Assembly: GCA_964522165.1 (NCBI GenBank)
Contig: CAZFVV010000003.1
Location: 6,908 to 70,907, forward strand
Direction of reading: 5' to 3'
Length of the DNA stretch: 64,000 nucleotides
Source: an uncultured Calditrichaceae bacterium
Lineage (GTDB): Bacteria; Calditrichota; Calditrichia; RBG-13-44-9; J075
Below the pieces are notes generated by a model. It did not search any database and was not told the origin of the DNA. It worked only from the letters and a program-made list of their open reading frames with translations. Position numbers and translations under genes: made by a program. Numbering within the stretch: the first letter of the stretch is position 1; the number at the start of each line of letters is the position of its first letter. Positions 1 to 64,000 of the stretch are shown here, piece by piece.

Positions 1-372
1 TACGATCCCAAAACCCGTGGGGGGTGGTCCAACGACGGGCGCATCGTCAAGGGAACCCTGCACTGGGTCTCTGCCGCCCATGCCATCCCGGCGGAAGCGC
101 GCCTCTATGACCATTTATTTACCAAACCGGACCCGGAAGCAGTTGAAGAAGGCAAAACCTTTCTGGATAATATCAACCCCAATTCCCTGGAAATCCTCGC
201 CGATTGCATGGTCGAGCCTTCCCTGGCCGATGCCGCGCCGGGCAGCCGCTGCCAGTTTTTGCGCCACGGGTATTTCTGCGTTGACCCGGATTCTTCGAAA
301 GGAAAACGGGTATTCAATCGTACGGTTTCGCTGAAAGACTCCTGGGCGAAAATCGAGAAATCGGATCGGTAA
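1..372 (+). CDS. glnS: glutaminyl-tRNA synthetase, C-terminal fragment (5' end lies outside the window)
   Basis: Frame-1 translation [40 protein letters not shown]...[23 protein letters not shown] matches the GlnRS anticodon-binding C-terminus; TAA at 370-372. Confidence 0.85.
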
Positions 373-540
373 GCTGCGCGTCATTTGGCTTCGCCGTCAT
401 TTGCTTCGTGTCATTCACTGCGTTGTCATTGATAGTCATTGGAGAAGCACTAAATGACGCCGAAGGCAAATGACAATGAATGGCAGCGAAGCGAATGACG
501 GCGAAGCCAATGACGCGCAGCAAATGACGGCGAAGCCATC
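373..540. repeat. large imperfect palindrome made of phased GTCATT (x5) then AATGAC (x6) hexamers at ~10-11 bp spacing
   Basis: cgtcatttggcttcgccgtcatttgcttcgtgtcattcactgcgttgtcattgatagtcatt ... aaatgacgccgaaggcaaatgacaatgaatggcagcgaagcgaatgacggcgaagccaatgacgcgcagcaaatgacggcgaagcc; the arms are reverse complements around ~455. Confidence 0.6.
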
Positions 541-554
541 GGTATTCATACACT

Positions 555-1178
555 ATGTGGAATGAGCTCTTCGACCAGTTTACGCGCATCCCCCAGGAAA
601 ATCCCTTGCTGGCGTATGGATTGCTCTTCCTGAGCGCGATAGGGGAGAACCTGCTGCCCCCGGTTCCCGGCGATACGGTAACGCTGATCGGCGCATATTT
701 TGTGGGGAGAGGCCATCTGAATTATTGGGGAGTTCTTATTAGCACCACCCTGGGAAGCGTGGCCGGGTTCCTGACCCTGTTCCTGATCGCCTACTGGTTA
801 GGGTGGGGCTTTTTTGAGAAACGTAATATTCGCTGGCTGAAAAAATCCCGCCTGGGAAAAGCCGATCGCTGGCTGCAAAAATATGGTTACTCCCTTATTC
901 TGGCTAACCGCTTCCTGAGCGGGGTTCGTTCGGTCATTTCGATTTCAGCGGGATTGGCAAAGCTGAACATCCTCAAGGTGGCGCTGTTGTCAACGCTAAG
1001 CTCGTTGCTATGGAATGCGGCGATTATCTACGCGGGCGCCTTCATCGGAAAGAGCTGGGAGGAGATTTTGAAATATATCAACGCTTATAATAAGTTTGTT
1101 CTTTCCGGGTTGGCGATATTGCTGGTTGGCTATGGGGTGTATTACTTCTTTTTTAGAAGGGACCGGCTGGCGCGGTAA
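555..1178 (+). CDS. DedA/TVP38 family membrane protein
   Basis: 207 aa, multi-pass hydrophobic; LLAYGLLFLSAIGENLLPPVPGDTVTLIGAYFVG is the DedA (SNARE-associated) signature region. Confidence 0.75.
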   Translation: MWNELFDQFTRIPQENPLLAYGLLFLSAIGENLLPPVPGDTVTLIGAYFVGRGHLNYWGVLISTTLGSVAGFLTLFLIAYWLGWGFFEKRNIRWLKKSRLGKADRWLQKYGYSLILANRFLSGVRSVISISAGLAKLNILKVALLSTLSSLLWNAAIIYAGAFIGKSWEEILKYINAYNKFVLSGLAILLVGYGVYYFFFRRDRLAR

Positions 1179-1278
1179 GGATTTGAAAGACCGGGGTGGA
1201 GCTTCGCGCCCGCTCAATTACCGGAATCCGTAGAGTGAGACACAATCTACTTCATCTTCAAACCGGAGCAAAAAAGAG

Positions 1279-2727
1279 ATGTCTGATACCGTGCGCACCC
1301 GCTTCGCGCCCAGTCCCACCGGTTTTTTGCACGTGGGGGGGCTGCGAACCGCCCTGTTCAATTACCTGTTTGCCCGGCGCCAGGGCGGCAAATTCATCTT
1401 GCGGATCGAAGACACCGACCAAACCCGCTACGTGGAAGGCGCGACGGAGCAATTGCTGGCCAGCCTTAAATGGGCGGGATTGCACTATGATGAAGGCCCC
1501 GACGTCGGCGGCGGCCATGGTCCTTACATCCAATCGCAGCGCGTGCAAATTTACCGGGAACACGCGCAAAAACTGCTGCAATCCGGCCACGCCTACTACT
1601 GTTTCTGCACCCCCGAAGAGTTAGAAGCCATGCGGGAACGCCAGGCCGCCCGGGGATTGACCCCCAAATACGACGGAACCTGTCGCCGTTTAAGCCCGGA
1701 AGAGGTGAATCAAAAGTTGTCCGCCAATATCTCCCGGGTGGTGCGGATGAAAATGCCCCCGGACGGGGAAACCGTGGTAGAAGACCTCATCCGCGGAACG
1801 GTCTCCTTCCAAAATGAATTGATTGACGATCAAATCCTGCTCAAATCCGACGGTTTTCCGACCTATCACCTCGCCAACGTGGTGGACGACCACCTGATGG
1901 GAATTACCCACATCATTCGCGGGGAAGAGTGGCTGCTAAGTGTGCCCAAGCATATCCAGCTTTACAAATCCTTTGGATGGGAGCCTCCGAAAATGGCGCA
2001 TTTATCGCTGCTGCTGAACCCGGATCGCAGCAAGCTGAGCAAGCGCCAGGGCGACGTGGCCGTGGAAGATTACCGCGACAAGGGCTATTTGCCGCAGGCG
2101 TTGATCAATTTTGTGGCGCTGTTAGGGTGGAATCCCGGCACGGACCGGGAAATTTTTACCCTTGAGGAACTGGTACAAGAATTTTCCCTGGAGCGGGTGA
2201 ATAAGGCCGGGGCGGTTTTCGACCTTGCCAAACTCAACTGGATGAACGGGCACTATCTCCGCCAGCTTTCCGAAGACGAAGCGGCGGCGTTTTTAACTCC
2301 CTTTCTGCAAAAAGCCGGGGCAGACGTTTCCGACGCCGGGAAAACCCGCAAAATTATCCGGGCGGTGTACCAGAAGATCAATCGCGGCGACGAGGTGTAT
2401 GCCGCCGCCGCGATTTTCTATCAAGACCTCCTGGAAATCAGCGAGCCGGAAGCCCTGGCGCACCTGAAAACCCCCGGCGTTAAAACGGTTTTGGAAGCAT
2501 TTTTGAAGAAAGCGCAGGCGCTGGAGCGGTTAGATATGGATACTTTTCGCCAGGCCATGAAAGAGGTGCAGAAGGAAACCGGCATCAAGGGGCAGGAGCT
2601 TTGGAAACCGGTGCGGGTGGCCCTCACCGGGATGATCTCCGGCCCGGAGTTGCCCGCGGTAATCGAGGTGTTCGGGAAAGACAAAGCATGCAATTTCATC
2701 CGCCAGGCGCTGGAAAAGTATGTTTGA
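1279..2727 (+). CDS. gltX: glutamyl-tRNA synthetase
   Basis: 482 aa; N-terminus RFAPSPTGFLHVGGLRTALFNYLFAR (HIGH-class motif); KLSKR-type region (SKLSKRQGD); full-length class I GluRS. Confidence 0.95.
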   Translation: MSDTVRTRFAPSPTGFLHVGGLRTALFNYLFARRQGGKFILRIEDTDQTRYVEGATEQLLASLKWAGLHYDEGPDVGGGHGPYIQSQRVQIYREHAQKLLQSGHAYYCFCTPEELEAMRERQAARGLTPKYDGTCRRLSPEEVNQKLSANISRVVRMKMPPDGETVVEDLIRGTVSFQNELIDDQILLKSDGFPTYHLANVVDDHLMGITHIIRGEEWLLSVPKHIQLYKSFGWEPPKMAHLSLLLNPDRSKLSKRQGDVAVEDYRDKGYLPQALINFVALLGWNPGTDREIFTLEELVQEFSLERVNKAGAVFDLAKLNWMNGHYLRQLSEDEAAAFLTPFLQKAGADVSDAGKTRKIIRAVYQKINRGDEVYAAAAIFYQDLLEISEPEALAHLKTPGVKTVLEAFLKKAQALERLDMDTFRQAMKEVQKETGIKGQELWKPVRVALTGMISGPELPAVIEVFGKDKACNFIRQALEKYV

Positions 2728-2795
2728 TTTGTTAGTTGATACGTGGTCATAATTCCGATTCTTTAAAAAACAAAGGGTTGGCTTTTAGCGGGAGA

Positions 2796-2850
2796 CTCCT
2801 GCATTCGCAGGAGTGACAAGGTCGGCGACTGTCATTCCGGCGAATGCCGG
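2796..2850. repeat. two adjacent short hairpins downstream of gltX (ctcctgcATTCgcaggag; attccggcGAATgccggaat)
   Basis: Perfect 7-8 bp stems with 4-nt loops; the second shares a GTCATTCC core with repeats at 7512 and 13969. Confidence 0.4.
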
Positions 2851-2942
2851 AATCTCCTTGATTTCGCTACCGGATAATTATGACCACCCCTCAACTAACG
2901 ACATTGATCAACCACTAACCACCAATAACCAAACAAAAATCT

Positions 2943-3950
2943 ATGAATATCGCAGTCCTATTAGGCGGCACCTCCGCGGAGCGCGACGTCTCCCTTTCCA
3001 CAGGGATTGCCATTGCAAAGGCGCTGAAGGAAAATGGCCATGACGTGCAGGCGATTGATTGCGCCTATGGCGCTAAGCCGGTGGATTTCATAGGAGCCGA
3101 TACCGGGCAGATTATCCGGGTAACCCCGTCGGAAATCGAAAAAGAGAAGCCGGCGTTAGATCGCAATATTTTTAGCACCGTGGAGTATCTGGTGCGGGAA
3201 AAAATCGAGGTGGTTTTCAACGCCCTGCACGGGGGCTACGGGGAGAACGGCCAACTCGCCGCCTTGCTCGACCTCGGTGGAATTCCCTACACCGGCAGCG
3301 GAGCCCTGGCCAGCGGCCTGGGAATGAATAAGCATCTCTCCAAAGTGATTTTTCAAGCGAACGGCGTGCCCACCGCCCCCTGGGAGAAATATTCCAGGCG
3401 CGAAGGCGTCGATTCCGCCAGACTTGCCGCAAGGGAAATGCCCCTGGTAGTGAAGCCGAACGAGCAGGGTTCCACGGTGGGCCTTTCCATCGTGCGCCAG
3501 CCGGGAGAATTGAGCGCCGCGCTGGAGCGGGCTTTTCAATTTGGCGACGCCGTTCTGGTCGAAAAATACATTCCCGGCAGGGAATTAACCGTTTCGGTGC
3601 TGGGCGGAGAGGCCCTGCCCATCATCGAAATCATTCCCGAAAGCGGGTTCTACGATTACGAAGCCAAATACCAGGGCGGTAAAACCCGCTACGTGGTTCC
3701 CGCGGAATTGCCGGAAGAGCTGGCGGCGAAAATCCGGGAAGCGGGCGCGGGAGCGTATCACGCCCTGGGCTGCCGCGGCTACGCCCGGGTGGATTTCCGG
3801 CTGCAAGATGACGGGCAGTTCTTCTGCTTGGAAGTGAACACCCTGCCGGGCATGACCCCCACCAGCCTGGTACCCAAGGCCGCCAAAGCGGTGGGAATCG
3901 GATTCAATGAGCTGATGGAGCGGATTATAAGGCTGGCGATGGAGATATAG
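2943..3950 (+). CDS. ddl: D-alanine--D-alanine ligase
   Basis: 335 aa; MNIAVLLGGTSAERDVSLSTG N-terminus, ATP-grasp body (ALHGGYGENGQLAALLDLGGIPYTGSG), C-terminal EVNTLPGMT motif. Confidence 0.9.
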   Translation: MNIAVLLGGTSAERDVSLSTGIAIAKALKENGHDVQAIDCAYGAKPVDFIGADTGQIIRVTPSEIEKEKPALDRNIFSTVEYLVREKIEVVFNALHGGYGENGQLAALLDLGGIPYTGSGALASGLGMNKHLSKVIFQANGVPTAPWEKYSRREGVDSARLAAREMPLVVKPNEQGSTVGLSIVRQPGELSAALERAFQFGDAVLVEKYIPGRELTVSVLGGEALPIIEIIPESGFYDYEAKYQGGKTRYVVPAELPEELAAKIREAGAGAYHALGCRGYARVDFRLQDDGQFFCLEVNTLPGMTPTSLVPKAAKAVGIGFNELMERIIRLAMEI

Positions 3951-3956
3951 TGAGAA

Positions 3957-4823
3957 ATGAATATTTCCATCGGCCTGGATATTGGCGGAACCAAAATTAT
4001 GGCCGCAGCCGCCAACGAGAGCGGTGAGATCCTGCGGCGTTTGCGGGCAGACACCCCCCACGATCTGCAGGAGGGTTTAAGCCTGCTCAAAACATTGGCG
4101 GCGCAGCTCCGGGAAAATAACCGCATCATTGCCATGGGGGCGGCGATTGGCGGGCCGTTGGAGCATAAAAGCGGGGTGGTTTCTCCCCTCCACCAGCCCC
4201 AATGGCGCAGCGTGCCCCTGAAAAACATTATGGAAACCCAATTCCGCTGCCCTTTTTTCGTGGACGTGGATACCAACGTTGCAGCGTTAGGCGAATACAA
4301 ATTCGGCAAGGAAACCGCCTCGCGATTGTTGTATCTCACCCTCAGCACCGGCATGGGCGGGGGATTTTTGATCGACGGGAAAATTTACCGCGGAGCCGGC
4401 GGGGTTCATCAGGAGGCGGGACACCAGACGATCAATTTTCGCTGCGCCCACCCGGAGCGGGTACAGTGCGATTGCGGAGCGCCGGATTGTCTGGAGGCGC
4501 TGGTTTCCGGCAATGGTATCCGGCGCATTTACGGAAAACCGGCGGAGGAATTATCGGAAGGGGAGTGGGAGGAGGTTAGGTACAACCTCGGCCAGGGATT
4601 GCGCAACTTAGCGGCGCTCTATGCCCCGGAGGTGATCGTATTAGGCGGGGGCGTGGCCGTCGGCGCGGGGGAAAAACTGCTCCGCCCGGCCCGGGAAGCC
4701 CTGCACGCGCATTTGAAAATCGTTCCCGCCCCGCAAGTGCGCCTGAGCCGGTTGGGATACGACACCGCGCTGTTAGGAGCGATTGCCCTGGCGATGGAGG
4801 GTGGGAGCGATGGGGGGGGTTAG
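3957..4823 (+). CDS. ROK family sugar kinase/regulator-like protein
   Basis: 288 aa; IGLDIGGTKI N-terminus; ROK zinc motif CDCGAPDCLEALVSGNGI. Confidence 0.75.
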   Translation: MNISIGLDIGGTKIMAAAANESGEILRRLRADTPHDLQEGLSLLKTLAAQLRENNRIIAMGAAIGGPLEHKSGVVSPLHQPQWRSVPLKNIMETQFRCPFFVDVDTNVAALGEYKFGKETASRLLYLTLSTGMGGGFLIDGKIYRGAGGVHQEAGHQTINFRCAHPERVQCDCGAPDCLEALVSGNGIRRIYGKPAEELSEGEWEEVRYNLGQGLRNLAALYAPEVIVLGGGVAVGAGEKLLRPAREALHAHLKIVPAPQVRLSRLGYDTALLGAIALAMEGGSDGGG

Positions 4824-4955
4824 CGTAATAGAGTGATGGAGTATTGCAGGTATTATTCCTCCAACCTCCAAGACCTCTCTACCCTAATACTCCACCACTC
4901 CAATACCCCATCCCTCCAATAATCCATTGTGCCAACGCCCCAATCATCTTCCCGC

Positions 4956-7277
4956 TCACTCCTTCATCCTCATCACTACAAAAGTCATATCGTCGTTCTG
5001 CGGGCGGCCGTTGCGCCAACGCTCCGCTGCCCCGTTCAGGTGCGCGATGATTTCCTGCGGATCTCTATCTCCCGCTTCTCCGAAAACCGTTTTGATCCGC
5101 GATGTGTCAAAAATTTCCCACTTATCGTTAAACAACTCTTCCAACCCGTCGGACATCAACAGCACCGCATCGCCGGGCGATAATTCCAACCCCACTTGCT
5201 GGTAGGGATAGCCTTCCGGCCCGCCCAGGGGCATTCCCTTGATCAACAGCTCCTCAACGGCGCGGGTTTGTTTCCGGAATATCAGAATCGGGGGCATCCC
5301 GGCGGAGGAAGCTACTAATTTATTGCCGCGAATCCGCACCAGCATCATGGCCATGTAGAGGTTGCCTAAGTGCATTTTGCGGATCATTCTGGTGCAGTGG
5401 TGAAAAAAGTCCGGGATGTAAAAGGTATTGCCCATGGTGTTGAACAGGCTTTTCATCAAAGTAACCATAATCCCCGCCCTGGTGCCGTGGCCGGTGGCGT
5501 CGCCGATGGCGGCGGTCAGGATGCCGCTGGAATCGAGCTGGAAATCGTAATAATCGCCGCCCACCTCGCTGGCGGTTTTCATGTACACGGCGATGTCCAG
5601 GTGGGGGAGTTGGGGCACTTTTTCCGGCAGCATGGAAAGCTGAATCCGGCGGGCTTCCTCCAATTCCGCGGTTTTGCGGGCGTTGTCCGCCTCTAAAAGC
5701 CGGCGCTGAATTTCCTGCTCCCGGGCCTGGCGCTCGCTTTCCAATAATTGCTGGTTGGCGCGCGCAAAATCCCGCGCCAGGTTGATCGACATGGCAATAC
5801 TGAGCACCAACACCCCGTACACGTAAACCACTTCTCTTCCTCCCGGCGCGCTGACCAGGTTCGCATCGATCAAAATTTGATAGACCACCGCGGCGGTCAA
5901 TGCTAAAAACCCGATGCCGGAAATCCACTCCCTTTTTTTCATGCGGAAGATGCAGCGAAAAATGACCCGGATTAGCTCTATTAAGGCAATCCCCAAAAAT
6001 ATGTCGAAGATAGTCCCCACTATTTTGCTATGGGAAAATAAACTGCTGACGGCGATGATTGCTGCAACGCCCACAAAAATGAACCCGTGCCGCGGGAGCT
6101 TGGAATATCCCCGGGTGTAAGTGGTCAATAATCCGAATACCAGGGCGGTCAGGGTGGAGAGGAGCAGAATGCGGTTTAGCAAGATGATGCTATGCACGCT
6201 ATTGGTAAAGAAAAATTGGAAATTAACGTAGGAGAGGGCGGCAAAGCCGATCATGGAGACGGCATAGAAAAGATTCTCTTTTGCCGCGGGGTAGAATATG
6301 AACATCAGCAAGTGCACCAGGGCCAGGGTCAGCGGCACCGCGGAAAAGATGATTTGCGAAAGGCTGGCGTTGCGAACTTCTTCGATACGCCCCTGGGTGT
6401 AGGAATTCAAATGTCCCAGGCGAATGAGAAAACCGGCTTCATACCCGATTTGTTTTAAATATTCCGCGGAATGGTTGGAATAACGCACCGCTAAAACCTG
6501 GTCGTGCTGATTGTCGAAGACAATGGCGCGGGGCGTGCGGTCAAAAAAGGGCTGCTCTCCTTCCTTCGCCGCGCTTACTTCCCCAAAACGATAGTGCATC
6601 CTTCCGTTGAGATACACCTCCGAAGCGCCGGCCTGATCGACGAAGATCGCCAGCGGAACCGCCCAGAGCGAGGAGTCGATGGTCAGGTGGGTGCGAAACC
6701 AGCCGATTCCTTCCCAGCCGCTGGCAGGATATTGATCGGGAGGGAGCAGGGGGTTCACGGTTTCCCACTCCCGGTCGTCGAAATCCGGGGCGGCCCAGGC
6801 AGTGTCATCGCCGGGATGGTAACGCCAATTCTCGAACAGTTCCAGATTCCCGACCTTGTTCACCATGCGCTCGTAGGAAAGAACCGTTTTGCCCCGGTAA
6901 GTGTCGCGCCAGTGTGGAATTCTTACCGTTACCGTGGTGTCGCGGGTAACCGTAAGCGTGAAATTGGGAAATTCCAGGCCTTCGGCGCCGAACGCTTCAT
7001 TTCGCCAGGAACCGCGGGTGAATTTATACTCCAGTTGGGCGTCTTTTTCAAACTTAAGAGTTTTGGTCCAACTGCCGTCCGGTTGTGGAGCCAGAGCCGG
7101 TCCATTGGGACGCCAATTGCCTAATTTGAACTGGTTTCCGGTGAGGTGAATGGTAGAACCTGCCGGAAGGGAATCCGGAAACACCATGAAGGTAACTTTG
7201 TACTCCCGGAAGGATGTTTCACAACTCCAGGCTGTCAGCAGCAGGAGTAATACGAATAATCTGTTTTTCCCCGTCAT
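4956..7277 (-). CDS. 7TM-DISM sensor fused to a PP2C/SpoIIE-type serine phosphatase (RsbU-like)
   Basis: 773 aa; N-terminal secreted beta-sandwich region, seven TM helices, C-terminal GGDYYDF...GDATGHGTRAGIMVTLMKS...MSDGL PP2C motifs. Confidence 0.75.
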   Translation of the reverse strand: MTGKNRLFVLLLLLTAWSCETSFREYKVTFMVFPDSLPAGSTIHLTGNQFKLGNWRPNGPALAPQPDGSWTKTLKFEKDAQLEYKFTRGSWRNEAFGAEGLEFPNFTLTVTRDTTVTVRIPHWRDTYRGKTVLSYERMVNKVGNLELFENWRYHPGDDTAWAAPDFDDREWETVNPLLPPDQYPASGWEGIGWFRTHLTIDSSLWAVPLAIFVDQAGASEVYLNGRMHYRFGEVSAAKEGEQPFFDRTPRAIVFDNQHDQVLAVRYSNHSAEYLKQIGYEAGFLIRLGHLNSYTQGRIEEVRNASLSQIIFSAVPLTLALVHLLMFIFYPAAKENLFYAVSMIGFAALSYVNFQFFFTNSVHSIILLNRILLLSTLTALVFGLLTTYTRGYSKLPRHGFIFVGVAAIIAVSSLFSHSKIVGTIFDIFLGIALIELIRVIFRCIFRMKKREWISGIGFLALTAAVVYQILIDANLVSAPGGREVVYVYGVLVLSIAMSINLARDFARANQQLLESERQAREQEIQRRLLEADNARKTAELEEARRIQLSMLPEKVPQLPHLDIAVYMKTASEVGGDYYDFQLDSSGILTAAIGDATGHGTRAGIMVTLMKSLFNTMGNTFYIPDFFHHCTRMIRKMHLGNLYMAMMLVRIRGNKLVASSAGMPPILIFRKQTRAVEELLIKGMPLGGPEGYPYQQVGLELSPGDAVLLMSDGLEELFNDKWEIFDTSRIKTVFGEAGDRDPQEIIAHLNGAAERWRNGRPQNDDMTFVVMRMKE

Positions 7278-7430
7278 TATCAGCAGCAGTACCTTCGTTA
7301 AAACTTATACTCGCTATTCAAAGCTAAAATCAGCGCAGCAATATATTGGATCGCGCCTGGGAAATTATGGGATAGGGTGCGGAATGGGAAGCGGTTTTTT
7401 ATTTTTTGGGAGAAAGAGCGGTTTAAAACA

Positions 7431-7453
7431 AAGCCCTGCCGGAGGTTGGCAGG
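7431..7453 (-). terminator. possible rho-independent terminator downstream of the FG-GAP gene (minus strand)
   Basis: gccctgccggaggttggcagggc hairpin; the minus-strand continuation is T-rich (tttgtttt...). Confidence 0.35.
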
Positions 7454-7560
7454 GCGGAATGTAAAAACAGAATTCGCTGCTGCGCACTTTTTGATTTTGC
7501 TACTCAACAAGTGTCATTCCCGAGCAAAAAACAGAATATCGTTTAACACTGCGGGGAAAA

Positions 7561-9450
7561 TCATTTCACCAGCAGCATTTTGTTCATCGCGCTGTATTCT
7601 CCTGTTCGCAGTCGGTAGAGGTAAATTCCGGCGCTTACCGGGCGCCCGGAATGATCGCTTCCGTCCCACTGCACGGTATAATCGCCCGGAGTTTTGCGCT
7701 CGCTTACCAGGGTGCGTACCCACTGCCCGGTAATATCGTAAATCTTCAATTCCACCCATCCGTAATCGGCGATTCGGAATTCGATGTTCGTGGAAGGGTT
7801 GAAGGGATTGGGATAATTCGCCCGCAACTCGAACGTTCCGGTAAGCCGGGAGGGAGCACTCTCGAGGGAGGTAATCGCCAGGGGAACCAGGCCGGTGCTT
7901 TCCGTGGCCTCGTAATATTGATTCGCGGCAACATTGGTGTAAACGTCCACGATGCCGGACGGCCAGCGAATTCTCAGCGTATCAAGCAGTGCAGCGTCTT
8001 TCAAGCCGAAATGCACCGTCAGGCTGTTGTGCCCGTTGAAGCTGTTCTGCGCGGAGACTTCCCGTAATTGGTACGCCGCGCTTCCGCCGATCATCGCCCG
8101 CGCCTGCACCATCGCCCCGATGCCGGAGCGGTTGGAGCCGGGCGTGGTAGGATCGCCCTTGATCCCCTTACAGCGTATTTTGATCCAGTGGTACCCGTTC
8201 TGGGTCTCATTGTGATAGAGGTACCGGTTCACGCCGTTTCCCATCACGAAAATATCCAACCGCCCGTCATTGTCGTAATCGCCGTTGCTCAGGCCGGTAT
8301 TCACGCCCGCGTCGCTGCCCAGGGTGCCGCCGGTTACCGGGCTGAAGGTTCCGTCGCCGTTGTTGGCGTAAAGACGGTTCACCTGGTTGGCGTCGTTGGA
8401 GACAAAGCAGTCCAGGTCCCCGTCGTTGTCGTAATCTCCCCAGGACGAAGCCAGGGAAATATCCGCGTCGCCGGCAATGGAGCCAACCTCGGCCGCGGTC
8501 ATGCGTTGGAAAGTATTGTCGCCGTTGTTGCGGTAAAGATTGTTTGCCAGGCCCCCCAATCCGCCGCCCCAGTTGGTCAGGTAAGCGTCCAGGTCGCCGT
8601 CGTTGTCATAATCGATCCAGTTCCACACCTGCCCGTCCACCAGGTCGGTGGCAATGGGGCTGTCGGTAATGCGGGCGAAATAGGCGCTGCCGGTCTCCAT
8701 CAGCATGTTTTTGTAAAGATTATCCGGCGCCAGAAAATTGCTGGCCGGTCCGCTGCCAACGAAGAGATCTATATCCCCGTCCTGGTCGTAATCCGACCAG
8801 GCGCCCACGGTGTAAGGAGCTAACCCGGTCACCACCGCGCCTGTGTCAATTTTCGAGAAGGTGAAATTGGGGGGACCGTCGTTCAGGAATAAGTGGCTGG
8901 TGGTATCCGGGTAACCGGCAGGGAGGAATCCGGCCGGCAGGGTGATATACAAATCCAGGTATCCGTCGTTGTTATAATCCCCCCAGGCGCAGGCCCAGCC
9001 GCGATTGGCAAAACTGTTTCCGATAATTCCGCCATCGATCCGGGTAAAAACCTCGCTTCCGTCATTGCGATACAAATAGGACTCCGGGTTAGCGCAGAAA
9101 GCGTCGGGATCGCCGTCGTTGTCATAATCGCCCCAGCTATTCCCGTTTCCGATTGCCGGAACCTGGCCGCTGCCGAGGGCGGTAGTGATCTTGCTGAAAT
9201 TCCCCTCCCCGTTATTGCGATACAGAAAAACGCGGTTGATGTAGAGATCTTCCCACCCGTCGCCGTTGTAATCTACCCAGGTGGCCCCGGCGTATCCTCC
9301 GGACTGGTCGGAAATGATGGGATTGGTGGGATCGGTAATGCGCACCAGGGTGATCTGTGCATACAGCGGCGCTCCTGCGAGGAACGCCGCGAGCAGGGCG
9401 ATGATCGCCACCCGGGCGGATTTATCGAATTTTCCATAGATATTTTTCAT
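7561..9450 (-). CDS. FG-GAP/VCBS repeat (ASPIC/UnbV-like) secreted protein with a T9SS C-terminal sorting domain
   Basis: 629 aa; signal peptide; multiple DYDNDGDLD/DYNGDGWED calcium-binding FG-GAP repeats; C-terminus NYPNPFNPSTNIEF...IYDITGQWV...IYLYRL...KMLLVK. Confidence 0.75.
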   Translation of the reverse strand: MKNIYGKFDKSARVAIIALLAAFLAGAPLYAQITLVRITDPTNPIISDQSGGYAGATWVDYNGDGWEDLYINRVFLYRNNGEGNFSKITTALGSGQVPAIGNGNSWGDYDNDGDPDAFCANPESYLYRNDGSEVFTRIDGGIIGNSFANRGWACAWGDYNNDGYLDLYITLPAGFLPAGYPDTTSHLFLNDGPPNFTFSKIDTGAVVTGLAPYTVGAWSDYDQDGDIDLFVGSGPASNFLAPDNLYKNMLMETGSAYFARITDSPIATDLVDGQVWNWIDYDNDGDLDAYLTNWGGGLGGLANNLYRNNGDNTFQRMTAAEVGSIAGDADISLASSWGDYDNDGDLDCFVSNDANQVNRLYANNGDGTFSPVTGGTLGSDAGVNTGLSNGDYDNDGRLDIFVMGNGVNRYLYHNETQNGYHWIKIRCKGIKGDPTTPGSNRSGIGAMVQARAMIGGSAAYQLREVSAQNSFNGHNSLTVHFGLKDAALLDTLRIRWPSGIVDVYTNVAANQYYEATESTGLVPLAITSLESAPSRLTGTFELRANYPNPFNPSTNIEFRIADYGWVELKIYDITGQWVRTLVSERKTPGDYTVQWDGSDHSGRPVSAGIYLYRLRTGEYSAMNKMLLVK

Positions 9451-9855
9451 GGCATTATCCTTTTGTCAGTGAACTTCGCGGAAAGCGCGGAATTGGGCGC
9501 CCGGGCAATCGGTGTTATTTCCAATGAAAATCAGGCACAGTGTCGGAAGAGTTGCCCGGGCCATAATAATTGGAATTTATGGAGAAGATTGATGCTGGCA
9601 ATATTTAATCCGGTTGGGCGCAGGGGGGCGCCCGCCTCGGTAATTTACCGTCAGCGGGTCATCCGTTACCCGTGGAGGCTCTTAATGGACAGCATGCAGA
9701 TGAAAAACATGATAAAAAGAAGCTTGCCCACCCGGGTACGGCTGAATAGAAACGCGCTGCCTAAAATGTAATAAAATTCGTCCATTGATATCTCCCATCA
9801 CGCAAATCGGAAAAGCATCTCTCTATCCCTGCATGGTTATGTTCTTTGACCACCG

Positions 9856-9899
9856 GGGTTCCTGCCGGAAGAAGCGCCGCACTTTCGGCAGGAACCCCC
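9856..9899 (-). terminator. stem-loop downstream of the P-type ATPase gene (minus strand)
   Basis: gggttcctgccgga-N14-tccggcaggaaccc, a 14-bp perfect stem. Confidence 0.35.
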
Positions 9900-10065
9900 G
9901 CCGGAGACAGAGATACATTCCGTTGATATAATACGAATTCGGAAGGGATGAATCTATAACCCGAACGGGGGATTTTTACGGGTAAATTGGGGCAAATTCC
10001 AACGCCAACGCACCGCCGCATGCCCAACTAGCGGATTGAGCAGGTAGGCCAGCAGGGCGGCATGG

Positions 10066-12804
10066 TCATGCAGCCTCACTGTGGCGCAGCCAGGCCTTTT
10101 CAACTTCAATCAGCAGCAGTATTGCTATGCCCAGCGCCACACATAACAGCAAGTCGCCGGCCCTGAGCGGCGTAATCTGGAAGAACTGATCGAGGAAGGG
10201 CACGTAGAGGACGATGAGCTGGAGTACGGCCGTTATCACCACCAGTCCTAACAGAACCGGATTAGACCATAGTCCCAGCGAAACAAAAGATTCCTGTGTC
10301 GAGCGAGAGGCCAACGCCTGTCCCATCTGCATAAAGGCCAGCGAGGTGAAAATCATCGTCTGCCAGCGATTGTTGGCCGGATTGTCAACATCGTAATACA
10401 GCGCCCCCACACCTAGCCCCAAGAAGCCAATCATCAGCCCAACCCAGATAACGTGCTGCGTCAGCCCGCCACTGAAGAGACTTTCCTGCGGCGCACGGGG
10501 CGGCCGTTTCATCGTTTGGGGTTCAGCCGGTTCTACGCCCAGCCCCAACCCCAGCAGGCCATCGGTGAGGAGGTTTAGCCATAACAACTGCAACGGAAGC
10601 AGGGCTACGTTGATGCCCACCACTGGTGCCAGCAGCATGACCAGCACCTTGCCTACGTTGCCCGCAATCGAAAACTTCACAAAGCGGCGAATGTTGTCGT
10701 AGATGGCTCGCCCTTCCTCCACCGCCGACACAATGGTGGCAAAGTTGTCGTCCAGCAGCACCATTTCTGACGCTTCCTTGGAAACGTCGGTGCCGGTAAT
10801 GCCCATCGCGATGCCGATGTCGGCTTTGCGCAGCGCCGGCGAGTCGTTGACGCCGTCGCCGGTCATGGCCACCACCTGATCCTGCGCCTGCAACGCTTCA
10901 ACGATGCGCAGCTTGTGCTCCGGCGTTACCCGGGCATAAACCGATACCTCGCGCACGATCACGGCCAGCTCTTCCGGCGACATGCGGCTCAAATCCTGCC
11001 CCGTTTTGACACGTATATTGTCGATGATGCCCAGGTCGTGGGCAATAAAGCGGGCTGTCAGAGGATGGTCGCCGGTGATCATGATGGGGCGAATACCTGC
11101 GGCTTTGCAGGTGGCCACGGCCATTTTTACTTCCGGTCGTGGTGGGTCAATCATCCCTGTCAAACCAATAAAGATAAGGTCATCTTCCACTGGCGCAGGG
11201 TCGGATTGCCAGCGCAGGGCCAATCCCAGCACTCGCATCCCGTTTTGTGCCATCCGGTCGTTAGCCAGGTCAATACGTTGTTGCCAGTGATCATCCATGG
11301 GAACGACCATACCATTCAGCCAGATAGCTCGGCAAAGCGGCAGCAGGCTGTCCACTGCTCCCTTGGTGAAGGCAACGAACGGGGTTGAGGCATCCGTTAG
11401 TGCGCGCAGGGCTACGGGCAGTTGAGCAGAGTGATCCGGCAAACGGTGGACCGTGGTCATGCGTTTACGGTCAGCGTCAAACGGCAATTCGGACACCCGC
11501 GGGGTCACAGCTTCCAACTCACTCTTGCGCAGGCCAGCCTCTGAGGCAGCCACCAGCAAGGCCCCTTCGGTGGGGTCGCCCAAGGCCAAATAGCGCCCGG
11601 TATGCGGGTCAGGGCGAAGGGAAGCATCGTTGCAGAGCGTCCCGGCGGCCAGCGCCAGTCCAATTTCCGGCGGCTGGCTGCCCAGAAAATCTGGACCGGC
11701 ATCCGGCAAACGGAGTACTACGGCAGGATGGCGCGCCGTTTCCTGCAGATCCAAGAAATGTCCGGCTACATCGATGACGGTGACCGTCATGCGATTTTCG
11801 GTAAGCGTGCCTGTTTTATCGGAGCAGATGGTGGTGACGGAGCCGAGGGTTTCCACGGCAGGCAGCTTGCGGATAAGCGCACGGCGGCGCAACATGCGCT
11901 GGGCGCCTAACGCGAGGGTAACGGTGACTACGGCAGGTAACCCTTCTGGTACCACTGCCACAGCTACGGAAACAGCCGTTAAAAACATCTCCTGTAGTGA
12001 CTCTCCATGCCAAAGCCCAATGACCATCACCAGTGCAGCTACGATGATACCACCAATAGCCAACAGCTTGCCTACCTGATCCAGTCGCTGTTGCAGGGGG
12101 GTCATGCCAGTTTCGACTGTTTGCAACAGGGTGGCGATTTTGCCCAACTCGGTGTTCATACCGGTGGCGGTTACCACGGCTGTACCGCGCCCGTAGGTAG
12201 CTACTGTGCCCATGTAAGCCATGTTGCGCCGGTCGCCAAGGCTCACATCCTCGCCGGGTAGGGGGTCCACATGCTTCTCTACCGGCTCCGACTCCCCGGT
12301 CAGCGCCGCTTCCTGGATGCGCAGGTTAACGCTCTCCACCAGCCGCATATCGGCGGGGATGGAGTTACCCGCCTCCAGCAGTACCACATCACCGGGCGCC
12401 AATTCCTTAGCCGGAAGTTCACGGAGTACGCCATCTCGGCGGGTACGCACCACCGGCACGGTCAGTCGCTTAAGGGCAGCCATCGCCCGCTCGGCTCGGT
12501 ACTCCTGCACAAAACCCAGCAAGGCAAAAAGCACAACAATAGCCGCAATAGCAGCCGTTTCCGTGACCTTGCCCAGAAACCCGGAAACCACGGCGGCAGC
12601 GATGAGGATCAGCACCATGTTGTTGGTGAACTGTGCCCACAACAGTCGTATAGGGGAGACGCCGCCCCGTTCTTGCAGTTCATTTGGGCCGTACTGGCTC
12701 CGGCGATTTGCTGCCTCGGCATCGCTCAAGCCAGTGTTCAAATCAACATCAAGCGCCTGGACAACATCTACTATGCTTGAAGTGTGCCAAATTATATGCG
12801 TCAT
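10066..12804 (-). CDS. P-type cation-transporting ATPase (type II, Ca2+/Mg2+-like)
   Basis: 912 aa; phosphorylation site [15 protein letters not shown]; [10 protein letters not shown]; hinge [24 protein letters not shown]; 10 TM segments. Confidence 0.9.
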
Positions 12805-13230
12805 ACGAATCCTTATGATAGGTGGTGCTATTCTACGGCGGGTTCACGACTGAGATATTTGATTTTCAAATCGCAGATAGACCTATTGAATTTGTGAATT
12901 TAGGTTTGGTTACCTCAAAGATTTGAGGTAATGAGGGGAGGAAGACGTTGATACAACCAGTTCCTATGAGTTCCGATGCCGCCCAACGCTATCTCTTGTG
13001 GCTGTTTTGATTCTAATTTTCTCTTGATATTCTCATCTGTCTTTATTTTCTCTTTGGTAATCATTATGCTCACCTCTTTTCCTGATTTATATAATTTCTT
13101 CAACCGTCGCGTTGTTTTACCACATTATGGATTTAGAACCAATCAGGCTTTTTCCCATAAATTTATCGTGAAATACCTGCGCCAAAAAGGTTAAAGAAGA
13201 AAATGCAGAACGACAAGGTTTCTCTACGCC

Positions 13231-13854
13231 TTACAGGCTCACCAGTTTCTCTTTGAACGCCTTGGCCACCGCTTCGGACTTGGAGTGAACCTCTAACTTG
13301 CGATAGATATTCTTGATATGCCGCCGCACCGTTTCCTCGCTGATAAATAGCTCATCGGCGATGGTTTTGTAACTCTGACCCTTGCACAAATGGGTCAGCA
13401 CTTCCGTTTCCCGCTGGGTCAGGGAGGTTTCCGGGGTAACCCGGAAAGATTCCACGACCAGCCGGGCGATGCGGGTGCTCATCGGCGCGCCGCCGTCGTA
13501 GCTTTCCCGGATGGCCTCCAGAAGCCGGGCCGGGGGCGTATCTTTCACCAGGTAGCCGCACGCCCCGGCGCAGAGCGCCTGGAACACCACCCGGTCATCG
13601 CTCTGGATGGTCAACACCAGGATGTCCAGCTCCGGCATTTTCTCTTTCAGGATTTTGATACCTTCGATGCCGGACATTCCCGGCAGGCCGATGTCCATCA
13701 ACACCACGTCGGGCGGATCTTTCAAAATACCTTTGATGCCTTTTTCGCAACTGGGATAGGCGCCGATACAGGCATAACCCGGGGTCCCGTTGATCAACAA
13801 GGCCAGGCTTTCCCGGATATCCGGGTCATCTTCAACGATTGAAACGGTGATCAT
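13231..13854 (-). CDS. NarL/FixJ-family response regulator (REC + LuxR HTH)
   Basis: 207 aa; REC domain with acidic pocket (VEDDPD...DIGLPGMSG); C-terminal LTQRETEVLTHLCKGQSYKTIADELFISEETVRRHIKNIYRKL. Confidence 0.85.
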   Translation of the reverse strand: MITVSIVEDDPDIRESLALLINGTPGYACIGAYPSCEKGIKGILKDPPDVVLMDIGLPGMSGIEGIKILKEKMPELDILVLTIQSDDRVVFQALCAGACGYLVKDTPPARLLEAIRESYDGGAPMSTRIARLVVESFRVTPETSLTQRETEVLTHLCKGQSYKTIADELFISEETVRRHIKNIYRKLEVHSKSEAVAKAFKEKLVSL

Positions 13855-13887
13855 ATTGTTTCCTTAATCCACGACATTTTGCATGGC

Positions 13888-14158
13888 TAGATTGTTAAAT
13901 GGTTAAATGGTTAAATGGCTGGTAGTCCTAAACGATAAACGCTCTTCCTCGGGGTAATATGTCATTCCCACGAAAGTCCCAAAGGGGCAAGTTGGGAATC
14001 CATAAGTGGTTTGAAAGCAGTAGATTCCTGCTTTTCCCGAAGGGAGCGCTTCGTGCCGCGGGAATGACCGCTTTAGGCTCGGATTTAATGAAAGCACTAT
14101 CTTTTTAGCACTACCAAATGGTTGCGTGGTGGTACGGCCATTTAACCATTCAACGCAG
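13888..14158. mobile_element. MITE-like element with imperfect terminal inverted repeats built on GGTTAAATGG units
   Basis: Left end ttgttaaatggttaaatggttaaatggctggtag; right end ctaccaaatggttg...ggccatttaaccatt (reverse complement). Nested internal inverted repeat gtcattcccacgaaag/cttcgtgccgcgggaatgac. Sits in the 333-bp gap between cognate HK and RR genes. Confidence 0.35.
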
Positions 14159-14187
14159 ATCATAATATACTGATTATAGAGCGCAAA

Positions 14188-17100
14188 TCAATTCCCTGTT
14201 TGGGGGATTTCTCCGCCAAAGCGGACGATGGTTCCCCCCTCGCGGTTGGGGAGGAGGTCGATGGCTCCGTGGAGCTTTTCGGCGCGAAAACGCATATTGT
14301 TCAGCCCGTTGCCCCGCGAGTACGCTTCCTCGTCCCCCTCGCCGGCGCCTGCGGCGGCCTTGAACAACGGCAGGCCGATGCCGTCGTCGGTCAGGGTAAT
14401 CTCTAAACGCAAGGCGGCGGAGATCGCCAGGGTAACGTTCCGGCAGCGCGAATGTTTGAGGGCGTTGTTCATCGCCTCTTTGAAAATAAGGGTGAGGTGC
14501 CGCCGCCAGTCCATAGAAAGGCGGATGGATTCCATCTCCCTGGTAAGCCCCTCCACCCGGAAGGCGATGCCGGTTTTATCGAATAGCTCGTCCCCGAAAT
14601 CTTTCAGGCGCACCGCCACTTCGTGCAGGGAATCTTTTTCCGGGTCCAGGGTCCAGATGAAATCCCGCATTCCCCCGGAAAGGGTTTTGGCGGTCTCCCC
14701 GATGCGGTTCAAATATTCGGTCAGCTCCGGGGGAGCGCCGTTGAGGCTGCGCTTCACAATTTCGCTGAAAAGGGAAATTTTGGTGAGCTTGTGCCCCAAT
14801 TCGTCGTGAAAATCATGGGCGGCTTTGGCGCGCACCCGCTCGTTCTCCTGCGCTCTCACCTGCTCGATCTCCCTCACGCGACGGAGTTTTTGCCGCAGCC
14901 GGAATTCGTGCAGGAATACAATTAAAAACAGCAGCGCCGCCGCGCAGGCCAGGTAGAACCACCAGGTTTTCCAAAACGGCGGTTCGATGATGAGCGTTAC
15001 CGCGGCTCCCACTTCGTTCCAAATCCCGTCATTATTGGCGCCTTTGACCCGGAAGGTGTATTTCCCGGGGTCCAGGTTGGTAAAACTGGCAAACCGGCGC
15101 GCGCCGCACTGAATCCACTCCTCGTTGAATCCCTCCAGCCGGTAGGCGTACTGGTTTTTACGCGGGTTGGTATAATCCAGCGCCGCAAATTCAAAGGTTA
15201 GATAATTTTCCCGGTAGGAAAGGTGAATGGGCAGGTTTTGAAATATCGCCCGGTTCAGCATCTCTGCGCGCGGCTGGTCGAAGATGGTCATAGAAGTGAG
15301 AATGACCGGGGGAACATAAAAATTATCCTTAATGCTATCCGGGAAGAAGGCGGTCATCCCATTCACCCCGCCGAAAAGCATTTCCCCGTTGCGGCGCAGG
15401 CAATAAGCGCCGGGATTGAACTCATTGCCTTGCAGGCCGTCGTACACGTCATAATTCTTGAAAGTGATTCCCGGGGAGTTGAATTCGCCGCCTCCCAGGA
15501 TCAGTTTAGACAGCCCTTTATTGGTGCTCAGCCATAAATTGCCCTGGCGGTCTTCCAGGATGCCGAAGATCATATTATTGGCCAACCCGTCGCGCTCGGA
15601 GAAGAAGGTAAACTGCTCCGTTGCGCGGTTGAATTGGTTCAGCCCTCCGCCGTAAGTACCGAACCAGAGATTGCCGGCTCTATCCTGGTAAATCGAAAGG
15701 ATCGCCGGGTTGTTCAAGCTGTGCGGATTATCGAATTCCCGCATGTAACGGATGAACTGCTCGTTCTTGCGGTCGAATTTGTTGAGTCCCCCGGCCCGGG
15801 TTCCGATCCACAAGGTTCGGCCCTGGCTGTAAGAATCTTCATAAATGGCCCAAACCTCGTTGTGGCTCAGGCTGTGAGGGTTATTGGCGTCGTGGCGGTA
15901 CTGGGTAAATTTCTCCGTAAAGCGGTCGAATTTATTCAAGCCGGTGTTGGTTCCGATCCATAACTGCCCGTATTGATCCTCGCTAATGGAGTTGATGCGG
16001 TCCCCGCTGATGCTGTTGGAAGAATGGGGATCATAGCGGTAATATTTGAATCGCCCGCTTCGCCGGTTCAGCAGGTTAAGCCCCCCGCCGCTCGTGCCCA
16101 CCCACACGTTGCCGGATTGATCCTGGTACAGGGCGGTAACGGCGTCGTTGCTTAAGCTATAAGGACGAGCCGGATTGTGCCGGAAATGCGAATATTGGTA
16201 CAGGGAGGGGTTGCGCGGGTCGCTTCTCAGTTTGTTCAGCCCTCCCCCGGCGGTTCCCACCCACAAACTCGCGGAATCATCTTCCATGATGGCCGTGACC
16301 ACCTTATCGCTCAGGCTCCGCGGGTTCCCGGGAACATGGGTATAGTGGCGAAAGTTCTGATTCCGCTGGTTGATTTTATTCAACCCTCCCCGCCCGGTGC
16401 CTACCCAGATAATACCGGAGCGGTCCTCGAAAACCGCCGTAACCAGGTTGTCGCTCAAACTTTGCGGATTGAGAGGGTCATTCCGATAGGAAATAAACCC
16501 GTTCGGCGGTTTGGAAGAACCTTGCCGGGCGGCCCCGGTTTCGGCAGGTTCCGGGTGATCGGGTTCGTAATACCGGCAGCTCAGCCCTCCCTCCGCCGTC
16601 CCGATCCAGAGGTTGTGGTTGCGATCCTCCAGCACGGCGTTGATTTTCCCGGAGGCGGGGTCCTTCCCCCCGGCAGGCTTATAATCTTCCGGCCGGTAGC
16701 GGATCACCCGCCCGGTTCGGGAATCCAGGCGATTCAGCCCGTTTGCGTATGTGATAATCCATAACGTCTCGCCCGGCCTGTCGCTGCCGGGGTAGATCGA
16801 CACGATGTAGCTGTGGTTCAAAGTGTTGGGATTCCGGGAATCGTGTTTATAAACCGTAAAATCTCCCGGTTTGGCGGTCGAATCCTGGCGCAGGCGGGCT
16901 AATCCGTCCGCGGTGCCGATCCACAAATTGCCCTCGCCATCCTCGTGAATGGCGGAAATCCAGTTGTGAGGCAGGGAATTCGGATTGCTCTTCTGCCGCA
17001 ATTTGCGGGCAAAACTCCTCGCCTCTTGTTCGGAGAGCAGGAACAATTGAATCCCCCATAAATCCGGGCGCTCCGGCGGCTCGGTAATCCACTGCCGGAA

Positions 17101-18276
17101 GGAGTGCTGCTCGTCGGAGCGGTAGCGCAGCTTGTACTGGCCGGGTTTGAGGTAGAGAACCTGCATTTCGATGCGGTTGCGCGCCGCCCCGCCTGAGTGC
17201 ACGGATTTTTCGTAATTCATTTTCCAGACAACTTCGTTTGGGCGAATTTTTTCGATCCAGCCGTAATCGCTCATTCCGTAAGCGTTGCCCTCTCCCACGG
17301 CTACCGCCAGCAGGTAGGCAGGGCGTTTGATCTCAAAATATTCCGTCTCGTCTTCAAAGTTCTGCAAATGCAGAATCGAGGCCAGGCGGCGATTGCGGTT
17401 GGCCAGGGAGTCCATGGTAGTAAATATTTCCGGGAGATAGGTGGGGTTGCGGGCGTAAAAACGCTCGAAGCGCAATCGCGGGGGTTCGGCGGGAGATTCG
17501 AGGGGGGGTGAAGAAACGTTTTTCTGGCCATCGACAAGCGTCTCCGCCGGTAACGCGGTTTTGTTGAGCCCCCCGCCCTCGGTGCCGATCCACAAATTCC
17601 CCTGCTGGTCCTCGTGCAGCACCCGGATGACGTTGCTGCTGAGGCTGAATGGATCCGCGGGGGAGGGGCGGTAATGGAAAAAACGCTCCTTTGCGTGGTC
17701 GAAAAGGTTCAGCCCCCCGCCGGCCGTTCCGATCCAGAAATTGCCCCGGCTGTCCTCTAACACTGCGGTGACGTTGTCGTCGCTCAGGCAATCGCGGTCC
17801 TGGGGATTGTGGCGGTAATGGCTAAATTTTTCTGTGGCCGGGTCAAAGCGGTTGATGCCCCCGCCGCTGGCGACTACCCACAAATAACCCAGCCGGTCTT
17901 CATAGATAGAGTAAATATAGTTCCCGGAGATGGACGTCGAATCCAGGGGATCGAAACGGTAGGTGCTGAAGCGGTAGCCGTCGTATTTATTCAACCCGTC
18001 GGAAGTTCCGATCCACAGCAGCCCGCGGTGATCCTGGTAAATCGTCGAAATATTGCTCTGGAACAGCCCCTGCTCAAAGGAGATGCGCTCGAATTTGATT
18101 TCCTGCCGGGCGAGCAAACCTGCGGCATATCCCCATAGCAGGCCGGCTAATATGATCGCAACCGTCGGCCTGTGTCCAAAACCATCCCCCTTTGAAAGGT
18201 GAAGAGTAAAAAATGGCTTGTGCAAAGCCCGGCCGACCGGTATTTTTTTGTTTGATAAGCGTTTTTTTAGATACAT
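14188..18276 (-). CDS. hybrid sensor histidine kinase with two-component-regulator beta-propeller (Reg_prop) repeats and Y_Y_Y domain, NarL-type (HisKA_3) kinase core
   Basis: 1362 aa; N-terminal TM; >15 repeats of the NxIxxIxxDxxGxLWIGTxxGLNxF type; TM; AHDFHDELGHKLTKISL (HisKA_3 H-box); HATPase_c at C-terminus; adjacent to the NarL-type RR. Confidence 0.8.
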   Translation of the reverse strand: MYLKKRLSNKKIPVGRALHKPFFTLHLSKGDGFGHRPTVAIILAGLLWGYAAGLLARQEIKFERISFEQGLFQSNISTIYQDHRGLLWIGTSDGLNKYDGYRFSTYRFDPLDSTSISGNYIYSIYEDRLGYLWVVASGGGINRFDPATEKFSHYRHNPQDRDCLSDDNVTAVLEDSRGNFWIGTAGGGLNLFDHAKERFFHYRPSPADPFSLSSNVIRVLHEDQQGNLWIGTEGGGLNKTALPAETLVDGQKNVSSPPLESPAEPPRLRFERFYARNPTYLPEIFTTMDSLANRNRRLASILHLQNFEDETEYFEIKRPAYLLAVAVGEGNAYGMSDYGWIEKIRPNEVVWKMNYEKSVHSGGAARNRIEMQVLYLKPGQYKLRYRSDEQHSFRQWITEPPERPDLWGIQLFLLSEQEARSFARKLRQKSNPNSLPHNWISAIHEDGEGNLWIGTADGLARLRQDSTAKPGDFTVYKHDSRNPNTLNHSYIVSIYPGSDRPGETLWIITYANGLNRLDSRTGRVIRYRPEDYKPAGGKDPASGKINAVLEDRNHNLWIGTAEGGLSCRYYEPDHPEPAETGAARQGSSKPPNGFISYRNDPLNPQSLSDNLVTAVFEDRSGIIWVGTGRGGLNKINQRNQNFRHYTHVPGNPRSLSDKVVTAIMEDDSASLWVGTAGGGLNKLRSDPRNPSLYQYSHFRHNPARPYSLSNDAVTALYQDQSGNVWVGTSGGGLNLLNRRSGRFKYYRYDPHSSNSISGDRINSISEDQYGQLWIGTNTGLNKFDRFTEKFTQYRHDANNPHSLSHNEVWAIYEDSYSQGRTLWIGTRAGGLNKFDRKNEQFIRYMREFDNPHSLNNPAILSIYQDRAGNLWFGTYGGGLNQFNRATEQFTFFSERDGLANNMIFGILEDRQGNLWLSTNKGLSKLILGGGEFNSPGITFKNYDVYDGLQGNEFNPGAYCLRRNGEMLFGGVNGMTAFFPDSIKDNFYVPPVILTSMTIFDQPRAEMLNRAIFQNLPIHLSYRENYLTFEFAALDYTNPRKNQYAYRLEGFNEEWIQCGARRFASFTNLDPGKYTFRVKGANNDGIWNEVGAAVTLIIEPPFWKTWWFYLACAAALLFLIVFLHEFRLRQKLRRVREIEQVRAQENERVRAKAAHDFHDELGHKLTKISLFSEIVKRSLNGAPPELTEYLNRIGETAKTLSGGMRDFIWTLDPEKDSLHEVAVRLKDFGDELFDKTGIAFRVEGLTREMESIRLSMDWRRHLTLIFKEAMNNALKHSRCRNVTLAISAALRLEITLTDDGIGLPLFKAAAGAGEGDEEAYSRGNGLNNMRFRAEKLHGAIDLLPNREGGTIVRFGGEIPQTGN

Positions 18277-18447
18277 ACAAGCGCAACCCGGTATGTTTGA
18301 AGCAACCGCTCATCGCGGTCGCTAAAGAGCATTCTGTGAACGGTGGTAATATAACGGAAAGAAATTCAAATGGGGAGTGAGAAATGGATATGAGTTGTTT
18401 ACCGCGTCGCCTGCCCTGAATATGAAAATCTGTTTGGAGGAAGCATT

Positions 18448-19563
18448 ATGCGGCAATTTTCGAAGTATGGAACCATTGTTGTGCTTGGGGTGGGAATCGC
18501 CTGGCTGAGCGGTTGTTCCCGGGAAAAAGACCCGCTTAGCAGCGACCCTCCCAAGCCCACGCCCCAGGACCTCGAATGGGTCAAAACCGCGGGGCCCAAT
18601 GCCGGGGGGGTGCTCTGCCTGGCGTTCGATTCCGTCGGGAACCTGTTTGCGGGCACGGACAGCGGGGTGTATAAATCCCCCGATAAAGGGCAGAACTGGG
18701 CGCCCTTTACCACCGGTTTGCCGGGGAACGCAGTTTATGCCCTCTCGGTTGACGCCAATGACCGGGTGTACGCCGGCCTCGACGCGAGCGGCCTCTTCCG
18801 TTCTCCCGCGAGCAGCGATAATTGGGTTAACGTCGGCCCGGTAAATCGCAGCGTTTGGGCAATCGCGCTCAACGCCGCGGGGCATATTTTCACCGCCACT
18901 TCCGCGGGGTTATACCGCTCCACCGACCAGGCCGCCACCTGGACCCCGGCCAACAACGGGCTGAGCGACTCCCTGGTGCTCTCCCTGGCTTTTGGAACTT
19001 CCGGGGAAATTTTCGCCGGGGGCAGTTTAAAGGGCGTTTTCCGTTCCAGCGACAACGGAAATAGCTGGTCGCAGACCGGGCTGCCTATCGGAGCCATTCT
19101 GGCGCTGGCGATTGACGGAGAGGGCAGGCTATTTGCGGGAACCCTGGGAGCGGGGTTATACTTTTCCACCAATCACGGAACCAGTTGGAGTTGGGCGCTC
19201 CCGGCAAACGGTTTCCATGCCACTGTGGTGTACGACGTCGCGGTCAACTCCGACGATTTTCTGTTTGCCTGCGGGCACGGGGATGGGGTGTATCGTTCGA
19301 CCGATCACGGGGTAAATTGGGAGGAGAAGAATGCTAACCTGACCTCCAAAATCGTCCGTTGCCTGGCGCTGGACCGCGATGAAAGGTTGTTCGCCGGCAG
19401 CGACAGCGGATTTGTGTATTACACTTCCAATCCCACCACCATCCAGCCGGGGAGTTACCCACCCCTTAATCCCCTCCCGGGAGGGGAAATAGGGGATAGT
19501 TACATTTCGCCTTTTATTAGCCGGCTTTTGTCGATAAATTGGGCGCGGTTTTGCAAAAAATGA
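18448..19563 (+). CDS. lipoprotein with BNR/Ycf48-like beta-propeller repeats
   Basis: 371 aa; lipobox LSGCS; about seven repeats of GLYRSxDxGxxWxP (BNR/Asp-box-like, SxDxGxTW). Confidence 0.6.
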   Translation: MRQFSKYGTIVVLGVGIAWLSGCSREKDPLSSDPPKPTPQDLEWVKTAGPNAGGVLCLAFDSVGNLFAGTDSGVYKSPDKGQNWAPFTTGLPGNAVYALSVDANDRVYAGLDASGLFRSPASSDNWVNVGPVNRSVWAIALNAAGHIFTATSAGLYRSTDQAATWTPANNGLSDSLVLSLAFGTSGEIFAGGSLKGVFRSSDNGNSWSQTGLPIGAILALAIDGEGRLFAGTLGAGLYFSTNHGTSWSWALPANGFHATVVYDVAVNSDDFLFACGHGDGVYRSTDHGVNWEEKNANLTSKIVRCLALDRDERLFAGSDSGFVYYTSNPTTIQPGSYPPLNPLPGGEIGDSYISPFISRLLSINWARFCKK

Positions 19564-19674
19564 TACCGGATGCCTAATGCCTGATACCGGATTCCGGATG
19601 CCAGGGGCCAGGTATCCGGCGTCCGGAATTCTCGGCTGTTAAAACTAAATCAATCGCTATACCCGGCAAAAGAA

Positions 19675-21912
19675 ATGCCTTCTAAACTCTTAGACGATCT
19701 TAATCCCGCTCAGCGCAGCGCGGTGGAACATATCAACGGTCCTCTGCTCATCCTGGCGGGGGCGGGCAGCGGCAAAACCCGGGTGCTAACCTACCGGATC
19801 GGCTACCTGTTAGAGCAGCGCATGGTGCGCCCGTACGAAATTCTGGCGGTAACTTTCACCAACAAGGCCGCCAACGAGATGAAACACCGGGTGGAGAACC
19901 TGCTCCAATTTCCCATCGACGGGATGTGGATCGGCACCTTTCATTCCGTGTGTGCGCGAATTCTGCGCATCGAGGGGATGCACTTAGGCTACGACAGTAA
20001 TTTCACGATTTATGACCAGGACGACCAGCTGCGCCAGATCCAGCAGGTAATGGAGGGGTTGAATATCAACCAGAGCATCCTCAAACCGCGCCAGGCGCAC
20101 TACGCCATCAGCGACTGCAAGAATAAAATGTTAGGGCCGGAACAGTACGAACGCCGCGCCGGCACCCTGGCAGAGCGCCAGATCGCCAAAATTTATTGGG
20201 AATACGAAACCGCCCTGCGCCGCAATAATGCCTTCGATTTCGACGATTTGCTGATCAAACCCCTGGATTTGTTCACCAAAGAACCTGCCATTCTTGAAAA
20301 ATACCAGTCCAAGTTCAAATACATCCTGGTGGATGAGTACCAGGACACCAATAAAGCGCAGTATTACCTGGTGCGGCAGCTCTCCGCGAAACACCGCAAC
20401 ATCTGCGTGGTCGGCGATGAGGACCAGAGCATCTACCGCTGGCGCGGCGCGGATATCGAAAATATTCTCAGCTTTGAAAAGGATTACCCGGATTGCGAGG
20501 TGGTGCGGTTGGAGCAAAACTACCGCTCCACCCAGGTTATTCTGAGCGCGGCCAACTCCGTGGTCAGCAATAACCAGAAGCGGCTGGGCAAAAACCTCTG
20601 GAGCCGCAAAACCGGCGGGGAAAAAATTTGCGTTATCGGCGCCTCCGACGAGGGTGGGGAAGGGTTGGAAGTGGCCAATATCATCCGCAGCGAGATGGCG
20701 AAAAACCAACTTTCTTACAACGATATCGCGCTGCTCTATCGCACCAACGCCCAGTCGCGCGCCTTAGAAGACAAGCTGCGCCGGGCCAATATTCCCTATG
20801 TTATTGTCGGCGGCACTCGCTTTTACGAGCGCAAGGAGATCAAAGACGTGCTGGCCTACCTGCGGGTGATCGTCAACCCCCGCGACGCCGTGGCATTGCG
20901 GCGGATCATCAATTACCCCGCCCGGGGCATCGGGATGACCACCCAGCAAAAGTTAGAACAGCACGCCGCGGAACGGCAAATCACGCTCTACCAGGCGCTG
21001 TTGGAGGTCCTGGAAATCAAAGATTTGTCTGCCGGAGTCAAGGATAAGATTCACTCTTTCGTGAGCACGCTGGAAACGATCCGCAAGGAGTTGAAAACTG
21101 CCAGCGCCTTCGAGGTTACCGCCTGGGTGGTCAAAACCTTCGCTTTGAAAAGCCCCTACGAGCTTAGCGGCCTGCCGGATGATGAAGCGCGGCTGGAAAA
21201 CATCAATGAATTGCTGAACAGCATCGCCAGCTTTACCGAGGCGCGGGGCGCGGCAACCGGGGAATTTCCCGGGGAGGCCACCCTGGAAAAATATTTGGAG
21301 GACGTTTCCCTGCTCACCGACGTGGACCGTTGGGACCCCGGCTTTTCCGCAGTTACCCTGATGACCCTGCACAGCGCCAAGGGGCTGGAATTTCCGGTGG
21401 TGATCATTTGCGGGCTGGAACAGGGGCTGTTTCCGCTCTCCCGCACCTTCGGCAACCCGGATGACTTAGAAGAAGAGCGCCGGCTTTTTTACGTGGGCAT
21501 GACCCGGGCCAAGGACCGCCTCTACCTGGTATGGGCGCGGCAGCGGCGGCGCTTCAGCGGGAACGATTACGGGTCGTCATTCCTCAACACTTCCTCCAAA
21601 TTTTTGGAGGAAATCCCGGATGAGTACAAAAACGAAGATAGCTATGATGATTTCGGCTCCCATCGCCGGGAATCCCGCCAGCAGCGCATCCGTTTCCAGG
21701 AATCGCCCGGGGATGTTTCTGCGTACGCCTCGGAAATGCTGGATCATCCCGATTACAAAATCGGCGACTGGGTGATTCACGAAGAATTTGGCCGCGGGCA
21801 AATCTTAGGAGTGGAGCGCGGCAGCGCCGGCACCAAGCTCTCGGTGTTCTTCAAGAGCAAAGGGTTGAAGAAATTGATCGCCGAGTATGCAAATTTGCGG
21901 GTGGTGGAGTAA
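19675..21912 (+). CDS. pcrA: ATP-dependent DNA helicase PcrA/UvrD family
   Basis: 745 aa; LNPAQRSAVEHINGPLLILAGAGSGKTRVLTYRIGYLL (motifs Q/I); DEYQDTN (motif II); full set of SF1 helicase motifs. Confidence 0.9.
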   Translation: MPSKLLDDLNPAQRSAVEHINGPLLILAGAGSGKTRVLTYRIGYLLEQRMVRPYEILAVTFTNKAANEMKHRVENLLQFPIDGMWIGTFHSVCARILRIEGMHLGYDSNFTIYDQDDQLRQIQQVMEGLNINQSILKPRQAHYAISDCKNKMLGPEQYERRAGTLAERQIAKIYWEYETALRRNNAFDFDDLLIKPLDLFTKEPAILEKYQSKFKYILVDEYQDTNKAQYYLVRQLSAKHRNICVVGDEDQSIYRWRGADIENILSFEKDYPDCEVVRLEQNYRSTQVILSAANSVVSNNQKRLGKNLWSRKTGGEKICVIGASDEGGEGLEVANIIRSEMAKNQLSYNDIALLYRTNAQSRALEDKLRRANIPYVIVGGTRFYERKEIKDVLAYLRVIVNPRDAVALRRIINYPARGIGMTTQQKLEQHAAERQITLYQALLEVLEIKDLSAGVKDKIHSFVSTLETIRKELKTASAFEVTAWVVKTFALKSPYELSGLPDDEARLENINELLNSIASFTEARGAATGEFPGEATLEKYLEDVSLLTDVDRWDPGFSAVTLMTLHSAKGLEFPVVIICGLEQGLFPLSRTFGNPDDLEEERRLFYVGMTRAKDRLYLVWARQRRRFSGNDYGSSFLNTSSKFLEEIPDEYKNEDSYDDFGSHRRESRQQRIRFQESPGDVSAYASEMLDHPDYKIGDWVIHEEFGRGQILGVERGSAGTKLSVFFKSKGLKKLIAEYANLRVVE

Positions 21913-21995
21913 GCGCCAGCCCCATTGTAACATTCGGAGAGAATAAATATCTCACCCGGAGTGATTTACAGAAATGATTTTAAAAGGACAAACCG

Positions 21996-24900
21996 ATGGA
22001 AACAATCCCTAAAAAAAGCCTGATAATTGTTGTTTTTTGCCTGCTCTTCGGCAGCGCCTTTTCCCAGCAATATAACGAAAGCAACGACTTCTCCTACGCC
22101 CTGAAACTCTACAACGAGGGCTTTTTCGACATTGCGGCGCAGCAGTTTTCGCTGTTCCTCAACCGCTATCCCGGCAGCGAGCGGTTGGCGGACGCCCGCT
22201 ACTACTACGGTGACGCGCTTTACAAGCTCAACGACGTCGAGAACGCCCGGATCGAATTCCAGGGACTGGCGGTGAGTTTCCCGGAGCACAGCCGCGCCCC
22301 CCAGGCCTGGCTGATGGTGGGGGATTGCTACCGCAAGCTCAACAAAACCGAGGAAGCCGCCAAAGCTTACGAAACCGTAAAAATTCTCTATCCCGCCAAC
22401 GCCCTGGCCCCCGGCGCGCTTCTGAAGGCGGCGGAATGCTATATGGAGGTCAACCAGCTTAGCCGCGCGGAGCAGATTACCAAAGAATTCCTGGATCGCT
22501 ACGTGGAATCCTCCGAGTATCCCCGGGGGCGGATCGTTTACGGAAAAGTGCTGCTGCAAATGCAGGAGTTGGAACGCGCCGGCCAGCAATTCCAGAAAGT
22601 GTACGAGCTGACCGATAACAAAGCCTTCCGGGCGGAGGCGAAATTAGGCGAGGCCACGGTGTATCGCCAACTGGGATTGAATACCCGCGCGGTTTCCGCT
22701 TTGCAAGAGATTATCAAGACCAACCCCGGCAGCGACCCCGCTTACCAGGCGCTGGCCATGCTCACCCAAATCTACCAGGAAGGCCGGGAGTGGGATAGCG
22801 CCATCGCTTTGCTGCGCAAGGAATCCGCCGCCTACACTGCTACGGAGCCGAAAAACCATCTGAAGCTCCTGCAAGCGCAAACCTTTTTCCTGAAAGGAGA
22901 CTACTTCAACGCCCGCAAAGCGCTTCAGGAAATACCCTCAAGCGCGCCGGGTGATCTGTCCCTTAAAGCGCAATTCTACACCGCCTGCTGCGACCTGGAA
23001 GAAAAACAACTCAACGCGGCGGAAAACGGCTTCAAAACTGTGCTGAAAACTATCGAGGAAACCGGGCGGGGGGGGGAATTCCAAAGCGCGGCGCTGTACA
23101 ACCTCGCCGATTTGCAATTCACGCTGGGCAATTTTCAGCAGGCGCGGAATTATCTCAACCAGTTTGCCGCTCTCAGCCCTAATGATCCGGGCCTGGAGCA
23201 GCTTCACAAACGCCTGGTAGAGCTGGCGCTGCGGCAAAAAACCCTGCTGGCCGCAGTGGATGAACTTCAGCGCTTCCGCGGCGCTTATCCCAACTCTGCC
23301 TATCGCGATGATTTGCTTTACCAGACCGGCAAGGCGTTTTTCCGGGAAGGCCAGTATGATCGCAGCCTGCCGTTTTTCCAGCAAGTCAGCGATGAGTATG
23401 TATGTTCCGCAGCCTGGGATTCCAGCAATGCTTTTATCGAATTTATTGCCACATATTTCCAGGCCGGGCAGCAAACCGGCGTTACCGAACTGGCCAAACT
23501 GCTGGGCAAGATGCTCACCGGGGTAGAACGCCGCTCCTTGATGTTCGAGCTGGGCAAGCTCTACCTCAGCGATTTGAAGGATTATGAAGAGGCGGCGAAA
23601 ATTTTCGAGCACTACGTCAGCGAATCCCGCGACGATTCCGCGGCGATTGGGGAAGGGCTGTACTACTTAGGCGAAAGTTATTTGAAATTGGCGGAGTACC
23701 GGCGCTTTTTGCGGCTCCCGGAGGAAAATTACACCCTCAAAGCGGAGGAAACCCTCAAGCAGGCCATGGGCGCAATTCGATATGCCCCGCGCCCCGATAC
23801 CCTCACTTACCGCTTTCTGAGCCTGACCGCTCCCGCGGAAACCACCCCGCCGGATAAGCTGTTAGCGTTCTGGCAGCGCTTCGAGGAGGCCTATCCCCGT
23901 TCCGCCCTGCTGCCACAAGTGCAGCTTCAACTGGCGGAGGTTTTGGCGTCCTCCGGCAATTCCGATCAGGCGCTCATTTACCTCGACCGGGTGATTACCG
24001 CCCGAAAAGATTATTTCGCCGCCGGAAAAGCGTTTTGGAAGAAAGCGGAGCTTCTCGCTGCCCGGGGAAATGAGAGCGAGGCGATCCAAACCCTGAAGGA
24101 TTTCCTCTTAGAATACACCCGGCATCCCTACCAGGCCCGGGCGTATCAAAAATTAGCCGACTACCAGGCCGTGGCGGGAGATTTCCCCACCGCAGCCAAA
24201 TTTTTAGAACGCCTGGTAGAATTGTTCAATTATTCCGATGAAGCGGAACCGGCGCAGGCGCAAATCACAGATTATCACATTCGCAGCGGGGAGTATGCCA
24301 AAGCGCTGGCCTACGTGGAACCGAAAATCAATGGTTACAAAGCCCCGGGAGACCCGGTAATTCGCCAGTACCTGGCAACGCCCCCGGCCCCGTTTTATTT
24401 TTACGCCGGGAAAGCCTACTATCAGAAGGAAGAGTACCGCCCCGCACGCCACCGGCTGCTGGCCTATCTCAATTCCACCCACGACGGGGCACACCAAAAC
24501 GAATCCTTGCTGCTGTTAGGCAAAATGGCCCAGGAAGACGGCGAGCCGGACGCCGCCCTGGTGCAGTACGCCCTGGTGAAACAGGACGGGGATAGTGTAT
24601 TTTTCTATCAAGCAAATCAAAATGCAGCCGATATTTTATTTAGCCAGGGGAAATTTGCCGAAGCGTACCAAAAATATGAGCTGGCCGGTTCCCTGGCGCC
24701 GGGAGCGGATCAAAAGTTGTACCTGGATACCCAGAAACTGCGCTGCCTGGTTAACCAGGGGAAAAAAAGCACCTATGAATCTCAACTTGGCGCATTCAAG
24801 AAGGCGTACGAAAAGAATCCACAGTTGAAAAATTCCCTGGCCGCGCTGGAATACGAGAACGCGAAAGCGGTATATAACGAAAAGCTCTTTGATAAAGCGA

Positions 24901-25667
24901 TCAACTACTGCAAAACGGTTTTGAGCAAGTACAAAACCAGCGAGTACGCCGATGACGCGCAGTACCTGATCGTTCGCTCTTACGCAACCCTGAACCGGGA
25001 AAAAGAGGCGCTGAAAGAATTCGAGCAATTCCTCAAAGAATTTCCCGGCAGCCCGTTGTTAGCGGAGGTCTATCTGGTGATTGCCCAGGTACACTTCCGG
25101 GCCGAGCGCAGCGACGCCGGATTGGAGGCGGTGCGCAAAGCGGTGGAGACGGCTTCTCAGCCGGAAACGAAAAAGACCGCCTTAACCATGCTTATCAGCA
25201 CCTACAAGGGCCTGGGATTGTGGGACGGGGTGCTGACCGCTTCCCGGGAGTACCTGGCCGCTTACCCCAACGCAAGCGACGTGATGGATAAGAAAATTTC
25301 CATAGGAATCGCCCTCAGCCGCCTGAACCGCTATACCGATGCAATCGATTACTTGCAGTCTCTGAAGTTTGAAGTGAGCAGCGAGCAGGAGCCGGAAATC
25401 CAGTTTTACATCGGGGAAGCGTATTTCAATTCCGGGCAGTATGAGAATGCGATCAACGAATTTGTCAAGATTCCCCTGCTCTCGCAAAAAACCAAATTGC
25501 AGTGGGAAGCCAGCGCCTTCTACTATGCCGGCCAGTGCTACGAGCGCCTGGGCCGCAAGAGCGACGCCATTCGCATGTACCAGGAAATCGTCAATCGTCC
25601 CGGCATTGAATATGACCTGAAGCGCCAGGCGCAGCAGTTGATCGATAAGTTGAACAGTCTGAATTAG
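21996..25667 (+). CDS. large secreted tetratricopeptide-repeat protein
   Basis: 1223 aa; signal peptide; TPR-like helical repeats throughout (A/Y/L-rich 34-aa periodicity). Confidence 0.65.
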   Translation: METIPKKSLIIVVFCLLFGSAFSQQYNESNDFSYALKLYNEGFFDIAAQQFSLFLNRYPGSERLADARYYYGDALYKLNDVENARIEFQGLAVSFPEHSRAPQAWLMVGDCYRKLNKTEEAAKAYETVKILYPANALAPGALLKAAECYMEVNQLSRAEQITKEFLDRYVESSEYPRGRIVYGKVLLQMQELERAGQQFQKVYELTDNKAFRAEAKLGEATVYRQLGLNTRAVSALQEIIKTNPGSDPAYQALAMLTQIYQEGREWDSAIALLRKESAAYTATEPKNHLKLLQAQTFFLKGDYFNARKALQEIPSSAPGDLSLKAQFYTACCDLEEKQLNAAENGFKTVLKTIEETGRGGEFQSAALYNLADLQFTLGNFQQARNYLNQFAALSPNDPGLEQLHKRLVELALRQKTLLAAVDELQRFRGAYPNSAYRDDLLYQTGKAFFREGQYDRSLPFFQQVSDEYVCSAAWDSSNAFIEFIATYFQAGQQTGVTELAKLLGKMLTGVERRSLMFELGKLYLSDLKDYEEAAKIFEHYVSESRDDSAAIGEGLYYLGESYLKLAEYRRFLRLPEENYTLKAEETLKQAMGAIRYAPRPDTLTYRFLSLTAPAETTPPDKLLAFWQRFEEAYPRSALLPQVQLQLAEVLASSGNSDQALIYLDRVITARKDYFAAGKAFWKKAELLAARGNESEAIQTLKDFLLEYTRHPYQARAYQKLADYQAVAGDFPTAAKFLERLVELFNYSDEAEPAQAQITDYHIRSGEYAKALAYVEPKINGYKAPGDPVIRQYLATPPAPFYFYAGKAYYQKEEYRPARHRLLAYLNSTHDGAHQNESLLLLGKMAQEDGEPDAALVQYALVKQDGDSVFFYQANQNAADILFSQGKFAEAYQKYELAGSLAPGADQKLYLDTQKLRCLVNQGKKSTYESQLGAFKKAYEKNPQLKNSLAALEYENAKAVYNEKLFDKAINYCKTVLSKYKTSEYADDAQYLIVRSYATLNREKEALKEFEQFLKEFPGSPLLAEVYLVIAQVHFRAERSDAGLEAVRKAVETASQPETKKTALTMLISTYKGLGLWDGVLTASREYLAAYPNASDVMDKKISIGIALSRLNRYTDAIDYLQSLKFEVSSEQEPEIQFYIGEAYFNSGQYENAINEFVKIPLLSQKTKLQWEASAFYYAGQCYERLGRKSDAIRMYQEIVNRPGIEYDLKRQAQQLIDKLNSLN

Positions 25668-25812
25668 TGTTTGCGTGTTTTGGTGTTCAAGTGTTTAAGT
25701 GTTATAGTGCCACGGCGGGAGAGAGAAGCTTTGCGAAGTTTCCAAAACACTAAAACACCATAATACCTGAACACTCTGAATACCTGAAGACCTTGTAAAC
25801 AGAGGATCGAAT

Positions 25813-27123
25813 ATGAGTAGCACTCTGAAAATTTGTTTCATACTCCTTTCCGCCTATGGGCTGATGAGTTGCGGAAGCTCCAAAAAGATGTCTGCGGATG
25901 ACTACAGCCAGCTTCCCGCGCAGGAACGGATTCAATACCTGAACACCCAGGCGGCAAAAAATCCCAACAACGTGGAGCTAAAAAAACAGCTCTACCGGGA
26001 GTATTTGAACGTGGAAATGCGCCCCCAGGCCGTCCGGGTAATGGAAGACATTCTCCGGTTGGATCCGAACGACGCCGACGTGCTCTTCGAATACGGGGAG
26101 TTGCAGTACGCCCAGGGAAACAGCAAGGAAGCCTACCAGGCGTTTTTATCAGTGATGCAGGGCGCCAGCGCCGCCAGCTATCAATCCCGGATTGCCGATT
26201 ACGTGGCCAGCGGTTACGGAATGCAGCAGGTTACCTTCTCTTCCGAGGACGAGGCGTTTCCGAGCTTTTCGCCGGATGGCCGGAAGCTGCTCTACCAGAA
26301 AAAAGCAGGCGGCAATTGGGATATCGTGGAATACGATCTCTCCGCCCGCAGCGAAAAAACCCTGGTCTCCACCCCCGCGGATGAAGAATCCCCGGTGTAT
26401 TCTCCCGCGGAAGCGAAAATCGTTTATACCACCGACGCCGACGACCGCCGCCCCATCGACGATGCTTACAAAGTACGGGAAATTGTTTCCCGCAGCCTGG
26501 CCGACGGTTTCGTTTCCACCCTCACCCAGACCGTGGCCGACGACTGGCTGCCGCGCTACAGCCGTGACGGCGCTTACATCGTTTTCGTCTCCGACCGCAA
26601 CGACCTGCGCAAAGTCTCCTATGACGCCAAACAGAGCGACATCTTCATCATGGAGAGCGGCGGGGCTTTCCAGCGCCAATTGACCAACTCCCCGGCCAAC
26701 GAAGGGGGAGCCTGCTTCAGCGCGGATGATAAGCGCATTCTCTTCCATTCCGACCGCAACGGGCAGTACGACATTTTTGAAATGCGCGCCGACGGCAAGC
26801 AGGTAATGACCATTATCGACAACCCCAACGGCAACGACGTCAATCCCTTTGCCTCGGCAGACGGGCAATACCTGACTTTCGTATCCGACCGCGACGGCAA
26901 TTTTGAGATCTATCTGGCTCGCAGCGACGGCTCCCAGCAGGAACGGCTGACCTTCGACCCGGGAGTGGACGCCAACCCGGTCTTCTCTCCCGATGGAAAA
27001 TCCATCGCCTTTCATTCCAACCGCAACGGGAATTACAATATCTTCCTGATTAATTTGAGCGCCTCTTCCGGCGTCTTGACCAGCAGCGACCTGATCAGCC
27101 GTTTAAGCGACCTGGCGAAATAA
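25813..27123 (+). CDS. TolB-like periplasmic beta-propeller (PD40/WD40-like) protein with N-terminal TPR segment
   Basis: 436 aa; lipoprotein-like signal (LMSCGSS); repeated SPDGxxIAF/YxSDRNGxxDIF PD40 motifs. Confidence 0.65.
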   Translation: MSSTLKICFILLSAYGLMSCGSSKKMSADDYSQLPAQERIQYLNTQAAKNPNNVELKKQLYREYLNVEMRPQAVRVMEDILRLDPNDADVLFEYGELQYAQGNSKEAYQAFLSVMQGASAASYQSRIADYVASGYGMQQVTFSSEDEAFPSFSPDGRKLLYQKKAGGNWDIVEYDLSARSEKTLVSTPADEESPVYSPAEAKIVYTTDADDRRPIDDAYKVREIVSRSLADGFVSTLTQTVADDWLPRYSRDGAYIVFVSDRNDLRKVSYDAKQSDIFIMESGGAFQRQLTNSPANEGGACFSADDKRILFHSDRNGQYDIFEMRADGKQVMTIIDNPNGNDVNPFASADGQYLTFVSDRDGNFEIYLARSDGSQQERLTFDPGVDANPVFSPDGKSIAFHSNRNGNYNIFLINLSASSGVLTSSDLISRLSDLAK

Positions 27124-27155
27124 AAATACAATTTACGCAACGCCCCCCCAAAAAA

Positions 27156-27182
27156 AGCCGCCTCATCCGGGCGGCTTTTTTA
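27156..27182 (+). terminator. rho-independent terminator after the TolB-like gene
   Basis: aaaaaagccgcc-tcatccg-ggcggctttttt: 7-bp GC stem, 7-nt loop, T6 tail. Confidence 0.7.
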
Positions 27183-27491
27183 CTGCAAAGGCGCTAAGAC
27201 GCATAGTATCTATAGGATGGAGCATTTCTTTCGGGTTTTCTCCGAAGAAGCCGCTTCGCGGGCGGCTTTGCGAGAAAATTTAAGTTTTTGACTGTTCGCA
27301 GTATAAAATCCTCAATTTATGCACGCGTGCAGTATATATTTAAGATTGCCACACTTTAGCGGCGGCGGCTAATAGTTAAGCCCCGCAAACCATTTTTTTA
27401 TTCATTTTGAAACCTCGCTCCTTTTCTGTTAATTTCCGACCCTATATCGAACCAAAACAAGGACATCAACCTTATCCCCAAGGAGAACCCC

Positions 27492-29240
27492 ATGCATCGC
27501 GTTACGGTGTTGTGCGTTGTACTGATTTTGTCAATCCTGACTATCGCAGTTGCCCAAAAAATCGAAGTCACCGGTTCCCAGCACTCGGAAATCCAGTACC
27601 GCCTGGAACAGGATATCGAACCGTTCCCGGGGCTAAAAGAATTGTATGTCAGCTTCGTGGTACCTTCCAGTTTCCAATCGCAAACCTATTCCCAGCAAAT
27701 ATCGGATCTGAATTTTGAACTGCTGCCCTCTCCCGGCGACCAGAAAAATGAAACCGACGCCCGGGGCAACCAGATCCGCACCTATACCTGGACTAATCCT
27801 TCCGGCGCCGTCAGAGCGGCGGTTACCTTCCGCGCCGCCAACCGGGTGCAATTGGGCGCTCTGCAGGACGACGGAACCCCCTTCCCGATGCGCAATCTCT
27901 CTCCAGAGGTCAATATTTTCCTTCAACCGACCGCCCAGGTGCAGTCCGACCATCCCGCCATTCAGGACAAAGCGAAGGAGTTGACCACCTCCGCCCGGAC
28001 CGCCTACCAGGCCTGCCAGAATATCCTCTACTGGGTGGTGGAGCACATGCAGTACGTGCTGATCCCGGAGCAATACGACGCCATGTATTCGTTTGCTTAC
28101 GGCAAGGGGAATTGCCAGAATTACAGCCACCTGGCCGCGGCGCTGATGCGCGCCTCCGGCATTCCCGCTCGGATTGTAAACGGCATTACCCTGGACCGCC
28201 CCTACACCTTGCAGGCGGACGACGGGCAGTATCAATTTGAAATGGCCCGCGGGCGGCACTCCTGGATCGAGGTGTATTTTCCCGGCAGCGGCTGGCTGCC
28301 CTTCGATCCCCAGCAGTCCGAATTTTTTGTCAGCAACCGCTACGTGCGTATCGAAATCGGGGTGGACAACGAGGAGAGCGTCAACGACGGGCTGGTGCGC
28401 TGGCGGCAAACCTCCGGCAGCGCGCGCCAGAATCCCAAATTAGAAGAGGTTATCGAAACCAGCTTCGTTCGCGATGACGTCAGCCTGAATGGAAAACGTA
28501 TGGCCGGGGTCGATAAAATAGTGCTGGGGCCGCCCCTGGCCTCCGTCGCCGTTCCGCCCCTGGCCGCGGCAGAGGAAGAAAAGAAGCAGGAACCTGAACC
28601 GGAACCTCGGCCGGAACCGGAACCTAAAACGACAGAACCGGCGGCAGCGGAAACCGATTACAGCAAACTAATTTATAGCGAACCTTTTGTGTACGGGAAT
28701 CTGGATTTTCCGGAGGGAGTTGATTTTGCCTTCCCGCGCCAGGCCAGCAGCGGCCAGACCCAGGATTCCTACCAGTTGCAGCGCAGCTTTTTGGTGGAGA
28801 CCGCAGAATACGTGACCAGCCAGACCCAGTTTGCCCAGTGCGTGGTGCTAAAGGAACCGATCCGCCTGGAAAAGATCGGCCTGGCGATGCACAATTTTGG
28901 CGGCAGCGGTTACTTGTGGCTGGAGCTTAGCGAAGACGAAAACGGCAAGCCCGGCCCCACCGCCGTTTCCACTCGCAAAATTCCCCTGCAATATATTCTC
29001 ACCCGGGAGGGCTACCAGTGGGTGGATTTTCCTTTCGAGGGCATTGTACTGTCCCCCGGGCGCTACTGGTTCTTCCTGAATTTCTCCGGGGGGCCGATTG
29101 TCAACTGGTTTTACAGCTACGGCAAGCCGGTCGGCCCGGCGGACGGTACCCGCGCCCGGGCGCTGGGGGCGGGCGACTGGCCGACGATTTTGTCCTTTGA
29201 GTTCAACTACCGGGTGAGCGGCAAGGCGGTGAAGAAGTGA
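27492..29240 (+). CDS. transglutaminase-like cysteine protease family protein, secreted
   Basis: 582 aa; signal peptide; core GNCQNYSHLAAALMRASGIPARIVNG ... HSWIEVYFPGSGWLPFDP (Cys-His-Asp triad arrangement); PEPEPRPEPEP linker. Confidence 0.7.
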   Translation: MHRVTVLCVVLILSILTIAVAQKIEVTGSQHSEIQYRLEQDIEPFPGLKELYVSFVVPSSFQSQTYSQQISDLNFELLPSPGDQKNETDARGNQIRTYTWTNPSGAVRAAVTFRAANRVQLGALQDDGTPFPMRNLSPEVNIFLQPTAQVQSDHPAIQDKAKELTTSARTAYQACQNILYWVVEHMQYVLIPEQYDAMYSFAYGKGNCQNYSHLAAALMRASGIPARIVNGITLDRPYTLQADDGQYQFEMARGRHSWIEVYFPGSGWLPFDPQQSEFFVSNRYVRIEIGVDNEESVNDGLVRWRQTSGSARQNPKLEEVIETSFVRDDVSLNGKRMAGVDKIVLGPPLASVAVPPLAAAEEEKKQEPEPEPRPEPEPKTTEPAAAETDYSKLIYSEPFVYGNLDFPEGVDFAFPRQASSGQTQDSYQLQRSFLVETAEYVTSQTQFAQCVVLKEPIRLEKIGLAMHNFGGSGYLWLELSEDENGKPGPTAVSTRKIPLQYILTREGYQWVDFPFEGIVLSPGRYWFFLNFSGGPIVNWFYSYGKPVGPADGTRARALGAGDWPTILSFEFNYRVSGKAVKK

Positions 29241-29290
29241 TCGATGTGTATCCGGATCATTCACAAACCGGGAACCTGGTGAAACGATAA

Positions 29291-29914
29291 ATGGGCGGCA
29301 GCGGCAATAAACCCCTGCTTATTTTTGCCCACCGCGGCGAGGCCCAGGAATTCCTGCAACGACTGCCCTTTCAAGCGGCAGATACCGAATTCAAAGGATT
29401 TTATGAAACGGAAGAGCGGTTGCTGCTCCTCTGCGGGGAAGGATTGCAGGCCGTAGAAGAGCGGCTGTCCGCGTTGCTCGGCGCGTTCGGGAAGAACATT
29501 TCCCTGGTCCTCAACCTCGGCATTGCCGGCAGTCTCTCCGATTCGCTCACCGCGGGGGAGATTTACCCCATCCGCGCGGTTTACCGCGAGCCGGAGGGGG
29601 GGCAGGCGTTCCCTGCTTTCCGCAGCGCAGACCCGAACGCCAAAATAGACTGCATTTCCGCCGTAAAGCGCGTGCTTATCCGCGATTACGTCCGACGCCT
29701 GGCGCCTTTTGCCGCCATCGTTGACCGGGAGCTTTGGGCGATTGCCTCCCTGTGCGCCCGACAGGGGATTCCCTTCCGTTCCTGCAAACTCATCAGCGAC
29801 CGCGCCGGGGTGGATACATCCACGGTAGATTACAAAGCCCGCGCCCGGCAATTCAGCGAGCAGCTTTTTGATTTTTACACCACACACCTCCGCACCATCG
29901 AACCCCAACCGTAA
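29291..29914 (+). CDS. PNP_UDP_1 (phosphorylase family 1) protein, MTA/SAH-nucleosidase- or futalosine-hydrolase-like
   Basis: 207 aa; LLIFAHRGEAQEF ... LVLNLGIAGSL resembles the MtnN/MqnB glycine-rich nucleoside-binding motif; assignment within the family is uncertain. Confidence 0.45.
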   Translation: MGGSGNKPLLIFAHRGEAQEFLQRLPFQAADTEFKGFYETEERLLLLCGEGLQAVEERLSALLGAFGKNISLVLNLGIAGSLSDSLTAGEIYPIRAVYREPEGGQAFPAFRSADPNAKIDCISAVKRVLIRDYVRRLAPFAAIVDRELWAIASLCARQGIPFRSCKLISDRAGVDTSTVDYKARARQFSEQLFDFYTTHLRTIEPQP

Positions 29915-29972
29915 GGAACTCCTTTTACTTTTCCCTTTTTCCTTTTGCCTTTTTCCTTTATGTTGTACGCCC

Positions 29973-31592
29973 ATGGAAAAATCGCAAAGTAAACACGCCG
30001 CTTCGCCCTCCTTCGACACCTCCACTCCCTCGCGCCTGGCGGTGAAGATTGCGGCGCTGCTCGGCCTGTCGATGTTCCTGGCCGTGGCGGTCTCCGGAAT
30101 GTTCGTCTATCGCAAGAACCTGGAACTGATCCTGATGAACCTGCAAAACCAGTTGCAATTGGCCGCCAATACCATCGCCATCTCCATCGACGGGGAAATG
30201 TATCAACAATTAACAGGGAAAGAATCCGTAAACACCCCGGAATACCGCCAGATTCGCAAGGTGCTGGAGGAATTCGTCGCCTCTAACCGCCATTTGGGGT
30301 TCGATCCCGAATGCGCCTACACTTTCCGGCGAATTTCGCCGGATTCCCTGGAATTTACCGCCATGCTGCACGACCAGTACGTGGGCAACCGCTACCCGGT
30401 GCGCCCGGAAATGCTGCCCGCGCTGGAGCGAGGGGAACCCGGCTTCACCGGCATTTATGAAGACGAGAACGGCGTGTGGGTCTCCGCTTACGCCCCGATC
30501 TTCAACCGCAGCCGGGAGATTGTGGGCATCGTGGAAGTAGATTTCAAGGATAACGTGTATTTGATGGCCACGAAGAAGGAGATTTACTGGATCATTTTTT
30601 TCGCCCTGTTAGGAATCGGCATGGCGGTGCTGATTGCGCTTTTATTGAACCGCGCCATCGCCCGCCCGATCGTGAACATTTCCCGCGCCGCGGTCCGCTT
30701 CTCCGAAGGCGATTTAGACGTCTCCGTGCCGGTTAGCACCCGCGACGAGATCGGCATGTTGGCGCGGGCTTTCAACTACATGGTTAAAGAGATCAAAGAG
30801 AAAGAAATCATCCGCCGCCAGAACAGGGAGCTGACCGAAGCTTACGCCCGCCTCGACGCCCTGAACCGCTCGTTGCAGGAAGCCAACCGCCTCAAATCCG
30901 AATTTCTGAGCATCGCCGCCCACGATCTGAAAAGCCCCTTGCAGGTGATCGGCGGTTTTGCGGAGCTGATCTCCAATACACCACACCAGCACGCCGAGGT
31001 GTATCGCAACGCGGAGAAAATCCGCAGCGCCGCCCGGCGAATGTTAACCATCATCAATCAACTGTTGGATACCACCGCCATCGAAAGCGGCCGCTTTACC
31101 CTGAACAAGGAGTGGGCCGATCTGGCAGAGTTGGCCCGGGGAGTGGTGGAGCAGAATCGCGCCCTGGCGGAAAGAAAAGAGCAGCGCCTGGCGTTCTCGG
31201 CGGAGAACGGATGCCGGGCGATAGTGGACCCCCGGCGCATCGCCGAAGCGCTCGACAACCTGGTCAATAACGCCATCAAATTCTCTCCCCCCGGGAAAAC
31301 CATCTCCGTGGGGGTACAAAAAGCCCCGGAAAAGGGCGGCACAAACGGCGCAGTGCGCCTTCGCGTCGAAGACCAGGGACCGGGCTTGAGCAAGGAAGAC
31401 CTTAAAAAACTGTTCGGACAATTCACCCGCCTCTCCGCCCAGCCCACCGGGGGGGAATCCTCCACCGGCCTGGGGCTTTCCATTGTCAAACAGATCGTGG
31501 AGCTGCACGGCGGCAGGGTGTGGGCGGAAAGCCGCGGCCGCGGCAAGGGCGCGGCATTTATCGTGGAATTGGGGGGCGGGCATAGCGCATAG
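29973..31592 (+). CDS. sensor histidine kinase (periplasmic sensor, HAMP, HisKA, HATPase_c)
   Basis: ATG at 29973 is in-frame with the longer 29868 ORF but does not overlap the upstream gene; TM1, ~190-aa periplasmic region, TM2, HAMP (RDEIGMLARAFNYM), H-box SIAAHDLKSPL, G-boxes. Confidence 0.8.
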   Translation: MEKSQSKHAASPSFDTSTPSRLAVKIAALLGLSMFLAVAVSGMFVYRKNLELILMNLQNQLQLAANTIAISIDGEMYQQLTGKESVNTPEYRQIRKVLEEFVASNRHLGFDPECAYTFRRISPDSLEFTAMLHDQYVGNRYPVRPEMLPALERGEPGFTGIYEDENGVWVSAYAPIFNRSREIVGIVEVDFKDNVYLMATKKEIYWIIFFALLGIGMAVLIALLLNRAIARPIVNISRAAVRFSEGDLDVSVPVSTRDEIGMLARAFNYMVKEIKEKEIIRRQNRELTEAYARLDALNRSLQEANRLKSEFLSIAAHDLKSPLQVIGGFAELISNTPHQHAEVYRNAEKIRSAARRMLTIINQLLDTTAIESGRFTLNKEWADLAELARGVVEQNRALAERKEQRLAFSAENGCRAIVDPRRIAEALDNLVNNAIKFSPPGKTISVGVQKAPEKGGTNGAVRLRVEDQGPGLSKEDLKKLFGQFTRLSAQPTGGESSTGLGLSIVKQIVELHGGRVWAESRGRGKGAAFIVELGGGHSA

Positions 31593-31633
31593 GGCATAGG
31601 GCATCACGTTTCACGAATTACGTTTCACTTCCC

Positions 31634-32653
31634 ATGAAACTCTGGATCGACAAAACTGTCTGGGCCTCCCCGCGGGCGCAGCGAATCGTTGCCGGGCTGC
31701 ATCCGCCAGACATCCGGCGCATTGCGGTGATCAAACACGGGGCCTTAGGCGACATGCTGCTCACCCGCCCGTTTTTTATCACCCTGCGGGAGTATTTCCC
31801 GGAAGCGCAGCTCACTCTCAGCGCGGCCAGCCATTATTTGAACGGGATTCCGGAAGACCTGATCGACCGGCTGCACGTGGGTTTCGGGAAAAAAGAGCGC
31901 GGCAAATCCTTGCGGGAAACCCTGCAGAACTATAAATCGCTGGGCGCCCAGGACCTGCTCTTCGACCTCACCTCGAACGCCCGCTCCCTGTGGGTGACCC
32001 GGCTCAACCCCGCCCGGCTGAAAATCGGCTTCATCCCTTCCGGCGGCCATCGCCGCTTCTTCAAGCTGATTTACGACGTGGCGGCGCCGCGCACGGAGTA
32101 TAAATTCGAGGCGGAGACCTTTTTAGATCAACTGAACGTGTTGGGATTGCAGCACCGCTGGCCGCTGCGCTTCGATTTGCCGGCGCAGGAGCGCTCGATC
32201 CCTGAAAAATACCTTCTTTACTTCCCCGGCGCTTCGGACGCCTATAAATGCTGGCCGGCAGGGCATTTTATCGACCTGATCGGCAAAATGCTGGAAAGGT
32301 TCGGCGAGTACCGCCAGGTGGTGCTCGGCGGGGTGCAGGAGTGGGAAAAAAAGCGGGCGCAGGAAGTCGCGGCGCCTTTCCAGAATAACCAAAAAGTGAT
32401 TTTACGGGAAGGAGGCCGGGACGCTTTTGCGCTGGTGTCCCACGCGGAATGTTTCATCGGCAACGACACCGGCATTCGCAATTACGCCATTGCCGCGGGG
32501 ATTCCCACGGTGGGGATTTTTTTCTCTACCCTGCCCTTCCGCTACCTGCCCCGCTTCGGCAAACACCGGGCAGTATTCGAGTTGGAAGGCGGCGCGCCGG
32601 CGGTGGAGAAGGTGTACCGCGCGGCCGTAGAAATTCTCGATAAAACCTCTTGA
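31634..32653 (+). CDS. glycosyltransferase family 9 (LPS heptosyltransferase-like)
   Basis: 339 aa; IAVIKHGALGDMLLTRPFFITLREYFPEAQLTL is the GT9 N-terminal signature. Confidence 0.75.
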   Translation: MKLWIDKTVWASPRAQRIVAGLHPPDIRRIAVIKHGALGDMLLTRPFFITLREYFPEAQLTLSAASHYLNGIPEDLIDRLHVGFGKKERGKSLRETLQNYKSLGAQDLLFDLTSNARSLWVTRLNPARLKIGFIPSGGHRRFFKLIYDVAAPRTEYKFEAETFLDQLNVLGLQHRWPLRFDLPAQERSIPEKYLLYFPGASDAYKCWPAGHFIDLIGKMLERFGEYRQVVLGGVQEWEKKRAQEVAAPFQNNQKVILREGGRDAFALVSHAECFIGNDTGIRNYAIAAGIPTVGIFFSTLPFRYLPRFGKHRAVFELEGGAPAVEKVYRAAVEILDKTS

Positions 32654-32779
32654 TCGCCACGCTCCAGCGTGAATTTTCCCTTCGCAGGATGCGCTTCTTT
32701 CTTCTGAGAAGGTTTTGGGGATTATTTCATACGCTAAAGCGTAGCAATCCATATAATGAAGTAATGAGGTTATTGCCCC

Positions 32780-33493
32780 ATGAACCTCCCCTTCAGCCAG
32801 GACGCCGCTTACCGCTTCGATTCCCTCTACCAGTGGTTGAATCGCAAATACCGTCTGGAACAGGTAGAATTATCCATCGCCGGGGAAAGCTATCGCATTT
32901 TTAAGATTCAAAACATCGATGAAGTTTTAGAGCTGGCGCTAAAAGAGTCTGCCCGGCCGGACGAACACGCGCCCTACTGGGCGGAGATCTGGCCTTCCGC
33001 CCTGGCGCTGGCGCAATTCCTCAGCCGCGAGGTCGATCTGGCAGGCAGAGCCGCGCTGGAGTTAGGCTCCGGCCTGGGATTGGCGGGCATTGTCGCGCAC
33101 CGCTGCGGGGCGGAAGTGCTGCTCAGCGACCTGGAAGACGACGCCCTGCGCCTGGCGGAGCTGAACTGGATCATCAATTTCGGGGAACTGCCCGCCATTA
33201 TGCGTTTAGACTGGCGCAATCCCGCGCTGAACCGGCAGTTCGAAACGCTCCTGGCCGCGGACGTGGCCTACGAAAAGCGCCTCTTCTGGCCGCTCATCGA
33301 CGCCTTCGGAAAATTGCTGGCCCCCGGGGGAGAAATCTGGCTGAGCGAGCCTAACCGCCCGGTGGCCGGGGAGTTTTTCGAAATGTTGCAGAAAGAAGGG
33401 TTCGAGTGGGAAAAATTTACCGAAGCGGTGGAATTCGAGCGGCGAAAAGTCGATATTTCGGTGTACCGGATTGATAAAGACCGTAAAATATAA
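32780..33493 (+). CDS. class I SAM-dependent methyltransferase (Methyltransf_16-like)
   Basis: 237 aa; motif I ALELGSGLGLAGIVAHRCGAEVLLSDLEDDAL. Confidence 0.6.
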   Translation: MNLPFSQDAAYRFDSLYQWLNRKYRLEQVELSIAGESYRIFKIQNIDEVLELALKESARPDEHAPYWAEIWPSALALAQFLSREVDLAGRAALELGSGLGLAGIVAHRCGAEVLLSDLEDDALRLAELNWIINFGELPAIMRLDWRNPALNRQFETLLAADVAYEKRLFWPLIDAFGKLLAPGGEIWLSEPNRPVAGEFFEMLQKEGFEWEKFTEAVEFERRKVDISVYRIDKDRKI

Positions 33494-33526
33494 AGACCTC
33501 AAAGGTTTCTAAAACCTTTGAGGTCT
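33494..33526. repeat. REP-like 33-bp perfect palindrome, copy 1 (AGACCTCAAAGGTTT-ctaa-AAACCTTTGAGGTCT)
   Basis: 15-bp perfect stem; starts one base after the methyltransferase stop. Confidence 0.9.
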
Positions 33527-33542
33527 GGACCCGGCGAAGATA

Positions 33543-33575
33543 AGACCTCAAAGGTTTTCAAAACCTTTGAGGTCT
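33543..33575. repeat. REP-like palindrome, copy 2 (preceded by the ccggcgaagata leader also seen at 39385)
   Basis: agacctcaaaggttttcaaaacctttgaggtct. Confidence 0.9.
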
Positions 33576-33596
33576 GAATACCTGGAGCACCCCAAA

Positions 33597-34231
33597 ATGC
33601 AACAACTCGAAAAATTGAAACCGGGAAATTTCTACCATATTTATAACCGCGGCAATAACCGGGAAGACATCTTCTTCGAAGAGAAAAACTACCCCTACTT
33701 TTTAGAACTATACGCCAAACATATAACGCCAGTAGCGGATACATTCGCCTATTGCCTGATGAGAAACCATTTCCACCTATTGGTGAGGATAAAGGCCTCA
33801 AAGGAGATAAAGACCTCAAAGGTTTTGAAAACCTTTGAGGTCTTACCCCCGGGCGAAGAAAAACTTTTTAACTACTCCCAACCATTCTCAAATTTCTTCA
33901 ACGCTTACCAAAAGCGATCAACCGGCAGTATTTCCGTACCGGCAGTTTATTTCAGGCTCGTTTCGGAAGAAATTGGATAGCTTCTCAGGCCATTCTAAAG
34001 CATGTTATTCACTATATTCACCGCAATCCTCAGAAACATGGTTTTGTCACCGATTTTCGGGAGTATCCGCATTCTTCGTATCATACGCTTTTGGCGGATA
34101 AGAATACCAGGCTGAAACGCCGGGAAGTTCTGGAATGGTTTGGAGGCAGGGCGGCGTTTGAGAGGTTCCATATCGAGAACGGCGTTGGAGACGATGATGA
34201 AATACAGAAAATATTTGGCGACGATGAATGA
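33597..34231 (+). pseudogene. IS200/IS605-like Y1 (HUH) transposase, RAYT-like, disrupted
   Basis: MQQLEKLKPGNFYHIYNRGNNREDIFFEEKNYPYFLELYAKHITPVADTFAYCLMRNHFHLLV (HuH motif). A palindrome copy is translated in-frame at 33811-33843. A -1 frameshift at an A-run near 33920 shifts the remainder (AINRQYFRTGSLFQARF...IHYIHRNPQKHGFVTDFREYPHSSYH...) into another frame ending TGA 34229-34231. Confidence 0.65.
33811..33843. repeat. REP-like palindrome, copy 3, inside the transposase reading frame
   Basis: agacctcaaaggttttgaaaacctttgaggtct, preceded by the partial direct repeat aaggcctcaaaggagata. Confidence 0.9.
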
Positions 34232-34238
34232 ATCGAAA

Positions 34239-34271
34239 AGACCTCAAAGGTTTCCGAAACCTTTGAGGTCT
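34239..34271. repeat. REP-like palindrome, copy 4, 25 bp upstream of the DGR target gene
   Basis: agacctcaaaggtttccgaaacctttgaggtct. Confidence 0.9.
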
Positions 34272-34295
34272 ATAGCCTTAAGGAGAGGATGATTT

Positions 34296-37200
34296 ATGAA
34301 CCGCTGGATTAAACTGCTGATCATTATTACCGCCCTGGTGGTTGCCGGGGCCACCACCTCGTATTGGGCTGGGCCGTTAATTCAATTTATCGGGGTGAAC
34401 AGTTCCCTGATCCAGGGAGTTGCCGACGCCGTTCAAACCGTCATCTGGGCAATTGCCGGTATTGTCGCGATTGTAGGATGGATCCGCCGCCCCCGCCCGG
34501 CGCCCTCAGCCGCCTCGCCCGCGCCGCGCGAAGCTCCCATGGAGCTGGAAGCCGAAAACGGTTCGCTGGTTAATACCGGCGAAATCAAAGACAGCACAAT
34601 CGTAACCGGAAAGGAGGCCCGGGTAGTGCATACCGGAACCTATATCGAGAAAGTGGAAACGCAAATCATCAAGGGCGCGCCCAACGTCGATCCCAAAACC
34701 CTGCGCGTCGCCTACCTCAACCGCTTGTTGTACTTCACCCGCGAGCTGTCCCTGGCCGGAATCGATCCCCAGGCGGCCAGCGAGCCGACCGCCGCGCTCA
34801 AATTAGACGCCGTTTATACCGCCCTCCGCACCATGACCCCGGAGGACCAGGAACGCCTGGAGCAGGGCAAAAAAATGGATCGAGAGACCCGCTATCTCTC
34901 CGCGCTGGAACAGTTGAACCGCCGCCAATACCTGGTATTGTTAGGCGACCCCGGCAGCGGCAAAAGCACCTTTGTCAATTTTGTAGCCCTGTGCTTAACC
35001 GGGGAGGGGCTGGGGATGCCGGATGCCAATCTAACTCTCCTTACCGCCCCGTTGCCGGATGAAGAAAAAAAGGAAAAAGAAGCCCCCCGGCCCCAGCCCT
35101 GGAACCACGGGGCGCTGCTGCCGGTGCGGGTGATTTTGCGCGACTTTGCCGCCCGGGGATTGCCGCGTAGCGGCCAAAAAGCCACCGCCGGGCACCTCTG
35201 GAACTTCATCCGCGCGGAGTTAAAAGCCCTCTCGCTTGAAAATTACGCCGATCATCTGCAACAAGAGTTGCTCGATAAAGGCGGGCTAATCTTGCTCGAC
35301 GGGCTGGATGAGGTGCCGGAAGCGCAGCAGCGCCGCATTCAGATCAAACAGGCGGTGGAAGAATTCAAAGCGGTTTACCGTAAATGCCGCATTCTCATCA
35401 CCAGCCGCACCTACGCCTACCAGAAACAGGATTGGCGGCTGCCGGAGTTCCAGGAAACCATCCTGGCGCCCTTTAGCCACGGGCAAATCGAGGCGTTCGT
35501 GGAACACTGGTACGAACACGTGGGGAGCCTGCGGGGATGGCCGGAAGATAAGTACCGCGGCGGGGCGGCGCTGCTCAAACGCGCCATTTCGGGCAGCCAG
35601 CGGTTAGGGGAGCTGGCCGGGCGTCCGCTGTTGCTGACCTTAATGGCCAGCCTGCACGCCTGGCGGGGCGGAACTCTCCCGGAAAAACGCGAAGAACTCT
35701 ACGCCAACGCGGTGGACCTGCTGTTAGACTGGTGGGAAAAACCCAAAATCGTGCGCGACGCGCAAGGCGCGCCGGTGGTCTTGCAGCCCAGCCTTTCGGA
35801 GTGGCTCAACCTGGGCCGCCAGAAAGTGCGCGACCTGCTCAACGAGCTGGCCTATACCGCCCACGCCGCCCAGCCGGAATTGCAGGGCACCGCGGATATT
35901 CCCGAAAGCAAACTGGTGGAAGGCCTCCTGAAGCTCTCCGGCAATCCGGATCTGAAACCGCAGCGGCTGGTGGAATACCTGAGCCAGCGCGCCGGGCTGC
36001 TGCTGCCCCGCGGGGTGGAAGTCTATACCTTTCCCCACCGCACCTTTCAGGAGTACCTGGCGGCCTGTTATTTGACCGACCACGATTTTCCCGATGCGGT
36101 GGCGGAACTGGCCGGCAACGACCCCAATCGCTGGCGGGAAGTGGCGCTGTTAGCCGCCGCCAAAGCCGCCCGCGGCTCCGCTTCCACCATTTGGGGGTTT
36201 ATCGAGGCGTTATGTTACCGCGACTGCGACAATGCCTCCCCCGCGGCAAAGGCGCTGTGGGGCGCGCACCTGGCCGGGCAGGCCCTGCTGGAAATTGTGG
36301 ATACTTCTAAAATCAGCGAACGGAATCAGCCCAAGGTAGAGCGGGTCAAAACCTGGCTGGTTCACCTGCTCTCCCGGGCGGATTTCCCGGCGCTGGAGCG
36401 CGCCGAGGCCGGGCGCAATCTTGCCCGCTTAGGCGACCCCCGCCGGGAAGCGCTGGAAGTTGACGCCCTGCAATTTTGCTGCGTGCCCGCCGGCCCCTTC
36501 TGGATGGGCAGCGAGGAAGCTGACCGGGAAAAGCCCCTGCATTTAAATGAACAGTTGGATAAACCCTGCTGGATTTCTAAATTTCCCATTACCAACGCCC
36601 AGTACCGCCGGTTCGTGGAAGACGGCGGGTATGGGCAGGAAGGGTACTGGCGGGAAGCAAAGGCGGCAAAGGTGTGGCAGGGGGGAAAGATAAAAGCCTG
36701 GAATGACGATACCCCGCGCGAAGCCCCGTTCGATTTCGGCGCGCCTTTCCACCTTCCCAACCACCCGGTGGTGGGAATTACCTGGTACGAAGCCCTGGCC
36801 TTTACCCGCTGGCTGACCGGGCGCTGGCAAAAAAGGGGCTGGCTGCCCCGGGGCGGGATCGTGCGCCTCCCCTCGGAAGCGGAGTGGGAAAAAGCCGCCC
36901 GCGGGGGAGAGAAAATTCCTTCCGCGCCGGTCGTTCGTTCTGTTCAAGAATGGTCAATTGCCAATTGGCAATTCACAATTGGCAATTGGCAATTAAAAAA
37001 TAATCAACGCCGCTATCCCTGGGGCGACGAACCCGATCCCAACCGCGCCAATTACGCCGATACCGGCATCGGCAGTCCCAGCGCGGTGGGCTGCTTTCCC
37101 GCAGAAGAACGCAGGGGCGATTCGCGAATCGCCCCTGCATACGGATGTGAGGAGATGAGCGGGAACGTATGGGAGTGGTGCCAGACCCAATGGCGGGGAA

Positions 37201-37382
37201 ATTACCAAAAACCGGCGAATGAATCGCTGGAGGGGACGTCAGCCCGTGTTGTTCGCGGCGGCGCGTTCGGCAGCCCCGACGGCAGCGTGCGGTGCGCGTA
37301 TCGCATCTACGTCGTTCCCGATTCTCGTAACTACTACCTCGGGTTTCGTGTGTCGCTGTTCCCATTTACCTCTGGTCTCTGA
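34296..37382 (+). CDS. DGR target protein: N-terminal 2-TM segment, NACHT (STAND) NTPase, helical region, C-terminal FGE-sulfatase/C-type-lectin-fold domain carrying the variable repeat
   Basis: 1028 aa; TM helices in residues ~5-60; Walker A LLGDPGSGKSTF; NACHT Walker B LILLDGLDEV; C-terminal FGE-sulfatase family motifs (HPVVGITWYEALAFTRWL, RLPSEAEWEKAARGG, RRYPWGDE, GNVWEWC, RVVRGGAF); the VR occupies the last ~40 codons. Confidence 0.85.
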   Translation: MNRWIKLLIIITALVVAGATTSYWAGPLIQFIGVNSSLIQGVADAVQTVIWAIAGIVAIVGWIRRPRPAPSAASPAPREAPMELEAENGSLVNTGEIKDSTIVTGKEARVVHTGTYIEKVETQIIKGAPNVDPKTLRVAYLNRLLYFTRELSLAGIDPQAASEPTAALKLDAVYTALRTMTPEDQERLEQGKKMDRETRYLSALEQLNRRQYLVLLGDPGSGKSTFVNFVALCLTGEGLGMPDANLTLLTAPLPDEEKKEKEAPRPQPWNHGALLPVRVILRDFAARGLPRSGQKATAGHLWNFIRAELKALSLENYADHLQQELLDKGGLILLDGLDEVPEAQQRRIQIKQAVEEFKAVYRKCRILITSRTYAYQKQDWRLPEFQETILAPFSHGQIEAFVEHWYEHVGSLRGWPEDKYRGGAALLKRAISGSQRLGELAGRPLLLTLMASLHAWRGGTLPEKREELYANAVDLLLDWWEKPKIVRDAQGAPVVLQPSLSEWLNLGRQKVRDLLNELAYTAHAAQPELQGTADIPESKLVEGLLKLSGNPDLKPQRLVEYLSQRAGLLLPRGVEVYTFPHRTFQEYLAACYLTDHDFPDAVAELAGNDPNRWREVALLAAAKAARGSASTIWGFIEALCYRDCDNASPAAKALWGAHLAGQALLEIVDTSKISERNQPKVERVKTWLVHLLSRADFPALERAEAGRNLARLGDPRREALEVDALQFCCVPAGPFWMGSEEADREKPLHLNEQLDKPCWISKFPITNAQYRRFVEDGGYGQEGYWREAKAAKVWQGGKIKAWNDDTPREAPFDFGAPFHLPNHPVVGITWYEALAFTRWLTGRWQKRGWLPRGGIVRLPSEAEWEKAARGGEKIPSAPVVRSVQEWSIANWQFTIGNWQLKNNQRRYPWGDEPDPNRANYADTGIGSPSAVGCFPAEERRGDSRIAPAYGCEEMSGNVWEWCQTQWRGNYQKPANESLEGTSARVVRGGAFGSPDGSVRCAYRIYVVPDSRNYYLGFRVSLFPFTSGL
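36954..36993. repeat. in-frame AT-rich CAATTG-based repeat inserted within the FGE/CLec domain coding sequence
   Basis: caattgccaattggcaattcacaattggcaattggcaatt encodes ...WSIANWQFTIGNWQLKNN... between the conserved RGG and RRYPWGDE motifs; local GC is far below that of the gene. Confidence 0.6.
37241..37361 (+). repeat. DGR variable repeat (VR) at the 3' end of the target gene
   Basis: 121 bp aligns without gaps to 37886-38006; 18 mismatches, 17 of them at positions where the TR has adenine. Confidence 0.85.
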
Positions 37383-37410
37383 AATCTCTGAACTCTGAAA
37401 CTCTGGAAGA

Positions 37411-37460
37411 TTTCATCCCGATTTGCATCCAGGGATGGATGCGTTTTTGTCGGGATGAAA
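37411..37460. other. nested stem-loop (cruciform-prone) about 30 bp downstream of the target gene stop
   Basis: tttcatcccga-ttt-[gcatcc a ggg a tggatgc]-gtttttg-tcgggatgaaa; flanked by direct repeats gaaactctg (37397 and 37457). Confidence 0.55.
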
Positions 37461-37482
37461 CTCTGAAAAAGGAAAAATTTTT

Positions 37483-37827
37483 ATGGCCCAACCCGAGATG
37501 CCTATTTTTGTTCGTACCTTTGATTTTCTAAGCTGGCTGCTGCCGGCAACCAACCATTTTCCCCGGGCGCACCGGCATTCGTTTACTCAACGCCTGTTGG
37601 ACGCCGGGTTCGATTTACGGGAGCATTTGGAGGAAGCCAATCTGCGCAAAGGAAAAGAGAGGTTAGAGCGATTAACCAGCGCCGATGCAGCGTTAGCCAA
37701 AGTACGATTGTATTTGCGCCTGGCGGTTAAGTGGGGATGGTTTTCCCAGGGACAATACGAACACGTCTCCCGCATGGTGGTGGAGATCGGGCGCCTCCTG
37801 GGCGGTTGGAAGAAAGTAACGGTTTAA
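37483..37827 (+). CDS. avd: Avd-like DGR accessory variability determinant (four-helix-bundle protein, 23S rRNA-IVS protein family)
   Basis: 114 aa, basic, all-helical; FDFLSWLLPATNHFPRAHRHSFTQRLLDAGFDLREHLEEAN resembles the four-helix-bundle (Avd) family; lies between target gene and TR as in canonical DGRs. Confidence 0.65.
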   Translation: MAQPEMPIFVRTFDFLSWLLPATNHFPRAHRHSFTQRLLDAGFDLREHLEEANLRKGKERLERLTSADAALAKVRLYLRLAVKWGWFSQGQYEHVSRMVVEIGRLLGGWKKVTV

Positions 37828-37832
37828 GTTTA

Positions 37833-37865
37833 AGACCTCAAAGGTTTCAAAAACCTTTGAGGTCT
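37833..37865. repeat. REP-like palindrome, copy 5, between avd and TR
   Basis: agacctcaaaggtttcaaaaacctttgaggtct. Confidence 0.9.
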
Positions 37866-37885
37866 TAAGGGGCAGGCTCATACGC

Positions 37886-38006
37886 AGCCCGTGTTGTTCG
37901 CGGCGGCGCGTTCAACAACACCGACAACAACGTGCGGTGCGCGTATCGCAACAACAACGATCCCGATAATCGTAACAACAACATCGGGTTTCGTGTGGCG
38001 CTGTTC
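37886..38006 (+). repeat. DGR template repeat (TR)
   Basis: Non-coding copy of the target 3' end, rich in AAC triplets (aacaacaccgacaacaac...cgcaacaacaacgatcccgataatcgtaacaacaacatc); the adenines are the sites that differ in the VR. Confidence 0.85.
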
Positions 38007-38047
38007 ACGTTTTTCAAAGGGTAAAGGCCTCAAACGACAATGGATAA

Positions 38048-38080
38048 AGACCTCAAAGGTTTCCGAAACCTTTGAGGTCT
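38048..38080. repeat. REP-like palindrome, copy 6, 42 bp downstream of the TR
   Basis: agacctcaaaggtttccgaaacctttgaggtct; preceded by ggcctcaaacga...ataa as at 33791. Confidence 0.9.
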
Positions 38081-38272
38081 AACTTCCGAAGGTTTTTACG
38101 TTGCTGGAAATGCCCGGCGCGCTGGAAATGAGTGGTCGGGGTTCCGGGCCGAAGCGAAAAATGGCCGAGCCTGTTCCGGGCCTTTCCCGGGCTTCCCCGG
38201 GAAAGGGCAAATAACAACCCTCCCGCCTCCTGCCCTATAAGGGGTTGAGGCGGGAGATTTTTATAGCCGAAA

Positions 38273-39307
38273 ATGTTTGACGCATTAATTTCATGGGATA
38301 ATCTTTACCTGGCGTATAAAAAAGCCGGCAAAGGCAAACGCGGGCAGATCGATGTGGCGGATTTTGAGTATGCTCTGGAAGAAAACCTGCTGCGGCTGCA
38401 AGAAGAATTGCGGGATCAGACTTATGCACCGGGTGGTTACCACAGTTTTTACATCCACGAACCCAAACGGCGATTGATCAGCGCTGCGCCGTTCCGTGAC
38501 CGGGTGGTTCACCATGCCCTGTGTAATCTCACTGAACCTGTATTCGAGCAGAGTTTTATTTTTGATTCTTACGCCAATCGGGTGGGAAAAGGAACTCACC
38601 ACGCTTTGGATCGCTGCCAGCAATACGCCCGGCATTACCCCTATGTGCTGCAATGCGACCTGCGGCAGTTTTTTCCCAGTATCGACCATGCGATTTTGCG
38701 CCAAATCTTAATGCGGAAAATCGCTGAACCTGCAGTATTATGGTTGATCGATCAAATTCTCCGCAGCGGCGAGGGCGTATTAAGCGAGGCATACGCAATG
38801 GTCTATTTTCCCGGGGATGATTTGTTCGCCGCCAACCGCCCGCGCGGTTTGCCAATCGGCAATCTGACCAGCCAGTTTTGGGCCAATGTTTATCTCAATC
38901 CCTTTGACCATTTCGTCAAACGAGAGTTACGCTGCAAAGCCTACCTGCGTTACGTGGATGACTTTTTGCTTTTCGGGGAAGACAAAGCCACATTATGGCG
39001 CTGGAAAAAGGCCATTACCAAACGCCTGGAACAGTATCGATTGACAATTCATCCGACGGCTCATCCCCGCCCGGTAGAGGAAGGGATACCGTTTTTAGGA
39101 TTCATCGTCTTCCGGGAAAAGCGACGCTTGAAACGCAGGAAAGGAATTTTTTACCGCAGAAAACTGAAATGCCTGATTTCAGACTACCATTCCGGCGATC
39201 TACCCCTGGAAAAAATTAAGCAGAGCGTGCAGGGATGGATTAACCACACCCGTTACGCTAATACCATCGGGCTGCGCAAAAGCCTGTTAGGAAAAATGAA
39301 AATATAA
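38273..39307 (+). CDS. DGR-type reverse transcriptase
   Basis: 344 aa; RT motifs 1-2 RLISAAPFRDRVVHHAL; motif A LQCDLRQFFPSIDH; DGR-diagnostic motif LPIGNLTSQFWANVYLNPFD (IGxxxSQ); motif C YLRYVDDFLLFG (YVDD); no maturase or endonuclease domains. Confidence 0.9.
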   Translation: MFDALISWDNLYLAYKKAGKGKRGQIDVADFEYALEENLLRLQEELRDQTYAPGGYHSFYIHEPKRRLISAAPFRDRVVHHALCNLTEPVFEQSFIFDSYANRVGKGTHHALDRCQQYARHYPYVLQCDLRQFFPSIDHAILRQILMRKIAEPAVLWLIDQILRSGEGVLSEAYAMVYFPGDDLFAANRPRGLPIGNLTSQFWANVYLNPFDHFVKRELRCKAYLRYVDDFLLFGEDKATLWRWKKAITKRLEQYRLTIHPTAHPRPVEEGIPFLGFIVFREKRRLKRRKGIFYRRKLKCLISDYHSGDLPLEKIKQSVQGWINHTRYANTIGLRKSLLGKMKI

Positions 39308-39323
39308 TAATTCCAAAGGTTGA

Positions 39324-39380
39324 AGACCTCAAAGGTTTCTCCCGTAAGGGATGGCTTACGCCACAAAACCTTTAAGGTCT
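39324..39380. repeat. REP-like palindrome, copy 7 (split; 24-bp insertion in the loop, one stem mismatch)
   Basis: agacctcaaaggttt-ctcccgtaagggatggcttacgccac-aaaacctttaaggtct. Confidence 0.7.
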
Positions 39381-39396
39381 AAATCCGGCGAAGATA

Positions 39397-39429
39397 AGAC
39401 CTCAAAGGTTTCAAAAACCTTTGAGGTCT
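39397..39429. repeat. REP-like palindrome, copy 8, 22 bp upstream of the next gene
   Basis: agacctcaaaggtttcaaaaacctttgaggtct, preceded by ccggcgaagata as in copy 2. Confidence 0.9.
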
Positions 39430-39451
39430 CTTAATAGGAAAGGATCATTCC

Positions 39452-41548
39452 ATGTCCCATAAAAAACCCAACCGCCTCATCAACGAAAAAAGCCCCTACC
39501 TGTTGCAGCACGCGGAAAACCCGGTGGACTGGTATCCCTGGGGCGAGGAAGCGTTTGCCGCCGCGAAGGCGCAGGATAAACCGATTTTTCTCTCCATCGG
39601 CTACTCCACCTGCCACTGGTGCCACGTCATGGCGCATGAATCCTTCGAGGATTCCGCCGTCGCCGCGCTGCTGAATGAGGCCTTCATCAATATCAAGGTG
39701 GACCGGGAGGAGCGCCCGGACGTGGACGACGTGTACATGACCGCCTGCCAGATGCTCACCGGCAGCGGGGGCTGGCCTCTCACCATCATTATGACCCCCG
39801 CGAAAGAGCCGTTTTTCGCCGCCACCTACATTCCAAGGGAGCGCCGTTTCAACCGCTACGGGATGCTGGAGCTGATCCCGCAGATCAAAGATTTGTGGGA
39901 AACCGACCGCGCACGGTTGTTGGAGTCGGCGCAGAAGATTGCCGGGGCGCTTTCGCAGACTGCCGGCGGCCTCGCGGGGGGGCAATTGCACCCGGAAATC
40001 CTGGAGATCGCCTATAGCCAATTGGAAGAGAGCTACGAGCACCGCTACGGGGGATTCAACGCCCGCCCCAAATTTCCCACCCCCCATAATTTGATGTACC
40101 TGCTGCGCTTTTACCGGCGCAGCGGCGACCGCCAGGCCCTGGAAATGGTCGAAACCACCTTGCAGAACATGCGCCGGGGCGGAATTTTCGACCACCTGGG
40201 CTTCGGCTTCCACCGCTACTCCACGGACGAGCGCTGGCTGGCGCCGCATTTCGAGAAAATGCTCTACGACCAGGCCCTCCTGGCCCTGGCTTACACCGAA
40301 GCCTTCCAGGTGACCGGAAAGGAGCAATACCGCGCCGCGGTTCGCGAGATTTTAACCTACGTGCTGCGCGACCTGGCCGATCCCGCGGGAGGATTCTACT
40401 CCGCGGAAGACGCGGACAGCGAGGGCGAAGAAGGCAAATTTTACCTCTGGAGCAATGCAGAAATCCGCGAAACCCTGGGAAAAAGCGCCGGCGATTTCTT
40501 CATCAAGGTATTCAACTGCCGGGAGGATGGAAATTTTTTGGATGAAGCCACCCGCCAGAAAACCGGAACGAGCATCCCCCATTTGCGCAAATCAAGCGCG
40601 GAAATCGCTGCCGAGCTTGCCATCAGCGAGGCGGAGCTGGCGCAGCAGGTCGAGCAGGCGCGCCAAAAGTTGTTCGCGGCGCGGGAGCGGCGGGTTCATC
40701 CCCTCAAGGATGATAAAATCCTCGCCGACTGGAACGGGCTGATGGTTGCGGCGCTGGGCAAGGCGGCGCAGGCGTTTCAGGAACCGGCTTACGCCGCGGC
40801 GGCGGGCCGGGCGGCGGATTTCATCCTGCAAACCCTGCGCACAAAGGAGGGGCGTTTGCTGCACCGCTACCGGCAGGGGGAAACCGCCATCCCGGCTTAC
40901 TTAGACGACTACGCCTTTTTTACCTGGGGATTGTTGGAATTGTATGAAACCACTTTCGAGGCGAAATACCTGCAAGCCGCCGTGGAACTGAACGATATTG
41001 TGCTGCAACACTTCTGGGACGGGCGCGAGGGCGGTTTCTTCTTTACCGCCGATGACGCAGAGGAACTGCTGGTGCGCAAAAAAGAAATCTACGACGGGGC
41101 GGTTCCCTCCGGCAACTCGGTGATGGCGCTCAACCTGCTGCGCCTGGCGCGGATTACCGGGGATATGAAGTTGGAAGCGCGGGCGGCGCAGATCGGCGCG
41201 GCGTTTTCCACAAACGTGAGCCGCTATCCCGCCGGTCATACTTTTTTGATGTCCGCGCTGGATTTCGGGGCAGGCCCGCATTACGAAGTGGTGATCGTGG
41301 GGAAGCCGGGCGCTAAGGATACCCGGGCGATGGCGCAGGCGATCCGGCAGCGCTTTATCCCCAACAAAGTGTTGCTATTCCTGCCCGTGGGACCGGAGAA
41401 TCCCGAAATCAGCCGCATCGCGGAATTTACCCGGGCCATGAAACCGCTGAAAGGCAAAGCCACCGCTTACGTGTGCCGCTCCCACGCCTGCGAGCTGCCC
41501 ACTACGGATGCGGGCAAGATGCTGGACCTGCTCGGCCAGGATCTCTGA
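39452..41548 (+). CDS. thioredoxin-domain protein YyaL/SSP411 family (thioredoxin domain plus six-hairpin glycosidase-like domain)
   Basis: 698 aa; [29 protein letters not shown]...[20 protein letters not shown] is the family N-terminal signature. Confidence 0.8.
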
Positions 41549-41806
41549 TCCGGAGTTCCAAAACTGGGGCGCCAAAATTATGAAGTTTGATGGAATAATC
41601 GGGCCACTCAGACAGGAGATTCTCCGAAGGAGTCTTTGACCGGCATTCAACGGAATGAACCGTTCATCTACCATCCACCCACAGCCCGGGAGCGCCTAAA
41701 GTTTTCCCCCAATTACCCGTTAATTTTATGGATTCAGAAACCGGGGAATGGTATATTCGACTTGCATTTGTTCAGAGTTCTGTAACGTGATACTCTTTCG
41801 GCGACC

Positions 41807-42562
41807 ATGAAAAAAATTTTCTGCCATATATTCGGGGGAATCGTTACCGCCTTTTTGCTGGCAGCCTGCGCTTCTTTCCACACGGTGATGAAACCGCCCC
41901 TCTTTCCCGCGCACGAAACGGCCGCTCCTGCGCTGCACTCTTTCGACCGGAATGCTTTTACGGAGAATGAAGCGACTCGCTATTTTTTGGAAATTGCCCT
42001 GGGTTCGGAATACGGAATGGGGGCCTTCACGGTGAAGAAGTGGAAAAACGATCTGAAATTAGAGATCATCGGCCAGCCCACCCCGGAAGATTTGCAAACC
42101 GTGAGCCGGGTGATCGAGGAATTGAACCAGACTCTCGCGCCGCAAATTCGCATCGGTATTGTGCCCGGGGAGGGCAACGTGCAGGTTTATTTCATTCCCG
42201 ATGCAGAATTTTATAGATATGAGCCGCAAGGGATCGTTTATCACGGGGGATTTTTCTGGAACTGGTGGAATACCGCCGGGGAGCTCTACCAGGCCCGGGT
42301 GGTGATTGCGGCGGACCGGATCTCCCAGCGTTTGCGCTCGCACCTGATCCGGGAAGAATTGACCCAGGCGCTGGGATTGATGAACGATTCCCGCAGGTAC
42401 GAAGAGAGTATCTTTTACCAGGATTACAGCGAAACCACGGAATTTTCGGAATTGGATTGCGCGGTCATCCAACTGCTCTACAGCGAGGATATTTTGCCGG
42501 GCATGTCCGATTTCGAGGTGAAAGAGGTTTTGCAGCGAAAAGCGCCTAAAAACCGGCATTGA
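41807..42562 (+). CDS. hypothetical lipoprotein (possibly DUF2927-like)
   Basis: 251 aa; lipobox LLAACAS; conserved-looking HLIREELTQALGLMNDS segment; function unknown. Confidence 0.4.
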   Translation: MKKIFCHIFGGIVTAFLLAACASFHTVMKPPLFPAHETAAPALHSFDRNAFTENEATRYFLEIALGSEYGMGAFTVKKWKNDLKLEIIGQPTPEDLQTVSRVIEELNQTLAPQIRIGIVPGEGNVQVYFIPDAEFYRYEPQGIVYHGGFFWNWWNTAGELYQARVVIAADRISQRLRSHLIREELTQALGLMNDSRRYEESIFYQDYSETTEFSELDCAVIQLLYSEDILPGMSDFEVKEVLQRKAPKNRH

Positions 42563-42639
42563 TTTCGGATTGCAGATATCGGATTGAATTTGACGTCCCA
42601 CAAACTCCGCAATCCGAAATCCGAAATCCCCAATCCTCT

Positions 42640-43719
42640 TCAGTCCGCTCCCAAATTTACCGCGTCTCCGGAACGAATTTCTCCGCTCATGTTGATTGCG
42701 GGTACCGCCGGATCAATCGCCGGGCCGATGCCGGCGTTCCAAAAGGGTGAATCCGGGCGCAAGCGGAAGTCATGGTTGGCAGGGTCGATGAAAATCAGGC
42801 TGTCAGGCAAGTCGCCGCTGAACCAGGGAATTTGAGAACTGTCGCGCGGCGCTTTGACCAAGGCGTCGCCCGGTACGTTGGAGCTGTTGTAATCGCAGGC
42901 CTCGCTTAAAATCCCGTGGTCGGAGGCCGAAAATCCATCCGCTGCCCCGCGTACAATGTTGTTCACCGCAATTATGCGGGCGTTGTCCTTGCTCCTGAAC
43001 CCGTAGTAAAAGCCGATGATGGTGTTGTTGTAGGCGACCACCTCGGCAGATGCCATGGCGATGATCCCGCTCAGCCGCCCCTCCTCCACTTTGCACTCGA
43101 TGATATTGTTGATCATCAAAGCCGGGGATTTCAGGTCGATGGCGTCGCCGGCGCCGGAGGTCAATTCGATGCGCAGGTAGCAATTCTTGATCACGAAAAA
43201 ATCGCCCTCTTCCGGGTCGATGATGTCGTGGCTTCTGCCGCTGCCTTTCAGCATCATCTGGATTCCGTCGATCTCGATGTTGTCGATCTCGATGTCGATG
43301 CTCTCGGAATTCCCGGTGCTGGTTTCGATGATGCGGTATTTGGTATCGTCCCAGCGCGGGCCGGCGCGGTGGGCGGAATCCGCCACCACGCGCACGTAAC
43401 GTTGCCGGTCGGTTACCCAGTGGTCGAACTGCGCCGGGCGGTCCGGCGAGCCGTTGCTGCTGCGGCAAACCGCCACGGCGATTTCGTTGGCGGCCACCAG
43501 GTCGCGCTTCTCCCGCACCGCAAAACCCTCCAGGGAGGTATAATCCGTACCGGGGCCGTTATCGGGATCGATAATTTTGACCACTTCCGTTGGGGGAGAG
43601 GAGGGCGAGGGGGTTGCGGTGGAATCCGGGTTGGAGTAACTGCACGTGCCCCAAAGCATTCCAATCGTAAAGAGGATTCCCAGTTTGTAAATAGATTGAA
43701 TATTCAGGATTTTTAGCAA
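42640..43719 (-). CDS. right-handed parallel beta-helix repeat protein, secreted, lacking the T9SS C-terminal domain present in its paralogs
   Basis: 359 aa; signal peptide; NNIIxC/NNTIIGF beta-helix rungs; ~45% identical to the 43824 paralog but stops right after the ...NLGAD motif where the paralog continues into a Por C-terminal domain. Confidence 0.55.
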   Translation of the reverse strand: MLKILNIQSIYKLGILFTIGMLWGTCSYSNPDSTATPSPSSPPTEVVKIIDPDNGPGTDYTSLEGFAVREKRDLVAANEIAVAVCRSSNGSPDRPAQFDHWVTDRQRYVRVVADSAHRAGPRWDDTKYRIIETSTGNSESIDIEIDNIEIDGIQMMLKGSGRSHDIIDPEEGDFFVIKNCYLRIELTSGAGDAIDLKSPALMINNIIECKVEEGRLSGIIAMASAEVVAYNNTIIGFYYGFRSKDNARIIAVNNIVRGAADGFSASDHGILSEACDYNSSNVPGDALVKAPRDSSQIPWFSGDLPDSLIFIDPANHDFRLRPDSPFWNAGIGPAIDPAVPAINMSGEIRSGDAVNLGAD

Positions 43720-43823
43720 GACGATAATAGTTACCTGTCAGTTGGCGGATCGAATTCCACTGTTATTGGCACATTTCTATGAGCAGGGGCTTTAAACCTG
43801 CGAAAATGAATTTTCGCACTCCT

Positions 43824-45314
43824 TCACGGCAAAAGTACCATTTTTCGGGCTTGAACGGATTTCGCACTTTCTTCTGAGCGGGATTTAACCTCCAGGCGGT
43901 AGAGATACACCCCGCCGGCCGCCGGTTTCCCGTTCTCATCCCGGCCGTCCCACTGCGCCTGGTGCAAACCGGCCGGGAGCTGGCCGGCTAACAGCATTCT
44001 GACTTTCTGTCCCAGGATATTGAAAACGGCCAACTCCACCTCGCTGGCGCCCGAGATCTGAAAGCTGATTGCCGTAGTCGGGTTGAAGGGATTGGGATAA
44101 TTAGGATACAAAATGGCCGATTGCGGCGGCGCTGCGCCCCAATCTCCCAGGCCGGCCGGCGAACCTTCGAAATCCGCTCCCAGGTCGGTGGTGGGGCCGG
44201 AGCGGGGCTCCTGGTCTATATCCAGCTCCGGCACGCCGGCATTGGCCGCCGGCCCGGCCCCGGCGTGGGTAAAAATAATTCCTGCTTTGAGGTGATAATC
44301 GTTGTTGGGTGCGTTCACAAAAATTGCTTCCACTGGAGTAGCGCCGCTGTACCAGGGGGATTGATTGGAGTTCCGGGGAGCCTGCACCAGCGCATGGCCG
44401 GGTTGGTCGGAGCTGTTGTAGTCGGAATCCGTGGTAAAAATGCCCCCGTCGCTGGCGAGGTAGGGTTCCTCCGAGGCCTCCCGGGAAATATTGTTCACCG
44501 CCCGGATCACGCTGCCGTCGCTCAGGATCGCGTTCTTCCAGCCGATAAAGGTGTTGTTGAATACATTTACCTCTCCGCCGTATTTGACCAGAACCCCTTT
44601 CGAGCCGGTACCTTTGATGATGCAATTGAAAATATCCGCGTCGGATTTCAGGTCGATGCCGTAGCCGGTATCCGAGGTGAGGTCCATCCACATGAAGCAG
44701 TTTTTCACCACCAGGTAGCCGCCTTCCTCCGGATCGATCACGTCGTTGCTGTTCCCGCTGCCCCAGATGCGCATCTGCAGACCGTCGATGACCATGTAAT
44801 CGATCTCCACGTCGATACATTCGGAATTGACCGTGGTGTACTCGATCACCCGGTAGCGGGTTTCGTCCCAGCGGGCGGTGGCGCGATGGCCCTCATCAGC
44901 CATTACCACCACATAGTGCTCCGGGTCGGTTACCCAGTCGTAAAACTGCGCCGGGCCGTCCGGAGAGCCGTTGCTGCTGCGGCACAGCGCCACGGCGATC
45001 TCGTTGGCGCTCACGATGTCGCGTTTTTCATTCTGGGCAAAATCGTCTAAGGAAGTATAATCCGTTCCGGGGCCGTTATCGGGGTCGATGATTTTAATGA
45101 CCACGGTGGGGCCGTCGGGGGACTGCCCCCCGGCCACAGGGGAAATCCGCAATCCCTGGCCGTAAATATCCGGGAAGGTGAAAAATGGGGATTGGCCATG
45201 CAGCAGCGCCGAAAATGCGAATATCCAGAAGCAGGTTAACATCCGCGGGAGCATCCCGCGATTCATCCGGTTGAAATCATTGCGGCAATCCATGCCGTTT
45301 CCTCTCGTTTTCAA
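43824..45314 (-). CDS. right-handed beta-helix repeat protein with T9SS C-terminal sorting domain
   Basis: 496 aa (start may be an internal Met); beta-helix rungs; C-terminus ILYPNYPNPFNPTTAISF...VYLYRLEV...KMVLLP. Confidence 0.6.
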   Translation of the reverse strand: MKTRGNGMDCRNDFNRMNRGMLPRMLTCFWIFAFSALLHGQSPFFTFPDIYGQGLRISPVAGGQSPDGPTVVIKIIDPDNGPGTDYTSLDDFAQNEKRDIVSANEIAVALCRSSNGSPDGPAQFYDWVTDPEHYVVVMADEGHRATARWDETRYRVIEYTTVNSECIDVEIDYMVIDGLQMRIWGSGNSNDVIDPEEGGYLVVKNCFMWMDLTSDTGYGIDLKSDADIFNCIIKGTGSKGVLVKYGGEVNVFNNTFIGWKNAILSDGSVIRAVNNISREASEEPYLASDGGIFTTDSDYNSSDQPGHALVQAPRNSNQSPWYSGATPVEAIFVNAPNNDYHLKAGIIFTHAGAGPAANAGVPELDIDQEPRSGPTTDLGADFEGSPAGLGDWGAAPPQSAILYPNYPNPFNPTTAISFQISGASEVELAVFNILGQKVRMLLAGQLPAGLHQAQWDGRDENGKPAAGGVYLYRLEVKSRSEESAKSVQARKMVLLP

Positions 45315-45355
45315 AAATTGTCGAAAAAATCACGCCAAACTTGAAGGTGCGAATC

Positions 45356-47044
45356 TCAGCGCAGCAGGTGCATCCGGCGGGTCTGGGTAAAATCTCCGAT
45401 TTCTATGCGATAAAAATAGATTCCGCTGGCCGCCGCTCTTCCCGCGGCGTCGCGCCCGTCCCATTCCACCCGGTGCTGCCCGGCGGGAAGATATTCCTCA
45501 ACCAGGGCGCGAAGCTTATTGCCCAGGATGTCGAATATCTCCAATCGAACCGCTCCTGGCCGGGAGGTATCGAAAACAATGGCGGTGGAGGGGTTAAAAG
45601 GGTTGGGGTAGTTGGGATGCAAATAAAACTCCCGGATTTCATTGCCGGCCTGGGGCGCAACCGGGGTAGAGCTTTCATATTCGAAAGCCCCCACGTCGTA
45701 ATTGCCCGCCAAACGGGGGTAGCCGTCGTAATCATGGGTTACTTCCGGAATATCCTCCCCCGCGTTAATTGCCGGGCTATTGGCGCTCAGGTGGTAATTA
45801 AACGCGCCGGCGTTTATGAAAAACGAAGCGTCGGCGGATAAATTGCTGGGATGGGATGCGTCGCCTGGCTTAGTTCCCATGAACAGGCAGTTTCGCAGAT
45901 CGAATCCCGCAGAATTATAACCCCCGGAAACGTTCTGGAAATACTCCCCGCTGCCGCCCTTATCAAAAGTACTGTTATAGACGTGCAGGATTTCTACCCC
46001 GTCTTCATTGCGGAACGCTTTGTCGTTGTTATAAACAATGCTGTTAATAATGGTCACGTAAGCGCCCCCGCGGCTGCCCGGCCCGCGCAGGCGGAAGGCG
46101 ATTTCGTTGTCATAAACTTTCACCGCGATCAGTTGGCATTCCACTTTTTCTTTGATGTTGAACGCCGCCCGGTTGTTGATGTAGCCGGGTACGAAGCCGT
46201 AGGATTCCACGTTGCGAATGGTAATGCGGGCGCGGTAGGCGGTTCCCACCGCCTCTTCGTTGATTTTGGTATCCACCCCGTTCTCCCCGGGGATTTCCCC
46301 GGCGTTCCAGCCCGCGGCGTTGGCCGGCAGCGGCCCGGTCCACAGTTTGCAATTTTCGATCAGCACGTTGTCCCACAACGGGTAGCCCCGGTCCGGGTCG
46401 GTCTGGAAACAGTCCCCGGAAACGTAATAAATGTTGCACCCGCGAACAGTCAGGTTATTCTCTCCCGCGGCCACGATGCCGTGCGCATCCACCTGGTTGC
46501 TGATGGAACCGGCCAGGAAGTGGTGAATTTCGCAATTTTCGATCAACACGTCATCGGCCATGCTGAGGTCGATGCCGTCTTTGGTGCCGTTTTTGATCTC
46601 GCAATTGCGCACAATCGCGTTGTCGCCGCCGGAGCGAATTCGCACCACGTCGGCGTTGCCGAACTGCCCGTCGATAATGAATCCGTCGATGATATGATAA
46701 GCGTGATTCAGGTAGAGCACCTGCCCGGCATTAGTTACCAGCGGGCGGTTGGCCGGATCGTATGCTTTGACGGTGATGGGCTGGGCAACGGTCCCGTCCC
46801 GCTGGCTGGTAATCTGGTCCGCATACACCCCGGGGAGCACCAGCACCACGTCGCCGGGCTGGGCGGCGTCCATGGCCGAGCTGAAATTGTTAAAGGGGCT
46901 GGAAAAGGTTCCGTTCCCGTTGGCGGGCACATCATCGAGGTAATATTCCGCGGCGCTCAAGCACGCCGCACATCCCATAATCAGCAAAACAAAACCGACC
47001 GGTAAAATCTTAGCCATCCTTGCGCTCCTTATTTTCGTCTTCAT
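45356..47044 (-). CDS. right-handed beta-helix (pectate-lyase-fold) protein with T9SS C-terminal sorting domain
   Basis: 562 aa; signal peptide; repeated NCxIxN/GxxxxNNxF rungs; C-terminus HPNYPNPFNPSTAIVF...IYFYRIEI...RMHLLR. Confidence 0.6.
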   Translation of the reverse strand: MKTKIRSARMAKILPVGFVLLIMGCAACLSAAEYYLDDVPANGNGTFSSPFNNFSSAMDAAQPGDVVLVLPGVYADQITSQRDGTVAQPITVKAYDPANRPLVTNAGQVLYLNHAYHIIDGFIIDGQFGNADVVRIRSGGDNAIVRNCEIKNGTKDGIDLSMADDVLIENCEIHHFLAGSISNQVDAHGIVAAGENNLTVRGCNIYYVSGDCFQTDPDRGYPLWDNVLIENCKLWTGPLPANAAGWNAGEIPGENGVDTKINEEAVGTAYRARITIRNVESYGFVPGYINNRAAFNIKEKVECQLIAVKVYDNEIAFRLRGPGSRGGAYVTIINSIVYNNDKAFRNEDGVEILHVYNSTFDKGGSGEYFQNVSGGYNSAGFDLRNCLFMGTKPGDASHPSNLSADASFFINAGAFNYHLSANSPAINAGEDIPEVTHDYDGYPRLAGNYDVGAFEYESSTPVAPQAGNEIREFYLHPNYPNPFNPSTAIVFDTSRPGAVRLEIFDILGNKLRALVEEYLPAGQHRVEWDGRDAAGRAAASGIYFYRIEIGDFTQTRRMHLLR

Positions 47045-47200
47045 GACTGCCGGGAGACAACAAATACCATACCGGAACCGCTTATTCTTATATATTCGCA
47101 GAAAAAAGGGTTTTCTTGAACTCCCGGTTGTGTAACTTTTTTACAGCCGGTTCTGGCATTCCGGATCGGCGTTGGTTTTCTATGCTTCCGGCGCTTACTT

Positions 47201-48352
47201 TCACGCCTCGCGGTATTTTTCCAGGAAATTCTTTTTGTAGGCCACAAAGTTGTCTTTTAGAATCGCCTCCCGTGCCTCGCTCACCAGGGTCTGGTAAAAA
47301 TGTAGGTTGTGAATGGTTGCCAGCCGCAGCCCGTACATCTCGTTGACTTTGAAGGTGTGGTGCAAATAACCCAGGGAGTGGTTGCGGCAGGTGAAGCATT
47401 CGCAGCTTTCATCAATCGGCTGCGGGGCGGTTTTGTGCCCGGTATTGCGCAAATTCAGCCTGCCGCGCCGGGTAAAGACGGTTCCGTTGCGGGCGTTGCG
47501 GGTGGGGATCACGCAGTCGAACATATCCACGCCCAGCTCGATGCCCTCGATAATATCTCCCGGTTTGCCCACCCCCATCAGGTAGCGGGGACAGGGCGCG
47601 GGCAGGCGACCGGTGCAAAAATCGGTAATCCGGCGGCGGGTTTCCGCATCTTCCCCCACCGCCAGCCCGCCGATGGCATATCCTTCAAAGCCGATCTCGA
47701 GCAAGCCGCGCAAGCTTGCCTCCCGCAACTCCGGGTAAATTCCCCCCTGGATAATGCCAAACTGGAATTGCCGGTAGCCGTACAACGGCGCGGTGTTGGT
47801 AAATTGAACCCGGGCGCGTTCCGCCCATTGCAGGGTATGGCGGTGGGCGCTTTCCGCGGTTGAAAAATCGGAAGGATTCCCGGTAAGGTAATCCAGCACC
47901 ATCATTATATCCGATCCGATGGCGCGCTGGATGTCCACCACGTTTTCCGGGGTGAACAGGTGTTTGGAGCCGTCCCAGTGGGATTTGAATTCCACCCCGG
48001 CTTCAGTGATCCGTTTCAATTCCTCCAGACTGTAGATTTGGAAGCCCCCGCTGTCGGTCAAAATCGGCCCGCTCCAGCCGTTGAAGCGGTGCAGCCCCCC
48101 GAATTCCCGTAAAATCTCCAAACCCGGGCGCAGGTATAAATGATAGGTATTGCCCAGGATGATGCGGGTGCGGCATTGGCGCAGCTCCTGCGGGGAGACG
48201 GTTTTGACCGTGCCGATGGTGCCCACGGGCATAAACGCCGGGGTGGGCGCTTCGCCGTGGTCAGTGGATAGTTTTCCCGCCCGGGCTTTGCAGCGGGCGT
48301 CGGTGTGCTGAAGCTCGAAGATCATAACCCTTGCGGCGCCGTTAGGAAGCAA
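47201..48352 (-). CDS. tgt: queuine tRNA-ribosyltransferase (tRNA-guanine transglycosylase)
   Basis: 383 aa; FELQHTDARCKARAGKLSTDHGEAPTPAFMPVGT...; zinc site CxCxxC...H (CECFTCRNHSLGYLHH). Confidence 0.9.
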   Translation of the reverse strand: MLPNGAARVMIFELQHTDARCKARAGKLSTDHGEAPTPAFMPVGTIGTVKTVSPQELRQCRTRIILGNTYHLYLRPGLEILREFGGLHRFNGWSGPILTDSGGFQIYSLEELKRITEAGVEFKSHWDGSKHLFTPENVVDIQRAIGSDIMMVLDYLTGNPSDFSTAESAHRHTLQWAERARVQFTNTAPLYGYRQFQFGIIQGGIYPELREASLRGLLEIGFEGYAIGGLAVGEDAETRRRITDFCTGRLPAPCPRYLMGVGKPGDIIEGIELGVDMFDCVIPTRNARNGTVFTRRGRLNLRNTGHKTAPQPIDESCECFTCRNHSLGYLHHTFKVNEMYGLRLATIHNLHFYQTLVSEAREAILKDNFVAYKKNFLEKYREA

Positions 48353-48775
48353 GAATTTTCAATCGTGATGCGTGAAGCGTGAAACGCGATGCGAGATACC
48401 CGGGCAGCATTGGGAGATCACGGGTGTCACGCTTCCCGCACTACGCCTCACCCCCCTGCTACCCGCGGATCGCGTTTTACACCTGCGGAGGCCAAAAATA
48501 CGGCGCTATTCCGTTCATTCAAAATGGAATTCTACGGCGGTAGAAATACATTTTTCCCTTGATCCTCAACCTTTGCATGATATATTCGATAATGCAAACA
48601 AACGAATGAGGGTTTAAGATTTTCTCCCGCATTCGCCGGAAAAAGGGGAGTAACGGATGGTTAAACGGTTAAACGGTTGGATCGCAATTTAACTATTTAA
48701 CTACGAAATCATCAATCTCACTCACCCTTCCGATCAGCGGCAATTTTTTTGCCGGGGGTGATTCACTAAGGGTCT

Positions 48776-49450
48776 ATGAACGCAAAAAAAATATATTATT
48801 CTGCAAAGTCTGCCTTTCAGCATCACGCGCCTTATTACCGGCGAGGTTTTTTCCACTTTTTTCGCCGCAGGGGAGCCGACGCCGCGCTCCTGCGCCCCGG
48901 GGCGCTTTCTGCGGAGCAGGTGAAGCGGCAGATTCAGGCCATCGGCGCCGGCAAAGTTGTGGAACTCTACCGCATCGGGTATGACGGGGAACTCGACGAT
49001 ATGCCGGTGATCGTGGAAATCACGCGTATCTCCCCGCAGGGATTCTCCGGCAAAATCATCAACGTGGAACGGAAGATCATCGAAGAGACTTCCCGAACCA
49101 TGGTGTACGCCCGGCGGGGAGGGGGAATCATCGACTTCCTCTACGACGATGGCGACGTAAAAGAAATCCGCATCAACCAGGACGCGGAAGAGCTTTCCGA
49201 AGCGCGGGATCTCTCCGGGTTGAAGGATGTTCTGGCCGCCCTGGAACCGAAAGATCGCATTCTGGTCGCTTACTACGATCAAAAACACCGCGGAACCGTG
49301 AACGTGGAGGGAACGCTGATGGCAAAATCCTTTGCCAATACCCGCTTCAAGATGGTTGTCGAGAAGATCAACGGCATCGAGCTGGAGAAAAAGAATGAGA
49401 AGCTGTTCGACATCGAGCAGGACCTGGTCGTTGATATCGCCATCTGTTGA
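48776..49450 (+). CDS. hypothetical protein (true start possibly internal)
   Basis: 224-aa ORF with no recognisable motif; codon usage consistent with the genome; first gene of the nusG-like/epimerase cluster. Confidence 0.35.
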   Translation: MNAKKIYYSAKSAFQHHAPYYRRGFFHFFRRRGADAALLRPGALSAEQVKRQIQAIGAGKVVELYRIGYDGELDDMPVIVEITRISPQGFSGKIINVERKIIEETSRTMVYARRGGGIIDFLYDDGDVKEIRINQDAEELSEARDLSGLKDVLAALEPKDRILVAYYDQKHRGTVNVEGTLMAKSFANTRFKMVVEKINGIELEKKNEKLFDIEQDLVVDIAIC

Positions 49451-49692
49451 ACCCCTTCCGGCAGGCCCCTTCGCCCGGTTTCCCTCTCCGAAATAAAAAT
49501 ATCTCCCCAAACTTGGCAAATATCACGGTTGAGGGGGGCGCGGGCGGTTAAACTTGTGCCGGTTTTTTTTGACAGGATTCACCTGGCGGCAATCGCTACG
49601 GGAGCGCGCCCGGCGGGAAAATGTTTTTTGGGCCAGCCTAAAAAACCGCAATTATCCATTAACGAGAACGTTTCGATTTCGAGGATGACGGA

Positions 49693-50214
49693 ATGTACTG
49701 GTATGCTCTCTATACGCGCCCGCGCCATGAGAAGAAGGTGTTCCAGCAATTGCTTGAAAAAAAGGTCGAATCCTTTCTGCCGCTGCAAAAAGAGTTGCGC
49801 AAATGGAAAGACCGCCGCAAGCTGGTGGAAACCCCCCTGTTTCACGGGTACGTGTTCATTCACCTTGATTTGAAAGACCGGCTGGCCGCGCTGCAAACCC
49901 CCGGCGTGGTGCGCTTGATCGCGTTCGGGGGAGAGCCGGCGCGCATACCGGACTGGCAAATCGAGCAGTTGAAACGAGTTATCGAATCCGCCGAAGCCCT
50001 GCGCCCGGAAGAATACCTGAAAGCCGGCGATTACGTGGAAATTACCGACGGCCCCCTGGCAGGAGTTCGCGGCTACCTGCGGGAAACCCGCGGGGAGTCG
50101 CGGGTAGCTATTTTGCTCGACGGTATTTACCAGTCCACCAGCTTTGTGGTAAAACAGGAGCAGGTGCGCAAGCTGAAACCGGCGGAATATGAGATGGCGC
50201 CGGGTGAGAAGTGA
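49693..50214 (+). CDS. NusG-paralog transcription antiterminator, UpxY-like
   Basis: 173 aa; NGN domain (WYALYTRPRHEKKV...) and KOW motif GDYVEITDGPLAGVRGYL; immediately followed by a sugar epimerase gene, as in Bacteroidota polysaccharide loci. Confidence 0.7.
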   Translation: MYWYALYTRPRHEKKVFQQLLEKKVESFLPLQKELRKWKDRRKLVETPLFHGYVFIHLDLKDRLAALQTPGVVRLIAFGGEPARIPDWQIEQLKRVIESAEALRPEEYLKAGDYVEITDGPLAGVRGYLRETRGESRVAILLDGIYQSTSFVVKQEQVRKLKPAEYEMAPGEK

Positions 50215-50248
50215 AAAGTGAGATGGAAAGAAAAGAAGGGATACGGAT

Positions 50249-51199
50249 ATGCGTTATTTGATCACAGGAGGTGCTGGTTTTATAGGATCGAACCTAACTG
50301 AAGAACTGGTTCGCCGGGGCCGCCAGGTTCGGGTGTTCGACAATTTTTCTACCGGAAGACGCGAAAACCTGGGCGATTTTCTCGATAAAATTGAAATCAT
50401 CGAAGGCGATTTGCGCAATTACCATAACGTGCGGGAAGCGGTCGAAGGAATGGATTTTGTGCTCCACCAGGCCGCGCTGCCTTCGGTGCCACGCTCGGTC
50501 AGCGATCCCATATCTTCAAACGACGTCAACGTTTCCGGCACTTTGAACCTGCTCCACGCCGCCAAAGACGCGAAAGTCAAACGGCTGGTATTTGCCTCAT
50601 CTTCCTCGGTGTACGGCGACAGCCCTACCCTCCCGAAGCATGAGAATATGGTTCCCGACCCGTTGTCTCCGTACGCGGTTTCCAAATTGGCCGGGGAAAA
50701 ATACTGCCAGGTGTTTTCCCGCATTTACGGGCTGCACACCGTTTCACTGCGCTATTTCAACGTGTTCGGGCCGCGCCAGAATCCCGACTCCCAGTACTCC
50801 GCGGTGATTCCCAAATTCATCAAAGCAATTCTCTTCGACCAGCGCCCGGTGATTTTCGGCGACGGGGAACAGAGCCGCGACTTTACTTACATCTCCAACA
50901 CCGTGGAGGCCAACATTTTAGCCGCGGAAGCGGAGTGCCCCCCGGGAATGGTGATGAATTGCGCCGTTCACCAGCGCACCAACCTGAATGAGCTGGTAGC
51001 GATGATCAATAAAATCCTGGGGAAGAATATTCAACCGCTTTATGAAAAACCGCGCCCCGGCGACGTGAAGCACTCCTTTGCGGACATCAGCCTGCTAAAG
51101 AAAACCCTGAATTATGAACCCGGCGTTCTGTTTGAAGAGGGATTGCGGCGCACCATCCGCTGGTACCAACAGTTATATACTTCACGCGGGATTAAATGA
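50249..51199 (+). CDS. NAD-dependent epimerase/dehydratase (UDP-sugar 4-epimerase, WbpP/GalE-like)
   Basis: 316 aa; Rossmann GGAGFIGSNL; catalytic YAVSK (YxxxK). Confidence 0.85.
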   Translation: MRYLITGGAGFIGSNLTEELVRRGRQVRVFDNFSTGRRENLGDFLDKIEIIEGDLRNYHNVREAVEGMDFVLHQAALPSVPRSVSDPISSNDVNVSGTLNLLHAAKDAKVKRLVFASSSSVYGDSPTLPKHENMVPDPLSPYAVSKLAGEKYCQVFSRIYGLHTVSLRYFNVFGPRQNPDSQYSAVIPKFIKAILFDQRPVIFGDGEQSRDFTYISNTVEANILAAEAECPPGMVMNCAVHQRTNLNELVAMINKILGKNIQPLYEKPRPGDVKHSFADISLLKKTLNYEPGVLFEEGLRRTIRWYQQLYTSRGIK

Positions 51200-51430
51200 G
51201 ACTTTTGAGGGGTATATTCCTCACTGAAGTGAGGTAATCTTTGATTGCCACGCTTCAGCGTGTGAAAAACGAATGAGTGCAAGTGTACGTCTTCTCAAAA
51301 AAGTCTCATTTATGACCGCGTAAAGTATATCTCCCGAAGAAGCCGGTATCGCCTCCCTGGCAATCTGAGCGGCGGCGGTTTTCAGCAATCGGGTATCACC
51401 CAAAGCGAAATTTCTGGCCATTTTTCGATT

Positions 51431-52291
51431 ATGATCGATCTCCACACCCACAGCACCTACTCCGACGGCACCTTCACTCCGCAAGAACTGCTCCATGAAG
51501 CCGCCCGCCTGGGTCTTTCCGCCCTCGCCCTCACCGACCACGATACCATCGACGGGGTGGCGGAGTTCATGGAGTGGGGGAAGCGCTGCGGCGTCGTTAC
51601 CGTGCCGGGAGTGGAAATCAGCGTGGACAGCAAACTGCCCAACAACGGCCACATGCACCTGCTGGGTTTGTTCATCGATCCTTTTTCCATCCATCTCAAA
51701 GAAACTCTCCGCTACCTCCTAACTCAGCGCAACCTCCGGGCGGAGAAGATCATCCGCAAGCTGAACGAGCTGAATGTTCCCGTCACCGTGGAAGAATTGC
51801 TCGCCGAGGCAGGGGAGGGGGCCATCGGGCGCCCCCACATCGCCAAAATCCTGCTGCGCCGGGGCGTGGTCGGCTCTATTCAAGAGGCGTTCGATGTGTA
51901 CCTGGCAAAGGGGAAACCCGCTTACATCGACAAACAGACCCTCGGCGAGGAAGCGGCCTTGAAGCTGATTCGCGACGCCGGGGGTTTATCCATCCTGGCC
52001 CATCCCCATTTGATGAACTATGATAGCTTTGCAGAGGCGCGCGGGAAGATCTTGGAGTTAAAAAAACTGGGGCTGGACGGGTTGGAAGCCTATTATTCCG
52101 GCATGCCCCGGGAATACACCGAAAAGCTGCTCGCCCTGGCGGAAGAAGAGGGCTTCGTCATCTCCGGGGGCAGCGATTTTCACGGCCTCAACAAAGATTC
52201 CGTGCGCATGGGCAGCGGAAAAGATAACGATTTGCAGGTACCTGACGAGGTGCTGGCCAGCCTGGAAGAGCGCCGCAAAGCCCGGCATTAG
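51431..52291 (+). CDS. PHP-domain phosphoesterase (TrpH/YciV/RNase AM-like)
   Basis: 286 aa; MIDLHTHSTYSDGTFTPQELLHEAARLGLSALALTDHDTIDG metal-binding motifs. Confidence 0.75.
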   Translation: MIDLHTHSTYSDGTFTPQELLHEAARLGLSALALTDHDTIDGVAEFMEWGKRCGVVTVPGVEISVDSKLPNNGHMHLLGLFIDPFSIHLKETLRYLLTQRNLRAEKIIRKLNELNVPVTVEELLAEAGEGAIGRPHIAKILLRRGVVGSIQEAFDVYLAKGKPAYIDKQTLGEEAALKLIRDAGGLSILAHPHLMNYDSFAEARGKILELKKLGLDGLEAYYSGMPREYTEKLLALAEEEGFVISGGSDFHGLNKDSVRMGSGKDNDLQVPDEVLASLEERRKARH

Positions 52292-52449
52292 GAAAATCGC
52301 TTTGGAGGGATTCTCCCTTCATTTCCCACTATTTTTCAAAATTTACCAGGAATGTAACCGGACTGCAATTTAGTGCAATTATATTCCCAGTTGCCCCGGG
52401 TAAGACGGCAAATTTCCCCGGGGAATCTTCAAAACATGGGAGATGCACA

Positions 52450-52755
52450 ATGCAGTCCGATGAATCCCCGAAACGTAACACCGTTTACCTTTTCTTCTTT
52501 GGCGTGCTCGACGACGATGACGTCGAAACCTTCAACCGGCAGTTCAAATTGCTCCTCAAACCAAACGTTCGGGAAGTGGTCTTTAATTTTTCCAGCGTTA
52601 CCGGTTTCGCCAGGCCGGCCTTGAACGTGTTCGATGAATTTTACCATTCCTTGCTCAACAAGGGCAAAGCGGTGCGCATCGAAGGCGTTAACGATTATGT
52701 CGCCGAGTGTTTCCGGTCTCTGGACCTGGAAATTCCGGCGGCGCTGCCGGTTTGA
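52450..52755 (+). CDS. STAS-domain protein (anti-sigma-factor-antagonist-like)
   Basis: 101 aa; size and hydrophobic pattern of SpoIIAA-like STAS; low sequence-level certainty. Confidence 0.45.
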   Translation: MQSDESPKRNTVYLFFFGVLDDDDVETFNRQFKLLLKPNVREVVFNFSSVTGFARPALNVFDEFYHSLLNKGKAVRIEGVNDYVAECFRSLDLEIPAALPV

Positions 52756-53043
52756 AACGCTTAGAATGCTGCGTGATGCGTGAACCGTGAAACGTGAGAG
52801 TTCATCATCGCCAGTATTTACGGGTCCCGCATCCCGCAACACCTTTCTCGCTGCACGCCCGGATAGGCCTGCTTATCCGCGTCCTCTTACTATTTTCATT
52901 ACATTGCCTTCCCGCAACCCTCCCGTCGCCCAACCTTAGTGATCCTATCACCTTTCTTTAACCGCTTTGTAATATTTCTCCCCTAAACTGTCTTGCCTGA
53001 TTTAATACAGTCAAACAATTTTCACTTATTACGGGAGAAAAAA

Positions 53044-56000
53044 ATGAAACGAACCCTGTACCAGGCGAATGCCAGACTCCGAGAACGGGGACGTTGGCGG
53101 CTTTCCGATGTTAGAATGCCCGTAACGCTCTTCTCGATCCTGTTTACACTCCTTGCCAGCTTTTTACCGAACGCTCTTCCGGCCCAGGACCTTGCTCCCG
53201 GGCGGGTGCTCGGGAAATTAGTGGACGCCGAATCCGGCGATCCCCTGATCGGCGCAAACGTGCTGCTGGAGGGCACTACCCTGGGCGCGTCATCGGACCT
53301 GGACGGGGCTTTTATTATTATGGATGCGCCCCCGGCAGTTTACACCGTGGTGGTCATGTATGTCGGTTACTCGGAAACCCGGGTAGAAAACGTGAAAGTG
53401 CTGCCGGGGCAGGCGGTCAAGCTGGATCTTTCGATCAAACCGGAGGTGATCGAATCCGAAGCGGTGGTGGTGGAAGCCACCTTGATGAAGGATACCGAAG
53501 CTTCCCTGCTGAAAAAGCGCCAGAAATCCGTGGCCATCAGCGACGCCATCAGCGCCGAGGCGATTACCCGCTCCGGCAGCGGCAACGCCGCGGAGGCAAT
53601 GTCCCAGGTGACCGGCGCTTCCGTGGTGGATGGGAAATACGTCTATATCCGGGGACTGGGGGAGCGCTACAGCGCCACCATGCTGAACGGCGCGGAGCTT
53701 CCCAGCGCCGACCCGGAGAAAAAAGCGGTGCAGATGGACCTGTTCCCTTCCAACCTGCTGGATAACATCGTAACCGTCAAAACCTTTACCCCGGATAAAC
53801 CGGGCAACTTTACCGGGGGAATGGTGGACGTGAGCACCAAATCCTACCCGGAAAAACGCACCTTCAAATTGTCCGCCGGTTCGGCTTACAACACCCGGGC
53901 CAGCCTGAATTCCGGGTATCTCACCTATGCCGGCAGCACCTCGGACTGGCGAGGCGTGGATGACGGCCTGCGGGCGCTGCCTGCGGAGCTTCAGCAAAGC
54001 CCTGCCCCGCCCAATGGCGCCAGCAGCACCACCCGGAAAAACCCGGAGCTGGCCAACCAATTAGACCAGGCCAGCAAAGCATTCGCGCCGGTGATGGCGC
54101 CCTCTGCCGGGAAATCCGCCCTCGACGGCTCGCTCTCCCTTTCCCTGGGAGACCAGGCCAGCCTGTTCGGCCGCCCCTTCGGATACCTGGCCAGTTTTTC
54201 TTATAATCACAGCTATTCGTATTATAATGAAGGGCAGACCGGGAGATGGAAGTTAGGAACCAGCGTATCCGATACCGACTCCCTGACCTCGCAAGTGACT
54301 CTGAAAGATGAGAAGGGCAGCGATGAAGTGCTCTGGGGCGGCTTGCTCACCGCGTCTTCCAAAATTCACCCCAACCATGAAATCGGTTTCAACTTTTTAT
54401 ATACCCGCTCCGGGGAATCGACTTCCCGTTACTTATTGGGCAACTGGCCGGAGCAATTCGGGGCGGACGCCACCAATACCTTCTTCGAGACCCGGGCGCT
54501 GGGTTGGGTAGAACGGAACCTGCAATCCTACCAGTTGTCCGGGGAGCACTATTTCAGCGGTTTATTGGGGATGAAGATCGACTGGCGCGGCGCCCTCACC
54601 CAAAACACCCAGGATGAGCCGGACATCCGCTACTTTTCCGATCACTATTCGATTCGCAACGTCGCCGGAACCGATCGCGATACGGTATTGTACTCCATCA
54701 CCCCTTCCAATTATCCCCAGCCGGCCCGTTACTTTCGCAATCTGGAAGAAGACGGCCAAAACGGGGCGGTGAACCTGGAAGTTCCCTTCAAAAACTGGAA
54801 CAGTATCGCCGGCAAATTCAAAATCGGGGGATTTTATAGCGAAAAAAACCGGGATTTTGAAGAAACCCGCTATGAATACCAGCGCCCTCCTAACATCCGC
54901 TATAGCGGGGATTCGGAGGCGTTCTTTGCGGCTGAAAACATGGGCATCATCGGTTACGACAGCACCCGCAACGAATACATTTTTGGGAACTACATCCAGT
55001 TGTCGCCCGATCCCCGGGGCGGCAACTACGCGGGAGCGGAGCGGATTTCCGCCGCCTACGGGATGGTCGAAATCCCCTTGCTGCAACGGCTGCGCTTCAT
55101 CGGCGGGGCGCGCTTCGAGGCTACCCGCATGGAAGTATCCAGCCCCAATACCAGCCTGCCGGACAGCCTGCGAAAAGGTGAGTTAACGGGGAATGACTGG
55201 CTGCCTTCGCTGAATTTTATTTACCTGCTTTCCCGGGACATGAACCTGCGCCTGGCTTACGGCCGCACCCTGGCCCGCCCCACCCTGCGGGAAATGGCCC
55301 CCTATTCCAGCTTTGAATTCGTGAATGATTACCAGTTTACCGGCAATGTGAACTTGGAAAGAAGCCTGATCGATAACTTCGACGTACGCTGGGAATGGTT
55401 CGACCGCGCCGGGGAAATTTACGCCGTCAGCGTTTTTTACAAACAGTTCAAAAACCCCATCGAACGCACCATCATCGCCGAGAGCAGCGCCGATAACCCG
55501 GAAGTTACTTACGCGAACGTGGATAAGGGCGCCGTTATCGGGGTGGAAATCGAAACCCGTAAAAAACTGGATATTGTCCATCCCTGGCTGGCGAATTTCC
55601 GCTTAGGGTTCAACCTGGCGGTGGTGAACTCCCGGGTGGATATACCGGCGGAAAAGTTAGACCAGATCCGCCAGGTTGACCCGGGCAGGAGCGAATTCAC
55701 AGAGAATACCCGCCCACTGCAAGGCCAGTCTCCCTACCTGCTCAACCTGAGCCTGGCTTATGATAATTTCACAACCGGCACCACCGCAGACCTCCACTAT
55801 AACGCTTTTGGGGATCGCCTGGCGGAAGTGACCAGCAACGCGACCCCGGACGTTTACGAAAAATCGCGCAGCAGCCTGAATTTTACCCTGGGCCAGCGGA
55901 TATTAGGCGGTTTGAGCATGAACATCCGGGCGATGAACCTGCTCGACGCCGCGATACGCTTTACCCACGAATACAAAGGTGTCGAATACGTCCGCCGGGA

Positions 56001-56049
56001 ATACAAAACCGGGCGCCGGTTTTCGTTCGGCTTCAGTTATGAATTGTAA
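53044..56049 (+). CDS. TonB-dependent receptor, SusC/RagA-like (carboxypeptidase-regulatory-like N-domain, plug, beta-barrel)
   Basis: ATG at 53044 preferred over the TTG-extended ORF; signal peptide; LGKLVDAESGDPLIGANVLLEGTTLGASSDLDGAFII (CarbopepD_reg); plug; C-terminal barrel ending RFSFGFSYEL. Confidence 0.8.
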   Translation: MKRTLYQANARLRERGRWRLSDVRMPVTLFSILFTLLASFLPNALPAQDLAPGRVLGKLVDAESGDPLIGANVLLEGTTLGASSDLDGAFIIMDAPPAVYTVVVMYVGYSETRVENVKVLPGQAVKLDLSIKPEVIESEAVVVEATLMKDTEASLLKKRQKSVAISDAISAEAITRSGSGNAAEAMSQVTGASVVDGKYVYIRGLGERYSATMLNGAELPSADPEKKAVQMDLFPSNLLDNIVTVKTFTPDKPGNFTGGMVDVSTKSYPEKRTFKLSAGSAYNTRASLNSGYLTYAGSTSDWRGVDDGLRALPAELQQSPAPPNGASSTTRKNPELANQLDQASKAFAPVMAPSAGKSALDGSLSLSLGDQASLFGRPFGYLASFSYNHSYSYYNEGQTGRWKLGTSVSDTDSLTSQVTLKDEKGSDEVLWGGLLTASSKIHPNHEIGFNFLYTRSGESTSRYLLGNWPEQFGADATNTFFETRALGWVERNLQSYQLSGEHYFSGLLGMKIDWRGALTQNTQDEPDIRYFSDHYSIRNVAGTDRDTVLYSITPSNYPQPARYFRNLEEDGQNGAVNLEVPFKNWNSIAGKFKIGGFYSEKNRDFEETRYEYQRPPNIRYSGDSEAFFAAENMGIIGYDSTRNEYIFGNYIQLSPDPRGGNYAGAERISAAYGMVEIPLLQRLRFIGGARFEATRMEVSSPNTSLPDSLRKGELTGNDWLPSLNFIYLLSRDMNLRLAYGRTLARPTLREMAPYSSFEFVNDYQFTGNVNLERSLIDNFDVRWEWFDRAGEIYAVSVFYKQFKNPIERTIIAESSADNPEVTYANVDKGAVIGVEIETRKKLDIVHPWLANFRLGFNLAVVNSRVDIPAEKLDQIRQVDPGRSEFTENTRPLQGQSPYLLNLSLAYDNFTTGTTADLHYNAFGDRLAEVTSNATPDVYEKSRSSLNFTLGQRILGGLSMNIRAMNLLDAAIRFTHEYKGVEYVRREYKTGRRFSFGFSYEL

Positions 56050-56121
56050 TCTCAGGGTTCAAGTGTTCATGTGTTTGCGTGGTTTGGGCGCTGATACTCG
56101 GTGCTTGATGCTTGACAGGTA

Positions 56122-56170
56122 CTCAAAACTCAAAACTCGAAACTCAAAACTCAAAACTCGAAACTCAAAA
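56122..56170. repeat. 7-bp tandem repeat x7 (CTCAAAA/CTCGAAA; 21-bp higher-order period) 32 bp upstream of a T9SS cargo gene
   Basis: ctcaaaactcaaaactcgaaactcaaaactcaaaactcgaaactcaaaa. Confidence 0.8.
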
Positions 56171-56201
56171 CTAAGATCATAAACTAACCATAGGAGGTTC
56201 T

Positions 56202-59186
56202 ATGTTTTTGCGATTAATGAGCGTCTTTTTCGTAGCCGCGTTGCAAGGGCTTCTGCTTGCCCAGCCGGTCATTACGATTAAAGACGGCGATATCAACGCC
56301 GGCCAGAGCGTTACCTGGACGTCCGACAACGCGTACTTGTTGGATGGCCTGGTGTTCGTAGAAGACGGCGCGACCCTTACCATTCAAGCCGGAACCGTGG
56401 TCAAAGGCAAAGAAGTGCCCACCACCGGCGACAACACCAGCGCCCTGATCATCGCCAGGGGCGGGAAAATCTACGCCCTCGGCACCGCCACCCAGCCGGT
56501 AATTTTCACCGCGGAGAGCGACGACGTAAGCGATCCGAACGATTTAACCCTGAACGACCGGGGTTTGTGGGGCGGGTTGATCCTGTTAGGTTACGCGGAG
56601 ATCAATACCACCACCGGGGTGGGGCAAATCGAAGGGATTCCCTCCACGGAACCTCGCGGCTCTTACGGCGGCGGCCACGTTAGCCCCAATGACGACGATA
56701 ACTCCGGGGTGGTGCGCTACGTTTCCATCCGCCACGGGGGCAGCGAGATCGGGGCCGGCAACGAGATCAACGGATTGACGTTAGGCGGGGTCGGTCGCGG
56801 CACCACCATCGAATACGTGGAAGTGTATAGCAACTTAGACGACGGTTTCGAGTGGTTCGGGGGCACGGTGAACTGCAAGTACCTGGTGTCGGCCTTTGTG
56901 GGCGACGATGATTTCGATTACGACGAAGGTTACCGGGGCAAAGGGCAGTTCTGGTTTGGGATCAAAGACGTGTTAGTCGGCGGCGGCCGGGTGGCGGAGC
57001 AAGACGGGGGCACCGAGCCGGAAGACGGCCAGCCCTATGCCATCCCGCTGATTTCCAACGTGACCTACTTGGGCGCGGGGGCGGGCAATACTCCGCAGGG
57101 CGACGGCGCGGAGCTGATGATTTTCCGCGATAACGCCGGGGGCAAGTATTACAACAGCATTTTCACTGATTACAACGGCGCGAACGGGGGGAAGGGAATC
57201 ACCGTGGAAGATTTGGCCAGCGGGGAAGACAGCCGGGCGCGGTTGGAGGCGGGGCAGTTGGTGCTGAACAACAACATCTGGTGGAACTTTGCGGCGGGGA
57301 ACGGATTGAGCCAGTTTGCGCCGCAGCAGTTCGTGGCCGACCATTTGGCGGCGAATAACAACCAGATCGTGGACCCGCAGATCAACAGCGTCAGCCGGGC
57401 GCAGAACGGGCAGTTGGACCCCCGTCCCAACGCTTCCGGCCCTGCCGCCAGCGGCGCGACGCCGGTAAACGATCCCTTCTTCACCCCGGTCAGCTACTAC
57501 GGCGCGTTCAATCCCGGCGCACCCCTGTGGACTTCCGGCTGGACCGCGCTCTACGATGAGGAAATCATCTCCCAGACCATCACCATTCAGGATAATTTTA
57601 TCAATCCCGGCGAGAGCAAAGCCCTCACTGCCAATAACGTGTACCTGTTAGACGGCCTGGTGTTCGTGGAAGACGGCGCCATCCTCACCATCGAAGCCGG
57701 AACGGTGATCAAGGGCAAAGAAGTGCCCACCACCGGCGACAACACCAGCGCCCTGATCATTGCCCGGGGCGGGAAAATCTACGCCGAAGGCACCCAGAAT
57801 TACCCGATTATCTTCACCGCGGAGAGCGACGACGTAAGCGATCCGAACGATTTGACCCTGAACGACCGGGGTCTGTGGGGCGGTTTGATCCTGTTGGGCT
57901 ACGCGGAGATCAATACCACCATCGGGGTGGGGCAGATCGAAGGGATTCCCTCCACGGAACCGCGCGGCGCTTACGGCGGGGGCCACGTTAGCCCCAATGA
58001 CGACGATAACTCCGGGGTGGTGCGCTACGTTTCCATCCGCCACGGGGGCAGCGAGATCGGGGCCGGCAACGAGATCAACGGATTGACGTTAGGCGGGGTC
58101 GGTCGCGGCACCACCATCGAATACGTGGAAGTGTATAGCAACTTAGACGACGGTTTCGAGTGGTTCGGGGGCACGGTGAACTGCAAGTACCTGGTGTCGG
58201 CCTTTGTGGGCGACGATGATTTCGATTACGACGAAGGTTACCGGGGCAAAGGGCAGTTCTGGTTTGGGATCAAAGACGTGTTAGTCGGCGGCGGCCGGGT
58301 GGCGGAGCAAGACGGGGGCACCGAGCCGGAAGACGGCCAGCCCTATGCCATCCCGCTGATTTCCAACGTGACCTACTTGGGCGCGGGGGCGGGCAATACT
58401 CCGCAGGGCGACGGCGCGGAGCTGATGATTTTCCGCGATAACGCCGGGGGCAAGTATTACAACAGCATTTTCACTGATTACAACGGCGCGAACGGGGGGA
58501 AGGGAATCACCGTGGAAGATTTGGCCAGCGGGGAAGACAGCCGGGCGCGGTTGGAGGCGGGGCAGTTGGTGCTGAACAACAACATCTGGTGGAACTTTGC
58601 GGCGGGGAACGGATTGAGCCAGTTTGCGCCGCAGCAGTTCGTGGCCGACCATTTGGCGGCGAATAACAACCAGATCGTGGACCCGCAGATCAACAGCGTC
58701 AGCCGGGCGCAGAACGGGCAGTTGGACCCCCGTCCCAACGCTTCCGGCCCTGCCGCCAGCGGCGCGACGCCGGTAAACGATCCCTTCTTCACCCCGGTCA
58801 GCTACTACGGCGCGTTCGACCCCAACGCCCCGGTGCTCTGGACGAATCGTTGGACCGCTTTGAACGGGGAAAGGGTGACCGGCATTAAAGACCGGCAGTT
58901 GGATGGCAACGGGCTGGCTCCCAATGCCTTCGCCCTCAGCCAGAACTATCCCAATCCCTTCAACCCCAGCACCAACATTCGCTACAGCCTGCCGCGGGCG
59001 ACCAACGTGAAGATTACGGTTTATAACCTGCGCGGGCAGTTAGTAGCGACGCTGGTGGACGGATACCGGGCCGCCGGCGAGTACCTGGTAACCTGGAACG
59101 CCGCCAACCTGGCCAGCGGGGTATATTTCTACCGCCTGGAAGCGCCGGGGACGGTGGAAACCCGCAAAATGATGCTGCTGCGTTGA
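56202..59186 (+). CDS. secreted protein with an internally duplicated ~436-aa module and T9SS C-terminal sorting domain
   Basis: 994 aa; signal peptide; two tandem modules (residues ~23-458 and ~459-894); C-terminus NYPNPFNPSTNIRYSL...VYFYRLEA...KMMLLR. Confidence 0.6.
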   Translation: MFLRLMSVFFVAALQGLLLAQPVITIKDGDINAGQSVTWTSDNAYLLDGLVFVEDGATLTIQAGTVVKGKEVPTTGDNTSALIIARGGKIYALGTATQPVIFTAESDDVSDPNDLTLNDRGLWGGLILLGYAEINTTTGVGQIEGIPSTEPRGSYGGGHVSPNDDDNSGVVRYVSIRHGGSEIGAGNEINGLTLGGVGRGTTIEYVEVYSNLDDGFEWFGGTVNCKYLVSAFVGDDDFDYDEGYRGKGQFWFGIKDVLVGGGRVAEQDGGTEPEDGQPYAIPLISNVTYLGAGAGNTPQGDGAELMIFRDNAGGKYYNSIFTDYNGANGGKGITVEDLASGEDSRARLEAGQLVLNNNIWWNFAAGNGLSQFAPQQFVADHLAANNNQIVDPQINSVSRAQNGQLDPRPNASGPAASGATPVNDPFFTPVSYYGAFNPGAPLWTSGWTALYDEEIISQTITIQDNFINPGESKALTANNVYLLDGLVFVEDGAILTIEAGTVIKGKEVPTTGDNTSALIIARGGKIYAEGTQNYPIIFTAESDDVSDPNDLTLNDRGLWGGLILLGYAEINTTIGVGQIEGIPSTEPRGAYGGGHVSPNDDDNSGVVRYVSIRHGGSEIGAGNEINGLTLGGVGRGTTIEYVEVYSNLDDGFEWFGGTVNCKYLVSAFVGDDDFDYDEGYRGKGQFWFGIKDVLVGGGRVAEQDGGTEPEDGQPYAIPLISNVTYLGAGAGNTPQGDGAELMIFRDNAGGKYYNSIFTDYNGANGGKGITVEDLASGEDSRARLEAGQLVLNNNIWWNFAAGNGLSQFAPQQFVADHLAANNNQIVDPQINSVSRAQNGQLDPRPNASGPAASGATPVNDPFFTPVSYYGAFDPNAPVLWTNRWTALNGERVTGIKDRQLDGNGLAPNAFALSQNYPNPFNPSTNIRYSLPRATNVKITVYNLRGQLVATLVDGYRAAGEYLVTWNAANLASGVYFYRLEAPGTVETRKMMLLR
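56268..58883 (+). repeat. direct tandem duplication, 2 x 1308 bp, with a ~0.9-1.0 kb near-identical core
   Basis: Minus-strand ORFs at 56973-57344 and 58281-58652 (and 57170-57484 / 58478-58792) are identical, giving an offset of exactly 1308 bp; only a few synonymous differences occur near the 5' ends of the units. Confidence 0.85.
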
Positions 59187-59525
59187 AATCCGGAAGATTT
59201 TATCTCCCGATGGGGGTAGAAACCCGGTAAAATTGCTCAATAAATGCGCCAGTTTGAAATTCTCCCGTAACAAACGGAGGCGGCGTTTCCTCAGGAAGCG
59301 CCGCCTCTGGTGTTTTGAGGCCCGCCCATACCGGCGTAAGGCGTACTTCGCGCGGCCATCAAATGCGTATTTCACCGCTGCCGGGCTGCTTCTTCTTCCC
59401 CCGGGTAATTTTTTTTGCGAAAAACCCTCCGATTGGTTAATTTCACGCAAACAATGGTCCCCCTTAATAGAGAGCGGGCGTTGTTGAGAATTTTAGCACC
59501 GGTAGCCATTACGAAGGAGTGAACC

Positions 59526-60152
59526 ATGAAAATGCGCAACGTGTTATGGACCTGGGCGTTCCTGGCCGGGGGTTTCCTGGCCGCGCAGGATAAGTGGGAC
59601 CTGGATAAAGCCCATTCTTCGGTCAGCTTCGAAGCGGAGCATATCGTGATGCTCCAGGAAGCGCAGGAAAATGAGGGAGAATTTCTCCTGGGAGCCACCC
59701 ACGGCGCCTTCAAGGATTTTGATATCACCTTTACCCAGGGGCGCAGCGATTTCTCCGATAGCCGGGTGGAAGCGGTCATCCGGGTGAACAGCATCGACAC
59801 CGGGCATGAATTGCGCGACGGGCATTTGAAATCGGAAAGCTTCTTTTACATGAATAAGTACCCCGTGATCGTTTTCAAAAGCGATTCCTTCGAGAAAACC
59901 GGGGAAAACACCTTCAAAATCAGCGGCGACCTGACCATGCGAGGGGTCACCAAGCCGGTCGAGATGATTGCCACGCTCACCGGGGAGCCGGTAGAGCGGT
60001 CCGGTTACCAGTTCATCTCGATCACCGCAACCGGGAAATTGAACCGTTACGATTACGGCCTGCGCTGGAACGAGGTGATGGAAACCGGGGGATTCCGCAT
60101 CTCCAACTATATTAAATTCTCCATCCAGGGGAATTTTATGAAGAAGAAATAG
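59526..60152 (+). CDS. YceI-family periplasmic polyisoprenoid-binding protein
   Basis: 208 aa; signal peptide; YceI-like beta-barrel signature (WDLDKAHSSVSFEAEH...GATHGAFKDFDI...). Confidence 0.75.
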   Translation: MKMRNVLWTWAFLAGGFLAAQDKWDLDKAHSSVSFEAEHIVMLQEAQENEGEFLLGATHGAFKDFDITFTQGRSDFSDSRVEAVIRVNSIDTGHELRDGHLKSESFFYMNKYPVIVFKSDSFEKTGENTFKISGDLTMRGVTKPVEMIATLTGEPVERSGYQFISITATGKLNRYDYGLRWNEVMETGGFRISNYIKFSIQGNFMKKK

Positions 60153-60218
60153 GAAGGGTCATCCGCATTCCCGGGGTGCAAAACTGAAGCTTTACACCCC
60201 GGCCGGGTCTAAAAACCG

Positions 60219-60251
60219 CAACCCCGGCTGCGTTCATGCAGCCGGGGTTGC
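60219..60251 (-). terminator. stem-loop terminator between convergent genes (serves the minus-strand cargo gene)
   Basis: aaccccggctgc-gttcat-gcagccggggtt; the minus-strand continuation is GCGGTTTTTAG. Confidence 0.5.
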
Positions 60252-60372
60252 TTCAGGCATTCTCCCCGTCCCACCGAAAGATGTTTACGGATGAAGCGTA
60301 AAAGGTAATTTCACGCATCACGTTTTCGCATTACGGAACACGGAATGCGTATTTCGTATTGCGTATTCCGTT

Positions 60373-63300
60373 TCACTTCAGGAGCATCATCTTCTGCACT
60401 TTGCTAAACGATCCCGCTTTGAGCACATAGACGTACATTCCCGAGGCCAGGTGCGAAGCGTCGAAGGAAACCGCGTGCCGCCCGGCTTCCCGGCGCCCGT
60501 TGACCAGTTCCGCCACCTTCTGCCCTAAGATGTTATAGACCGCCAGGCTCACCTCGCTGGCTTCCGGCAGGTCGTAGCGGATGGTCGTGGCCGGGTTGAA
60601 GGGGTTGGGATAATTAGCATGCAGATCGAACCGTTCCGGCAGGTCTTCAAAACTCCACAGGATCGGCTGCTGCCCGTCGCCTTTATAGAGGATATTCCCT
60701 GGGGGCACAATGTTCTTGGCTATTTTCTGTTGCAAGTTAACCTTTTCAGCCAGGTTCTTTGCCAGTTCGTCGTTGGAAGTAGTGTTATCCGTCAACAATA
60801 TAGAGACATAGGTCAGCACGTCCCCGGCGGTGCGATTGTCTTTGGTGACCACGGTGTACTGGCCGATCTTCAAAGAAGCGAAGTTCAGCACCAGCGCGGC
60901 CAACTGCTGCCGGGCGCGTTTCCACATCGGTGTATTGCCTTTAACGCTCAACATATCGTGCCACTCTTCAAAAGTGGTTTTTCCGGCAAAGATGTTGAAA
61001 TGCGGTGTATAGTGTTGATGCACCAGATCAATATAATCGTAGAGATCCTGCTCGCTCTCCTGGGCGTGGCCGCAGCCGCTGAGATGCACGTCAAACTGGT
61101 GTTTCCAGTAGCCCATGCTGCGGGCCTGGTTGCAGATTACTTCTTTCGTCAGGATGAAATTTAGCGCGCCCGGGCAACCGGCGTTCAAATCCACCTCTTT
61201 GGGATTTTCATTTGCCGAATAACCTAACGGCTCCACGATCATCACCTGGTAGCTATCCGCGGGAACATCGCTGAATTCATAATTTCCCTGGGCGTTGGTG
61301 AGTTGGTCCGGGAAGGCGGGTAGCGGCATGCCATCCTTATCTAACAGCTTCACGGTCACGTTCGCCAGGCCGTTTCCGTTTACCTTTACTCTTCCGGAAA
61401 TATCGCAAAAAGTTTGCTGGCTGACGCCATGCCCGCTAACCAATACGGAATCCAACTCGCAGGAAGCGTCATGCTCGAAGAATATCTTCCCGCTGAAGGT
61501 TCCGGCTGCGCCGGGCGCAAACTGAATCGTGAAAGTCGCGTTTCCGCTGGCGGCAATGGTTGTCGGATCGTTTGGCGTTACCGTAAAGTTGGGATCATTG
61601 GAAGTCGCCGCGCTAACAGTTAGAACCGCATTACCCGAATTCGACACTTCCACAACCTGGGTGGCGTTGCCGCCGGGATTCACGCTGCCAAAATTCAGGC
61701 TGGAAGGAGACAGCGCGAATAGTTGGTAGTTGACCGGGTTGCTGAATTTGAACGCTTCGCCCAAATCGCCGACGATGAAGCCTTGCCCGGCAATGATCTC
61801 GATATCTTCCAACAGCAGGCCGATTTCGATATCCACCGGCGTCCAGGTGTCGCCGCAATCTTCGGTCTTCAACACCGTGCCGTCCTCGCCCACGCAGTAA
61901 GCGATTTTGGGGCTGACCACTTTGCAGGCCTTCATATCTACCGTTACCCCGCTGGCGAGCGGTTCCCAGGTCAACCCGCCGTTGCGGGTGCGGCAAATGA
62001 TCCCGCCGGCGCCCACAATGTAACCGAAGTTCTCATTCACAAAAGCGCAGGCATAGAAGGTATTTATGACCGTAGGCCCAGGATTCACCGGAACCCAGCC
62101 GCCGTTCACGTATTTGCACACCGTACCGTTTTCCCCGACCGCATAGGCCGTCGTGCCGATAGCATACACGCCGTAGAAAGTAATGTTTACGCCGGTGGTT
62201 TGGAGCGTCCAGACACTTCCGTTGTAGATGTAGATGGTTCCGACGCTGCCTACCACCCAACCCAGGCTGGCGCTGATGAAGGAGGCGTCATAGAAAGTCA
62301 CCGTAGTGTCGGGGCTGTAAACGGAACAACTCTGCCCGAAATCATCGGTGTGGCAGATATGCCCTTTGCTGCCGAACCCGAACAGGCGATTGCCCGCAAA
62401 CCGCACTGCGTGCAGGTTGACGCCGGGATCGGTGATCTGGAGCGTCCAGTTCGCCCCGCCGTCGGTGGTTAATAGTACCCGGCCGCCGTAGCCGACCACG
62501 CTGCCTTGCATCGCATTGATGAAGGAGACCCCGATCAGGCGGGTGGAAACTCCGGTGTTCAGCGCCGTGTAGGCGGAAGAAACCGCGGTTCCGCTTACCG
62601 CCAGGGCAGAAGCAATACAGTCGCCGTCGTGGGTAAAGCTGATGCTGGCGCTGGCCGTACCGGTAACCGTGGGGCTGAAGGTAATGCTGAAGACCTGGCT
62701 GGTCCCGGCGCTTACCACCGCGCTGGCCGGAGAAATGGTGAATTCGGGATTATCCGAAGCGATGGAAGAAATATCCAGATCGATGGTTCCATCGTTGGTG
62801 ACGGTGATGCTGCCGGCGCTGGTGGAGCCTACGCTGGCGGTTTCCACTGCCAGCGTGTCGCCGGAAAGCGCAAACAATTGGTAATTGGCGATGGTGGAGT
62901 TGCTGAATTTGAACGCCTCGCCTAAGTCGCCGACGATGAAGCCCTGCCCGTTGGCGATGTCAATATCTTCTAAAATGAGATTCAGATCGATATTCACCTG
63001 CGTCCAGGTCTCCCCGCAGTCAACCGTTTGCAGCACCACCCCGTCGTCGCCTAAGCAGTAGGCCACCTTGGGGCTGATGATCTTGCAGGCGCGCAGGTTC
63101 ACGTTTACCCCGCTGTTCAGCGCCACCCAGGTCGCCCCGCCGTCGCGGGTGCGGCAAATAGTCCCATTTTCGCCCACCGCGTAGCCGCACTTCGGGTTCA
63201 CGAACGCCACCCCGTAAAAGGTGACGTTGGTATTGCTGGTCTGCGGAACCCAAACCCCGCCAACATATTTGCAGATGGTTCCCAGTTCGCCCACCGCATA

Positions 63301-64000
63301 GGCCGTGGTTCCGATGGCGTGAACGCCATAGAACGTGACCGTGGTGTTGGTCACCTGCGGCGTCCAGCCGGTTCCGTTGTAGATGCAGATCGTTCCGTTA
63401 CCGCCCACTGCCCAGCCCAGGCTGAGGTTGATGAAGGAGGCGGAGTAAAAAGCCACCGTGGTGTTGGTGGTGTAGGAATAATAGCTCGCGCCAAAATCAT
63501 CGGTATGGTAGATGTGCCCGCCGCTGCCGATAAAGAAAGCGCGATTGCCGACAAATTTTACCCCGTGCAGATGGCAGCCGCAATTAATATGCGCCGGTGT
63601 CCAGGTACTTCCACCGTTGCCGGTAAACAGCACCGTACCGTCGTATCCCGCCGCACATCCCTGCAAGGGGTTGATGAAAGAAACCCCGGTCAGCCGCGCG
63701 TTCACGCCGGTATTCAAAATGGTGTATGCAGAAGAAATTGCGGTTCCGCTCACCGCTAACAGGGCGGGCGCGCAGTCGCCGTCATGGGTGAATGTAATTG
63801 TTGCGCTGGCCGGGCCGGTGGCGGTGGGGTTGAAGGCGATCTCGAACACCTGGCTGCCGCCCCCGCTGATGGTTGCGCTGGCCGGGGAGACCGTGAACAT
63901 GGAGTTATCGGAAGTCGCCGAAGAAATCTCTAACGGCGCGGTGCCATCATTGGTCACGGTTACGCTTCCGAGGGAGTTGGAACCGACGCTGGCCGCTCCT
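60373..64000 (-). CDS. very large secreted protein with repeated Ig-like plus Ycf48/BNR-like beta-propeller modules and T9SS C-terminal domain; N-terminus lies outside the window
   Basis: More than 1194 aa; internally repeated (...SPASATISGGGSQVFEIAFNPTATGPASATITFTHDGDC... vs ...SPASAVVSAGTSQVFSITFSPTVTGTASASISFTHDGDC...); repeated GGxTWT propeller blades; C-terminus HANYPNPFNPATTIRY...MYVYVLKA...KMMLLK. Confidence 0.65.
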   Translation of the reverse strand, partial: GAASVGSNSLGSVTVTNDGTAPLEISSATSDNSMFTVSPASATISGGGSQVFEIAFNPTATGPASATITFTHDGDCAPALLAVSGTAISSAYTILNTGVNARLTGVSFINPLQGCAAGYDGTVLFTGNGGSTWTPAHINCGCHLHGVKFVGNRAFFIGSGGHIYHTDDFGASYYSYTTNTTVAFYSASFINLSLGWAVGGNGTICIYNGTGWTPQVTNTTVTFYGVHAIGTTAYAVGELGTICKYVGGVWVPQTSNTNVTFYGVAFVNPKCGYAVGENGTICRTRDGGATWVALNSGVNVNLRACKIISPKVAYCLGDDGVVLQTVDCGETWTQVNIDLNLILEDIDIANGQGFIVGDLGEAFKFSNSTIANYQLFALSGDTLAVETASVGSTSAGSITVTNDGTIDLDISSIASDNPEFTISPASAVVSAGTSQVFSITFSPTVTGTASASISFTHDGDCIASALAVSGTAVSSAYTALNTGVSTRLIGVSFINAMQGSVVGYGGRVLLTTDGGANWTLQITDPGVNLHAVRFAGNRLFGFGSKGHICHTDDFGQSCSVYSPDTTVTFYDASFISASLGWVVGSVGTIYIYNGSVWTLQTTGVNITFYGVYAIGTTAYAVGENGTVCKYVNGGWVPVNPGPTVINTFYACAFVNENFGYIVGAGGIICRTRNGGLTWEPLASGVTVDMKACKVVSPKIAYCVGEDGTVLKTEDCGDTWTPVDIEIGLLLEDIEIIAGQGFIVGDLGEAFKFSNPVNYQLFALSPSSLNFGSVNPGGNATQVVEVSNSGNAVLTVSAATSNDPNFTVTPNDPTTIAASGNATFTIQFAPGAAGTFSGKIFFEHDASCELDSVLVSGHGVSQQTFCDISGRVKVNGNGLANVTVKLLDKDGMPLPAFPDQLTNAQGNYEFSDVPADSYQVMIVEPLGYSANENPKEVDLNAGCPGALNFILTKEVICNQARSMGYWKHQFDVHLSGCGHAQESEQDLYDYIDLVHQHYTPHFNIFAGKTTFEEWHDMLSVKGNTPMWKRARQQLAALVLNFASLKIGQYTVVTKDNRTAGDVLTYVSILLTDNTTSNDELAKNLAEKVNLQQKIAKNIVPPGNILYKGDGQQPILWSFEDLPERFDLHANYPNPFNPATTIRYDLPEASEVSLAVYNILGQKVAELVNGRREAGRHAVSFDASHLASGMYVYVLKAGSFSKVQKMMLLK

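Follow-up and report, generated by a model that had tools for sequence, protein, structure and literature searches.

Diversity-generating retroelements (DGRs) with STAND/NACHT-CLec targets have been described as encoding 'putative antigen sensors' (clade 5D; Doré et al., PNAS 2024, PMC10907252). Their cassettes are cellular, not phage-borne, and their targets join a central NACHT NTPase to a C-terminal C-type-lectin (CLec) domain in which the VR is located. The DGR of Bordetella phage BPP-1 (mtd-avd-TR-brt) is the prototype, and its target is a phage tail fibre. The BPP-1 RNP elements comprise a stem-loop, a priming region, a stop duplex, a second stem-loop, unpaired adenosines and an RT-binding stem-loop (10.1101/2023.10.23.563531). 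DGR target hairpins share a GRNA loop consensus, and those of phages lie 4-34 bp from the VR and have GC-rich stems (PMC3240598). TvpA of Treponema denticola, like other FGE-type CLec variable proteins of DGRs, holds the VR in the last ~40 residues of an FGE-sulfatase-type CLec fold.

The locus analysed here, positions 34296-39307 of a 64-kb window (the whole stretch of DNA examined), is very probably a complete chromosomal DGR. It is a DGR with a STAND/NACHT-CLec target, a kind whose architecture and target class are already published (PMC10907252). The initial annotation had proposed four co-oriented elements in the order target/VR, avd, TR, RT; all four are present on the + strand where it had placed them, and BPP-1 has the same gene order. 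The order CLec-domain target, bAvd, TR, RT is also common to the nine related loci (RT 70-76% identical) with a target gene sufficiently complete for annotation. A NACHT match is recorded in eight of these nine targets; the ninth (L020) lists FGE-sulfatase only. Relatives often have two or three NACHT-CLec targets.

The target protein and its relatives

The target is a membrane-anchored NLR-like protein. Its gene (34296-37382, + strand) encodes 1028 aa, and the C-terminal FGE-sulfatase/C-type-lectin-fold domain first recognised from the sequence alone is recovered by Pfam at residues 729-1019 (E = 5e-43). Two transmembrane helices lie at the N-terminus (about residues 4-26 and 42-63) and are followed, ahead of this domain, by a stretch of disordered linker (65-127), the NACHT NTPase (Pfam, 212-407; Walker A GDPGSGKST at residue 217, Walker B at 333) and a helical NLR-like region. 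An AlphaFold model (pLDDT 81) matches the NOD2, NLRC4 and NLRP3 folds and the FGE/EgtB folds, and the VR region aligns to TvpA (2y3c, E = 1.7e-4). TvpA itself is a lipoprotein of ~290 aa without an NTPase, whereas here the CLec fold forms the C-terminal module of a NACHT protein. The positive-inside rule predicts that the NACHT and CLec domains face the cytoplasm.

Homologues of the target vary at the N-terminus. The NACHT and FGE-sulfatase architecture recurs in more than 100 of them (52-70% identity), with NNH2, EAD7, TIR or zinc-ribbon modules where this target has a transmembrane hairpin, a variety that we count as a likeness to clade 5D in a comparison based on architecture. For the CLec domain, the closest relatives reach no more than 55% identity, and most of them are short proteins that stand alone. 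The locus differs from the clade 5D systems in its single target (the 64-kb window holds no second VR), its apparently Calditrichia host and its two-helix membrane-anchor N-terminus, which has no recognised effector; no protease or effector genes are evident next to the DGR. The target matches no known defence-system model, so a sensor role is assigned by analogy only: the most plausible reading is that of an NLR-like sensor that can be diversified and that acts in conflict or defence.

The repeat pair, reverse transcriptase and Avd

Variation between the two repeats is adenine-specific. The initial annotation described a 121-bp non-coding copy of the target's 3' end; the non-coding copy is real, and its length is 128 nt, with the VR (37240-37367, + strand, target codons 982-1024) aligning without gaps to the TR (37885-38012, + strand). 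The further proposal that the copies differ almost exclusively at template adenines held when the repeats were re-aligned and mismatches scored by TR base, which gave no spread over the four bases. Mismatches occupy 20 of 128 positions, and 18 of the 20 fall at TR adenines (18 of 30 adenines over the full repeat; hypergeometric P = 3.5e-12). Within the first 99 nt, the mutable part of the VR (37240-37338), 17 of 29 adenines and 0 of 70 non-adenines are substituted. The remaining ~29 nt (37339-37367) make up an invariant, IMH-like end that is unlike the TR end; both this and the adenine-specific differences are shared with BPP-1. Non-adenine or end-type exceptions are confined to the last 15 nt: an unexplained non-adenine mismatch in the IMH-like end (G->T at 37353), a difference between VR end and TR end (A->C at 37362; VR ..CCC.. 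/ TR ..CAC..) found again in 12 of 12 VR/TR pairs examined, and a G->A at 37364 seen also in L009.

The template spares the reading frame. Adenine is present in 18 TR codons, of which 11 read AAY in the VR frame, and none of the 18 can mutate to a stop. Seventeen lie in the mutable part, where the amino acid now differs at 13, so an earlier estimate of about a dozen mutable codons was slightly low. By analogy with BPP-1, this DGR is predicted to be able to rewrite ~17 codons at the tip of its membrane-anchored target, a putative NLR-like sensor, which could yield up to ~10^17 variants of 17-18 residues on the target's C-type-lectin surface.

Avd and the RT both belong to DGR families. The 114-aa ORF at 37483-37827 (+ strand), previously called Avd-like, is avd, the accessory variability determinant: it matches Pfam bAvd (E = 4e-18), passes the NCBIfam DGR-Avd equivalog NF033474 (89.9 bits, cut-off 80) and has PDB matches to Bbp7 and BPP-1 Avd. 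The 344-aa RT (38273-39307, + strand) matches Pfam RVT_1 and has the expected IGNxxSQ and YVDD motifs, as IGNLTSQ (residue 195) and YVDD (residue 227).

We considered whether the RT comes from another kind of retroelement, be it a group II intron, a retron or a defence RT of the Abi/DRT type, with the 128-nt repeat being an ordinary, since diverged duplication of part of a gene. The RT does give sub-threshold matches to group II RT-maturase, retron and DRT models, and JGI annotates its relatives as 'retron-type RT', but all such matches fall far under the curated cut-offs (134.6 bits against 300 for the NCBI group II RT-maturase model, 46.9 against 235 for the retron model). The best solved relative is instead the BPP-1 DGR RT, bRT (PDB 8ub7_A, E = 3.5e-45), 26 orders of magnitude ahead of the best group II intron RT match (E = 2.8e-19), which favours a DGR enzyme, in keeping with the initial annotation. 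Rfam finds no intron or retron RNA in the whole window. Together with the mismatch spectrum and a curated DGR Avd between VR and TR, these results refute a non-DGR origin, to which we assign almost no probability.

RNA elements and the VR flank

Counterparts of the RNA elements on which BPP-1 relies to self-prime its cDNA synthesis are mappable at this locus, and two classes of them covary across 12 related loci. A conserved spacer (Sp) RNA core at 38103-38256 (+ strand, as are the other elements of the locus in this section) has 34 predicted pairs, with compensatory changes at 17 of them (five loci), and its sequence is identical in four other public contigs. It runs through P1 (38112-38149), GCGAAAAATGGC (38154-38165), the stop strand GAGCCTGTTCC (38167-38177), P2 (38178-38208), the unpaired AAATAACAAC (38209-38218) and P3 (38219-38256), a layout that matches the BPP-1 element order (10.1101/2023.10.23.563531). 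All conserved blocks of the spacer RNA are kept.

Two predicted duplexes connect the spacer to sequences upstream. In the long-range duplex between GGGGCAGGCTC (37869-37879) and the stop strand, 96% of cells are paired, compensatory changes occur at 7 of 11 pairs, and 0 of 500 shuffles pair as highly. We interpret it as equivalent to the avd:Sp duplex called 'cPRT Stop' in BPP-1; its upstream strand lies in the avd-TR gap here and inside avd in BPP-1. At the 3' edge of the TR, TTTTTC (38010-38015) is predicted to pair with GAAAAA in the spacer (38156-38161). Modelled on 10.1101/2023.10.23.563531, this would be the template:primer duplex and would place cDNA initiation near G38009. One related locus (L012) has TTCTTC/GAAGAA at these positions; the pairing alone is statistically weak, with 28 of 300 shuffles equalling it in the window.

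A repeat array marks the VR flank. Five CTCTG(A/G) motifs (37370-37406; starts 37370, 37377, 37386, 37393 and 37401; gaps 7, 9, 7, 8) begin 2 nt past the end of VR/TR homology and enclose the target stop codon. The array is VR-specific, being absent after the TR, and no other cluster of four or more CTCTG motifs occurs in the 64-kb window, whichever strand is read. At the same threshold, nine other loci with mapped VRs contain 13 clusters, all immediately 3' of a VR; the L011 VR flank, with three motifs, falls below it, and in L006 a single minus-strand cluster lies just beyond the RT, where no VR is mapped. A 7-(8/9)-7-8 spacing is common to most arrays, with a doubled gap of 15-17 nt in L011, L019 and L020. 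This five-repeat motif after the VRs of related DGRs has apparently not been described so far.

Beyond the array lies a nested inverted repeat (37411-37460), with outer arms at 37411-37421 and 37450-37460, an 8-bp inner stem (37424-37431 with 37436-37443), a 4-nt GGGA loop and TTTTT after the inner stem. This repeat is a candidate for both a DGR target hairpin/cruciform and an intrinsic terminator. Its loop fits the GRNA consensus (PMC3240598), and BPP-1 likewise has a GRNA-loop hairpin downstream of the VR. As a point against the DGR reading, the stem has only four G-C pairs and stands 56 nt from the VR, with the CTCTG array between, unlike in BPP-1.

These elements suggest a mechanism by analogy with BPP-1. 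An RNA reaching from the avd-TR gap across the TR and spacer would fold by way of both duplexes, and the RT-Avd complex would self-prime from a spacer adenosine and copy the TR into cDNA, misincorporating opposite ~29 template adenines. The cDNA would replace the VR from 37240 to ~37338. Directionality may come from the IMH-like VR end, which does not vary, together with the VR-specific flank and its CTCTG array and GRNA-loop hairpin.

REP-like hairpins and present activity

REP-like hairpins have entered the RNA-coding region, a difference from BPP-1. One 33-nt perfect palindrome, AGACCTCAAAGGTTT-NNN-AAACCTTTGAGGTCT (37833-37865, + strand), sits between avd and TR, directly 5' of the upstream stop-duplex strand; another (38048-38080, + strand) lies in an ~80-nt insertion that separates the TR from the Sp core (38016-38102), of which 38018-38088 is 82% identical to 33786-33851. 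Two related loci (L014, L011) are without an insertion here, and two others (L009, L012) have unrelated palindromes at the same point. In all, seven complete palindromes and one split copy fall within 33494-39429, and the other 58 kb of the window contains none. Direct 65-nt REP doublets (91% identity) stand at both ends of this segment, and 33597-34231 holds a RAYT-like gene matching nearly the whole NCBIfam REP_Tyr_transpos model (E = 5e-14).

The arrangement, with palindromes concentrated around and bordering a gene that resembles a Y1 transposase, recalls REP/RAYT systems (repetitive extragenic palindromes and REP-associated tyrosine transposases). It raises the idea that 33494-39429 is a hairpin-bounded mobile island, in which the DGR and a gene for a Y1 (IS200/RAYT-like) transposase would have travelled jointly as cargo and the terminal REP doublets would be the transposon ends. 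The confinement of the palindromes to the segment, unlike the dispersal of REP elements, fits this idea, as do the doublets and the gene itself. Related palindromes (AGACCT...AGGTCT) are scattered in the DGR cassettes of L009, L019 and L020, related DGRs occupy differing genomic contexts, and the host appears to belong to the Calditrichia, whereas most of the named relatives of the RT are Chloroflexota. However, the hairpin also occurs internally at four further sites, a misfit with a simple two-ended transposon. The transposase gene is decayed, with a frameshift and an in-frame palindrome insertion, and its 52 bits fall short of the family cut-off of 80; no RAYT-like gene is seen beside related DGRs, and neither an empty site nor a second island copy was found. 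We regard the mobile island as improbable.

The hairpins also bear on present activity. We consider it somewhat more probable that the DGR is mutating now than that it is idle. A DGR that is structurally complete but silent, its VR a frozen record of past mutagenic homing and its cycle stopped by the spacer hairpins or by missing host factors, is a less likely alternative that we nonetheless take seriously. The VR assembles cleanly, and the one independent public assembly contig examined (L027) carries a 100% identical allele; the only other contig bearing an allele is an assembly chimera passing from VR into TR, and RT-side contigs from other runs end inside the TR or spacer. The insertion between TR and Sp core might impair priming, the second hairpin abuts the stop-duplex strand, the VR end has its one non-adenine mismatch, and the decay of the adjoining RAYT-like gene suggests an ageing island. 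Yet the 99-nt mutable part is free of non-adenine mismatches, the spacer blocks are kept, with a core shared by four other public contigs, and the two relatives with palindromes at the same insertion point show that insertions there are tolerated. An inactivating RT lesion, which the initial annotation had asked after, was looked for, and both RT and Avd proved full length, with the RT catalytic motifs kept.

The retroelement and its adenine-specific repeat

The locus at 34296-39307 is a diversity-generating retroelement (DGR), and the initial annotation was correct in both its observation and its interpretation. All four of the co-oriented elements that it described are present on the + strand: a target ORF (34296-37382, 1,028 aa), an Avd ORF (37483-37827, 114 aa), a template repeat (TR) in the non-coding stretch between the Avd and RT ORFs, and a reverse transcriptase (RT) ORF (38273-39307, 344 aa). 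The intergenic TR (37885-38012) and the variable repeat (VR; 37240-37367), which forms the last codons of the target ORF, make up a 128-nt direct repeat that aligns without gaps at 84% identity. No further VR-like copy occurs in the 64-kb window.

Differences between the repeats carry the signature of adenine mutagenesis. The two copies had been described as differing almost exclusively where the template has adenine, and scoring the mismatches by TR base bore this out: 18 of 20 fall at TR adenines, which number 30 among the 128 nt (hypergeometric P = 3.5e-12). In the first 99 nt, substitutions hit 17 of 29 adenines (7 to G, 7 to T, 3 to C), and all 70 non-adenine positions match. Read in the VR frame, the TR encodes NNTDNN..YRNNNDPDNRNNNI. 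Eighteen of its codons contain adenine, 11 of them AAY, and none of the 18 can mutate to a stop; the computed protein repertoire from adenine mutagenesis is about 10^17.

Both proteins of the mutagenic machinery were recognized by family models or structural relatives. DGR-clade RTs are marked by [I/L/V]GxxxSQ in motif 4 and a YxDD catalytic box, and the RT carries both (IGNLTSQ at residue 195, YVDD at 227). Its best relative in the PDB is the DGR RT (bRT) of the Bordetella phage BPP-1 (8ub7_A, E = 3.5e-45, residues 2-334 aligned), followed by group II intron RTs at 2.8e-19. A group II intron or retron RT was considered as an alternative and rejected. The protein scores below the cut-offs of both family models (134.6 against 300 bits for the NCBI group II RT-maturase model TIGR04416, 46.9 against 235 bits for the retron St85 model), and Rfam at gathering thresholds reports no intron, retron or other RNA family across the 64-kb window, and so no accompanying intron or msr-msd RNA. 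By its motifs and best PDB relative, the RT would belong with DGR RTs. The 114-aa ORF, annotated as Avd-like, passes the curated NCBIfam DGR equivalog NF033474 DivGenRetAVD (89.9 bits, cut-off 80) as well as Pfam bAvd (66.3 bits, cut-off 40). RT homologues number in the thousands; the best 120 are 69-77% identical, the named ones mostly from Chloroflexota/Anaerolineae MAGs. A genome-collection scan with the RT as query returned 66%-identical relatives only, and a separate scan of viral contigs with this query found none.

The target protein, its published class and its host

The target joins an NLR-like NTPase to a C-type-lectin (CLec) fold. Pfam places a NACHT domain at residues 212-407 (38.3 bits, cut-off 26.7), with Walker A at 217 and Walker B at 333, and an FGE-sulfatase domain at 729-1019 (E = 5e-43). 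AlphaFold2 modelling with 65 homologues (mean pLDDT 81, pTM 0.67) gave, from N to C terminus, a helical hairpin (2-64), a disordered linker (65-127), an NLR-like NTPase region and an FGE/CLec fold. Foldseek matched the NTPase part to NOD2, NLRC4, NLRP3 and NLRP9 and the C-terminal part to FGE, EgtB, OvsA and ToxD. The VR region also aligns with that of Treponema TvpA (2y3c, E = 1.7e-4). By the FGE-sulfatase match, the FGE/EgtB/ToxD folds and the TvpA similarity, the VR lies at the 3' end of a CLec-fold target gene, as is characteristic of DGRs, whose VRs sit in a CLec or Ig fold.

The N-terminal region suggests a membrane anchor. Two hydrophobic segments (about residues 4-26 and 42-63) are flanked by R3/K6 and RRPR, from which we infer, by the positive-inside rule, that the NACHT and CLec domains would both be cytoplasmic. 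A search of the N-terminus for an effector or adaptor domain returned only the transmembrane two-helix hairpin and disordered linker, and PADLOC assigned the target to no defence system. N-terminal modules are interchangeable among target homologues, which variously carry a TM hairpin, NNH2, EAD7, TIR or a zinc-ribbon. Over 100 homologues match the NACHT half at 52-70% identity, and PF05729 and PF03781 occur together in 115 of the 119 target homologues listed besides the query.

Two in-frame palindromes (36956-36994 and 37109-37140) lie within the CLec-coding part of the gene. Both sit at sites of variable-length loops in homologues, the first also in a lower-confidence region of the model. 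One is a 21-nt tandem duplication (CAATTGCCAATTGGCAATTCA twice, encoding IANWQFTIGNWQL); the other forms a 14-bp stem and codes part of ERRGDSRIAPA. Both may represent small insertions that surface loops can accommodate.

The element belongs to a recently published class. Doré et al. (PNAS 2024, PMC10907252) described cellular DGRs whose diversified targets are STAND/NACHT-CLec 'putative antigen sensors'; most were reported from bacteria that are multicellular or filamentous. The target here likewise has a central NACHT NTPase with Walker A/B motifs fused to a VR-bearing CLec domain, and the DGR is a further example of this NACHT-CLec kind, now in a Calditrichia host. It is compact, with a single target, and gives a well-resolved Calditrichia case of a class that hypermutates the sensor tip of NLR-like NACHT proteins, with adaptive-like antigen sensing as the proposed role.

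The same architecture recurs in related loci. We compared eleven (L006, L007, L009, L011, L012, L014 and L016-L020) with RTs 66-76% identical to that of the window; nine were covered by gene tables and Pfam matches, L006 and L007 by ORF and repeat maps only. The order CLec-domain target, bAvd, TR, RT is kept in all nine loci with an annotatable target. A NACHT match is recorded in eight of the nine annotated targets; the L020 target is FGE-sulfatase only, and that of L011 is truncated by the end of its contig. The eight NACHT-CLec targets would indirectly favour a place for the RT in clade 5D of Doré et al. Some loci carry extra NACHT- or AAA-type CLec targets adjoining the RT. Their VR/TR pairs show adenine-specific differences as in the window.

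Host and cassette differ in their named relatives. Several housekeeping proteins of the window (for example those at 1279-2727, 18448-19563, 45356-47044 and 56202-59186) fall in clusters of at least 90% identity with named Calditrichaceae or Calditrichia, and the chromosome looks Calditrichia-like. One mate in these clusters carries the label Candidatus Brocadia sp. WS118. The genes adjoining the DGR are of housekeeping type, ordinary chromosomal and non-phage. Named relatives of the RT and target are mostly from Chloroflexota MAGs. This pattern suggests that the cassette moved across phyla or that some MAGs are mis-binned; the Calditrichia-like chromosome, non-phage neighbours and Chloroflexota relatives of the RT together make a crossing probable.

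Intact parts make present mutagenesis of the VR a candidate activity. Both the RT and the Avd are intact, no conserved RNA block is missing, and the mutable part of the VR is free of non-adenine differences. Against activity, or neutral towards it, stands an independent assembly of run SRR15237813 in Logan, which holds a 3.2-kb contig (L027) 100% identical to the window, VR included. Runs SRR15237800 and SRR15237815 and the JGI dataset 3300009873 carry this population as well. The public assemblies searched yielded this one allele and no other. The exact-protein cluster of the target holds the window allele and a 93%-identical strain only; the contig of that strain is chimeric, its assembly passing from the VR into the TR. 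When the CLec domain was used alone as query, no fragments of the target gene bearing other VRs were returned. Metagenome contigs were also scanned with two degenerate VR/TR patterns, without a match; the second pattern is present in L001, a JGI contig from another sample, so the scanned collection misses that contig.

Spacer RNA, repeat ends and the CTCTG array

The more useful by-product of the analysis is comparative. For specialists it comprises a BPP-1-like spacer RNA, a difference between the VR and TR ends, a fivefold CTCTG array and infiltration by REP/RAYT sequences. The first three are candidate determinants, open to test, of how cellular DGRs choose their targets.

We compared the cis elements of twelve loci (the window and its eleven relatives) with the published BPP-1 RT-Avd-RNA structure (bioRxiv 10.1101/2023.10.23.563531). 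The spacer RNA (Sp) between TR and RT has a conserved core at 38103-38256. It consists of a P1 stem-loop (38112-38149), GCGAAAAATGGC, a stop strand GAGCCTGTTCC (38167-38177), a P2 stem-loop (38178-38208), the unpaired segment AAATAACAAC and a P3 stem-loop (38219-38256). RNAalifold on five loci predicted 34 Sp pairs, 17 of which keep pairing through two-sided changes, with covariation in P1, P2 and P3.

Two duplexes resemble elements of the prototype. The first joins GGGGCAGGCTC (37869-37879, 5 nt upstream of the TR) to the complementary stop strand over 11 bp. This duplex, whose segments were hand-picked by eye from conserved flanks, is 96% paired across 10 distinct sequences, with compensatory changes in 7 of 11 pairs and none of 500 shuffles as good; shifting the register drops pairing to 35-53%. 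It matches the 'cPRT Stop' duplex of BPP-1 in position. The second is a short A-U helix that TTTTTC at the TR edge (38010-38015) can form with GAAAAA (38156-38161), replaced in L012 by TTCTTC/GAAGAA; by itself without statistical significance, it resembles the BPP-1 template:primer duplex. By position only, the Sp elements would be counterparts of those serving self-primed cDNA synthesis in BPP-1, namely the stop, the template:primer duplex and the RT/Avd-binding stem-loops. A REP-like hairpin at 38048-38080 was also considered as the Avd-binding stem-loop and set aside: L014 and L011 lack an insertion there and have P1 in that position. Since all the needed cis elements can be mapped onto the prototype RNP structure, the element is a good candidate for reconstitution.

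The repeat ends and the sequence beyond the VR appear to fit the pattern of DGRs. The VR ends in ..TTCCCATTT and the TR in ..TTCACGTTT, candidate IMH and IMH* elements that would distinguish the two repeats. The difference, ..CCC.. in the VR against ..CAC.. in the TR, is constant in 12 of 12 VR/TR pairs examined, and this clade-wide difference accounts for the mismatch at 37362. The mismatch at 37364 is shared with L009 only, and the G-to-T change at 37353 is without explanation. A nested inverted repeat, a candidate target hairpin/cruciform, is found downstream of the VR, with an inner 8-bp stem, a GGGA loop and a T-run. It obeys the hairpin rule of Guo et al. 2011 (PMC3240598), a 7-10 bp stem with a GRNA loop, yet is farther from the VR (56 nt) and less GC-rich (stem half G-C) than the phage DGR hairpins.

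Between VR and hairpin is an array of five CTCTG(A/G) motifs (37370-37406, starting at 37370, 37377, 37386, 37393 and 37401). It opens 2 nt past the end of VR/TR homology, contains the target's stop codon and is the single cluster of at least four CTCTG motifs on either strand of the 64-kb window. A sixth CTCTG lies at 37461-37465. Arrays begin 2-8 nt past the VR in the window and ten related loci. The nine other VR-mapped loci with clusters hold 13, all directly after a VR, those that follow second and third VRs in L014, L016 and L018 among them: L007 1989-2023; L009 3348-3382; L012 4693-4720; L014 5197-5231 and 10337-10371; L016 4247-4282 and 9103-9153; L017 4104-4155; L018 105-171, 3327-3393 and 9327-9393; L019 3917-3953; and L020 4072-4113. 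The VR flank of L011 has three motifs, under the cluster threshold, and L006, which has no mapped VR, carries a single minus-strand cluster immediately beyond the RT. No cluster follows any TR in the window or the related loci.

Spacing within the array is conserved. It follows 7-(8/9)-7-(7/8) in 12 of 15 arrays measured (7-9-7-8 in the window), while the letters between motifs vary; in the arrays of L011, L019 and L020 a gap is doubled to 15-17 nt. Five is the commonest copy number. A search of 2.9 million viral contigs gave six matches to the array, none beside a VR. Searchable full text yielded no description of such an array beside DGR VRs, and VR-flanking elements are not discussed by Doré et al. 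(PMC10907252). A three-frame stop cassette was considered and rejected: most arrays stop two of three frames, and about a quarter of the motifs are CTCTGG. A speculative and rather improbable reading is that the array is the clade's target-recognition element, where a multimeric factor would dock on ssDNA or RNA; the pentameric Avd in an RT-Avd-cDNA particle is one conceivable candidate. Such a docking site would mark which repeat the cDNA overwrites. It would offer a concrete, mutable handle on how cDNA locates the VR and gains entry to it, a step of DGR retrohoming still to be solved.

GC-rich hairpins follow the array in L009 (3398-3423), L011 (1386-1409), L019 (3977-4027) and L020 (4137-4161). 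Their arms are CCAGAGGGGG / CCCCCTCTGG, which contain the CTCTG motif and its complement. The window hairpin at the matching position has a different, non-homologous sequence.

REP-like palindromes and a decayed transposase gene

A perfect 33-nt palindrome, AGACCTCAAAGGTTT-NNN-AAACCTTTGAGGTCT, infiltrates the DGR and its flanks. Seven copies and one split copy all lie within 33494-39429, and the other 58 kb of the window has none. Two copies are upstream of a Y1-transposase-like gene (33494-33526, 33543-33575) and one is inside it (33811-33843). Another lies 25 nt upstream of the target start codon (34239-34271), one between avd and TR (37833-37865), one within an insertion of about 80 nt between TR and spacer core (38048-38080) and one after the RT (39397-39429); the split copy is at 39324-39338 / 39366-39380. 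No 33-nt hairpin is followed by a T-run on the + strand, so these elements need not terminate the DGR transcript.

The Y1 (IS200-like) gene resembles a REP-associated tyrosine transposase (RAYT) and is decayed (33597-34231, + strand), with a frameshift near 33912 and the palindrome at 33811-33843 in frame. With the one frameshift corrected, the stitched ORF matches nearly the whole NCBIfam REP_Tyr_transpos model (E = 5e-14) at 52.4 bits, below the cut-off of 80. We therefore rejected an intact RAYT system on the missed cut-off and the frameshift, though flanking palindromes are present. The region of 5.9 kb has 65-nt REP doublets at both ends, 91% identical and in direct orientation. These near-identical doublets, which bracket the region whole, allow a reading of low probability in which a hairpin-bounded Y1 element carried the DGR along as cargo.

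Related loci show comparable insertions. The TR/spacer junction holds unrelated palindromes in L009 and L012 and is free of them in L014 and L011; the site therefore tolerates insertions. Related AGACCT...AGGTCT palindromes occur in the DGR cassettes of L009 (3441-3479), L019 and L020 (five copies). RAYT-like genes beside the L019 and L020 DGRs were considered and dropped, with no Pfam match.

Directly 3' of the spacer palindrome, 38081-38103 differs at 9 of 23 nt from positions 144-166 of the JGI contig L001. Elsewhere that contig is identical to the window: in the 3' part of the TR, the palindrome, the other 170 nt of spacer and the RT. The divergence reflects either a local hotspot beside the hairpin or misassembly of a repeated element.

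Follow-up and report, generated by a model that had tools for sequence, protein, structure and literature searches.

A single-target chromosomal DGR has diversified the lectin-fold tip of a predicted membrane-tethered, NLR-like NACHT ATPase

NACHT/STAND proteins with lectin-fold sensors are already published, and so is the diversification of these sensors by DGRs (2020-2024). DGRs of clade 5D, for example DGR3 of Thiohalocapsa PB-PSB1 and those of filamentous Chloroflexi, diversify NACHT or nSTAND1-CLec targets in multicellular bacteria, and TM-bearing NACHT-CLec targets were described in 2024 (Doré et al., PNAS, PMC10907252). According to that work, experiments have so far characterised none of the STAND-associated CLec sensors and no NACHT-CLec protein. 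Bacterial NACHT/STAND architectures are further known to include FGS/FGE-sulfatase sensors and TM segments (Kibby et al., 10.1101/2022.07.19.500537; PMC13581612). The role proposed for the class is that of a programmable pattern-recognition receptor (PMC10907252; PMC7159879; Kibby et al.).

The window analysed here (the whole stretch of DNA, 64,000 nucleotides, to which all positions refer) holds a complete chromosomal DGR with a single target, in the order target-avd-TR-RT. The host is probably a member of the Calditrichota, a detail that we record as new; this phylum is absent from the text-format supplementary files of PMC10907252. As in clade 5D of Doré et al., the DGR is cellular, and its target combines a central NACHT with a C-terminal CLec/FGE domain that bears the VR. 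Some of their targets carry TM segments and many have uncharacterised N-terminal extensions, a place held here by a TM hairpin. The resemblance to clade 5D is one of target architecture and of Chloroflexi relatives (the closest proteins, 58-61% identical to the target, are mostly from that phylum). The differences are a single target instead of the usual two, the lack of a neighbouring peptidase or adaptor gene, and REP-like elements within the cassette. With bNACHT (Kibby et al.) and Avs (PMC13581612) the target shares the succession of an N-terminal module, a NACHT NTPase and a C-terminal 'antigen-receptor-type' sensor, but its sensor is somatically diversifiable and it matches no defence HMM above threshold. 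Characterised defence models gave no significant match (the 33 bits of NCBIfam EruA, on the P-loop only, compare with a cut-off of 1000), and PADLOC returned weak PtuA matches for the target, at the level of the P-loop only.

Among DGR variable proteins of FGE-type CLec fold, structures are known for the phage tail-fibre receptor-binding protein Mtd (Bordetella phage BPP-1), the surface lipoprotein TvpA (Treponema denticola) and TaqVP (Thermus aquaticus). With these the target has in common a VR at the extreme C-terminus, the RGG...RC.R...P...GFR framework of the FGE-subtype CLec fold, and AAC-rich TR codons that avoid stops; unlike in Mtd and TvpA, however, the CLec domain is here predicted to serve as a cytoplasmic sensor arm within an ATPase of 1028 aa.

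That this protein is a DGR target had been claimed in the first-pass annotation, and the TR/VR pair, Avd and RT bear it out. The VR, recognised by its pairing with the TR, spans 128 nt on the forward strand (37240-37367) and ends 15 nt before the last base of the stop codon; its mutable codons cover aa 992-1015, and its last ~29 nt (37339-37367) form a putative IMH. In the TR (37885-38012, forward strand) a 113-nt core, whose 29 adenines belong mostly to AAC codons, is followed by a presumed IMH* end. The two differ at 20 positions, 17 of them within the 113-nt core, where every mismatch falls on a TR adenine (17/29) at codon position 1 or 2 and none of the 84 non-A bases is changed in the VR. 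The probability that 17/17 mismatches would land on adenines by chance is 8e-13. The remaining three differences, which are not of the A type, cluster in the last 15 nt, the presumed IMH/IMH* zone. Because the VR core departs from the TR at adenines only, retrohoming with adenine mutagenesis must have rewritten 13 codons of the lectin tip at least once. Some ~10^16 protein variants can be reached in this way, and no stop codon can.

Avd (114 aa, 37483-37827, forward strand) matches Pfam bAvd with 66 bits and NCBIfam DivGenRetAVD with 89.9 bits (cut-off 80). The intact reverse transcriptase (344 aa, 38273-39307, forward strand), which starts 260 nt past the TR, is recognised by Pfam RVT_1, by PADLOC (RT, 1.5e-47) and by its IGNLTSQ and YVDD motifs. 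Judged by its sequence, the locus is a DGR: an A-specific TR/VR pair with Avd and an adjacent DGR-type RT. Between TR and RT lies a structured spacer (38095-38272, forward strand) with the motifs GGAAATGCC, CCGAAG..GAAAAATGGC and GGGCAAATAACA; it is conserved in an alignment of four loci, contains hairpins at 38181-38206 and 38220-38256, and is presumed to be part of the DGR RNA. The RNA fold z-score is -10.4 for 37828-38275, a stretch that includes two REP-like palindromes. Past the VR and the stop codon, an inverted repeat on the forward strand (37411-37460) forms a nested hairpin with an 11-bp outer and an 8-bp inner stem (DNA fold z-score -2.6). A GC-rich hairpin stands at the matching position in three related loci (L014, L015 and L002). 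The one here is a candidate DGR homing hairpin or terminator. A search for homologues beside DGR RTs, advised in the first-pass annotation, found four other loci (L002, L014, L015 and L004) with cis TRs whose mismatches occur at A only, target-bAvd-RVT_1 synteny in related loci, and, in the syntenic locus L002, an RT 64% identical to the present one. By these sequence comparisons the NACHT-lectin family is a recurrent DGR target.

The target gene (34296-37382, forward strand) codes for 1028 aa arranged as a TM hairpin, a linker, a NACHT NTPase, a helical arm and an FGE-type C-type-lectin domain. A strong Shine-Dalgarno sequence, AAGGAGAGGA, read directly from the DNA at 34280-34289 (forward strand), lies 7 nt 5' of the ATG, which speaks for a genuine start at 34296 and hence for the TM N-terminus. 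An identical protein exists in public data (P0001). The AlphaFold2 model of the target has a pLDDT of 83.4 and a pTM of 0.77. The linker (aa 66-132, 34491-34691, forward strand), rich in Pro/Ala and in Gly/Thr, is modelled with low confidence (pLDDT below 50 across aa 65-127), and its length and sequence differ among relatives. Taken as a whole the protein is a bacterial NLR-like NACHT ATPase with a hypervariable lectin-fold tip, predicted to be tethered to the membrane. This is the architecture that had been read earlier from the letters alone, and Pfam on the one hand, AlphaFold2 and Foldseek on the other, both support its NACHT and lectin domains.

The central part (aa 133-720, 34692-36455, forward strand) was delineated by Pfam, Foldseek and motifs as a NACHT NTPase that includes helical and winged-helix domains, followed by a C-terminal HEAT-like helical arm that corresponds to the helical region expected after NACHT. 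Pfam places NACHT at aa 212-407 with 38.3 bits (cut-off 26.7) and also matches NPHP3_N. The two motifs named at the outset are in place on the forward strand: Walker A, GDPGSGKST, at aa 217-225 (34944-34970) and Walker B, LILLDGLDEV, at aa 331-340 (35286-35315). Across 82 relatives GxPGSGK, DGxDE, R371 and H581 are invariant. The motifs to which the last two belong, the NACHT-typical TSR sensor-1 at aa 369-371 and, for the winged helix, FPHRTFQEYLAA at aa 579-590, are as wholes invariant or nearly so. Pfam score and motifs thus assign the protein to the NACHT clade of STAND NTPases. Foldseek aligns the model over ~600-650 columns with NLRC4, NOD2, NLRP3 and NLRP9 (E 2e-11 to 4e-10), and the predicted structure has the NBD-HD1-WHD-HD2 fold of animal NLRs.

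The C-terminal domain (aa 726-1022, 36471-37361, forward strand), a putative ligand-binding sensor, has an FGE-subtype C-type-lectin fold according to Pfam, PDB sequence matches and Foldseek. Pfam finds FGE-sulfatase at aa 729-1019 with an E-value of 5e-43, the PDB matches are EgtB, OvsA, FGE and TvpA (the last, 2y3c, matched directly by sequence at E 2e-4), and Foldseek retrieves FGE, EgtB and ToxD with E ~1e-12, with target-normalised TM-scores of 0.56-0.67 against FGE and ToxD. The VR stands at the C-terminus of this fold, as had been announced for an FGE-fold domain. The insertion mentioned at the outset is real, and there are two: a loop of hypervariable sequence (about aa 876-902) and an insert of 8 aa (937-944). 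Among 81 homologues the VR codons are the hypervariable positions (3.16 vs 1.67 bits, p 1.8e-6); they tolerate nearly any residue and are flanked by invariant framework residues. In this alignment they behave as a putative exposed binding surface would, and variable residues are solvent-exposed in every solved CLec DGR protein (PMC6328139).

Since enzymes of the FGE/EgtB/OvoA type are the top matches in both sequence and fold, one might see in this domain a working member of that family, and in the whole protein a regulated modifying enzyme instead of a binding sensor. We find this hardly credible. A true FGE was rejected: C1000 is the sole Cys in aa 970-1028, so that the copper-binding CxxxxC pair (catalytic C336/C341 in human) is absent, and the hypermutated codons overlap the FGE catalytic region, a coincidence described for TaqVP (PMC6328139). 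The first-pass annotation had likewise doubted a real FGE and seen no sulfatase partner, and none was found among the scanned window ORFs of at least 200 aa. An EgtB/OvoA/SenA-type synthase was also rejected. Every NCBIfam enzyme equivalog stays far under its cut-off (91 vs 360 and 79 vs 420 bits), the alignment to such synthases is limited to the FGE-like half, and the DinB iron-binding domain of EgtB is absent from the target (Pfam) and from the scanned window ORFs of at least 200 aa.

At the other end, aa 1-65 (34296-34490, forward strand) form a two-helix TM hairpin, as judged from hydropathy, AlphaFold2 helices and conservation. The two TM helices of the first reading are well marked: their KD hydropathy is 1.85 and 2.09, their Hessa sums are +0.5 and +1.2 kcal/mol, the model has long helices at aa 2-31 and 36-63, and 14/14 relatives keep the hairpin with a positive-inside pattern that predicts an N-in/C-in topology. 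The hairpin matches no Pfam family, SLATT included. A profile made from it matches 245 representatives, nearly always from residue 1, in proteins where it is fused to NACHT-FGE, NB-ARC-TPR or nSTAND5-HEAT. W24, PLL, F31, N35, IQG and Q47 are conserved, and the polar N35, Q40 and Q47 are so over 143 representatives clustered at 50% identity. Paralogous family members have zinc-ribbon, DUF4062 or helical modules at the same N-terminal position. By its sequence distribution the hairpin is a conserved unnamed module, which we record as a new detail, and because it heads several different STAND clades it appears to behave like an NLR effector module. The first reading saw no signal peptide, yet TM1 begins with n/h features of the signal-peptide kind, carries AGA at aa 17-19, and may be cleaved off as such a peptide.

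In the resistosome of the plant CC-NLR ZAR1 and in fungal HeLo/HET-S, NLR oligomerisation joins N-terminal helices and the membrane is permeabilised. SLATT is a 2TM pore-forming effector domain (Kaur et al.). The TM hairpin may, by analogy, work like these executioner modules, with the difference that its helices are predicted to be constitutively inserted in the membrane and that pore formation is hypothetical. A scenario can be outlined from this. The two helices would anchor the protein in the inner membrane, N- and C-terminus both on the inner side, which, following the topology rules, would leave the NACHT ATPase in the cytoplasm and the variable lectin domain with it. There the lectin tip would bind a foreign molecule, from a phage or another invader; binding would lift autoinhibition and permit nucleotide exchange and NACHT oligomerisation, which would in turn gather the N-terminal modules, all of this by analogy with NLRs, Avs and bNACHT. 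In the most speculative step, the clustered hairpins would permeabilise the membrane and cause abortive infection. The hairpins are proposed as effector because there is no enzymatic effector, adaptor or partner protease and because they head unrelated STAND clades. The whole, a membrane-tethered NLR-like sensor retargetable by its DGR, with clustered TM hairpins as effector, is the explanation that we consider best and somewhat probable. The DGR would then let the lineage re-aim its sensor while the signalling chassis stays unchanged.

To be sure, the effector role, which modular distribution and conservation suggest, is something that the hairpin could fill, and a simple anchor is also possible. 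The sensor would then sit at the inner membrane face, meeting phage components for instance, with its output passing through an unlinked or unknown partner or consisting in sequestration of the ligand. Two hydrophobic helices flanked by basic residues do look like a simple anchor, effectors of the class are often separate proteases recruited via adaptor domains (PMC10907252, PMC7159879), and Kaur et al. suggest that FGS domains work by direct binding, without enzymatic targeting. However, a plain anchor need not keep N35, Q40 and Q47 across so many representatives, nor would it be expected to shuffle as a unit among NACHT, NB-ARC and nSTAND5 chassis, and within ~10 kb there is neither an adaptor domain nor a protease or TIR gene. 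We therefore regard an anchor without effector function as possible, if on balance doubtful.

The surroundings bear on the purpose of the sensor. None of the neighbours suggests a defence island; the flanks code for a glycosyltransferase, a methyltransferase, a DsbH-like thioredoxin and a DUF2927 protein. A chromosomal site among housekeeping and two-component genes would suit a diversified receptor outside immunity, reading environmental or self ligands, serving kin recognition, or tuning regulation as proposed for cyanobacterial DGR targets. This is unlikely in our view: the bacterial NACHT/STAND proteins of sensor-NTPase-effector type that have been tested are reported as anti-phage sensors (Kibby et al.; PMC13581612), and open-ended variation is easier to understand in an arms race than in the sensing of a physiological ligand that stays fixed.

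Whether such a putative immune sensor is still being re-aimed depends on the state of the cassette, which REP-like palindromes have invaded on both flanks of the TR, a further new detail. One (37830-37868) lies between avd and the TR, 2 nt past the avd stop, and is missing from related loci. Directly 3' of the TR, a ~75-nt insertion (38013-38094), in which a complete REP-like palindrome (38048-38080) and a half-site occur, is missing from related loci in the spacer alignment and present in the contig of a related strain (L008). Such insertions, which part the TR from its conserved spacer, may have disrupted the DGR RNA, leaving a relic that diversified its VR in the past, lost retrohoming and has a fixed specificity. 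Two metagenome scans (JGI contigs) revealed no VR variants, hence no population-level sign of present activity; the sole other assembly of the exact gene, a Logan contig (L007), has an identical VR. We deem a relic rather unlikely nevertheless. RT, Avd and TR are intact, the AAC-rich design of the TR is retained and the motifs of the TR-RT spacer are kept, while a self-contained REP hairpin may be tolerated. The data scanned for variants are sparse, and in one contig of a related strain the assembly jumps from VR into TR, a chimera that is often an effect of heterogeneous VRs.

REP-like palindromes extend beyond the cassette. Two more stand closely 3' of the RT (39324-39431), and four lie upstream of the target (33494-33528, 33543-33577, 33811-33845 and 34239-34273), around a frameshifted, REP-interrupted pseudogene of a RAYT/IS200-like Y1 transposase (~33594-34230; Y1_Tnp 22 bits vs a cut-off of 23).

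A complete diversity-generating retroelement (DGR) has mutagenised the lectin-domain tip of a NACHT protein. The 3' end of the target gene carries a variable repeat (VR, 37240-37367) which recurs as a direct repeat of 128 nt, the intergenic template repeat (TR, 37885-38012), 645 nt downstream. Over a core of 113 nt, VR and TR disagree at 17 positions; each is an adenine in the TR, which has 29 there, and the 84 bases of other kinds all match. The chance of finding all 17 changes on adenines is about 8e-13, and all 17 fall at codon positions 1 or 2. Three additional differences are grouped within the final 15 nt, where the putative IMH of the VR and IMH* of the TR would be expected to differ. 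The TR uses codons of the AAC, AAT, GAC and ATC types, so that its 17 mutable codons give access to about 10^16-10^16.5 proteins and to no stop codon. The accessory gene avd (37483-37827; NCBIfam DivGenRetAVD, 89.9 bits versus a cut-off of 80) sits between VR and TR, and the TR is followed by a reverse transcriptase gene (RT, 38273-39307; 344 aa, with IGNLTSQ and YVDD motifs). Together with the adenine-restricted core, these adjacent genes bear out the DGR diversification that a first-pass annotation had read from the sequence. The cassette (target, avd, TR and RT) spans about 5.1 kb and has one target, no second VR being found on either strand of the 64-kb window. A phage origin of the RT was rejected, as it has no relatives in IMG/VR. 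It is doubtful that the DGR is a mere relic, the RT being intact. A point in favour of a relic is that JGI metagenome contigs, scanned with two degenerate patterns, one combining the upstream anchor with the VR carrying N at TR-A sites, the other the VR 3' half with the VR-specific end, returned no VR variants.

The target itself (34296-37382, + strand, 1028 aa) is the longest ORF of its neighbourhood. Its hydrophobic N-terminus belongs to the protein, since AAGGAGAGGA can be read from the sequence 7 nt before the ATG. By Pfam, aa 212-407 form a NACHT domain (38.3 bits versus a gathering threshold of 26.7), with NPHP3_N also above its cut-off, and aa 729-1019 an FGE-sulfatase domain (E 5e-43). 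Both the Walker A and the Walker B strings quoted in the first-pass annotation are present; a TSR sensor-1, as is typical of NACHT, and the winged-helix motif FPHRTFQEYLAA vary little or not at all among 82 aligned relatives. With these relatives as input alignment, AlphaFold2 produced a confident full-length model (pLDDT 83.4, pTM 0.77), and Foldseek against the PDB matched its central part to NLRC4, NOD2, NLRP3 and NLRP9 (E 2e-11 to 4e-10 over ~600-650 alignment columns) and its C-terminal domain to FGE, EgtB, OvsA and ToxD (E about 1e-12). Sequence profiles and modelled fold thus agree on the proposed NACHT NTPase with a C-terminal FGE-fold domain, and it is this domain that bears the VR. 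That it might be a true enzyme, as its fold neighbours could suggest, is extremely improbable, in line with the original doubt that it is a real formylglycine-generating enzyme: the Cys pair is absent, enzyme-family scores are far under cut-off and the window's ORFs of at least 200 aa that were scanned include no sulfatase.

The N-terminus begins with two hydropathic segments (aa ~5-25 and 45-63), modelled as long helices (aa 2-31 and 36-63) preceding a linker disordered up to aa 127. Conserved in 14 relatives, these segments support the two transmembrane (TM) helices initially proposed. In all 14, the helices carry basic residues on their cytoplasmic flanks (MKRW... and ...RRxKK) and the loop connecting them is neutral to acidic on balance, which predicts an N-in/C-in topology and a cytoplasmic location of the NACHT and lectin domains, a placement that fits an NTPase. 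The first helix could instead be a cleaved signal peptide, a reading to which AGA at aa 17-19 lends itself; even so, the C-terminal domains would stay cytoplasmic. The target family exchanges its N-terminal module: a zinc-ribbon, DUF4062, PF22734 or long helical module takes the place of the hairpin elsewhere in the family. An exhaustive HMM search of 1.84 billion proteins with the TM hairpin profile gave 245 representatives, in which the match begins at residue 1 with few exceptions (a word-indexed profile search gave two fragments and was uninformative). The long TM-hairpin proteins scanned are STAND proteins of differing clades with differing sensors, their architectures being NACHT-FGE, HATPase_c_4-NACHT-FGE, HATPase_c_4-NB-ARC-TPR and nSTAND5-HEAT. 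Among 143 representatives the conserved hairpin residues are W24, PLL, F31, G33, N35, IQG39-41, Q47 and LW50-51, and the hairpin matches no family in Pfam. From this distribution we infer that it behaves less as a generic anchor than as an effector or adaptor module at the N-terminus of NLR-type proteins. A 266-aa protein of the representative library, P0249, joins the hairpin directly to a C-terminal FGE-sulfatase/C-type-lectin (CLec) fragment, with no NTPase; it may be a minimal DGR target anchored in the membrane, or else a chimera produced in assembly.

These features lend themselves to a mechanism that we moderately favour. The target would be membrane-tethered, its sensor facing the cytoplasm; binding of a foreign ligand by the variable lectin tip would lead the NACHT domain to oligomerise, and, in a more speculative step, the clustered TM hairpins would damage the membrane. 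The hairpin would then be a previously unnamed, mobile, pore-forming executioner module common to NACHT, NB-ARC and nSTAND5 proteins, a reading that we consider less likely than not. Were it correct, the 5.1-kb cassette would be a complete, self-contained immune device, in which a resistosome-like NLR kills via its own membrane helices while the adjacent retroelement can re-randomise the recognition tip among about 10^16 variants; a compact bacterial system in Calditrichota would then unite two features, diversification of a receptor in adaptive style and an innate death switch of the NLR type. A possible alternative, if not a probable one, is that the hairpin is an anchor only and that output passes through some other effector. 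Genes for proteases, TIR proteins or adaptor domains, and known defence genes, are missing within about 10 kb. It is rather unlikely that the target is a non-immune receptor.

The target family is very large, with more than 3,278 matches at E <1e-10; of the 120 listed, almost every one has both NACHT and FGE-sulfatase domains, and the best non-identical relatives among the matches listed have 58-61% identity. The first-pass annotation had suggested looking for homologues adjoining DGR RTs. Among nine loci with enough flank, the window included, five have a cis TR with mismatches at adenines and share the target, bAvd, RT synteny; in the other four no RT was found within the flank. Beside the 17/17 core mismatches of the window, mismatches at adenines number 11/12 in L002, 20/20 in L014, 19/19 in L015 and 19/19 of the substitutions in L004, which has three gap columns in addition. 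In 81 homologues, the mutable codons are the most variable positions, with a mean entropy of 3.16 bits versus 1.67 in the remainder of the lectin domain (p 1.8e-6), and they lie among the invariant residues R987-G988-G989, R999-C1000, R1003, P1008 and G1016-F1017-R1018. Solved DGR lectin-fold proteins, in which variable residues are solvent-exposed, display the same pattern of variable positions between invariant framework residues (PMC6328139).

Conservation extends to non-coding parts of the cassette. A nested hairpin (37411-37460) lies ~30 nt past the target stop codon, and GC-rich hairpins occupy the equivalent position in three related loci. In the spacer between TR and RT, the blocks GGAAATGCC, CCGAGG..GAAAAATGGCG and GGGCAAATAACA and a terminal hairpin are conserved across four loci (window 38095-38272; L014 8100-8332; L002 11305-11521; L015 9663-9850), all from different assemblies, two being unclassified metagenome contigs. 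No Rfam family matches the spacer at gathering threshold, and Rfam and tRNA scans of the whole window found nothing; the spacer is a candidate structural element of the DGR RNA.

Several related contigs deserve separate mention. In L015, a locus of the TM subfamily, a second DGR target (3637-5451) with a TatA_B_E-like N-terminus and an FGE-sulfatase domain lies upstream of the NACHT target, its 3' end being 89% identical to the VR region of the latter. In L005, a homologue from a Chloroflexia MAG (182-2768) is broken over several frames, through either pseudogenisation or long-read indel errors. Contig L008 (Logan SRR30932925), from a related strain, has a target gene 93% identical to that of the window. 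Its protein P0121, a 90%-identity cluster mate, was discarded as an instance of an unmutated VR, as L008 continues into TR-specific downstream sequence, palindrome included. This contig is an assembly chimera running from VR straight into TR and TR-downstream sequence, so that the predicted C-terminus of P0121 is the 'germline', NN-rich translation of the TR and gives no evidence either way on VR mutation. Artefacts of this type could mislead VR analyses.

The cassette of the window has also been invaded by short repeats. A 35-nt palindrome (AGACCTCAAAGGTTT...AAACCTTTGAGGTCT) has eight copies in 64 kb, every one within 33494-39431 (33494, 33543, 33811, 34239, 37833, 38048, 39324/39369 and 39397). 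They separate every functional unit of the DGR cassette and bracket the TR, one lying 2 nt past the avd stop codon and another within a ~75-nt insertion that parts the TR from the conserved spacer; this insertion is missing from related loci and is found also in L008. Immediately upstream of the target, at 33594-34230, is a frameshifted, REP-interrupted pseudogene of a RAYT/IS200-like Y1 transposase, with an HUH-like NHFHLLV motif and YIHRNP (Pfam Y1_Tnp, 22 bits versus a cut-off of 23). Because copies flank this pseudogene and one interrupts it, we regard the palindromes as REP-like. A role as DGR-functional hairpins around the TR was rejected: the palindromes are missing from related DGR loci, share sequence with the copies flanking the pseudogene and, when the conserved spacer is taken as reference, stand out as insertions. 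A conserved linkage with Y1 transposases was likewise set aside, the Y1_Tnp genes abutting the target homologues of L013 and L016 being only ~20% identical to the pseudogene.

To be sure, systems of this kind have already been described. NACHT proteins with FGS 'antigen-receptor-type' C-termini have been catalogued (Kibby et al., bioRxiv 10.1101/2022.07.19.500537), STANDs with FGE-sulfatase sensors are known (PMC13581612), and FGS domains of NTP-dependent conflict systems have been tied to DGRs (Kaur et al., PMC7159879). The present locus matches the description of DGR RT clade 5D, whose targets combine NACHT or nSTAND1 with CLec, some with TM segments and many with uncharacterised N-terminal extensions; filamentous Chloroflexi are basal within the clade, and its targets were put forward, stressed as a hypothesis, as diversified antigen sensors (Doré et al., 2024, PMC10907252). 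Reading the target as a programmable sensor is thus the standard hypothesis for the class, and our analysis supports it. Calditrichota are not among the hosts in the text-format supplementary files of that study (PMC10907252). The locus makes three modest additions: a Calditrichota host, a TM module that is both conserved and mobile, and a cassette invaded by REPs. It has been proposed that NLR-like sensors diversified by DGRs give bacteria a form of adaptive immunity via receptor diversification, and this unusually compact, complete example, with its putative effector built in, requires neither a separate protease nor an adaptor, which makes it convenient to clone and test. The class now extends to a probable host in Calditrichota, a phylum not known for multicellularity; this bears on the claim that DGRs of this class are specific to multicellular bacteria.

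The window is chromosomal (GltX, Ddl, UvrD, Tgt, two-component systems). The named relatives of its Tgt come from Calditrichota without exception (60-74% identity), and the window codes for several proteins with T9SS C-terminal sorting domains, beta-helix/FlgD_ig proteins and a SusC-like TonB receptor (4956-9450, 43824-47044, 52993-63957), so that the host is probably a member of Calditrichota and not of Chloroflexi, as the target's relatives would imply. Chloroflexi (Anaerolineales, Ardenticatenaceae, Ca. Amarolinea) make up most of the named members among the target matches listed, Scalindua and KSB1 supplying some others, and this difference from Tgt suggests that the target spread by horizontal transfer. 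Among all loci examined, the sole defence-like neighbour is a HicB/HicA toxin-antitoxin pair in L014 (3544-4033), directly upstream of a TM-NACHT-CLec DGR target.

Follow-up and report, generated by a model that had tools for sequence, protein, structure and literature searches.

The window analyzed here, a single stretch of 64,000 nt, carries on its + strand a target gene of 1028 aa (34296-37382), the gene of an accessory variability determinant (Avd, 114 aa, 37483-37827), an intergenic, non-coding template repeat (TR, 37885-38012), a conserved structured spacer RNA (38098-38262) and a reverse transcriptase (RT) gene of 344 aa (38273-39307). The variable repeat (VR, 37240-37367, also +) lies at the 3' end of the target ORF, where it encodes aa 982-1024. 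At the N-terminus of the target, two hydrophobic helices (aa ~4-26 and ~41-64) were predicted from hydropathy. A NACHT NTPase domain (aa 212-407, nt 34929-35516; Pfam 38.3 bits, cut-off 26.7) followed, with GDPGSGKS (Walker A) at residue 217 and LILLDGLDE (Walker B) at 331, and the C-terminal part was an FGE-sulfatase/C-type-lectin-like (CLec) domain (aa 729-1019, nt 36480-37352; Pfam 5e-43). The AF2 model of this C-terminal domain had a pLDDT of 82.8 and its top Foldseek matches were EgtB/FGE folds, and the VR region weakly resembled Treponema TvpA in sequence (2y3c, E = 1.5e-4). The NACHT + CLec architecture was also found in the related loci L062, L064, L066, L070, L071, L073, and L076. The window locus has a single target, and the relatives L062, L070, and L073 have two. 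By analogy with the Bordetella phage DGR, the target looks like a hypervariable STAND/NLR-like sensor with a two-helix membrane anchor. A sensor or defence role of the target is a published hypothesis, and PADLOC assigned it to no specific defence system; this was counted against the model.

The Avd reached 89.9 bits with the NCBIfam model NF033474 (DivGenRetAVD, equivalog cut-off 80) and 3.9e-18 with Pfam bAvd, and it matched PDB 4dwl and 8ub7_B. The RT (Pfam RVT_1) carried IGNLTSQ at residue 195 and YVDD at 227, both of which were invariant in 18 relatives, and it kept all columns that were invariant across 18 family members. The SQ motif (motif 4, [ILV]GxxxSQ) defines DGR RTs, and YVDD is a form of the catalytic motif YxDD. 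Among the NCBIfam RT models, the group II intron RT/maturase scored best, and matches to several DRT models were also obtained, so we considered an RT of another class (group II intron, retron, or DRT/Abi) with an incidental repeat pair beside it. However, TIGR04416 scored only 134.6 bits against its cut-off of 300, Drt3a 50.9 against 200, and retron_St85 46.9 against 235, and Rfam matched no RNA of an intron or a retron anywhere in the window. Moreover, the SQ motif was of the DGR type, and the best PDB match was 8ub7_A, the RT chain of the bRT-Avd complex (3.5e-45), whose partner chain is named Avd; this was 26 orders of magnitude closer than the group II intron RTs (2.8e-19). An RT of another class is hardly credible at this locus. 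Relatives of the DGR RT numbered thousands at 69-77% identity, and the named ones belonged to Chloroflexota/Anaerolineae MAGs, while cyanobacterial DGR RTs were 46-49% identical. A viral origin was not supported, as RT searches of IMG/VR gave two distant relatives and no close one, and the neighbours are housekeeping genes.

The VR and the TR aligned without gaps at an offset of 645. The VR consists of an identical 5' flank (37240-37268), a mutagenised part (37269-37338), which corresponds to the adenine-bearing part of the TR (37914-37983), and an IMH-like 3' part (37339-37367). A sequence-only reading of this DNA had proposed a VR/TR pair at 37241-37361 and 37886-38006 in which 17 of 18 mismatches fell on template adenines. 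The redone ungapped alignment of these 121 nt reproduced this count and recovered every listed substitution, and the peptides quoted for the two repeats were exact. The 17 altered adenines, out of 29 in the TR, comprised seven A>G, seven A>T, and three A>C changes, and the lone other mismatch was a G>T at 37998/37353. With A making up 24% of the TR, the binomial probability of 17 or more of 18 mismatches at A was 4e-10 (Fisher P = 4e-12). The proposed bounds hold as a core, but the homology runs 1 base further 5' and 6 bases further 3'. This extension brings an additional A>C (38007) and a G>A (38009), so that 18 of 20 mismatches over the full 128 nt are on TR adenines, and the single non-adenine difference claimed earlier is correct within the 121 nt only. 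In the same way, the flanks described as 100% identical are so over the 29-nt 5' flank, but the 3' part differs from the TR at 37353, 37362, and 37364 (3 of 29 positions). The expected IMH-type asymmetry may be present, and the non-adenine differences fall 3' of the last mutated adenine, as they do at most, but not all, of the related loci. Nine such loci had the same target-avd-TR-RT order, each with 13-21 adenine-only mismatches, and no second VR was found in the 64-kb window.

These data bear on the reading of 37885-38012 as an ordinary duplicated fragment of the target 3' end, a pseudogene with random divergence. Short 3'-end duplications occur, and the copy is non-coding and lies near REP and broken RAYT debris. 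Against this, the differences are concentrated on the adenines of one copy only, the copy has a bona fide Avd on one side and a DGR RT on the other and is followed by a conserved covarying RNA, and the same arrangement was present in nine unrelated contigs. The pseudogene reading, which the sequence-only reading had likewise dismissed, is refuted by base specificity and context, and we assign it next to no probability. The layout of the adenines also fitted a DGR. All but one of the 29 TR adenines occupy codon positions 1 and 2. The mutable codons number 17 (11 AAY and 6 with a single A), more than the "about 12" estimated earlier, and 13 of them currently differ. A stop codon cannot be reached by adenine mutagenesis of any mutable codon, and the theoretical VR repertoire amounts to 3.5e16 peptides. 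The proposal of a DGR VR/TR pair with fixed scaffold residues was thus borne out, with its expected partners (Avd, RT, and a C-type-lectin target) all present and intact.

Over the 113 nt of 37240-37352 the VR had zero non-adenine differences from the TR, compared with a 5.3% divergence of the target gene between two strains, which argues that the VR was lately rewritten from the TR at 37885-38012. Other VR alleles were sought with degenerate VR patterns that had N at every TR adenine, and two such patterns against metagenome contigs and one against genome contigs gave 0 matches. Searching proteins with the final 150 aa of the target gave nothing above 58% identity and no near-identical VR variants, and the 90% cluster held one other member only. 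The same VR allele was assembled in a second sequencing run, and this, like the empty scans, was counted against present-day diversification. The assembled VR might also blend a mixed population, as a consensus or a chimera, in which case the VR sequence, rather than the DGR, would be partly an artefact. Assemblies of the region do break at the TR and the REP copies, and in the contig of a related strain the target gene runs straight into that strain's TR. But Logan independently arrived at an identical 3.2-kb sequence (100% identity), and the VR retains its reading frame and scaffold residues; we consider such an artefact improbable.

The spacer between TR and RT was compared among the related loci. 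It occurred once per locus and always just 5' of the RT gene (nhmmer). It is composed of a first helix (38112-17/38144-49), a primer strand (38156-63), a stop strand (38167-77), and a terminal hairpin (38220-29/38247-56). Of its 38 predicted pairs, 23 were changed on both sides. The paired cells amounted to 93.5%, compared with 42-58% when the partners were slid, and the observed covariation values were reached by 0 of 500 shuffles. Neither the spacer nor any other part of the window matched an Rfam family. The hairpin at the end of the spacer was tried as an intrinsic terminator, for ATTTTTAT follows it in the window, but this U-run is not conserved in the relatives, and the hairpin is therefore read as a structural RNA element.

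Two long-range duplexes were predicted between the spacer and the surroundings of the TR. The upstream strand of a TR-closing duplex, GGGGCAGGCTC (37869-37879, +), is predicted to pair with 38167-38177. Such a duplex of 11-13 bp was predicted in 10 of 10 loci, and changes on both strands preserved the pairing in L064, L076, L071, and L073. RNAalifold had instead proposed a local helix 4 of the spacer, which was set aside because it had no compensatory changes and the same bases form the covarying long-range duplex with the segment upstream of the TR. The second is a putative template:primer duplex, in which the TR-side strand CGTTTTTC (38008-38015, +) pairs with GAAAAATG in the spacer (38156-38163). 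This pairing was also present in all ten loci, three of which have one internal mismatch; in L064 it shows a compensatory change (TTCTTC:GAAGAA), and other loci have wobble changes. The duplex is AU-rich and energetically weak (z about -1) and cannot be told from shuffles on energy alone, which was counted against the model. In the RNA of the Bordetella phage DGR, the spacer forms one duplex with the TR 3' end (TR:Sp) and another with a strand upstream of the TR (avd:Sp) (10.1101/2023.10.23.563531). By this analogy, the 38008-15/38156-63 duplex is a putative priming site, and the 37869-79/38167-77 duplex resembles the avd:Sp "cPRT stop." The comparison across the clade yields a model of the DGR RNA that is backed by covariation, in a lineage distant from the Bordetella phage.

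The TR is flanked on both sides by palindromes of 34 nt. A REP-type palindrome, AAGACCTCAAAGGTTTCnnAAACCTTTGAGGTCT (37833-37866, unstranded), lies between the avd stop codon and the strand of the TR-upstream duplex and was absent at the same position in related loci. On the other side, a window-specific insertion of about 80 nt (38016-38097, unstranded) separates the TR from the conserved spacer and carries another REP palindrome (38048-38081) together with a degenerate half copy. The TR-to-spacer gap is therefore 89 nt in the window, compared with 5-36 nt in eight related loci; in L066 it is 134 nt owing to an unrelated insertion. The palindromes surround a broken RAYT-like gene at 33597-34231, from which they derive. 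They were rejected as DGR RNA elements, being absent from the related loci and occurring as dispersed repeats in unrelated genomes with no RT or Avd nearby. The REP insertions could impair RNA folding or priming, and this was counted against the model; they are at the same time a natural test of the spacing tolerance at the TR-spacer junction.

The insertions make it conceivable that the locus is a DGR by descent which is now inactive, with a VR frozen by the REP insertions or by loss of a host or cis factor, and an adenine pattern that would be a fossil. The palindromes on both sides of the TR, the displaced spacer, and the identical VR allele in the second sequencing run are in line with this, and in another clade-5 host parts of DGRs are reportedly degraded by MITE-like repeats (PMC10907252). 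However, the RT, Avd, TR, and all conserved spacer elements are intact, and the insertions sit exactly between functional elements and none of them inside one. Moreover, no neutral non-adenine drift has accumulated over the 113 nt of VR and TR, and the second run probably comes from the same sample series, so it does not represent an independent population. An inactive element is rather unlikely on this balance.

Downstream of the VR, two further elements were found. Five copies of the hexamer CTCTGR (37370-37406, +), spaced 7-9 nt, begin 3 nt past the end of the VR/TR homology, and the target stop codon falls within the second hexamer. The pattern CTCTGRN{1,4}CTCTGR had 4 matches in the 64 kb, all in this array, where 0.05 were expected. 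In the 10 loci, 3-6 copies of CTCTGR followed each of 14 VRs and none followed the 10 TRs, with a background of 0.06 per 85 nt. We found no description of a CTCTGR array after VRs. The array is followed by a nested inverted repeat (37411-37460, +; DNA fold z = -3.8), which was also recovered in a terminator-like scan. Its outer stem is 11 bp (37411-21/37450-60), its inner stem is 7-8 bp (37425-31/37436-42), and its 4-nt loop GGGA fits the GRNA consensus. GC hairpins were present at the same place in related loci. The hairpin starts 44 nt past the end of the homology, compared with 4-34 bp in phage DGRs (PMC3240598), and this distance was counted against the model. We tentatively suggest that the array, with its period of 7-8 nt in this clade, and the hairpin form an undescribed cis-acting target-site determinant by which the VR is told from the TR where IMH and IMH* are nearly identical; the idea is speculative and, as matters stand, more probably wrong than right by a good way. 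If it were true, short-repeat arrays would take part in DGR target recognition widely and would so far have been overlooked, and they would also offer a way into the still unsolved step of cDNA integration. The VR-specific array is in this sense a candidate target-recognition element.

Taken together, the locus has an adenine-specific VR/TR pattern, intact components, a covarying RNA, and VR-specific flanking elements. It is very probably a chromosomal DGR of the classical target-avd-TR-RT order that acts by the following steps, in which the routes of priming and integration are modelled on the Bordetella phage DGR. An RNA spanning the TR and its flanks would be transcribed and would fold by pairing of 37869-79 with 38167-77 and of 38008-15 with the A-rich spacer strand 38156-63. 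The folded TR RNA would be bound by the RT-Avd complex, and the RT would prime itself from the spacer and copy the TR into cDNA, placing random bases opposite the 29 adenines. The mutagenised cDNA would then replace the VR at the end of the target gene, and the VR would be told from the TR by its IMH-like 3' end together with the CTCTGR array and the hairpin. As many as 3.5e16 versions of a ligand-binding surface on the FGE-type C-type-lectin domain would result.

The prototype, the DGR of Bordetella phage BPP-1 (mtd-avd-TR-brt), has the same gene order and shares the adenine-only mutagenesis, AAC-rich TR codons, a C-type-lectin-fold domain whose C-terminus carries the VR, homologous Avd and RT (PDB 4dwl, 8ub7), an inverted repeat after the VR, and the two duplexes that join the spacer to the TR 3' end and to a strand upstream. 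However, the BPP-1 element is phage-borne, whereas that of the window is chromosomal and cellular, and the BPP-1 target is a tail-fibre receptor-binding protein rather than a 1028-aa NACHT protein with a CLec of the FGE subtype. In addition, the upstream duplex strand lies inside avd in BPP-1 and after the avd stop codon in the window, where only 3 of 29 positions distinguish IMH from IMH* and the CTCTGR array separates the VR from a hairpin that lies further away. The Treponema denticola TvpA DGR likewise has an FGE-type C-type lectin variant with the VR at the C-terminus, but TvpA is a small surface lipoprotein with no NTPase, and host and RT lineage differ from those of the window.

There is also a likeness to the clade 5D cellular DGRs of multicellular bacteria, whose targets combine a STAND NTPase with a CLec, as in DGRs 1, 3, and 6 of Thiohalocapsa PB-PSB1 (PMC10907252). 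Their targets have an N-terminal extension, sometimes with a TM, a central NACHT/nSTAND, and one C-terminal CLec that bears the VR; the hosts include filamentous Chloroflexi, and the loci are littered with transposons and MITE-like repeats (PMC10907252). The architecture of the window target matches that of clade 5D (Doré et al. 2024), which makes the locus a candidate member. A possible place of the RT in clade 5 (sensu Roux et al. 2021) has indirect support only, from the named homologues in Chloroflexota MAGs and the 46-49% identity to cyanobacterial RTs. Two targets are common in clade 5D, whereas the window locus has one, and the mobile debris is of the REP/RAYT type in the window and consists of IS-derived MITEs in clade 5D loci. 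As DGR targets with NACHT + CLec have been described before from filamentous bacteria (Doré et al. 2024, PMC10907252), the window locus alone changes little, being one more DGR of a large and common published class. It is nevertheless a clean and complete example of targeted hypermutation in a NACHT/NLR-like putative sensor from a probable filamentous Chloroflexi host, which backs the proposal that intracellular sensors are diversified in multicellular bacteria.

The cyanobacterial DGRs (clade 5E; for example on Nostoc and Fischerella plasmids) likewise have an Avd, FGE-family targets, and adenine-specific VR/TR pairs. Unlike in the window, their TR is downstream of the RT and MoxR/vWA ternary systems accompany their targets. 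Each cyanobacterial VR, too, is followed by an array of short repeats, which has a CCTTTA-like unit instead of CTCTGR and may be a counterpart of the CTCTGR array. In Ideonella, three copies of TCTGR and a GC hairpin were observed, which are possibly a lineage-specific counterpart.

The variable repeat (VR, 37240-37367) and the template repeat (TR, 37885-38012) of the diversity-generating retroelement (DGR) were realigned, and the recomputed alignment was free of gaps with a constant offset of 645 nt. Between 37241-37361 and 37886-38006 there were 18 mismatches, 17 of which lay at TR adenines, as the sequence-only reading had claimed; the substitutions it listed and both of its peptide strings were also exact. 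The adenine-site changes from TR to VR within these 121 nt comprised seven A>G, seven A>T and three A>C. Because adenine accounts for only 29 of the 121 TR bases, the binomial probability of at least 17 of 18 mismatches falling at adenine was 4e-10 (Fisher 4e-12). The homology extended slightly further, to 37367 and 38012, which added one A>C and one G>A. Thus, a single G/T (37998 in TR, 37353 in VR), described earlier as the sole non-adenine difference, kept that status within the 121 nt and lost it in the extension, and the flanks said to be 100% identical proved so for the 29-nt 5' flank and for no other. The mutable codons, estimated at about 12, numbered 17 (11 AAY and six with a single A), and 13 of them now differ between VR and TR. 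Of the 29 TR adenines, 28 occupy codon position 1 or 2, no stop codon is reachable by changes at TR adenines, and the theoretical VR repertoire is 3.5e16 peptides. No further copy of the repeat was found within the 64-kb window.

All DGR parts lie on the + strand. The target ORF (34296-37382, +) encodes 1028 aa, with the VR as its last 43 codons. The protein has two hydrophobic helices at its N-terminus, a NACHT NTPase domain (38.3 bits in Pfam, cut-off 26.7; LILLDGLDE and the Walker A motif GDPGSGKS) and a C-terminal FGE-sulfatase domain (Pfam 5e-43). The C-terminal 318 aa, modelled with AlphaFold2 (pLDDT 82.8, pTM 0.89), matched the structures of EgtB, OvsA and FGE, all of which have the FGE-type C-type lectin fold, and the Treponema variable protein TvpA gave a weak direct sequence match across the VR region. 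The FGE domain also contains two in-frame insertions, a CAATTGG/CAATTGC heptamer run encoding SIANWQFTIGNWQL (36949-36995) and a perfect 28-nt palindrome GCAGGGGCGATTCGCGAATCGCCCCTGC encoding RRGDSRIA (37107-37135). Both are specific to the window lineage, sit in loops missing from most homologues and recur in the strain whose target protein is 93% identical.

Between the target and TR, a 114-aa ORF (+) scored 89.9 bits with the NCBI equivalog model of Avd, a DGR protein, and so passed the cut-off of 80; it also matched the Avd structures 4dwl and 8ub7_B. The TR is intergenic, and a spacer of 260 nt separates it from the reverse transcriptase (RT; 38273-39307, +, 344 aa), which carries IGNLTSQ and YVDD motifs. 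The best solved relative of the RT was the RT chain of 8ub7 (3.5e-45), with group II intron RTs at 2.8e-19. The partner chain in 8ub7 is named Avd; with nine complexes, an RT of 328 aa and an Avd fusion, the set of entries is consistent with the cryo-EM work on bRT-Avd-RNA of the Bordetella phage. Assignment of this RT to the group II intron, retron or DRT types was rejected, as their model scores were all far under the cut-offs, and no intron or retron RNA was matched in Rfam. Since an intact target, Avd, TR and DGR-type RT stand in order, the locus is a complete DGR with the classical arrangement target-avd-TR-RT, and the original interpretation of the repeats as a DGR VR/TR pair was right.

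The RT protein search returned at least 8000 matches; the best 120 of these showed 69-77% identity, and the named relatives among these 120 came from Chloroflexota, Anaerolineae or Anaerolineales MAGs. Nine related loci (L061, L062, L064, L066, L070, L071, L073, L075, and L076) were compared. The bAvd gene, intergenic TR and RT occurred in identical order in all nine, seven carried NACHT plus FGE-sulfatase targets, and several had two or three targets. The target of L075 is FGE-sulfatase alone on record, and that of L061 is truncated by the locus end. The related VR/TR pairs held 13-21 adenine mismatches each, and most had at most one or two non-adenine differences, usually close to the 3' end; the exceptions were L071 (13) and L076 (6, of which a single indel accounts for four). 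No close RT relative was found in IMG/VR and the genes neighbouring the DGR are housekeeping genes, therefore the element is cellular, not viral. Doré et al. 2024 (PMC10907252) described clade-5 cellular DGRs in multicellular bacteria, with filamentous Chloroflexi named explicitly; the targets of clade 5D have a NACHT or nSTAND NTPase in the centre and one CLec domain at the C-terminus, and were proposed as hypervariable antigen sensors (PMC10907252). The window DGR and its relatives match this class, and the DGR is a member of an already known, populous one. For this reason its interest is modest; worth specialist attention are the covariation model of the Chloroflexi-clade DGR RNA, the VR-specific CTCTGR array and the REP (palindrome) insertions at the TR boundaries.

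In the Bordetella phage DGR, bRT-Avd binds an RNA that covers TR together with its flanking sequences; a duplex of TR with the spacer places a spacer nucleotide as cDNA primer, and a duplex of TR-upstream sequence with the spacer is the stop element (10.1101/2023.10.23.563531). By analogy, the window DGR most likely works in a similar way. A spacer profile search found exactly one copy per locus, always directly upstream of the RT. RNAalifold on the ten spacer sequences (nine relatives and the window) predicted 38 pairs, 23 of them with changes on both sides. The proportion of paired spacer cells was 93.5%, compared to 42-58% after sliding the partners by 1-3 columns, and the observed pairing values were reached by none of 500 shuffles. 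A first predicted long-range duplex joins GGGGCAGGCTC (37869-79), just 5' of TR, to GAGCCTGTTCC (38167-77) in the spacer. This duplex of 11-13 bp was predicted in 10/10 loci, with pairing kept by two-strand changes in L064, L076, L071, and L073, and it would be the counterpart of the Bordetella phage stop duplex. A second predicted duplex pairs the TR 3' flank CGTTTTTC (38008-15) with GAAAAATG (38156-63) in the spacer. The ten loci all show this pairing; L064 has a compensatory change (TTCTTC:GAAGAA), and other loci have wobble changes. The duplex is AU-rich, and its energy alone is not significant. By analogy, priming may take place close to 38163, with the first templated base expected near 38007. 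At 38219-38262 the spacer ends in a terminal hairpin with ATTTTTAT after it, a run seen in this window alone, which makes the hairpin resemble an intrinsic terminator located 10 nt ahead of the RT start codon. This U-run is not a conserved feature among the relatives.

The last 29 nt of VR and TR differ at three positions only, and the sequences 3' of the two repeats are wholly unlike each other. Directly after VR lies a CTCTGR array (37370-37406) of five hexamers with 7-9-nt spacing, the stop codon being inside the second. Beyond it, at 37411-37460, lies an inverted repeat of nested stems; the inner loop, GGGA, agrees with the GRNA consensus published for the hairpins of phage DGRs. The pattern CTCTGRN{1,4}CTCTGR had 4 matches in the window, all at 37370-37406, compared with 0.05 expected. 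Across the ten loci, 3-6 hexamers with a period of 7-8 nt followed 14 of 14 VRs and none of 10 TRs, the background being 0.06 per 85 nt. Most relatives carry a GC hairpin CCAGAGGGGGG-loop-CCCCCCTCTGG after the array, with CTCTGG again in its 3' arm. More distant DGRs have comparable sequences: in a betaproteobacterial one (Ideonella) three TCTGR units precede a GC hairpin, and cyanobacterial ones (Fischerella, Nostoc plasmids) have a pyrimidine-rich, CCTTTA-like short-repeat array after each VR; the post-VR repeats in distant loci lie at 6442-6540 and 7501-7600 in L078, 6486-6590 and 7502-7600 in L079, and 6636-6700 in L080. Short-repeat arrays after VRs may therefore be widespread. No description of them was found in the literature searched, which does not by itself prove novelty. 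The CTCTGR array is a candidate VR-specific recognition element.

Eight copies of the 34-nt palindrome AAGACCTCAAAGGTTTCnnAAACCTTTGAGGTCT, one split into separated arms, were located at 33495-33574, 33812-33842, 34240-34270, 37833-37866, 38048-38081, and 39325-39428. All fall in 33495-39428, within 6 kb around the DGR, with none in the other 58 kb of the window, and public assemblies of the region break at them. A role as a DGR RNA element was rejected, as the palindromes are absent from related DGR loci. An unrelated Calditrichaceae MAG has scattered copies, and further genomes contain single copies with neither RT nor Avd in the vicinity. The cluster encircles a frameshifted, palindrome-interrupted ORF pair (33597-34231) that has a YIHRNP motif and an HUH-like one (HFHLLV). 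It gave weak hits, below cut-offs, to models of Y1 transposase and of REP-associated tyrosine transposase (RAYT; E about 0.002-0.003). The pair is probably what remains of a RAYT gene, now dead, from which the copies arose. Given this absence, dispersal and clustering, the palindromes are best read as REP elements seeded by the adjacent, now broken RAYT gene. Mobile-element debris within clade-5 DGR loci was reported earlier (PMC10907252).

All DGR components and conserved RNA elements are intact, and 113 nt of VR (37240-37352) show zero non-adenine differences from TR, in a gene that differs by 5.3% between two strains; both were counted in favour of current activity. Against activity, or neutral, are an identical VR allele (100% identity) in an independently assembled Logan contig, which is probably from the same sample series, the failure of every scan (metagenome and genome contig patterns, protein fragment search) to find alternative VR alleles, and the two REP palindromes directly 5' and 3' of TR. 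With the second REP insertion the TR-spacer junction measures 89 nt; eight of nine relatives have 5-36 nt there. The insertions sit precisely between conserved elements and never inside them, which fits tolerance by the DGR and is not proof of it. Overall, a frozen relic was judged rather unlikely.

In L005, a Logan contig (SRR30932925) of a related strain, the target gene (protein 93% identical) is joined straight to the strain's own TR and the following REP (3012-3202), so that the called protein ends in the unmutated TR peptide. The join is either an assembly jump via the shared 5' repeat, perhaps helped by heterogeneous VR, or a real recombinant.

Elsewhere in the window, direct repeats of 35-44 nt were observed at 15513-18039 (- strand), spaced by multiples of ~144 nt, and at 8344-9136, spaced by multiples of ~180 nt. 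Their periodicity suggests large repeat-domain proteins of propeller or calcium-binding type. Three diverged tandem duplication pairs (43255-45071, 56270-57877, and 61738-63580), with 72-82% identity across 93-300 nt and copies 1.15-1.5 kb apart, are probably tandem paralogous genes.

Follow-up and report, generated by a model that had tools for sequence, protein, structure and literature searches.

A probable avd gene in a chromosomal Bordetella-type diversity-generating retroelement of an uncultured Calditrichaceae bacterium

Introduction

The only characterised Avd (accessory variability determinant) is bAvd of Bordetella phage BPP-1 (Bbp7; PDB entries 4DWL and 8UB7-8UBE), which belongs to a phage-borne diversity-generating retroelement (DGR) with a tail-fibre target. 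Experiments on this system established that its reverse transcriptase (bRT) is inactive without Avd and that Avd binds the spacer RNA (PMC6182149). bAvd is a basic pentameric barrel whose RNA target is a stem-loop that opens the spacer, immediately 3' of TR, and the N-terminal extension of bRT touches two of the five Avd protomers. The cDNA primer is an internal spacer adenosine, which lies beside the TR 3' end by way of a TR:Sp duplex (PMC6182149; bioRxiv 10.1101/2023.10.23.563531). Along the BPP-1 RNA, the Avd-binding stem-loop is followed by the primer strand, the stop duplex, a hairpin with adenosines and the RT-binding stem-loop (bioRxiv 10.1101/2023.10.23.563531).

Among DGRs in general, the order target-avd-TR-RT (architecture B1) is the commonest layout, and avd genes overall are very poorly conserved (PMC5758913). 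DGRs with STAND-NTPase/CLec targets have already been described in multicellular and filamentous bacteria (PMC10907252; PMC7159879), and a role as hypervariable antigen sensors has been proposed for these targets (PMC10907252).

Here we analyze a 64-kb stretch of DNA (the window) from an uncultured Calditrichaceae bacterium, for which a first-pass annotation had reported an Avd-like accessory gene at 37483-37827. We conclude that this gene very probably encodes the Avd of a chromosomal DGR with the layout target-avd-TR-RT, and that the protein would, by homology, work as in BPP-1. The identification draws on protein family, fold, charge, gene position, purifying selection, an intact reverse transcriptase (RT), adenine-specific differences between TR and VR, and a conserved structured RNA around TR.

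Results and Discussion

Organization of the retroelement

Judged from its sequence, the segment 34296-39307 holds a complete DGR of the Bordetella type (avd-TR-RT), whose target is a NACHT-CLec protein. The target gene (34296-37382, + strand) encodes 1028 aa, with an N-terminal hydrophobic segment, a NACHT NTPase domain (Pfam PF05729, 38.3 bits) and a C-terminal FGE-sulfatase domain of C-type-lectin fold (PF03781, 148 bits, residues 729-1019 of 1028) that contains VR. VR (37240-37367, + strand) takes up the last ~43 target codons and forms a direct repeat of 128 nt, 84% identical, with TR (37885-38012, + strand). TR is rich in AAC codons; in the target frame, this classic AAC-rich template reads ...FNNTDNNVRCAYRNNNDPDNRNNNIGFRV... 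(...NNTDNN...NNNDPDNRNNN...).

Eighteen of the 20 mismatches between TR and VR are at TR adenines, and the first 17 are without exception at A, each in codon position 1 or 2. Adenines make up 30 of the 128 TR positions, and by our own arithmetic the binomial chance of mismatches so biased towards adenine is ~5e-10. The two non-A differences are in the 3' part of VR, an IMH-like segment (about 37340-37367, + strand) in which mismatches are not limited to adenines. Non-A differences at the 3' end are what is expected for IMH versus IMH*. A BLAST search with TR as query turned up no other VR anywhere in the window. With one genome read, the TR/VR pattern records past diversification and cannot show ongoing diversification. 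A metagenome scan that used a window-specific hairpin (37416-37444) as its probe gave no match and thus no population data on ongoing VR diversification.

Directly 3' of VR, and running across the target stop codon, is an array of five CTCTGR motifs spaced by 7, 9, 7 and 8 nt (37370-37405, + strand). The array is found 3' of VRs across the clade, including those of targets that do not adjoin avd, and is absent 3' of TR; the background frequency of CTCTG is 0.05-0.12 per 100 nt. We propose the array as a candidate target-side cis element. Between the target stop and the avd start is a nested hairpin (37408-37464, + strand; -31.4 kcal/mol, z = -3.7) with an inner stem at 37424-37443 followed by TTTTT, a terminator-like match. 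It sits where DGRs often have a post-IMH inverted repeat, and relatives have GC-rich hairpins in the same interval.

The RT gene (38273-39307, + strand) encodes 344 aa and matches Pfam RVT_1 with 62 bits. Its nearest relative among solved structures is bRT (8UB7_A, E 3.5e-45), ahead of a group II intron RT (E 2.8e-19). PIGNLTSQ and YVDD of the window RT correspond in the alignment to bRT PIGSLTSQ and YMDD, and the DGR-type IGxxxSQ (palm) and YxDD motifs are thus kept. The N-terminal region is also alignable with that of bRT, K22 falling opposite Lys29. No DGR-RT-specific model was among the NCBIfam matches.

A scan of one genome per species yielded 40 loci with Avd relatives, at 53-78% identity. 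Their hosts are mostly Chloroflexota, including Anaerolineae, Caldilineae and Ardenticatenia, with others from Acidobacteriota, Nitrospirales, Desulfobacterota, Rhodothermales, Pseudomonadota and further taxa; the closest genome relatives in this sample are Chloroflexota MAGs, at no more than 78% identity. The NACHT/FGE target, avd and RT follow one another in the same order in ~20 of the 40 loci, with homologous targets 5' of avd, and the remainder include loci with an inverted target or a second target. The placement that the first-pass annotation had given the gene, between target and TR where Avd sits in Bordetella-type DGRs, is thus borne out both in the window and in its relatives.

In its NACHT domain, C-terminal CLec/FGE domain and C-terminal VR, the target resembles those of the clade-5 cellular STAND-NTPase/CLec DGRs (PMC10907252; PMC7159879), a likeness that we draw from the target layout and the taxa of the relatives. 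The window DGR differs from these in having a single target and a single VR in 64 kb. A phage origin was considered and rejected: relatives of Avd on viral contigs are distant, mostly ~30% identical with one at 54%, and the genes flanking the cassette are ordinary cellular ones (a methyltransferase and a DUF255 thioredoxin-domain protein). Whereas the BPP-1 DGR is phage-borne, the DGR at 34296-39307 is therefore chromosomal, with a NACHT-CLec target in place of a tail fibre.

Structure of the DGR RNA

The avd-to-RT interval of the window was aligned with those of 17 relatives (18 sequences). Three helices were obtained with RNAalifold, and two long-range duplexes that RNAalifold missed were added by eye and then tested. 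Together the five helices hold 51 pairs; 94.6% of cells are paired, and 36 pairs show compensatory changes. None of 500 shuffles was as good, and sliding the partners by 1-3 columns left 39-58% of cells paired. Rfam contains no DGR RNA family, and an Rfam scan of 33300-39600 (E <= 1) gave only sub-threshold miRNA-like matches to the palindromes described below.

The outermost duplex is of the long-range stop type and pairs GGGGCAGGCUC (37869-37879, + strand) with GAGCCUGUUCC (38167-38177, + strand); over the 18 sequences its 11 pairs are formed in 97.2% of cells, and 7 have compensatory changes. Within it, the TR 3' end CGUUUUUC (38008-38015, + strand) pairs with the spacer strand GAAAAAUG (38156-38163, + strand), which presumably primes cDNA synthesis in cis. 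In this TR:Sp duplex 91% of cells are paired and 5 of the 8 pairs have compensatory changes; it covaries in relatives as GUUCUUC/GAAGAAU, AUUUCUC/GAGAAAU and GUUUGCC/GGCAAAU.

The first stem-loop 3' of TR (38112-38149, + strand; 10 pairs, 93% paired, 9 compensatory) is a candidate Avd-binding element. In 8 of the 17 relatives it takes the form of 6 bp, a bulge and 4 bp under a GNRA/UNCG-type tetraloop (GUAA, UUCG, GCAA, GAAA and UACG were seen), a form that fits published Avd-binding stem-loops (bioRxiv 10.1101/2023.10.23.563531). In the window a local duplication of GCTGGAAATG (38103-38112 and 38121-38130) has made the apex larger, and the loop is 10 nt long. Next come a variable hairpin (38179-38208, + strand; 9 pairs, 94% paired, 6 with compensatory changes) and an A-rich single-stranded run, CAAAUAACAAC (38209-38219, + strand), that is nearly invariant in the alignment. 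Just 5' of the RT start is a terminal long stem-loop (38220-38256, + strand; 13 pairs, 96% paired, 9 compensatory); the window copy folds as predicted, and by analogy it would be the positional counterpart of the bRT-binding stem-loop. The helices of the window RNA follow the BPP-1 element order. Compared with its BPP-1 counterpart, the candidate Avd stem-loop differs in sequence, in its enlarged apex and in being separated from TR by a REP-like insertion.

That insertion is one of several sites of a repeated element. A perfect REP-like 33-nt palindrome (AGACCTCAAAGGTTTYNRAAACCTTTGAGGTCT) has 8 copies in the window, all within 33495-39428, with one copy per cassette junction; the 16 half-sites form 8 hairpins, against 0.06 half-site matches expected by chance. 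One copy (37830-37868; -25.9 kcal/mol, z = -6.3) lies 3' of the avd stop and 5' of the DGR RNA core; it adjoins the conserved RNA without entering it and is absent from relatives. Another (38047-38080; -25.6 kcal/mol, z = -6.8) lies inside a genome-specific insertion of ~65-85 nt (38016-38104) between TR and the conserved spacer RNA. This insertion is gapped in all 17 aligned relatives, and it puts ~96 nt between the first stem-loop and the TR strand with which the primer duplex is formed, where relatives have 3-30 nt.

The first-pass annotation had argued that the presence of Avd marks the cassette as complete rather than a relic. This is reasonable, as RT, TR and VR, IMH and spacer RNA are all intact, with the caveat of the REP-like hairpin inside the DGR RNA, on account of which intactness is no proof of present-day activity. 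Avd could be intact in a cassette that was recently disabled, with the insertion, the altered stem-loop apex or both blocking cDNA synthesis and leaving Avd idle. We regard this as unlikely. The insertion does set the window RNA apart from all 17 aligned relatives, and the 10-nt loop from the 8 of them with an apical tetraloop; nearly the entire spacer is required for priming in BPP-1 (PMC6182149), and either change could reduce or abolish activity. All three ORFs, however, are full length with their catalytic motifs, the window RNA retains 37 of 40 consensus pairs, and the palindrome in the insertion forms its own hairpin, which may be no more than an additional helix. Relatives also tolerate other insertions in the same RNA, both large apical ones in the same stem-loop (L003, L012) and others in the spacer (L006, L012, L017, L019), and the window insertion need not be disabling for that reason. 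Decayed relatives exist, with RT fragmented at three loci (L009, L010, L028) and avd truncated at two (L038, L039); such cassettes do decay, and the presence of relics in the clade also lends some weight to the intactness of the window cassette. The 18 adenine-site changes in VR indicate that the system was once functional, at a time that may have preceded the insertion. We favor a complete DGR as the reading of this locus.

Identity of the accessory protein

The avd ORF (exactly 37483-37827, + strand) runs from ATG to TAA over 114 codons. The N-terminus is fixed by an in-frame stop 9 codons 5' of the ATG, with no start codon in between, and AGGA is found ~10 nt 5' of the ATG. The avd stop is 57 nt from TR and 446 nt from the RT start. 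A promoter scan gave matches no more numerous than in shuffled sequence. Two minus-strand ORFs that overlap avd (37587-37775 and 37693-37881) were rejected as spurious and without support, and a 63-codon ORF that reads through TR was set aside as a by-product, likewise without support.

The predicted protein is basic, with a pI of 10.2, a net charge of +6 and 18 K+R versus 12 D+E. Its homologues have a median pI of 10.3, and both values agree with the published Avd mean of 9.5 +/- 0.7 (PMC5758913). An AlphaFold2 model built from the homologue alignment (mean pLDDT 92.4, pTM 0.84) is an all-helical four-helix bundle with helices at residues 7-25, 28-54, 57-83 and 89-113. The description of a 114-aa basic helical protein in the first-pass annotation was therefore accurate, and the four-helix bundle that it anticipated was obtained in the model.

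Three Avd-specific models recognize the protein. It matches NCBIfam NF033474, the equivalog "diversity-generating retroelement protein Avd", over the whole model with 89.9 bits (cut-off 80, E 1e-25), Pfam PF22296 "bAvd-like" with 66.3 bits (gathering 40, E 4e-18) and PHROG 3206 "Avd protein of DGR" with E 1.2e-25. The comparison with Avd profiles, both curated cut-offs being exceeded, upholds the Avd-like identity, and nothing substantive sets the window protein apart from the family that these models describe. Among PDB sequences, bAvd is the sole match (4DWL "Bbp7" and the Avd chains of the 8UB7-8UBE RNP). The alignment with 4DWL covers residues 5-110, with E 4e-4 when the sequence is searched alone and 5e-6 when a 59-sequence profile is used, and both proteins contain the motifs FPR.H, L..ADA.LA..R..LR and E.GR.LG.W. 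By Foldseek, the model superimposes on bAvd (4DWL_D) with TM 0.84/0.89 and rmsd 1.5 A at 27% identity.

The window protein and bAvd are thus just ~27% identical and yet alike in length class, fold, basic charge and position between target and TR, as well as in the shared motifs, a bRT-homologous RT and the order of RNA elements. The alignment of 59 sequences has 36 invariant columns. At two positions with a conservation of 90% or more, the window protein differs from the consensus as we read it (A42G and E69A); at the latter it has the same residue as bAvd.

The first-pass annotation had also noted a resemblance to the four-helix-bundle/23S rRNA intervening-sequence family. The resemblance is real in fold, but the scores against the corresponding models, TIGR02436 "four helix bundle protein" (23.1 bits, just under the cut-off of 24) and PF05635 "23S rRNA IVS protein" (24.5 bits, under the gathering threshold of 33.8), do not reach membership. 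The top Foldseek neighbours of the model are Xcc0516 (2GSC, first), bAvd (4DWL, 8UB7) and BT_0352 (2RLD), after which matches have E > 0.1. S23-like proteins such as 2GSC and 2RLD share the fold, weak sequence similarity and five-chain deposition: the entries 4DWL, 2GSC and 2RLD and the Avd of 8UB7 each have five chains (A-E), which is only suggestive of a homopentameric assembly for the modelled Avd.

From the two weak matches and the first-ranked Xcc0516, a member of the broader family, one might suppose that the gene encodes a generic S23-like protein that adjoins the retroelement by chance and has no DGR role. We consider this highly improbable and in effect refuted. Both generic models score under their cut-offs while both Avd-specific models score above theirs, and identity to 2GSC and 2RLD is 16-17% compared with 27% to bAvd. 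Furthermore, the gene lies outside any rRNA operon, no rRNA being found nearby in the Rfam scan of 33300-39600 (E <= 1), and in ~20 loci from several phyla it stays linked with the RT and target of a DGR.

Searches of the protein database returned 2,310 homologues of the Avd. The best 120 of these 2,310 matches are 73-82% identical and come from genomes of several phyla. Several of the best homologues are named Avd by NCBI, from Anaerolineae, Chloroflexota, Brocadia and Planctomycetota MAGs; named neighbours at 78-81% identity include proteins of an Anaerolineae bacterium (P0008) and of Candidatus Brocadia (P0023). The window Avd thus belongs to an unusually tightly conserved Avd subgroup. When avd was compared with 15 genomic relatives, dN came to 0.15-0.31 at saturated dS, and identity was higher between the proteins than between the nucleotide sequences; 3 of the 15 pairs allowed dN/dS to be computed (0.05-0.11), dS being saturated in the others. 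Low dN with saturated dS points to strong purifying selection on avd. That the ORF is an unexpressed chance frame in DGR intergenic space, for which its small size is the sole argument, is vanishingly improbable and already refuted by conservation: HMM E-values reach 1e-25, homologues number 2,310 and dN/dS is far below 1.

All Avd-family features within reach of sequence tools were found in the predicted product of 37483-37827, and no evidence speaks against the identification as Avd.

Proposed mechanism

Homology supports every component of a system in which Avd, RT and a structured RNA would together give self-primed, adenine-mutagenic cDNA. By analogy with BPP-1, five Avd protomers would form a positively charged barrel that sits on the N-terminal extension of the RT and clasps the first stem-loop (38112-38149). 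In this way the TR 3' end (38008-38015) would stay paired with its spacer partner (38156-38163) inside the RT active site. Synthesis of cDNA, self-primed from the RNA, would then proceed back through TR, with misincorporation opposite adenines, and would halt at the long-range duplex 37869-37879/38167-38177. The mutagenized cDNA would finally replace VR of the NACHT-CLec target gene. As for bRT, the RT would be expected to be inactive in the absence of Avd.

Conclusions

Automatic annotation, for example by the NCBI pipeline, would name avd correctly, and the gene itself adds no new biology. The by-products of its analysis may be of use to DGR specialists. They include a five-helix model, backed by covariation, of the DGR RNA in a very large cellular clade, which matches the BPP-1 cryo-EM architecture element by element, and a natural REP-like hairpin insertion in a DGR RNA, which probes the modularity of that RNA.

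A third by-product is the conserved CTCTGR array, which lies directly 3' of each VR of the clade, those far from avd included, and marks target sites. We know of no settled mechanism for the DGR retrohoming step in which VR is chosen as the integration site. The array could equally be a host-factor site, an RNA-level element or a clade-specific extension of IMH. It is conceivable, if quite improbable, that the Avd pentamer might also bind the array; were this so, Avd or the RT-Avd-cDNA particle would select VR for integration and would thus act as the integration-site selector in retrohoming.

Features of the variable and template repeats

The variable repeat (VR, 37240-37367), which lies at the C-terminal end of the target gene, is followed immediately by an array of CTCTGR motifs (37370-37405) that runs across the target stop codon. 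In the window and the related genome loci carrying Avd relatives (L001-L040), the array consists of 4-7 motifs, usually 5, at a near-constant spacing of 7, 9, 7 and 8 nt. It is present behind VRs clade-wide, including those of second and inverted targets distant from avd, and a GC-rich hairpin often comes after it. The array is absent 3' of the template repeat (TR). None of the DGR papers searched describes such an array. A nested hairpin (37408-37464), with TTTTT after its inner stem, separates the stop codon of the target from the start of avd. This hairpin could terminate transcription of the target gene, correspond to the post-IMH inverted repeat of DGRs, or do both.

The IMH-like 3' part of the VR and its TR counterpart, IMH*, differ systematically across the family: the VR ends in ...GTCCCCATT, and the TR in ...GTCCACRTTTTTC. 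The difference falls at VR positions 37357-37366 and TR positions 38002-38011 in the window, and in the matching columns of the relatives. Because the TR-version strand (GTCCACRTTTTTC) pairs with the spacer segment GAAAAAUG, the difference may distinguish donor from recipient.

Elsewhere in the target gene, a tandem 21-nt repeat with a palindromic run, CAATTGCCAATTGGCAATT..., is located at 36949-36996 and encodes ...IANWQFTIGNWQL... in the region of the FGE domain.

Repeats, inserts and a transposase remnant

A REP-like perfect palindrome, AGACCTCAAAGGTTTYNRAAACCTTTGAGGTCT, occurs in eight copies, all of them inside 6 kb of the 64-kb window (33495-33525, 33544-33574, 33812-33842, 34240-34270, 37834-37864, 38049-38079, 39325-39379 and 39398-39428). 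Each DGR gene junction holds one copy, and at either end two copies form a doublet joined by the linker ...CCGGCGAAGATA..., one doublet at 33495-33574 and the other at 39325-39428. One copy, at 38049-38079, falls within the DGR RNA, the structured RNA around the TR and spacer, and is missing from the 17 aligned relatives. The exact palindrome was also identified in more than 120 metagenome contigs.

A degenerate IS200/RAYT-like Y1 transposase ORF is located at 33567-33980, with a frame-shifted continuation to approximately 34100. The ORF matches Y1_Tnp over the N-terminal half only, at 18 bits against a cut-off of 23, and is broken by the palindrome at 33812-33842. In each of three metagenome loci, L186, L215 and L240, an unbroken homologue with 47% identity adjoins an identical palindrome. 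The degenerate ORF probably once mobilised the REP-like palindromes and has since decayed.

In the first spacer stem-loop, GCTGGAAATG is duplicated locally (38103-38112 and 38121-38130), which enlarges the apex and leaves a 10-nt loop in place of the tetraloop present in 8 of the 17 relatives. Other small palindromic inserts occur in or after the spacer RNA of L006, L002 and L040.

Conservation and decay across the clade

At the protein level, the window Avd (37483-37824) was compared with database homologues P0002-P0120 and loci L001-L040. The best 120 of 2,310 Avd matches, from several phyla and one archaeal MAG, are 73-82% identical to it. This subgroup is unusually conserved, yet PMC5758913 describes Avd genes as generally very poorly conserved. 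Decayed cassettes, with a fragmented RT or truncated avd, occur in the same clade (L009, L010, L028, L038 and L039). Across the loci compared for Avd, the target's NACHT region shows just 25-65% identity. Taken with the high identity of Avd, this sequence comparison suggests strong constraint on the avd-TR-RT core, its recent horizontal spread, or both.
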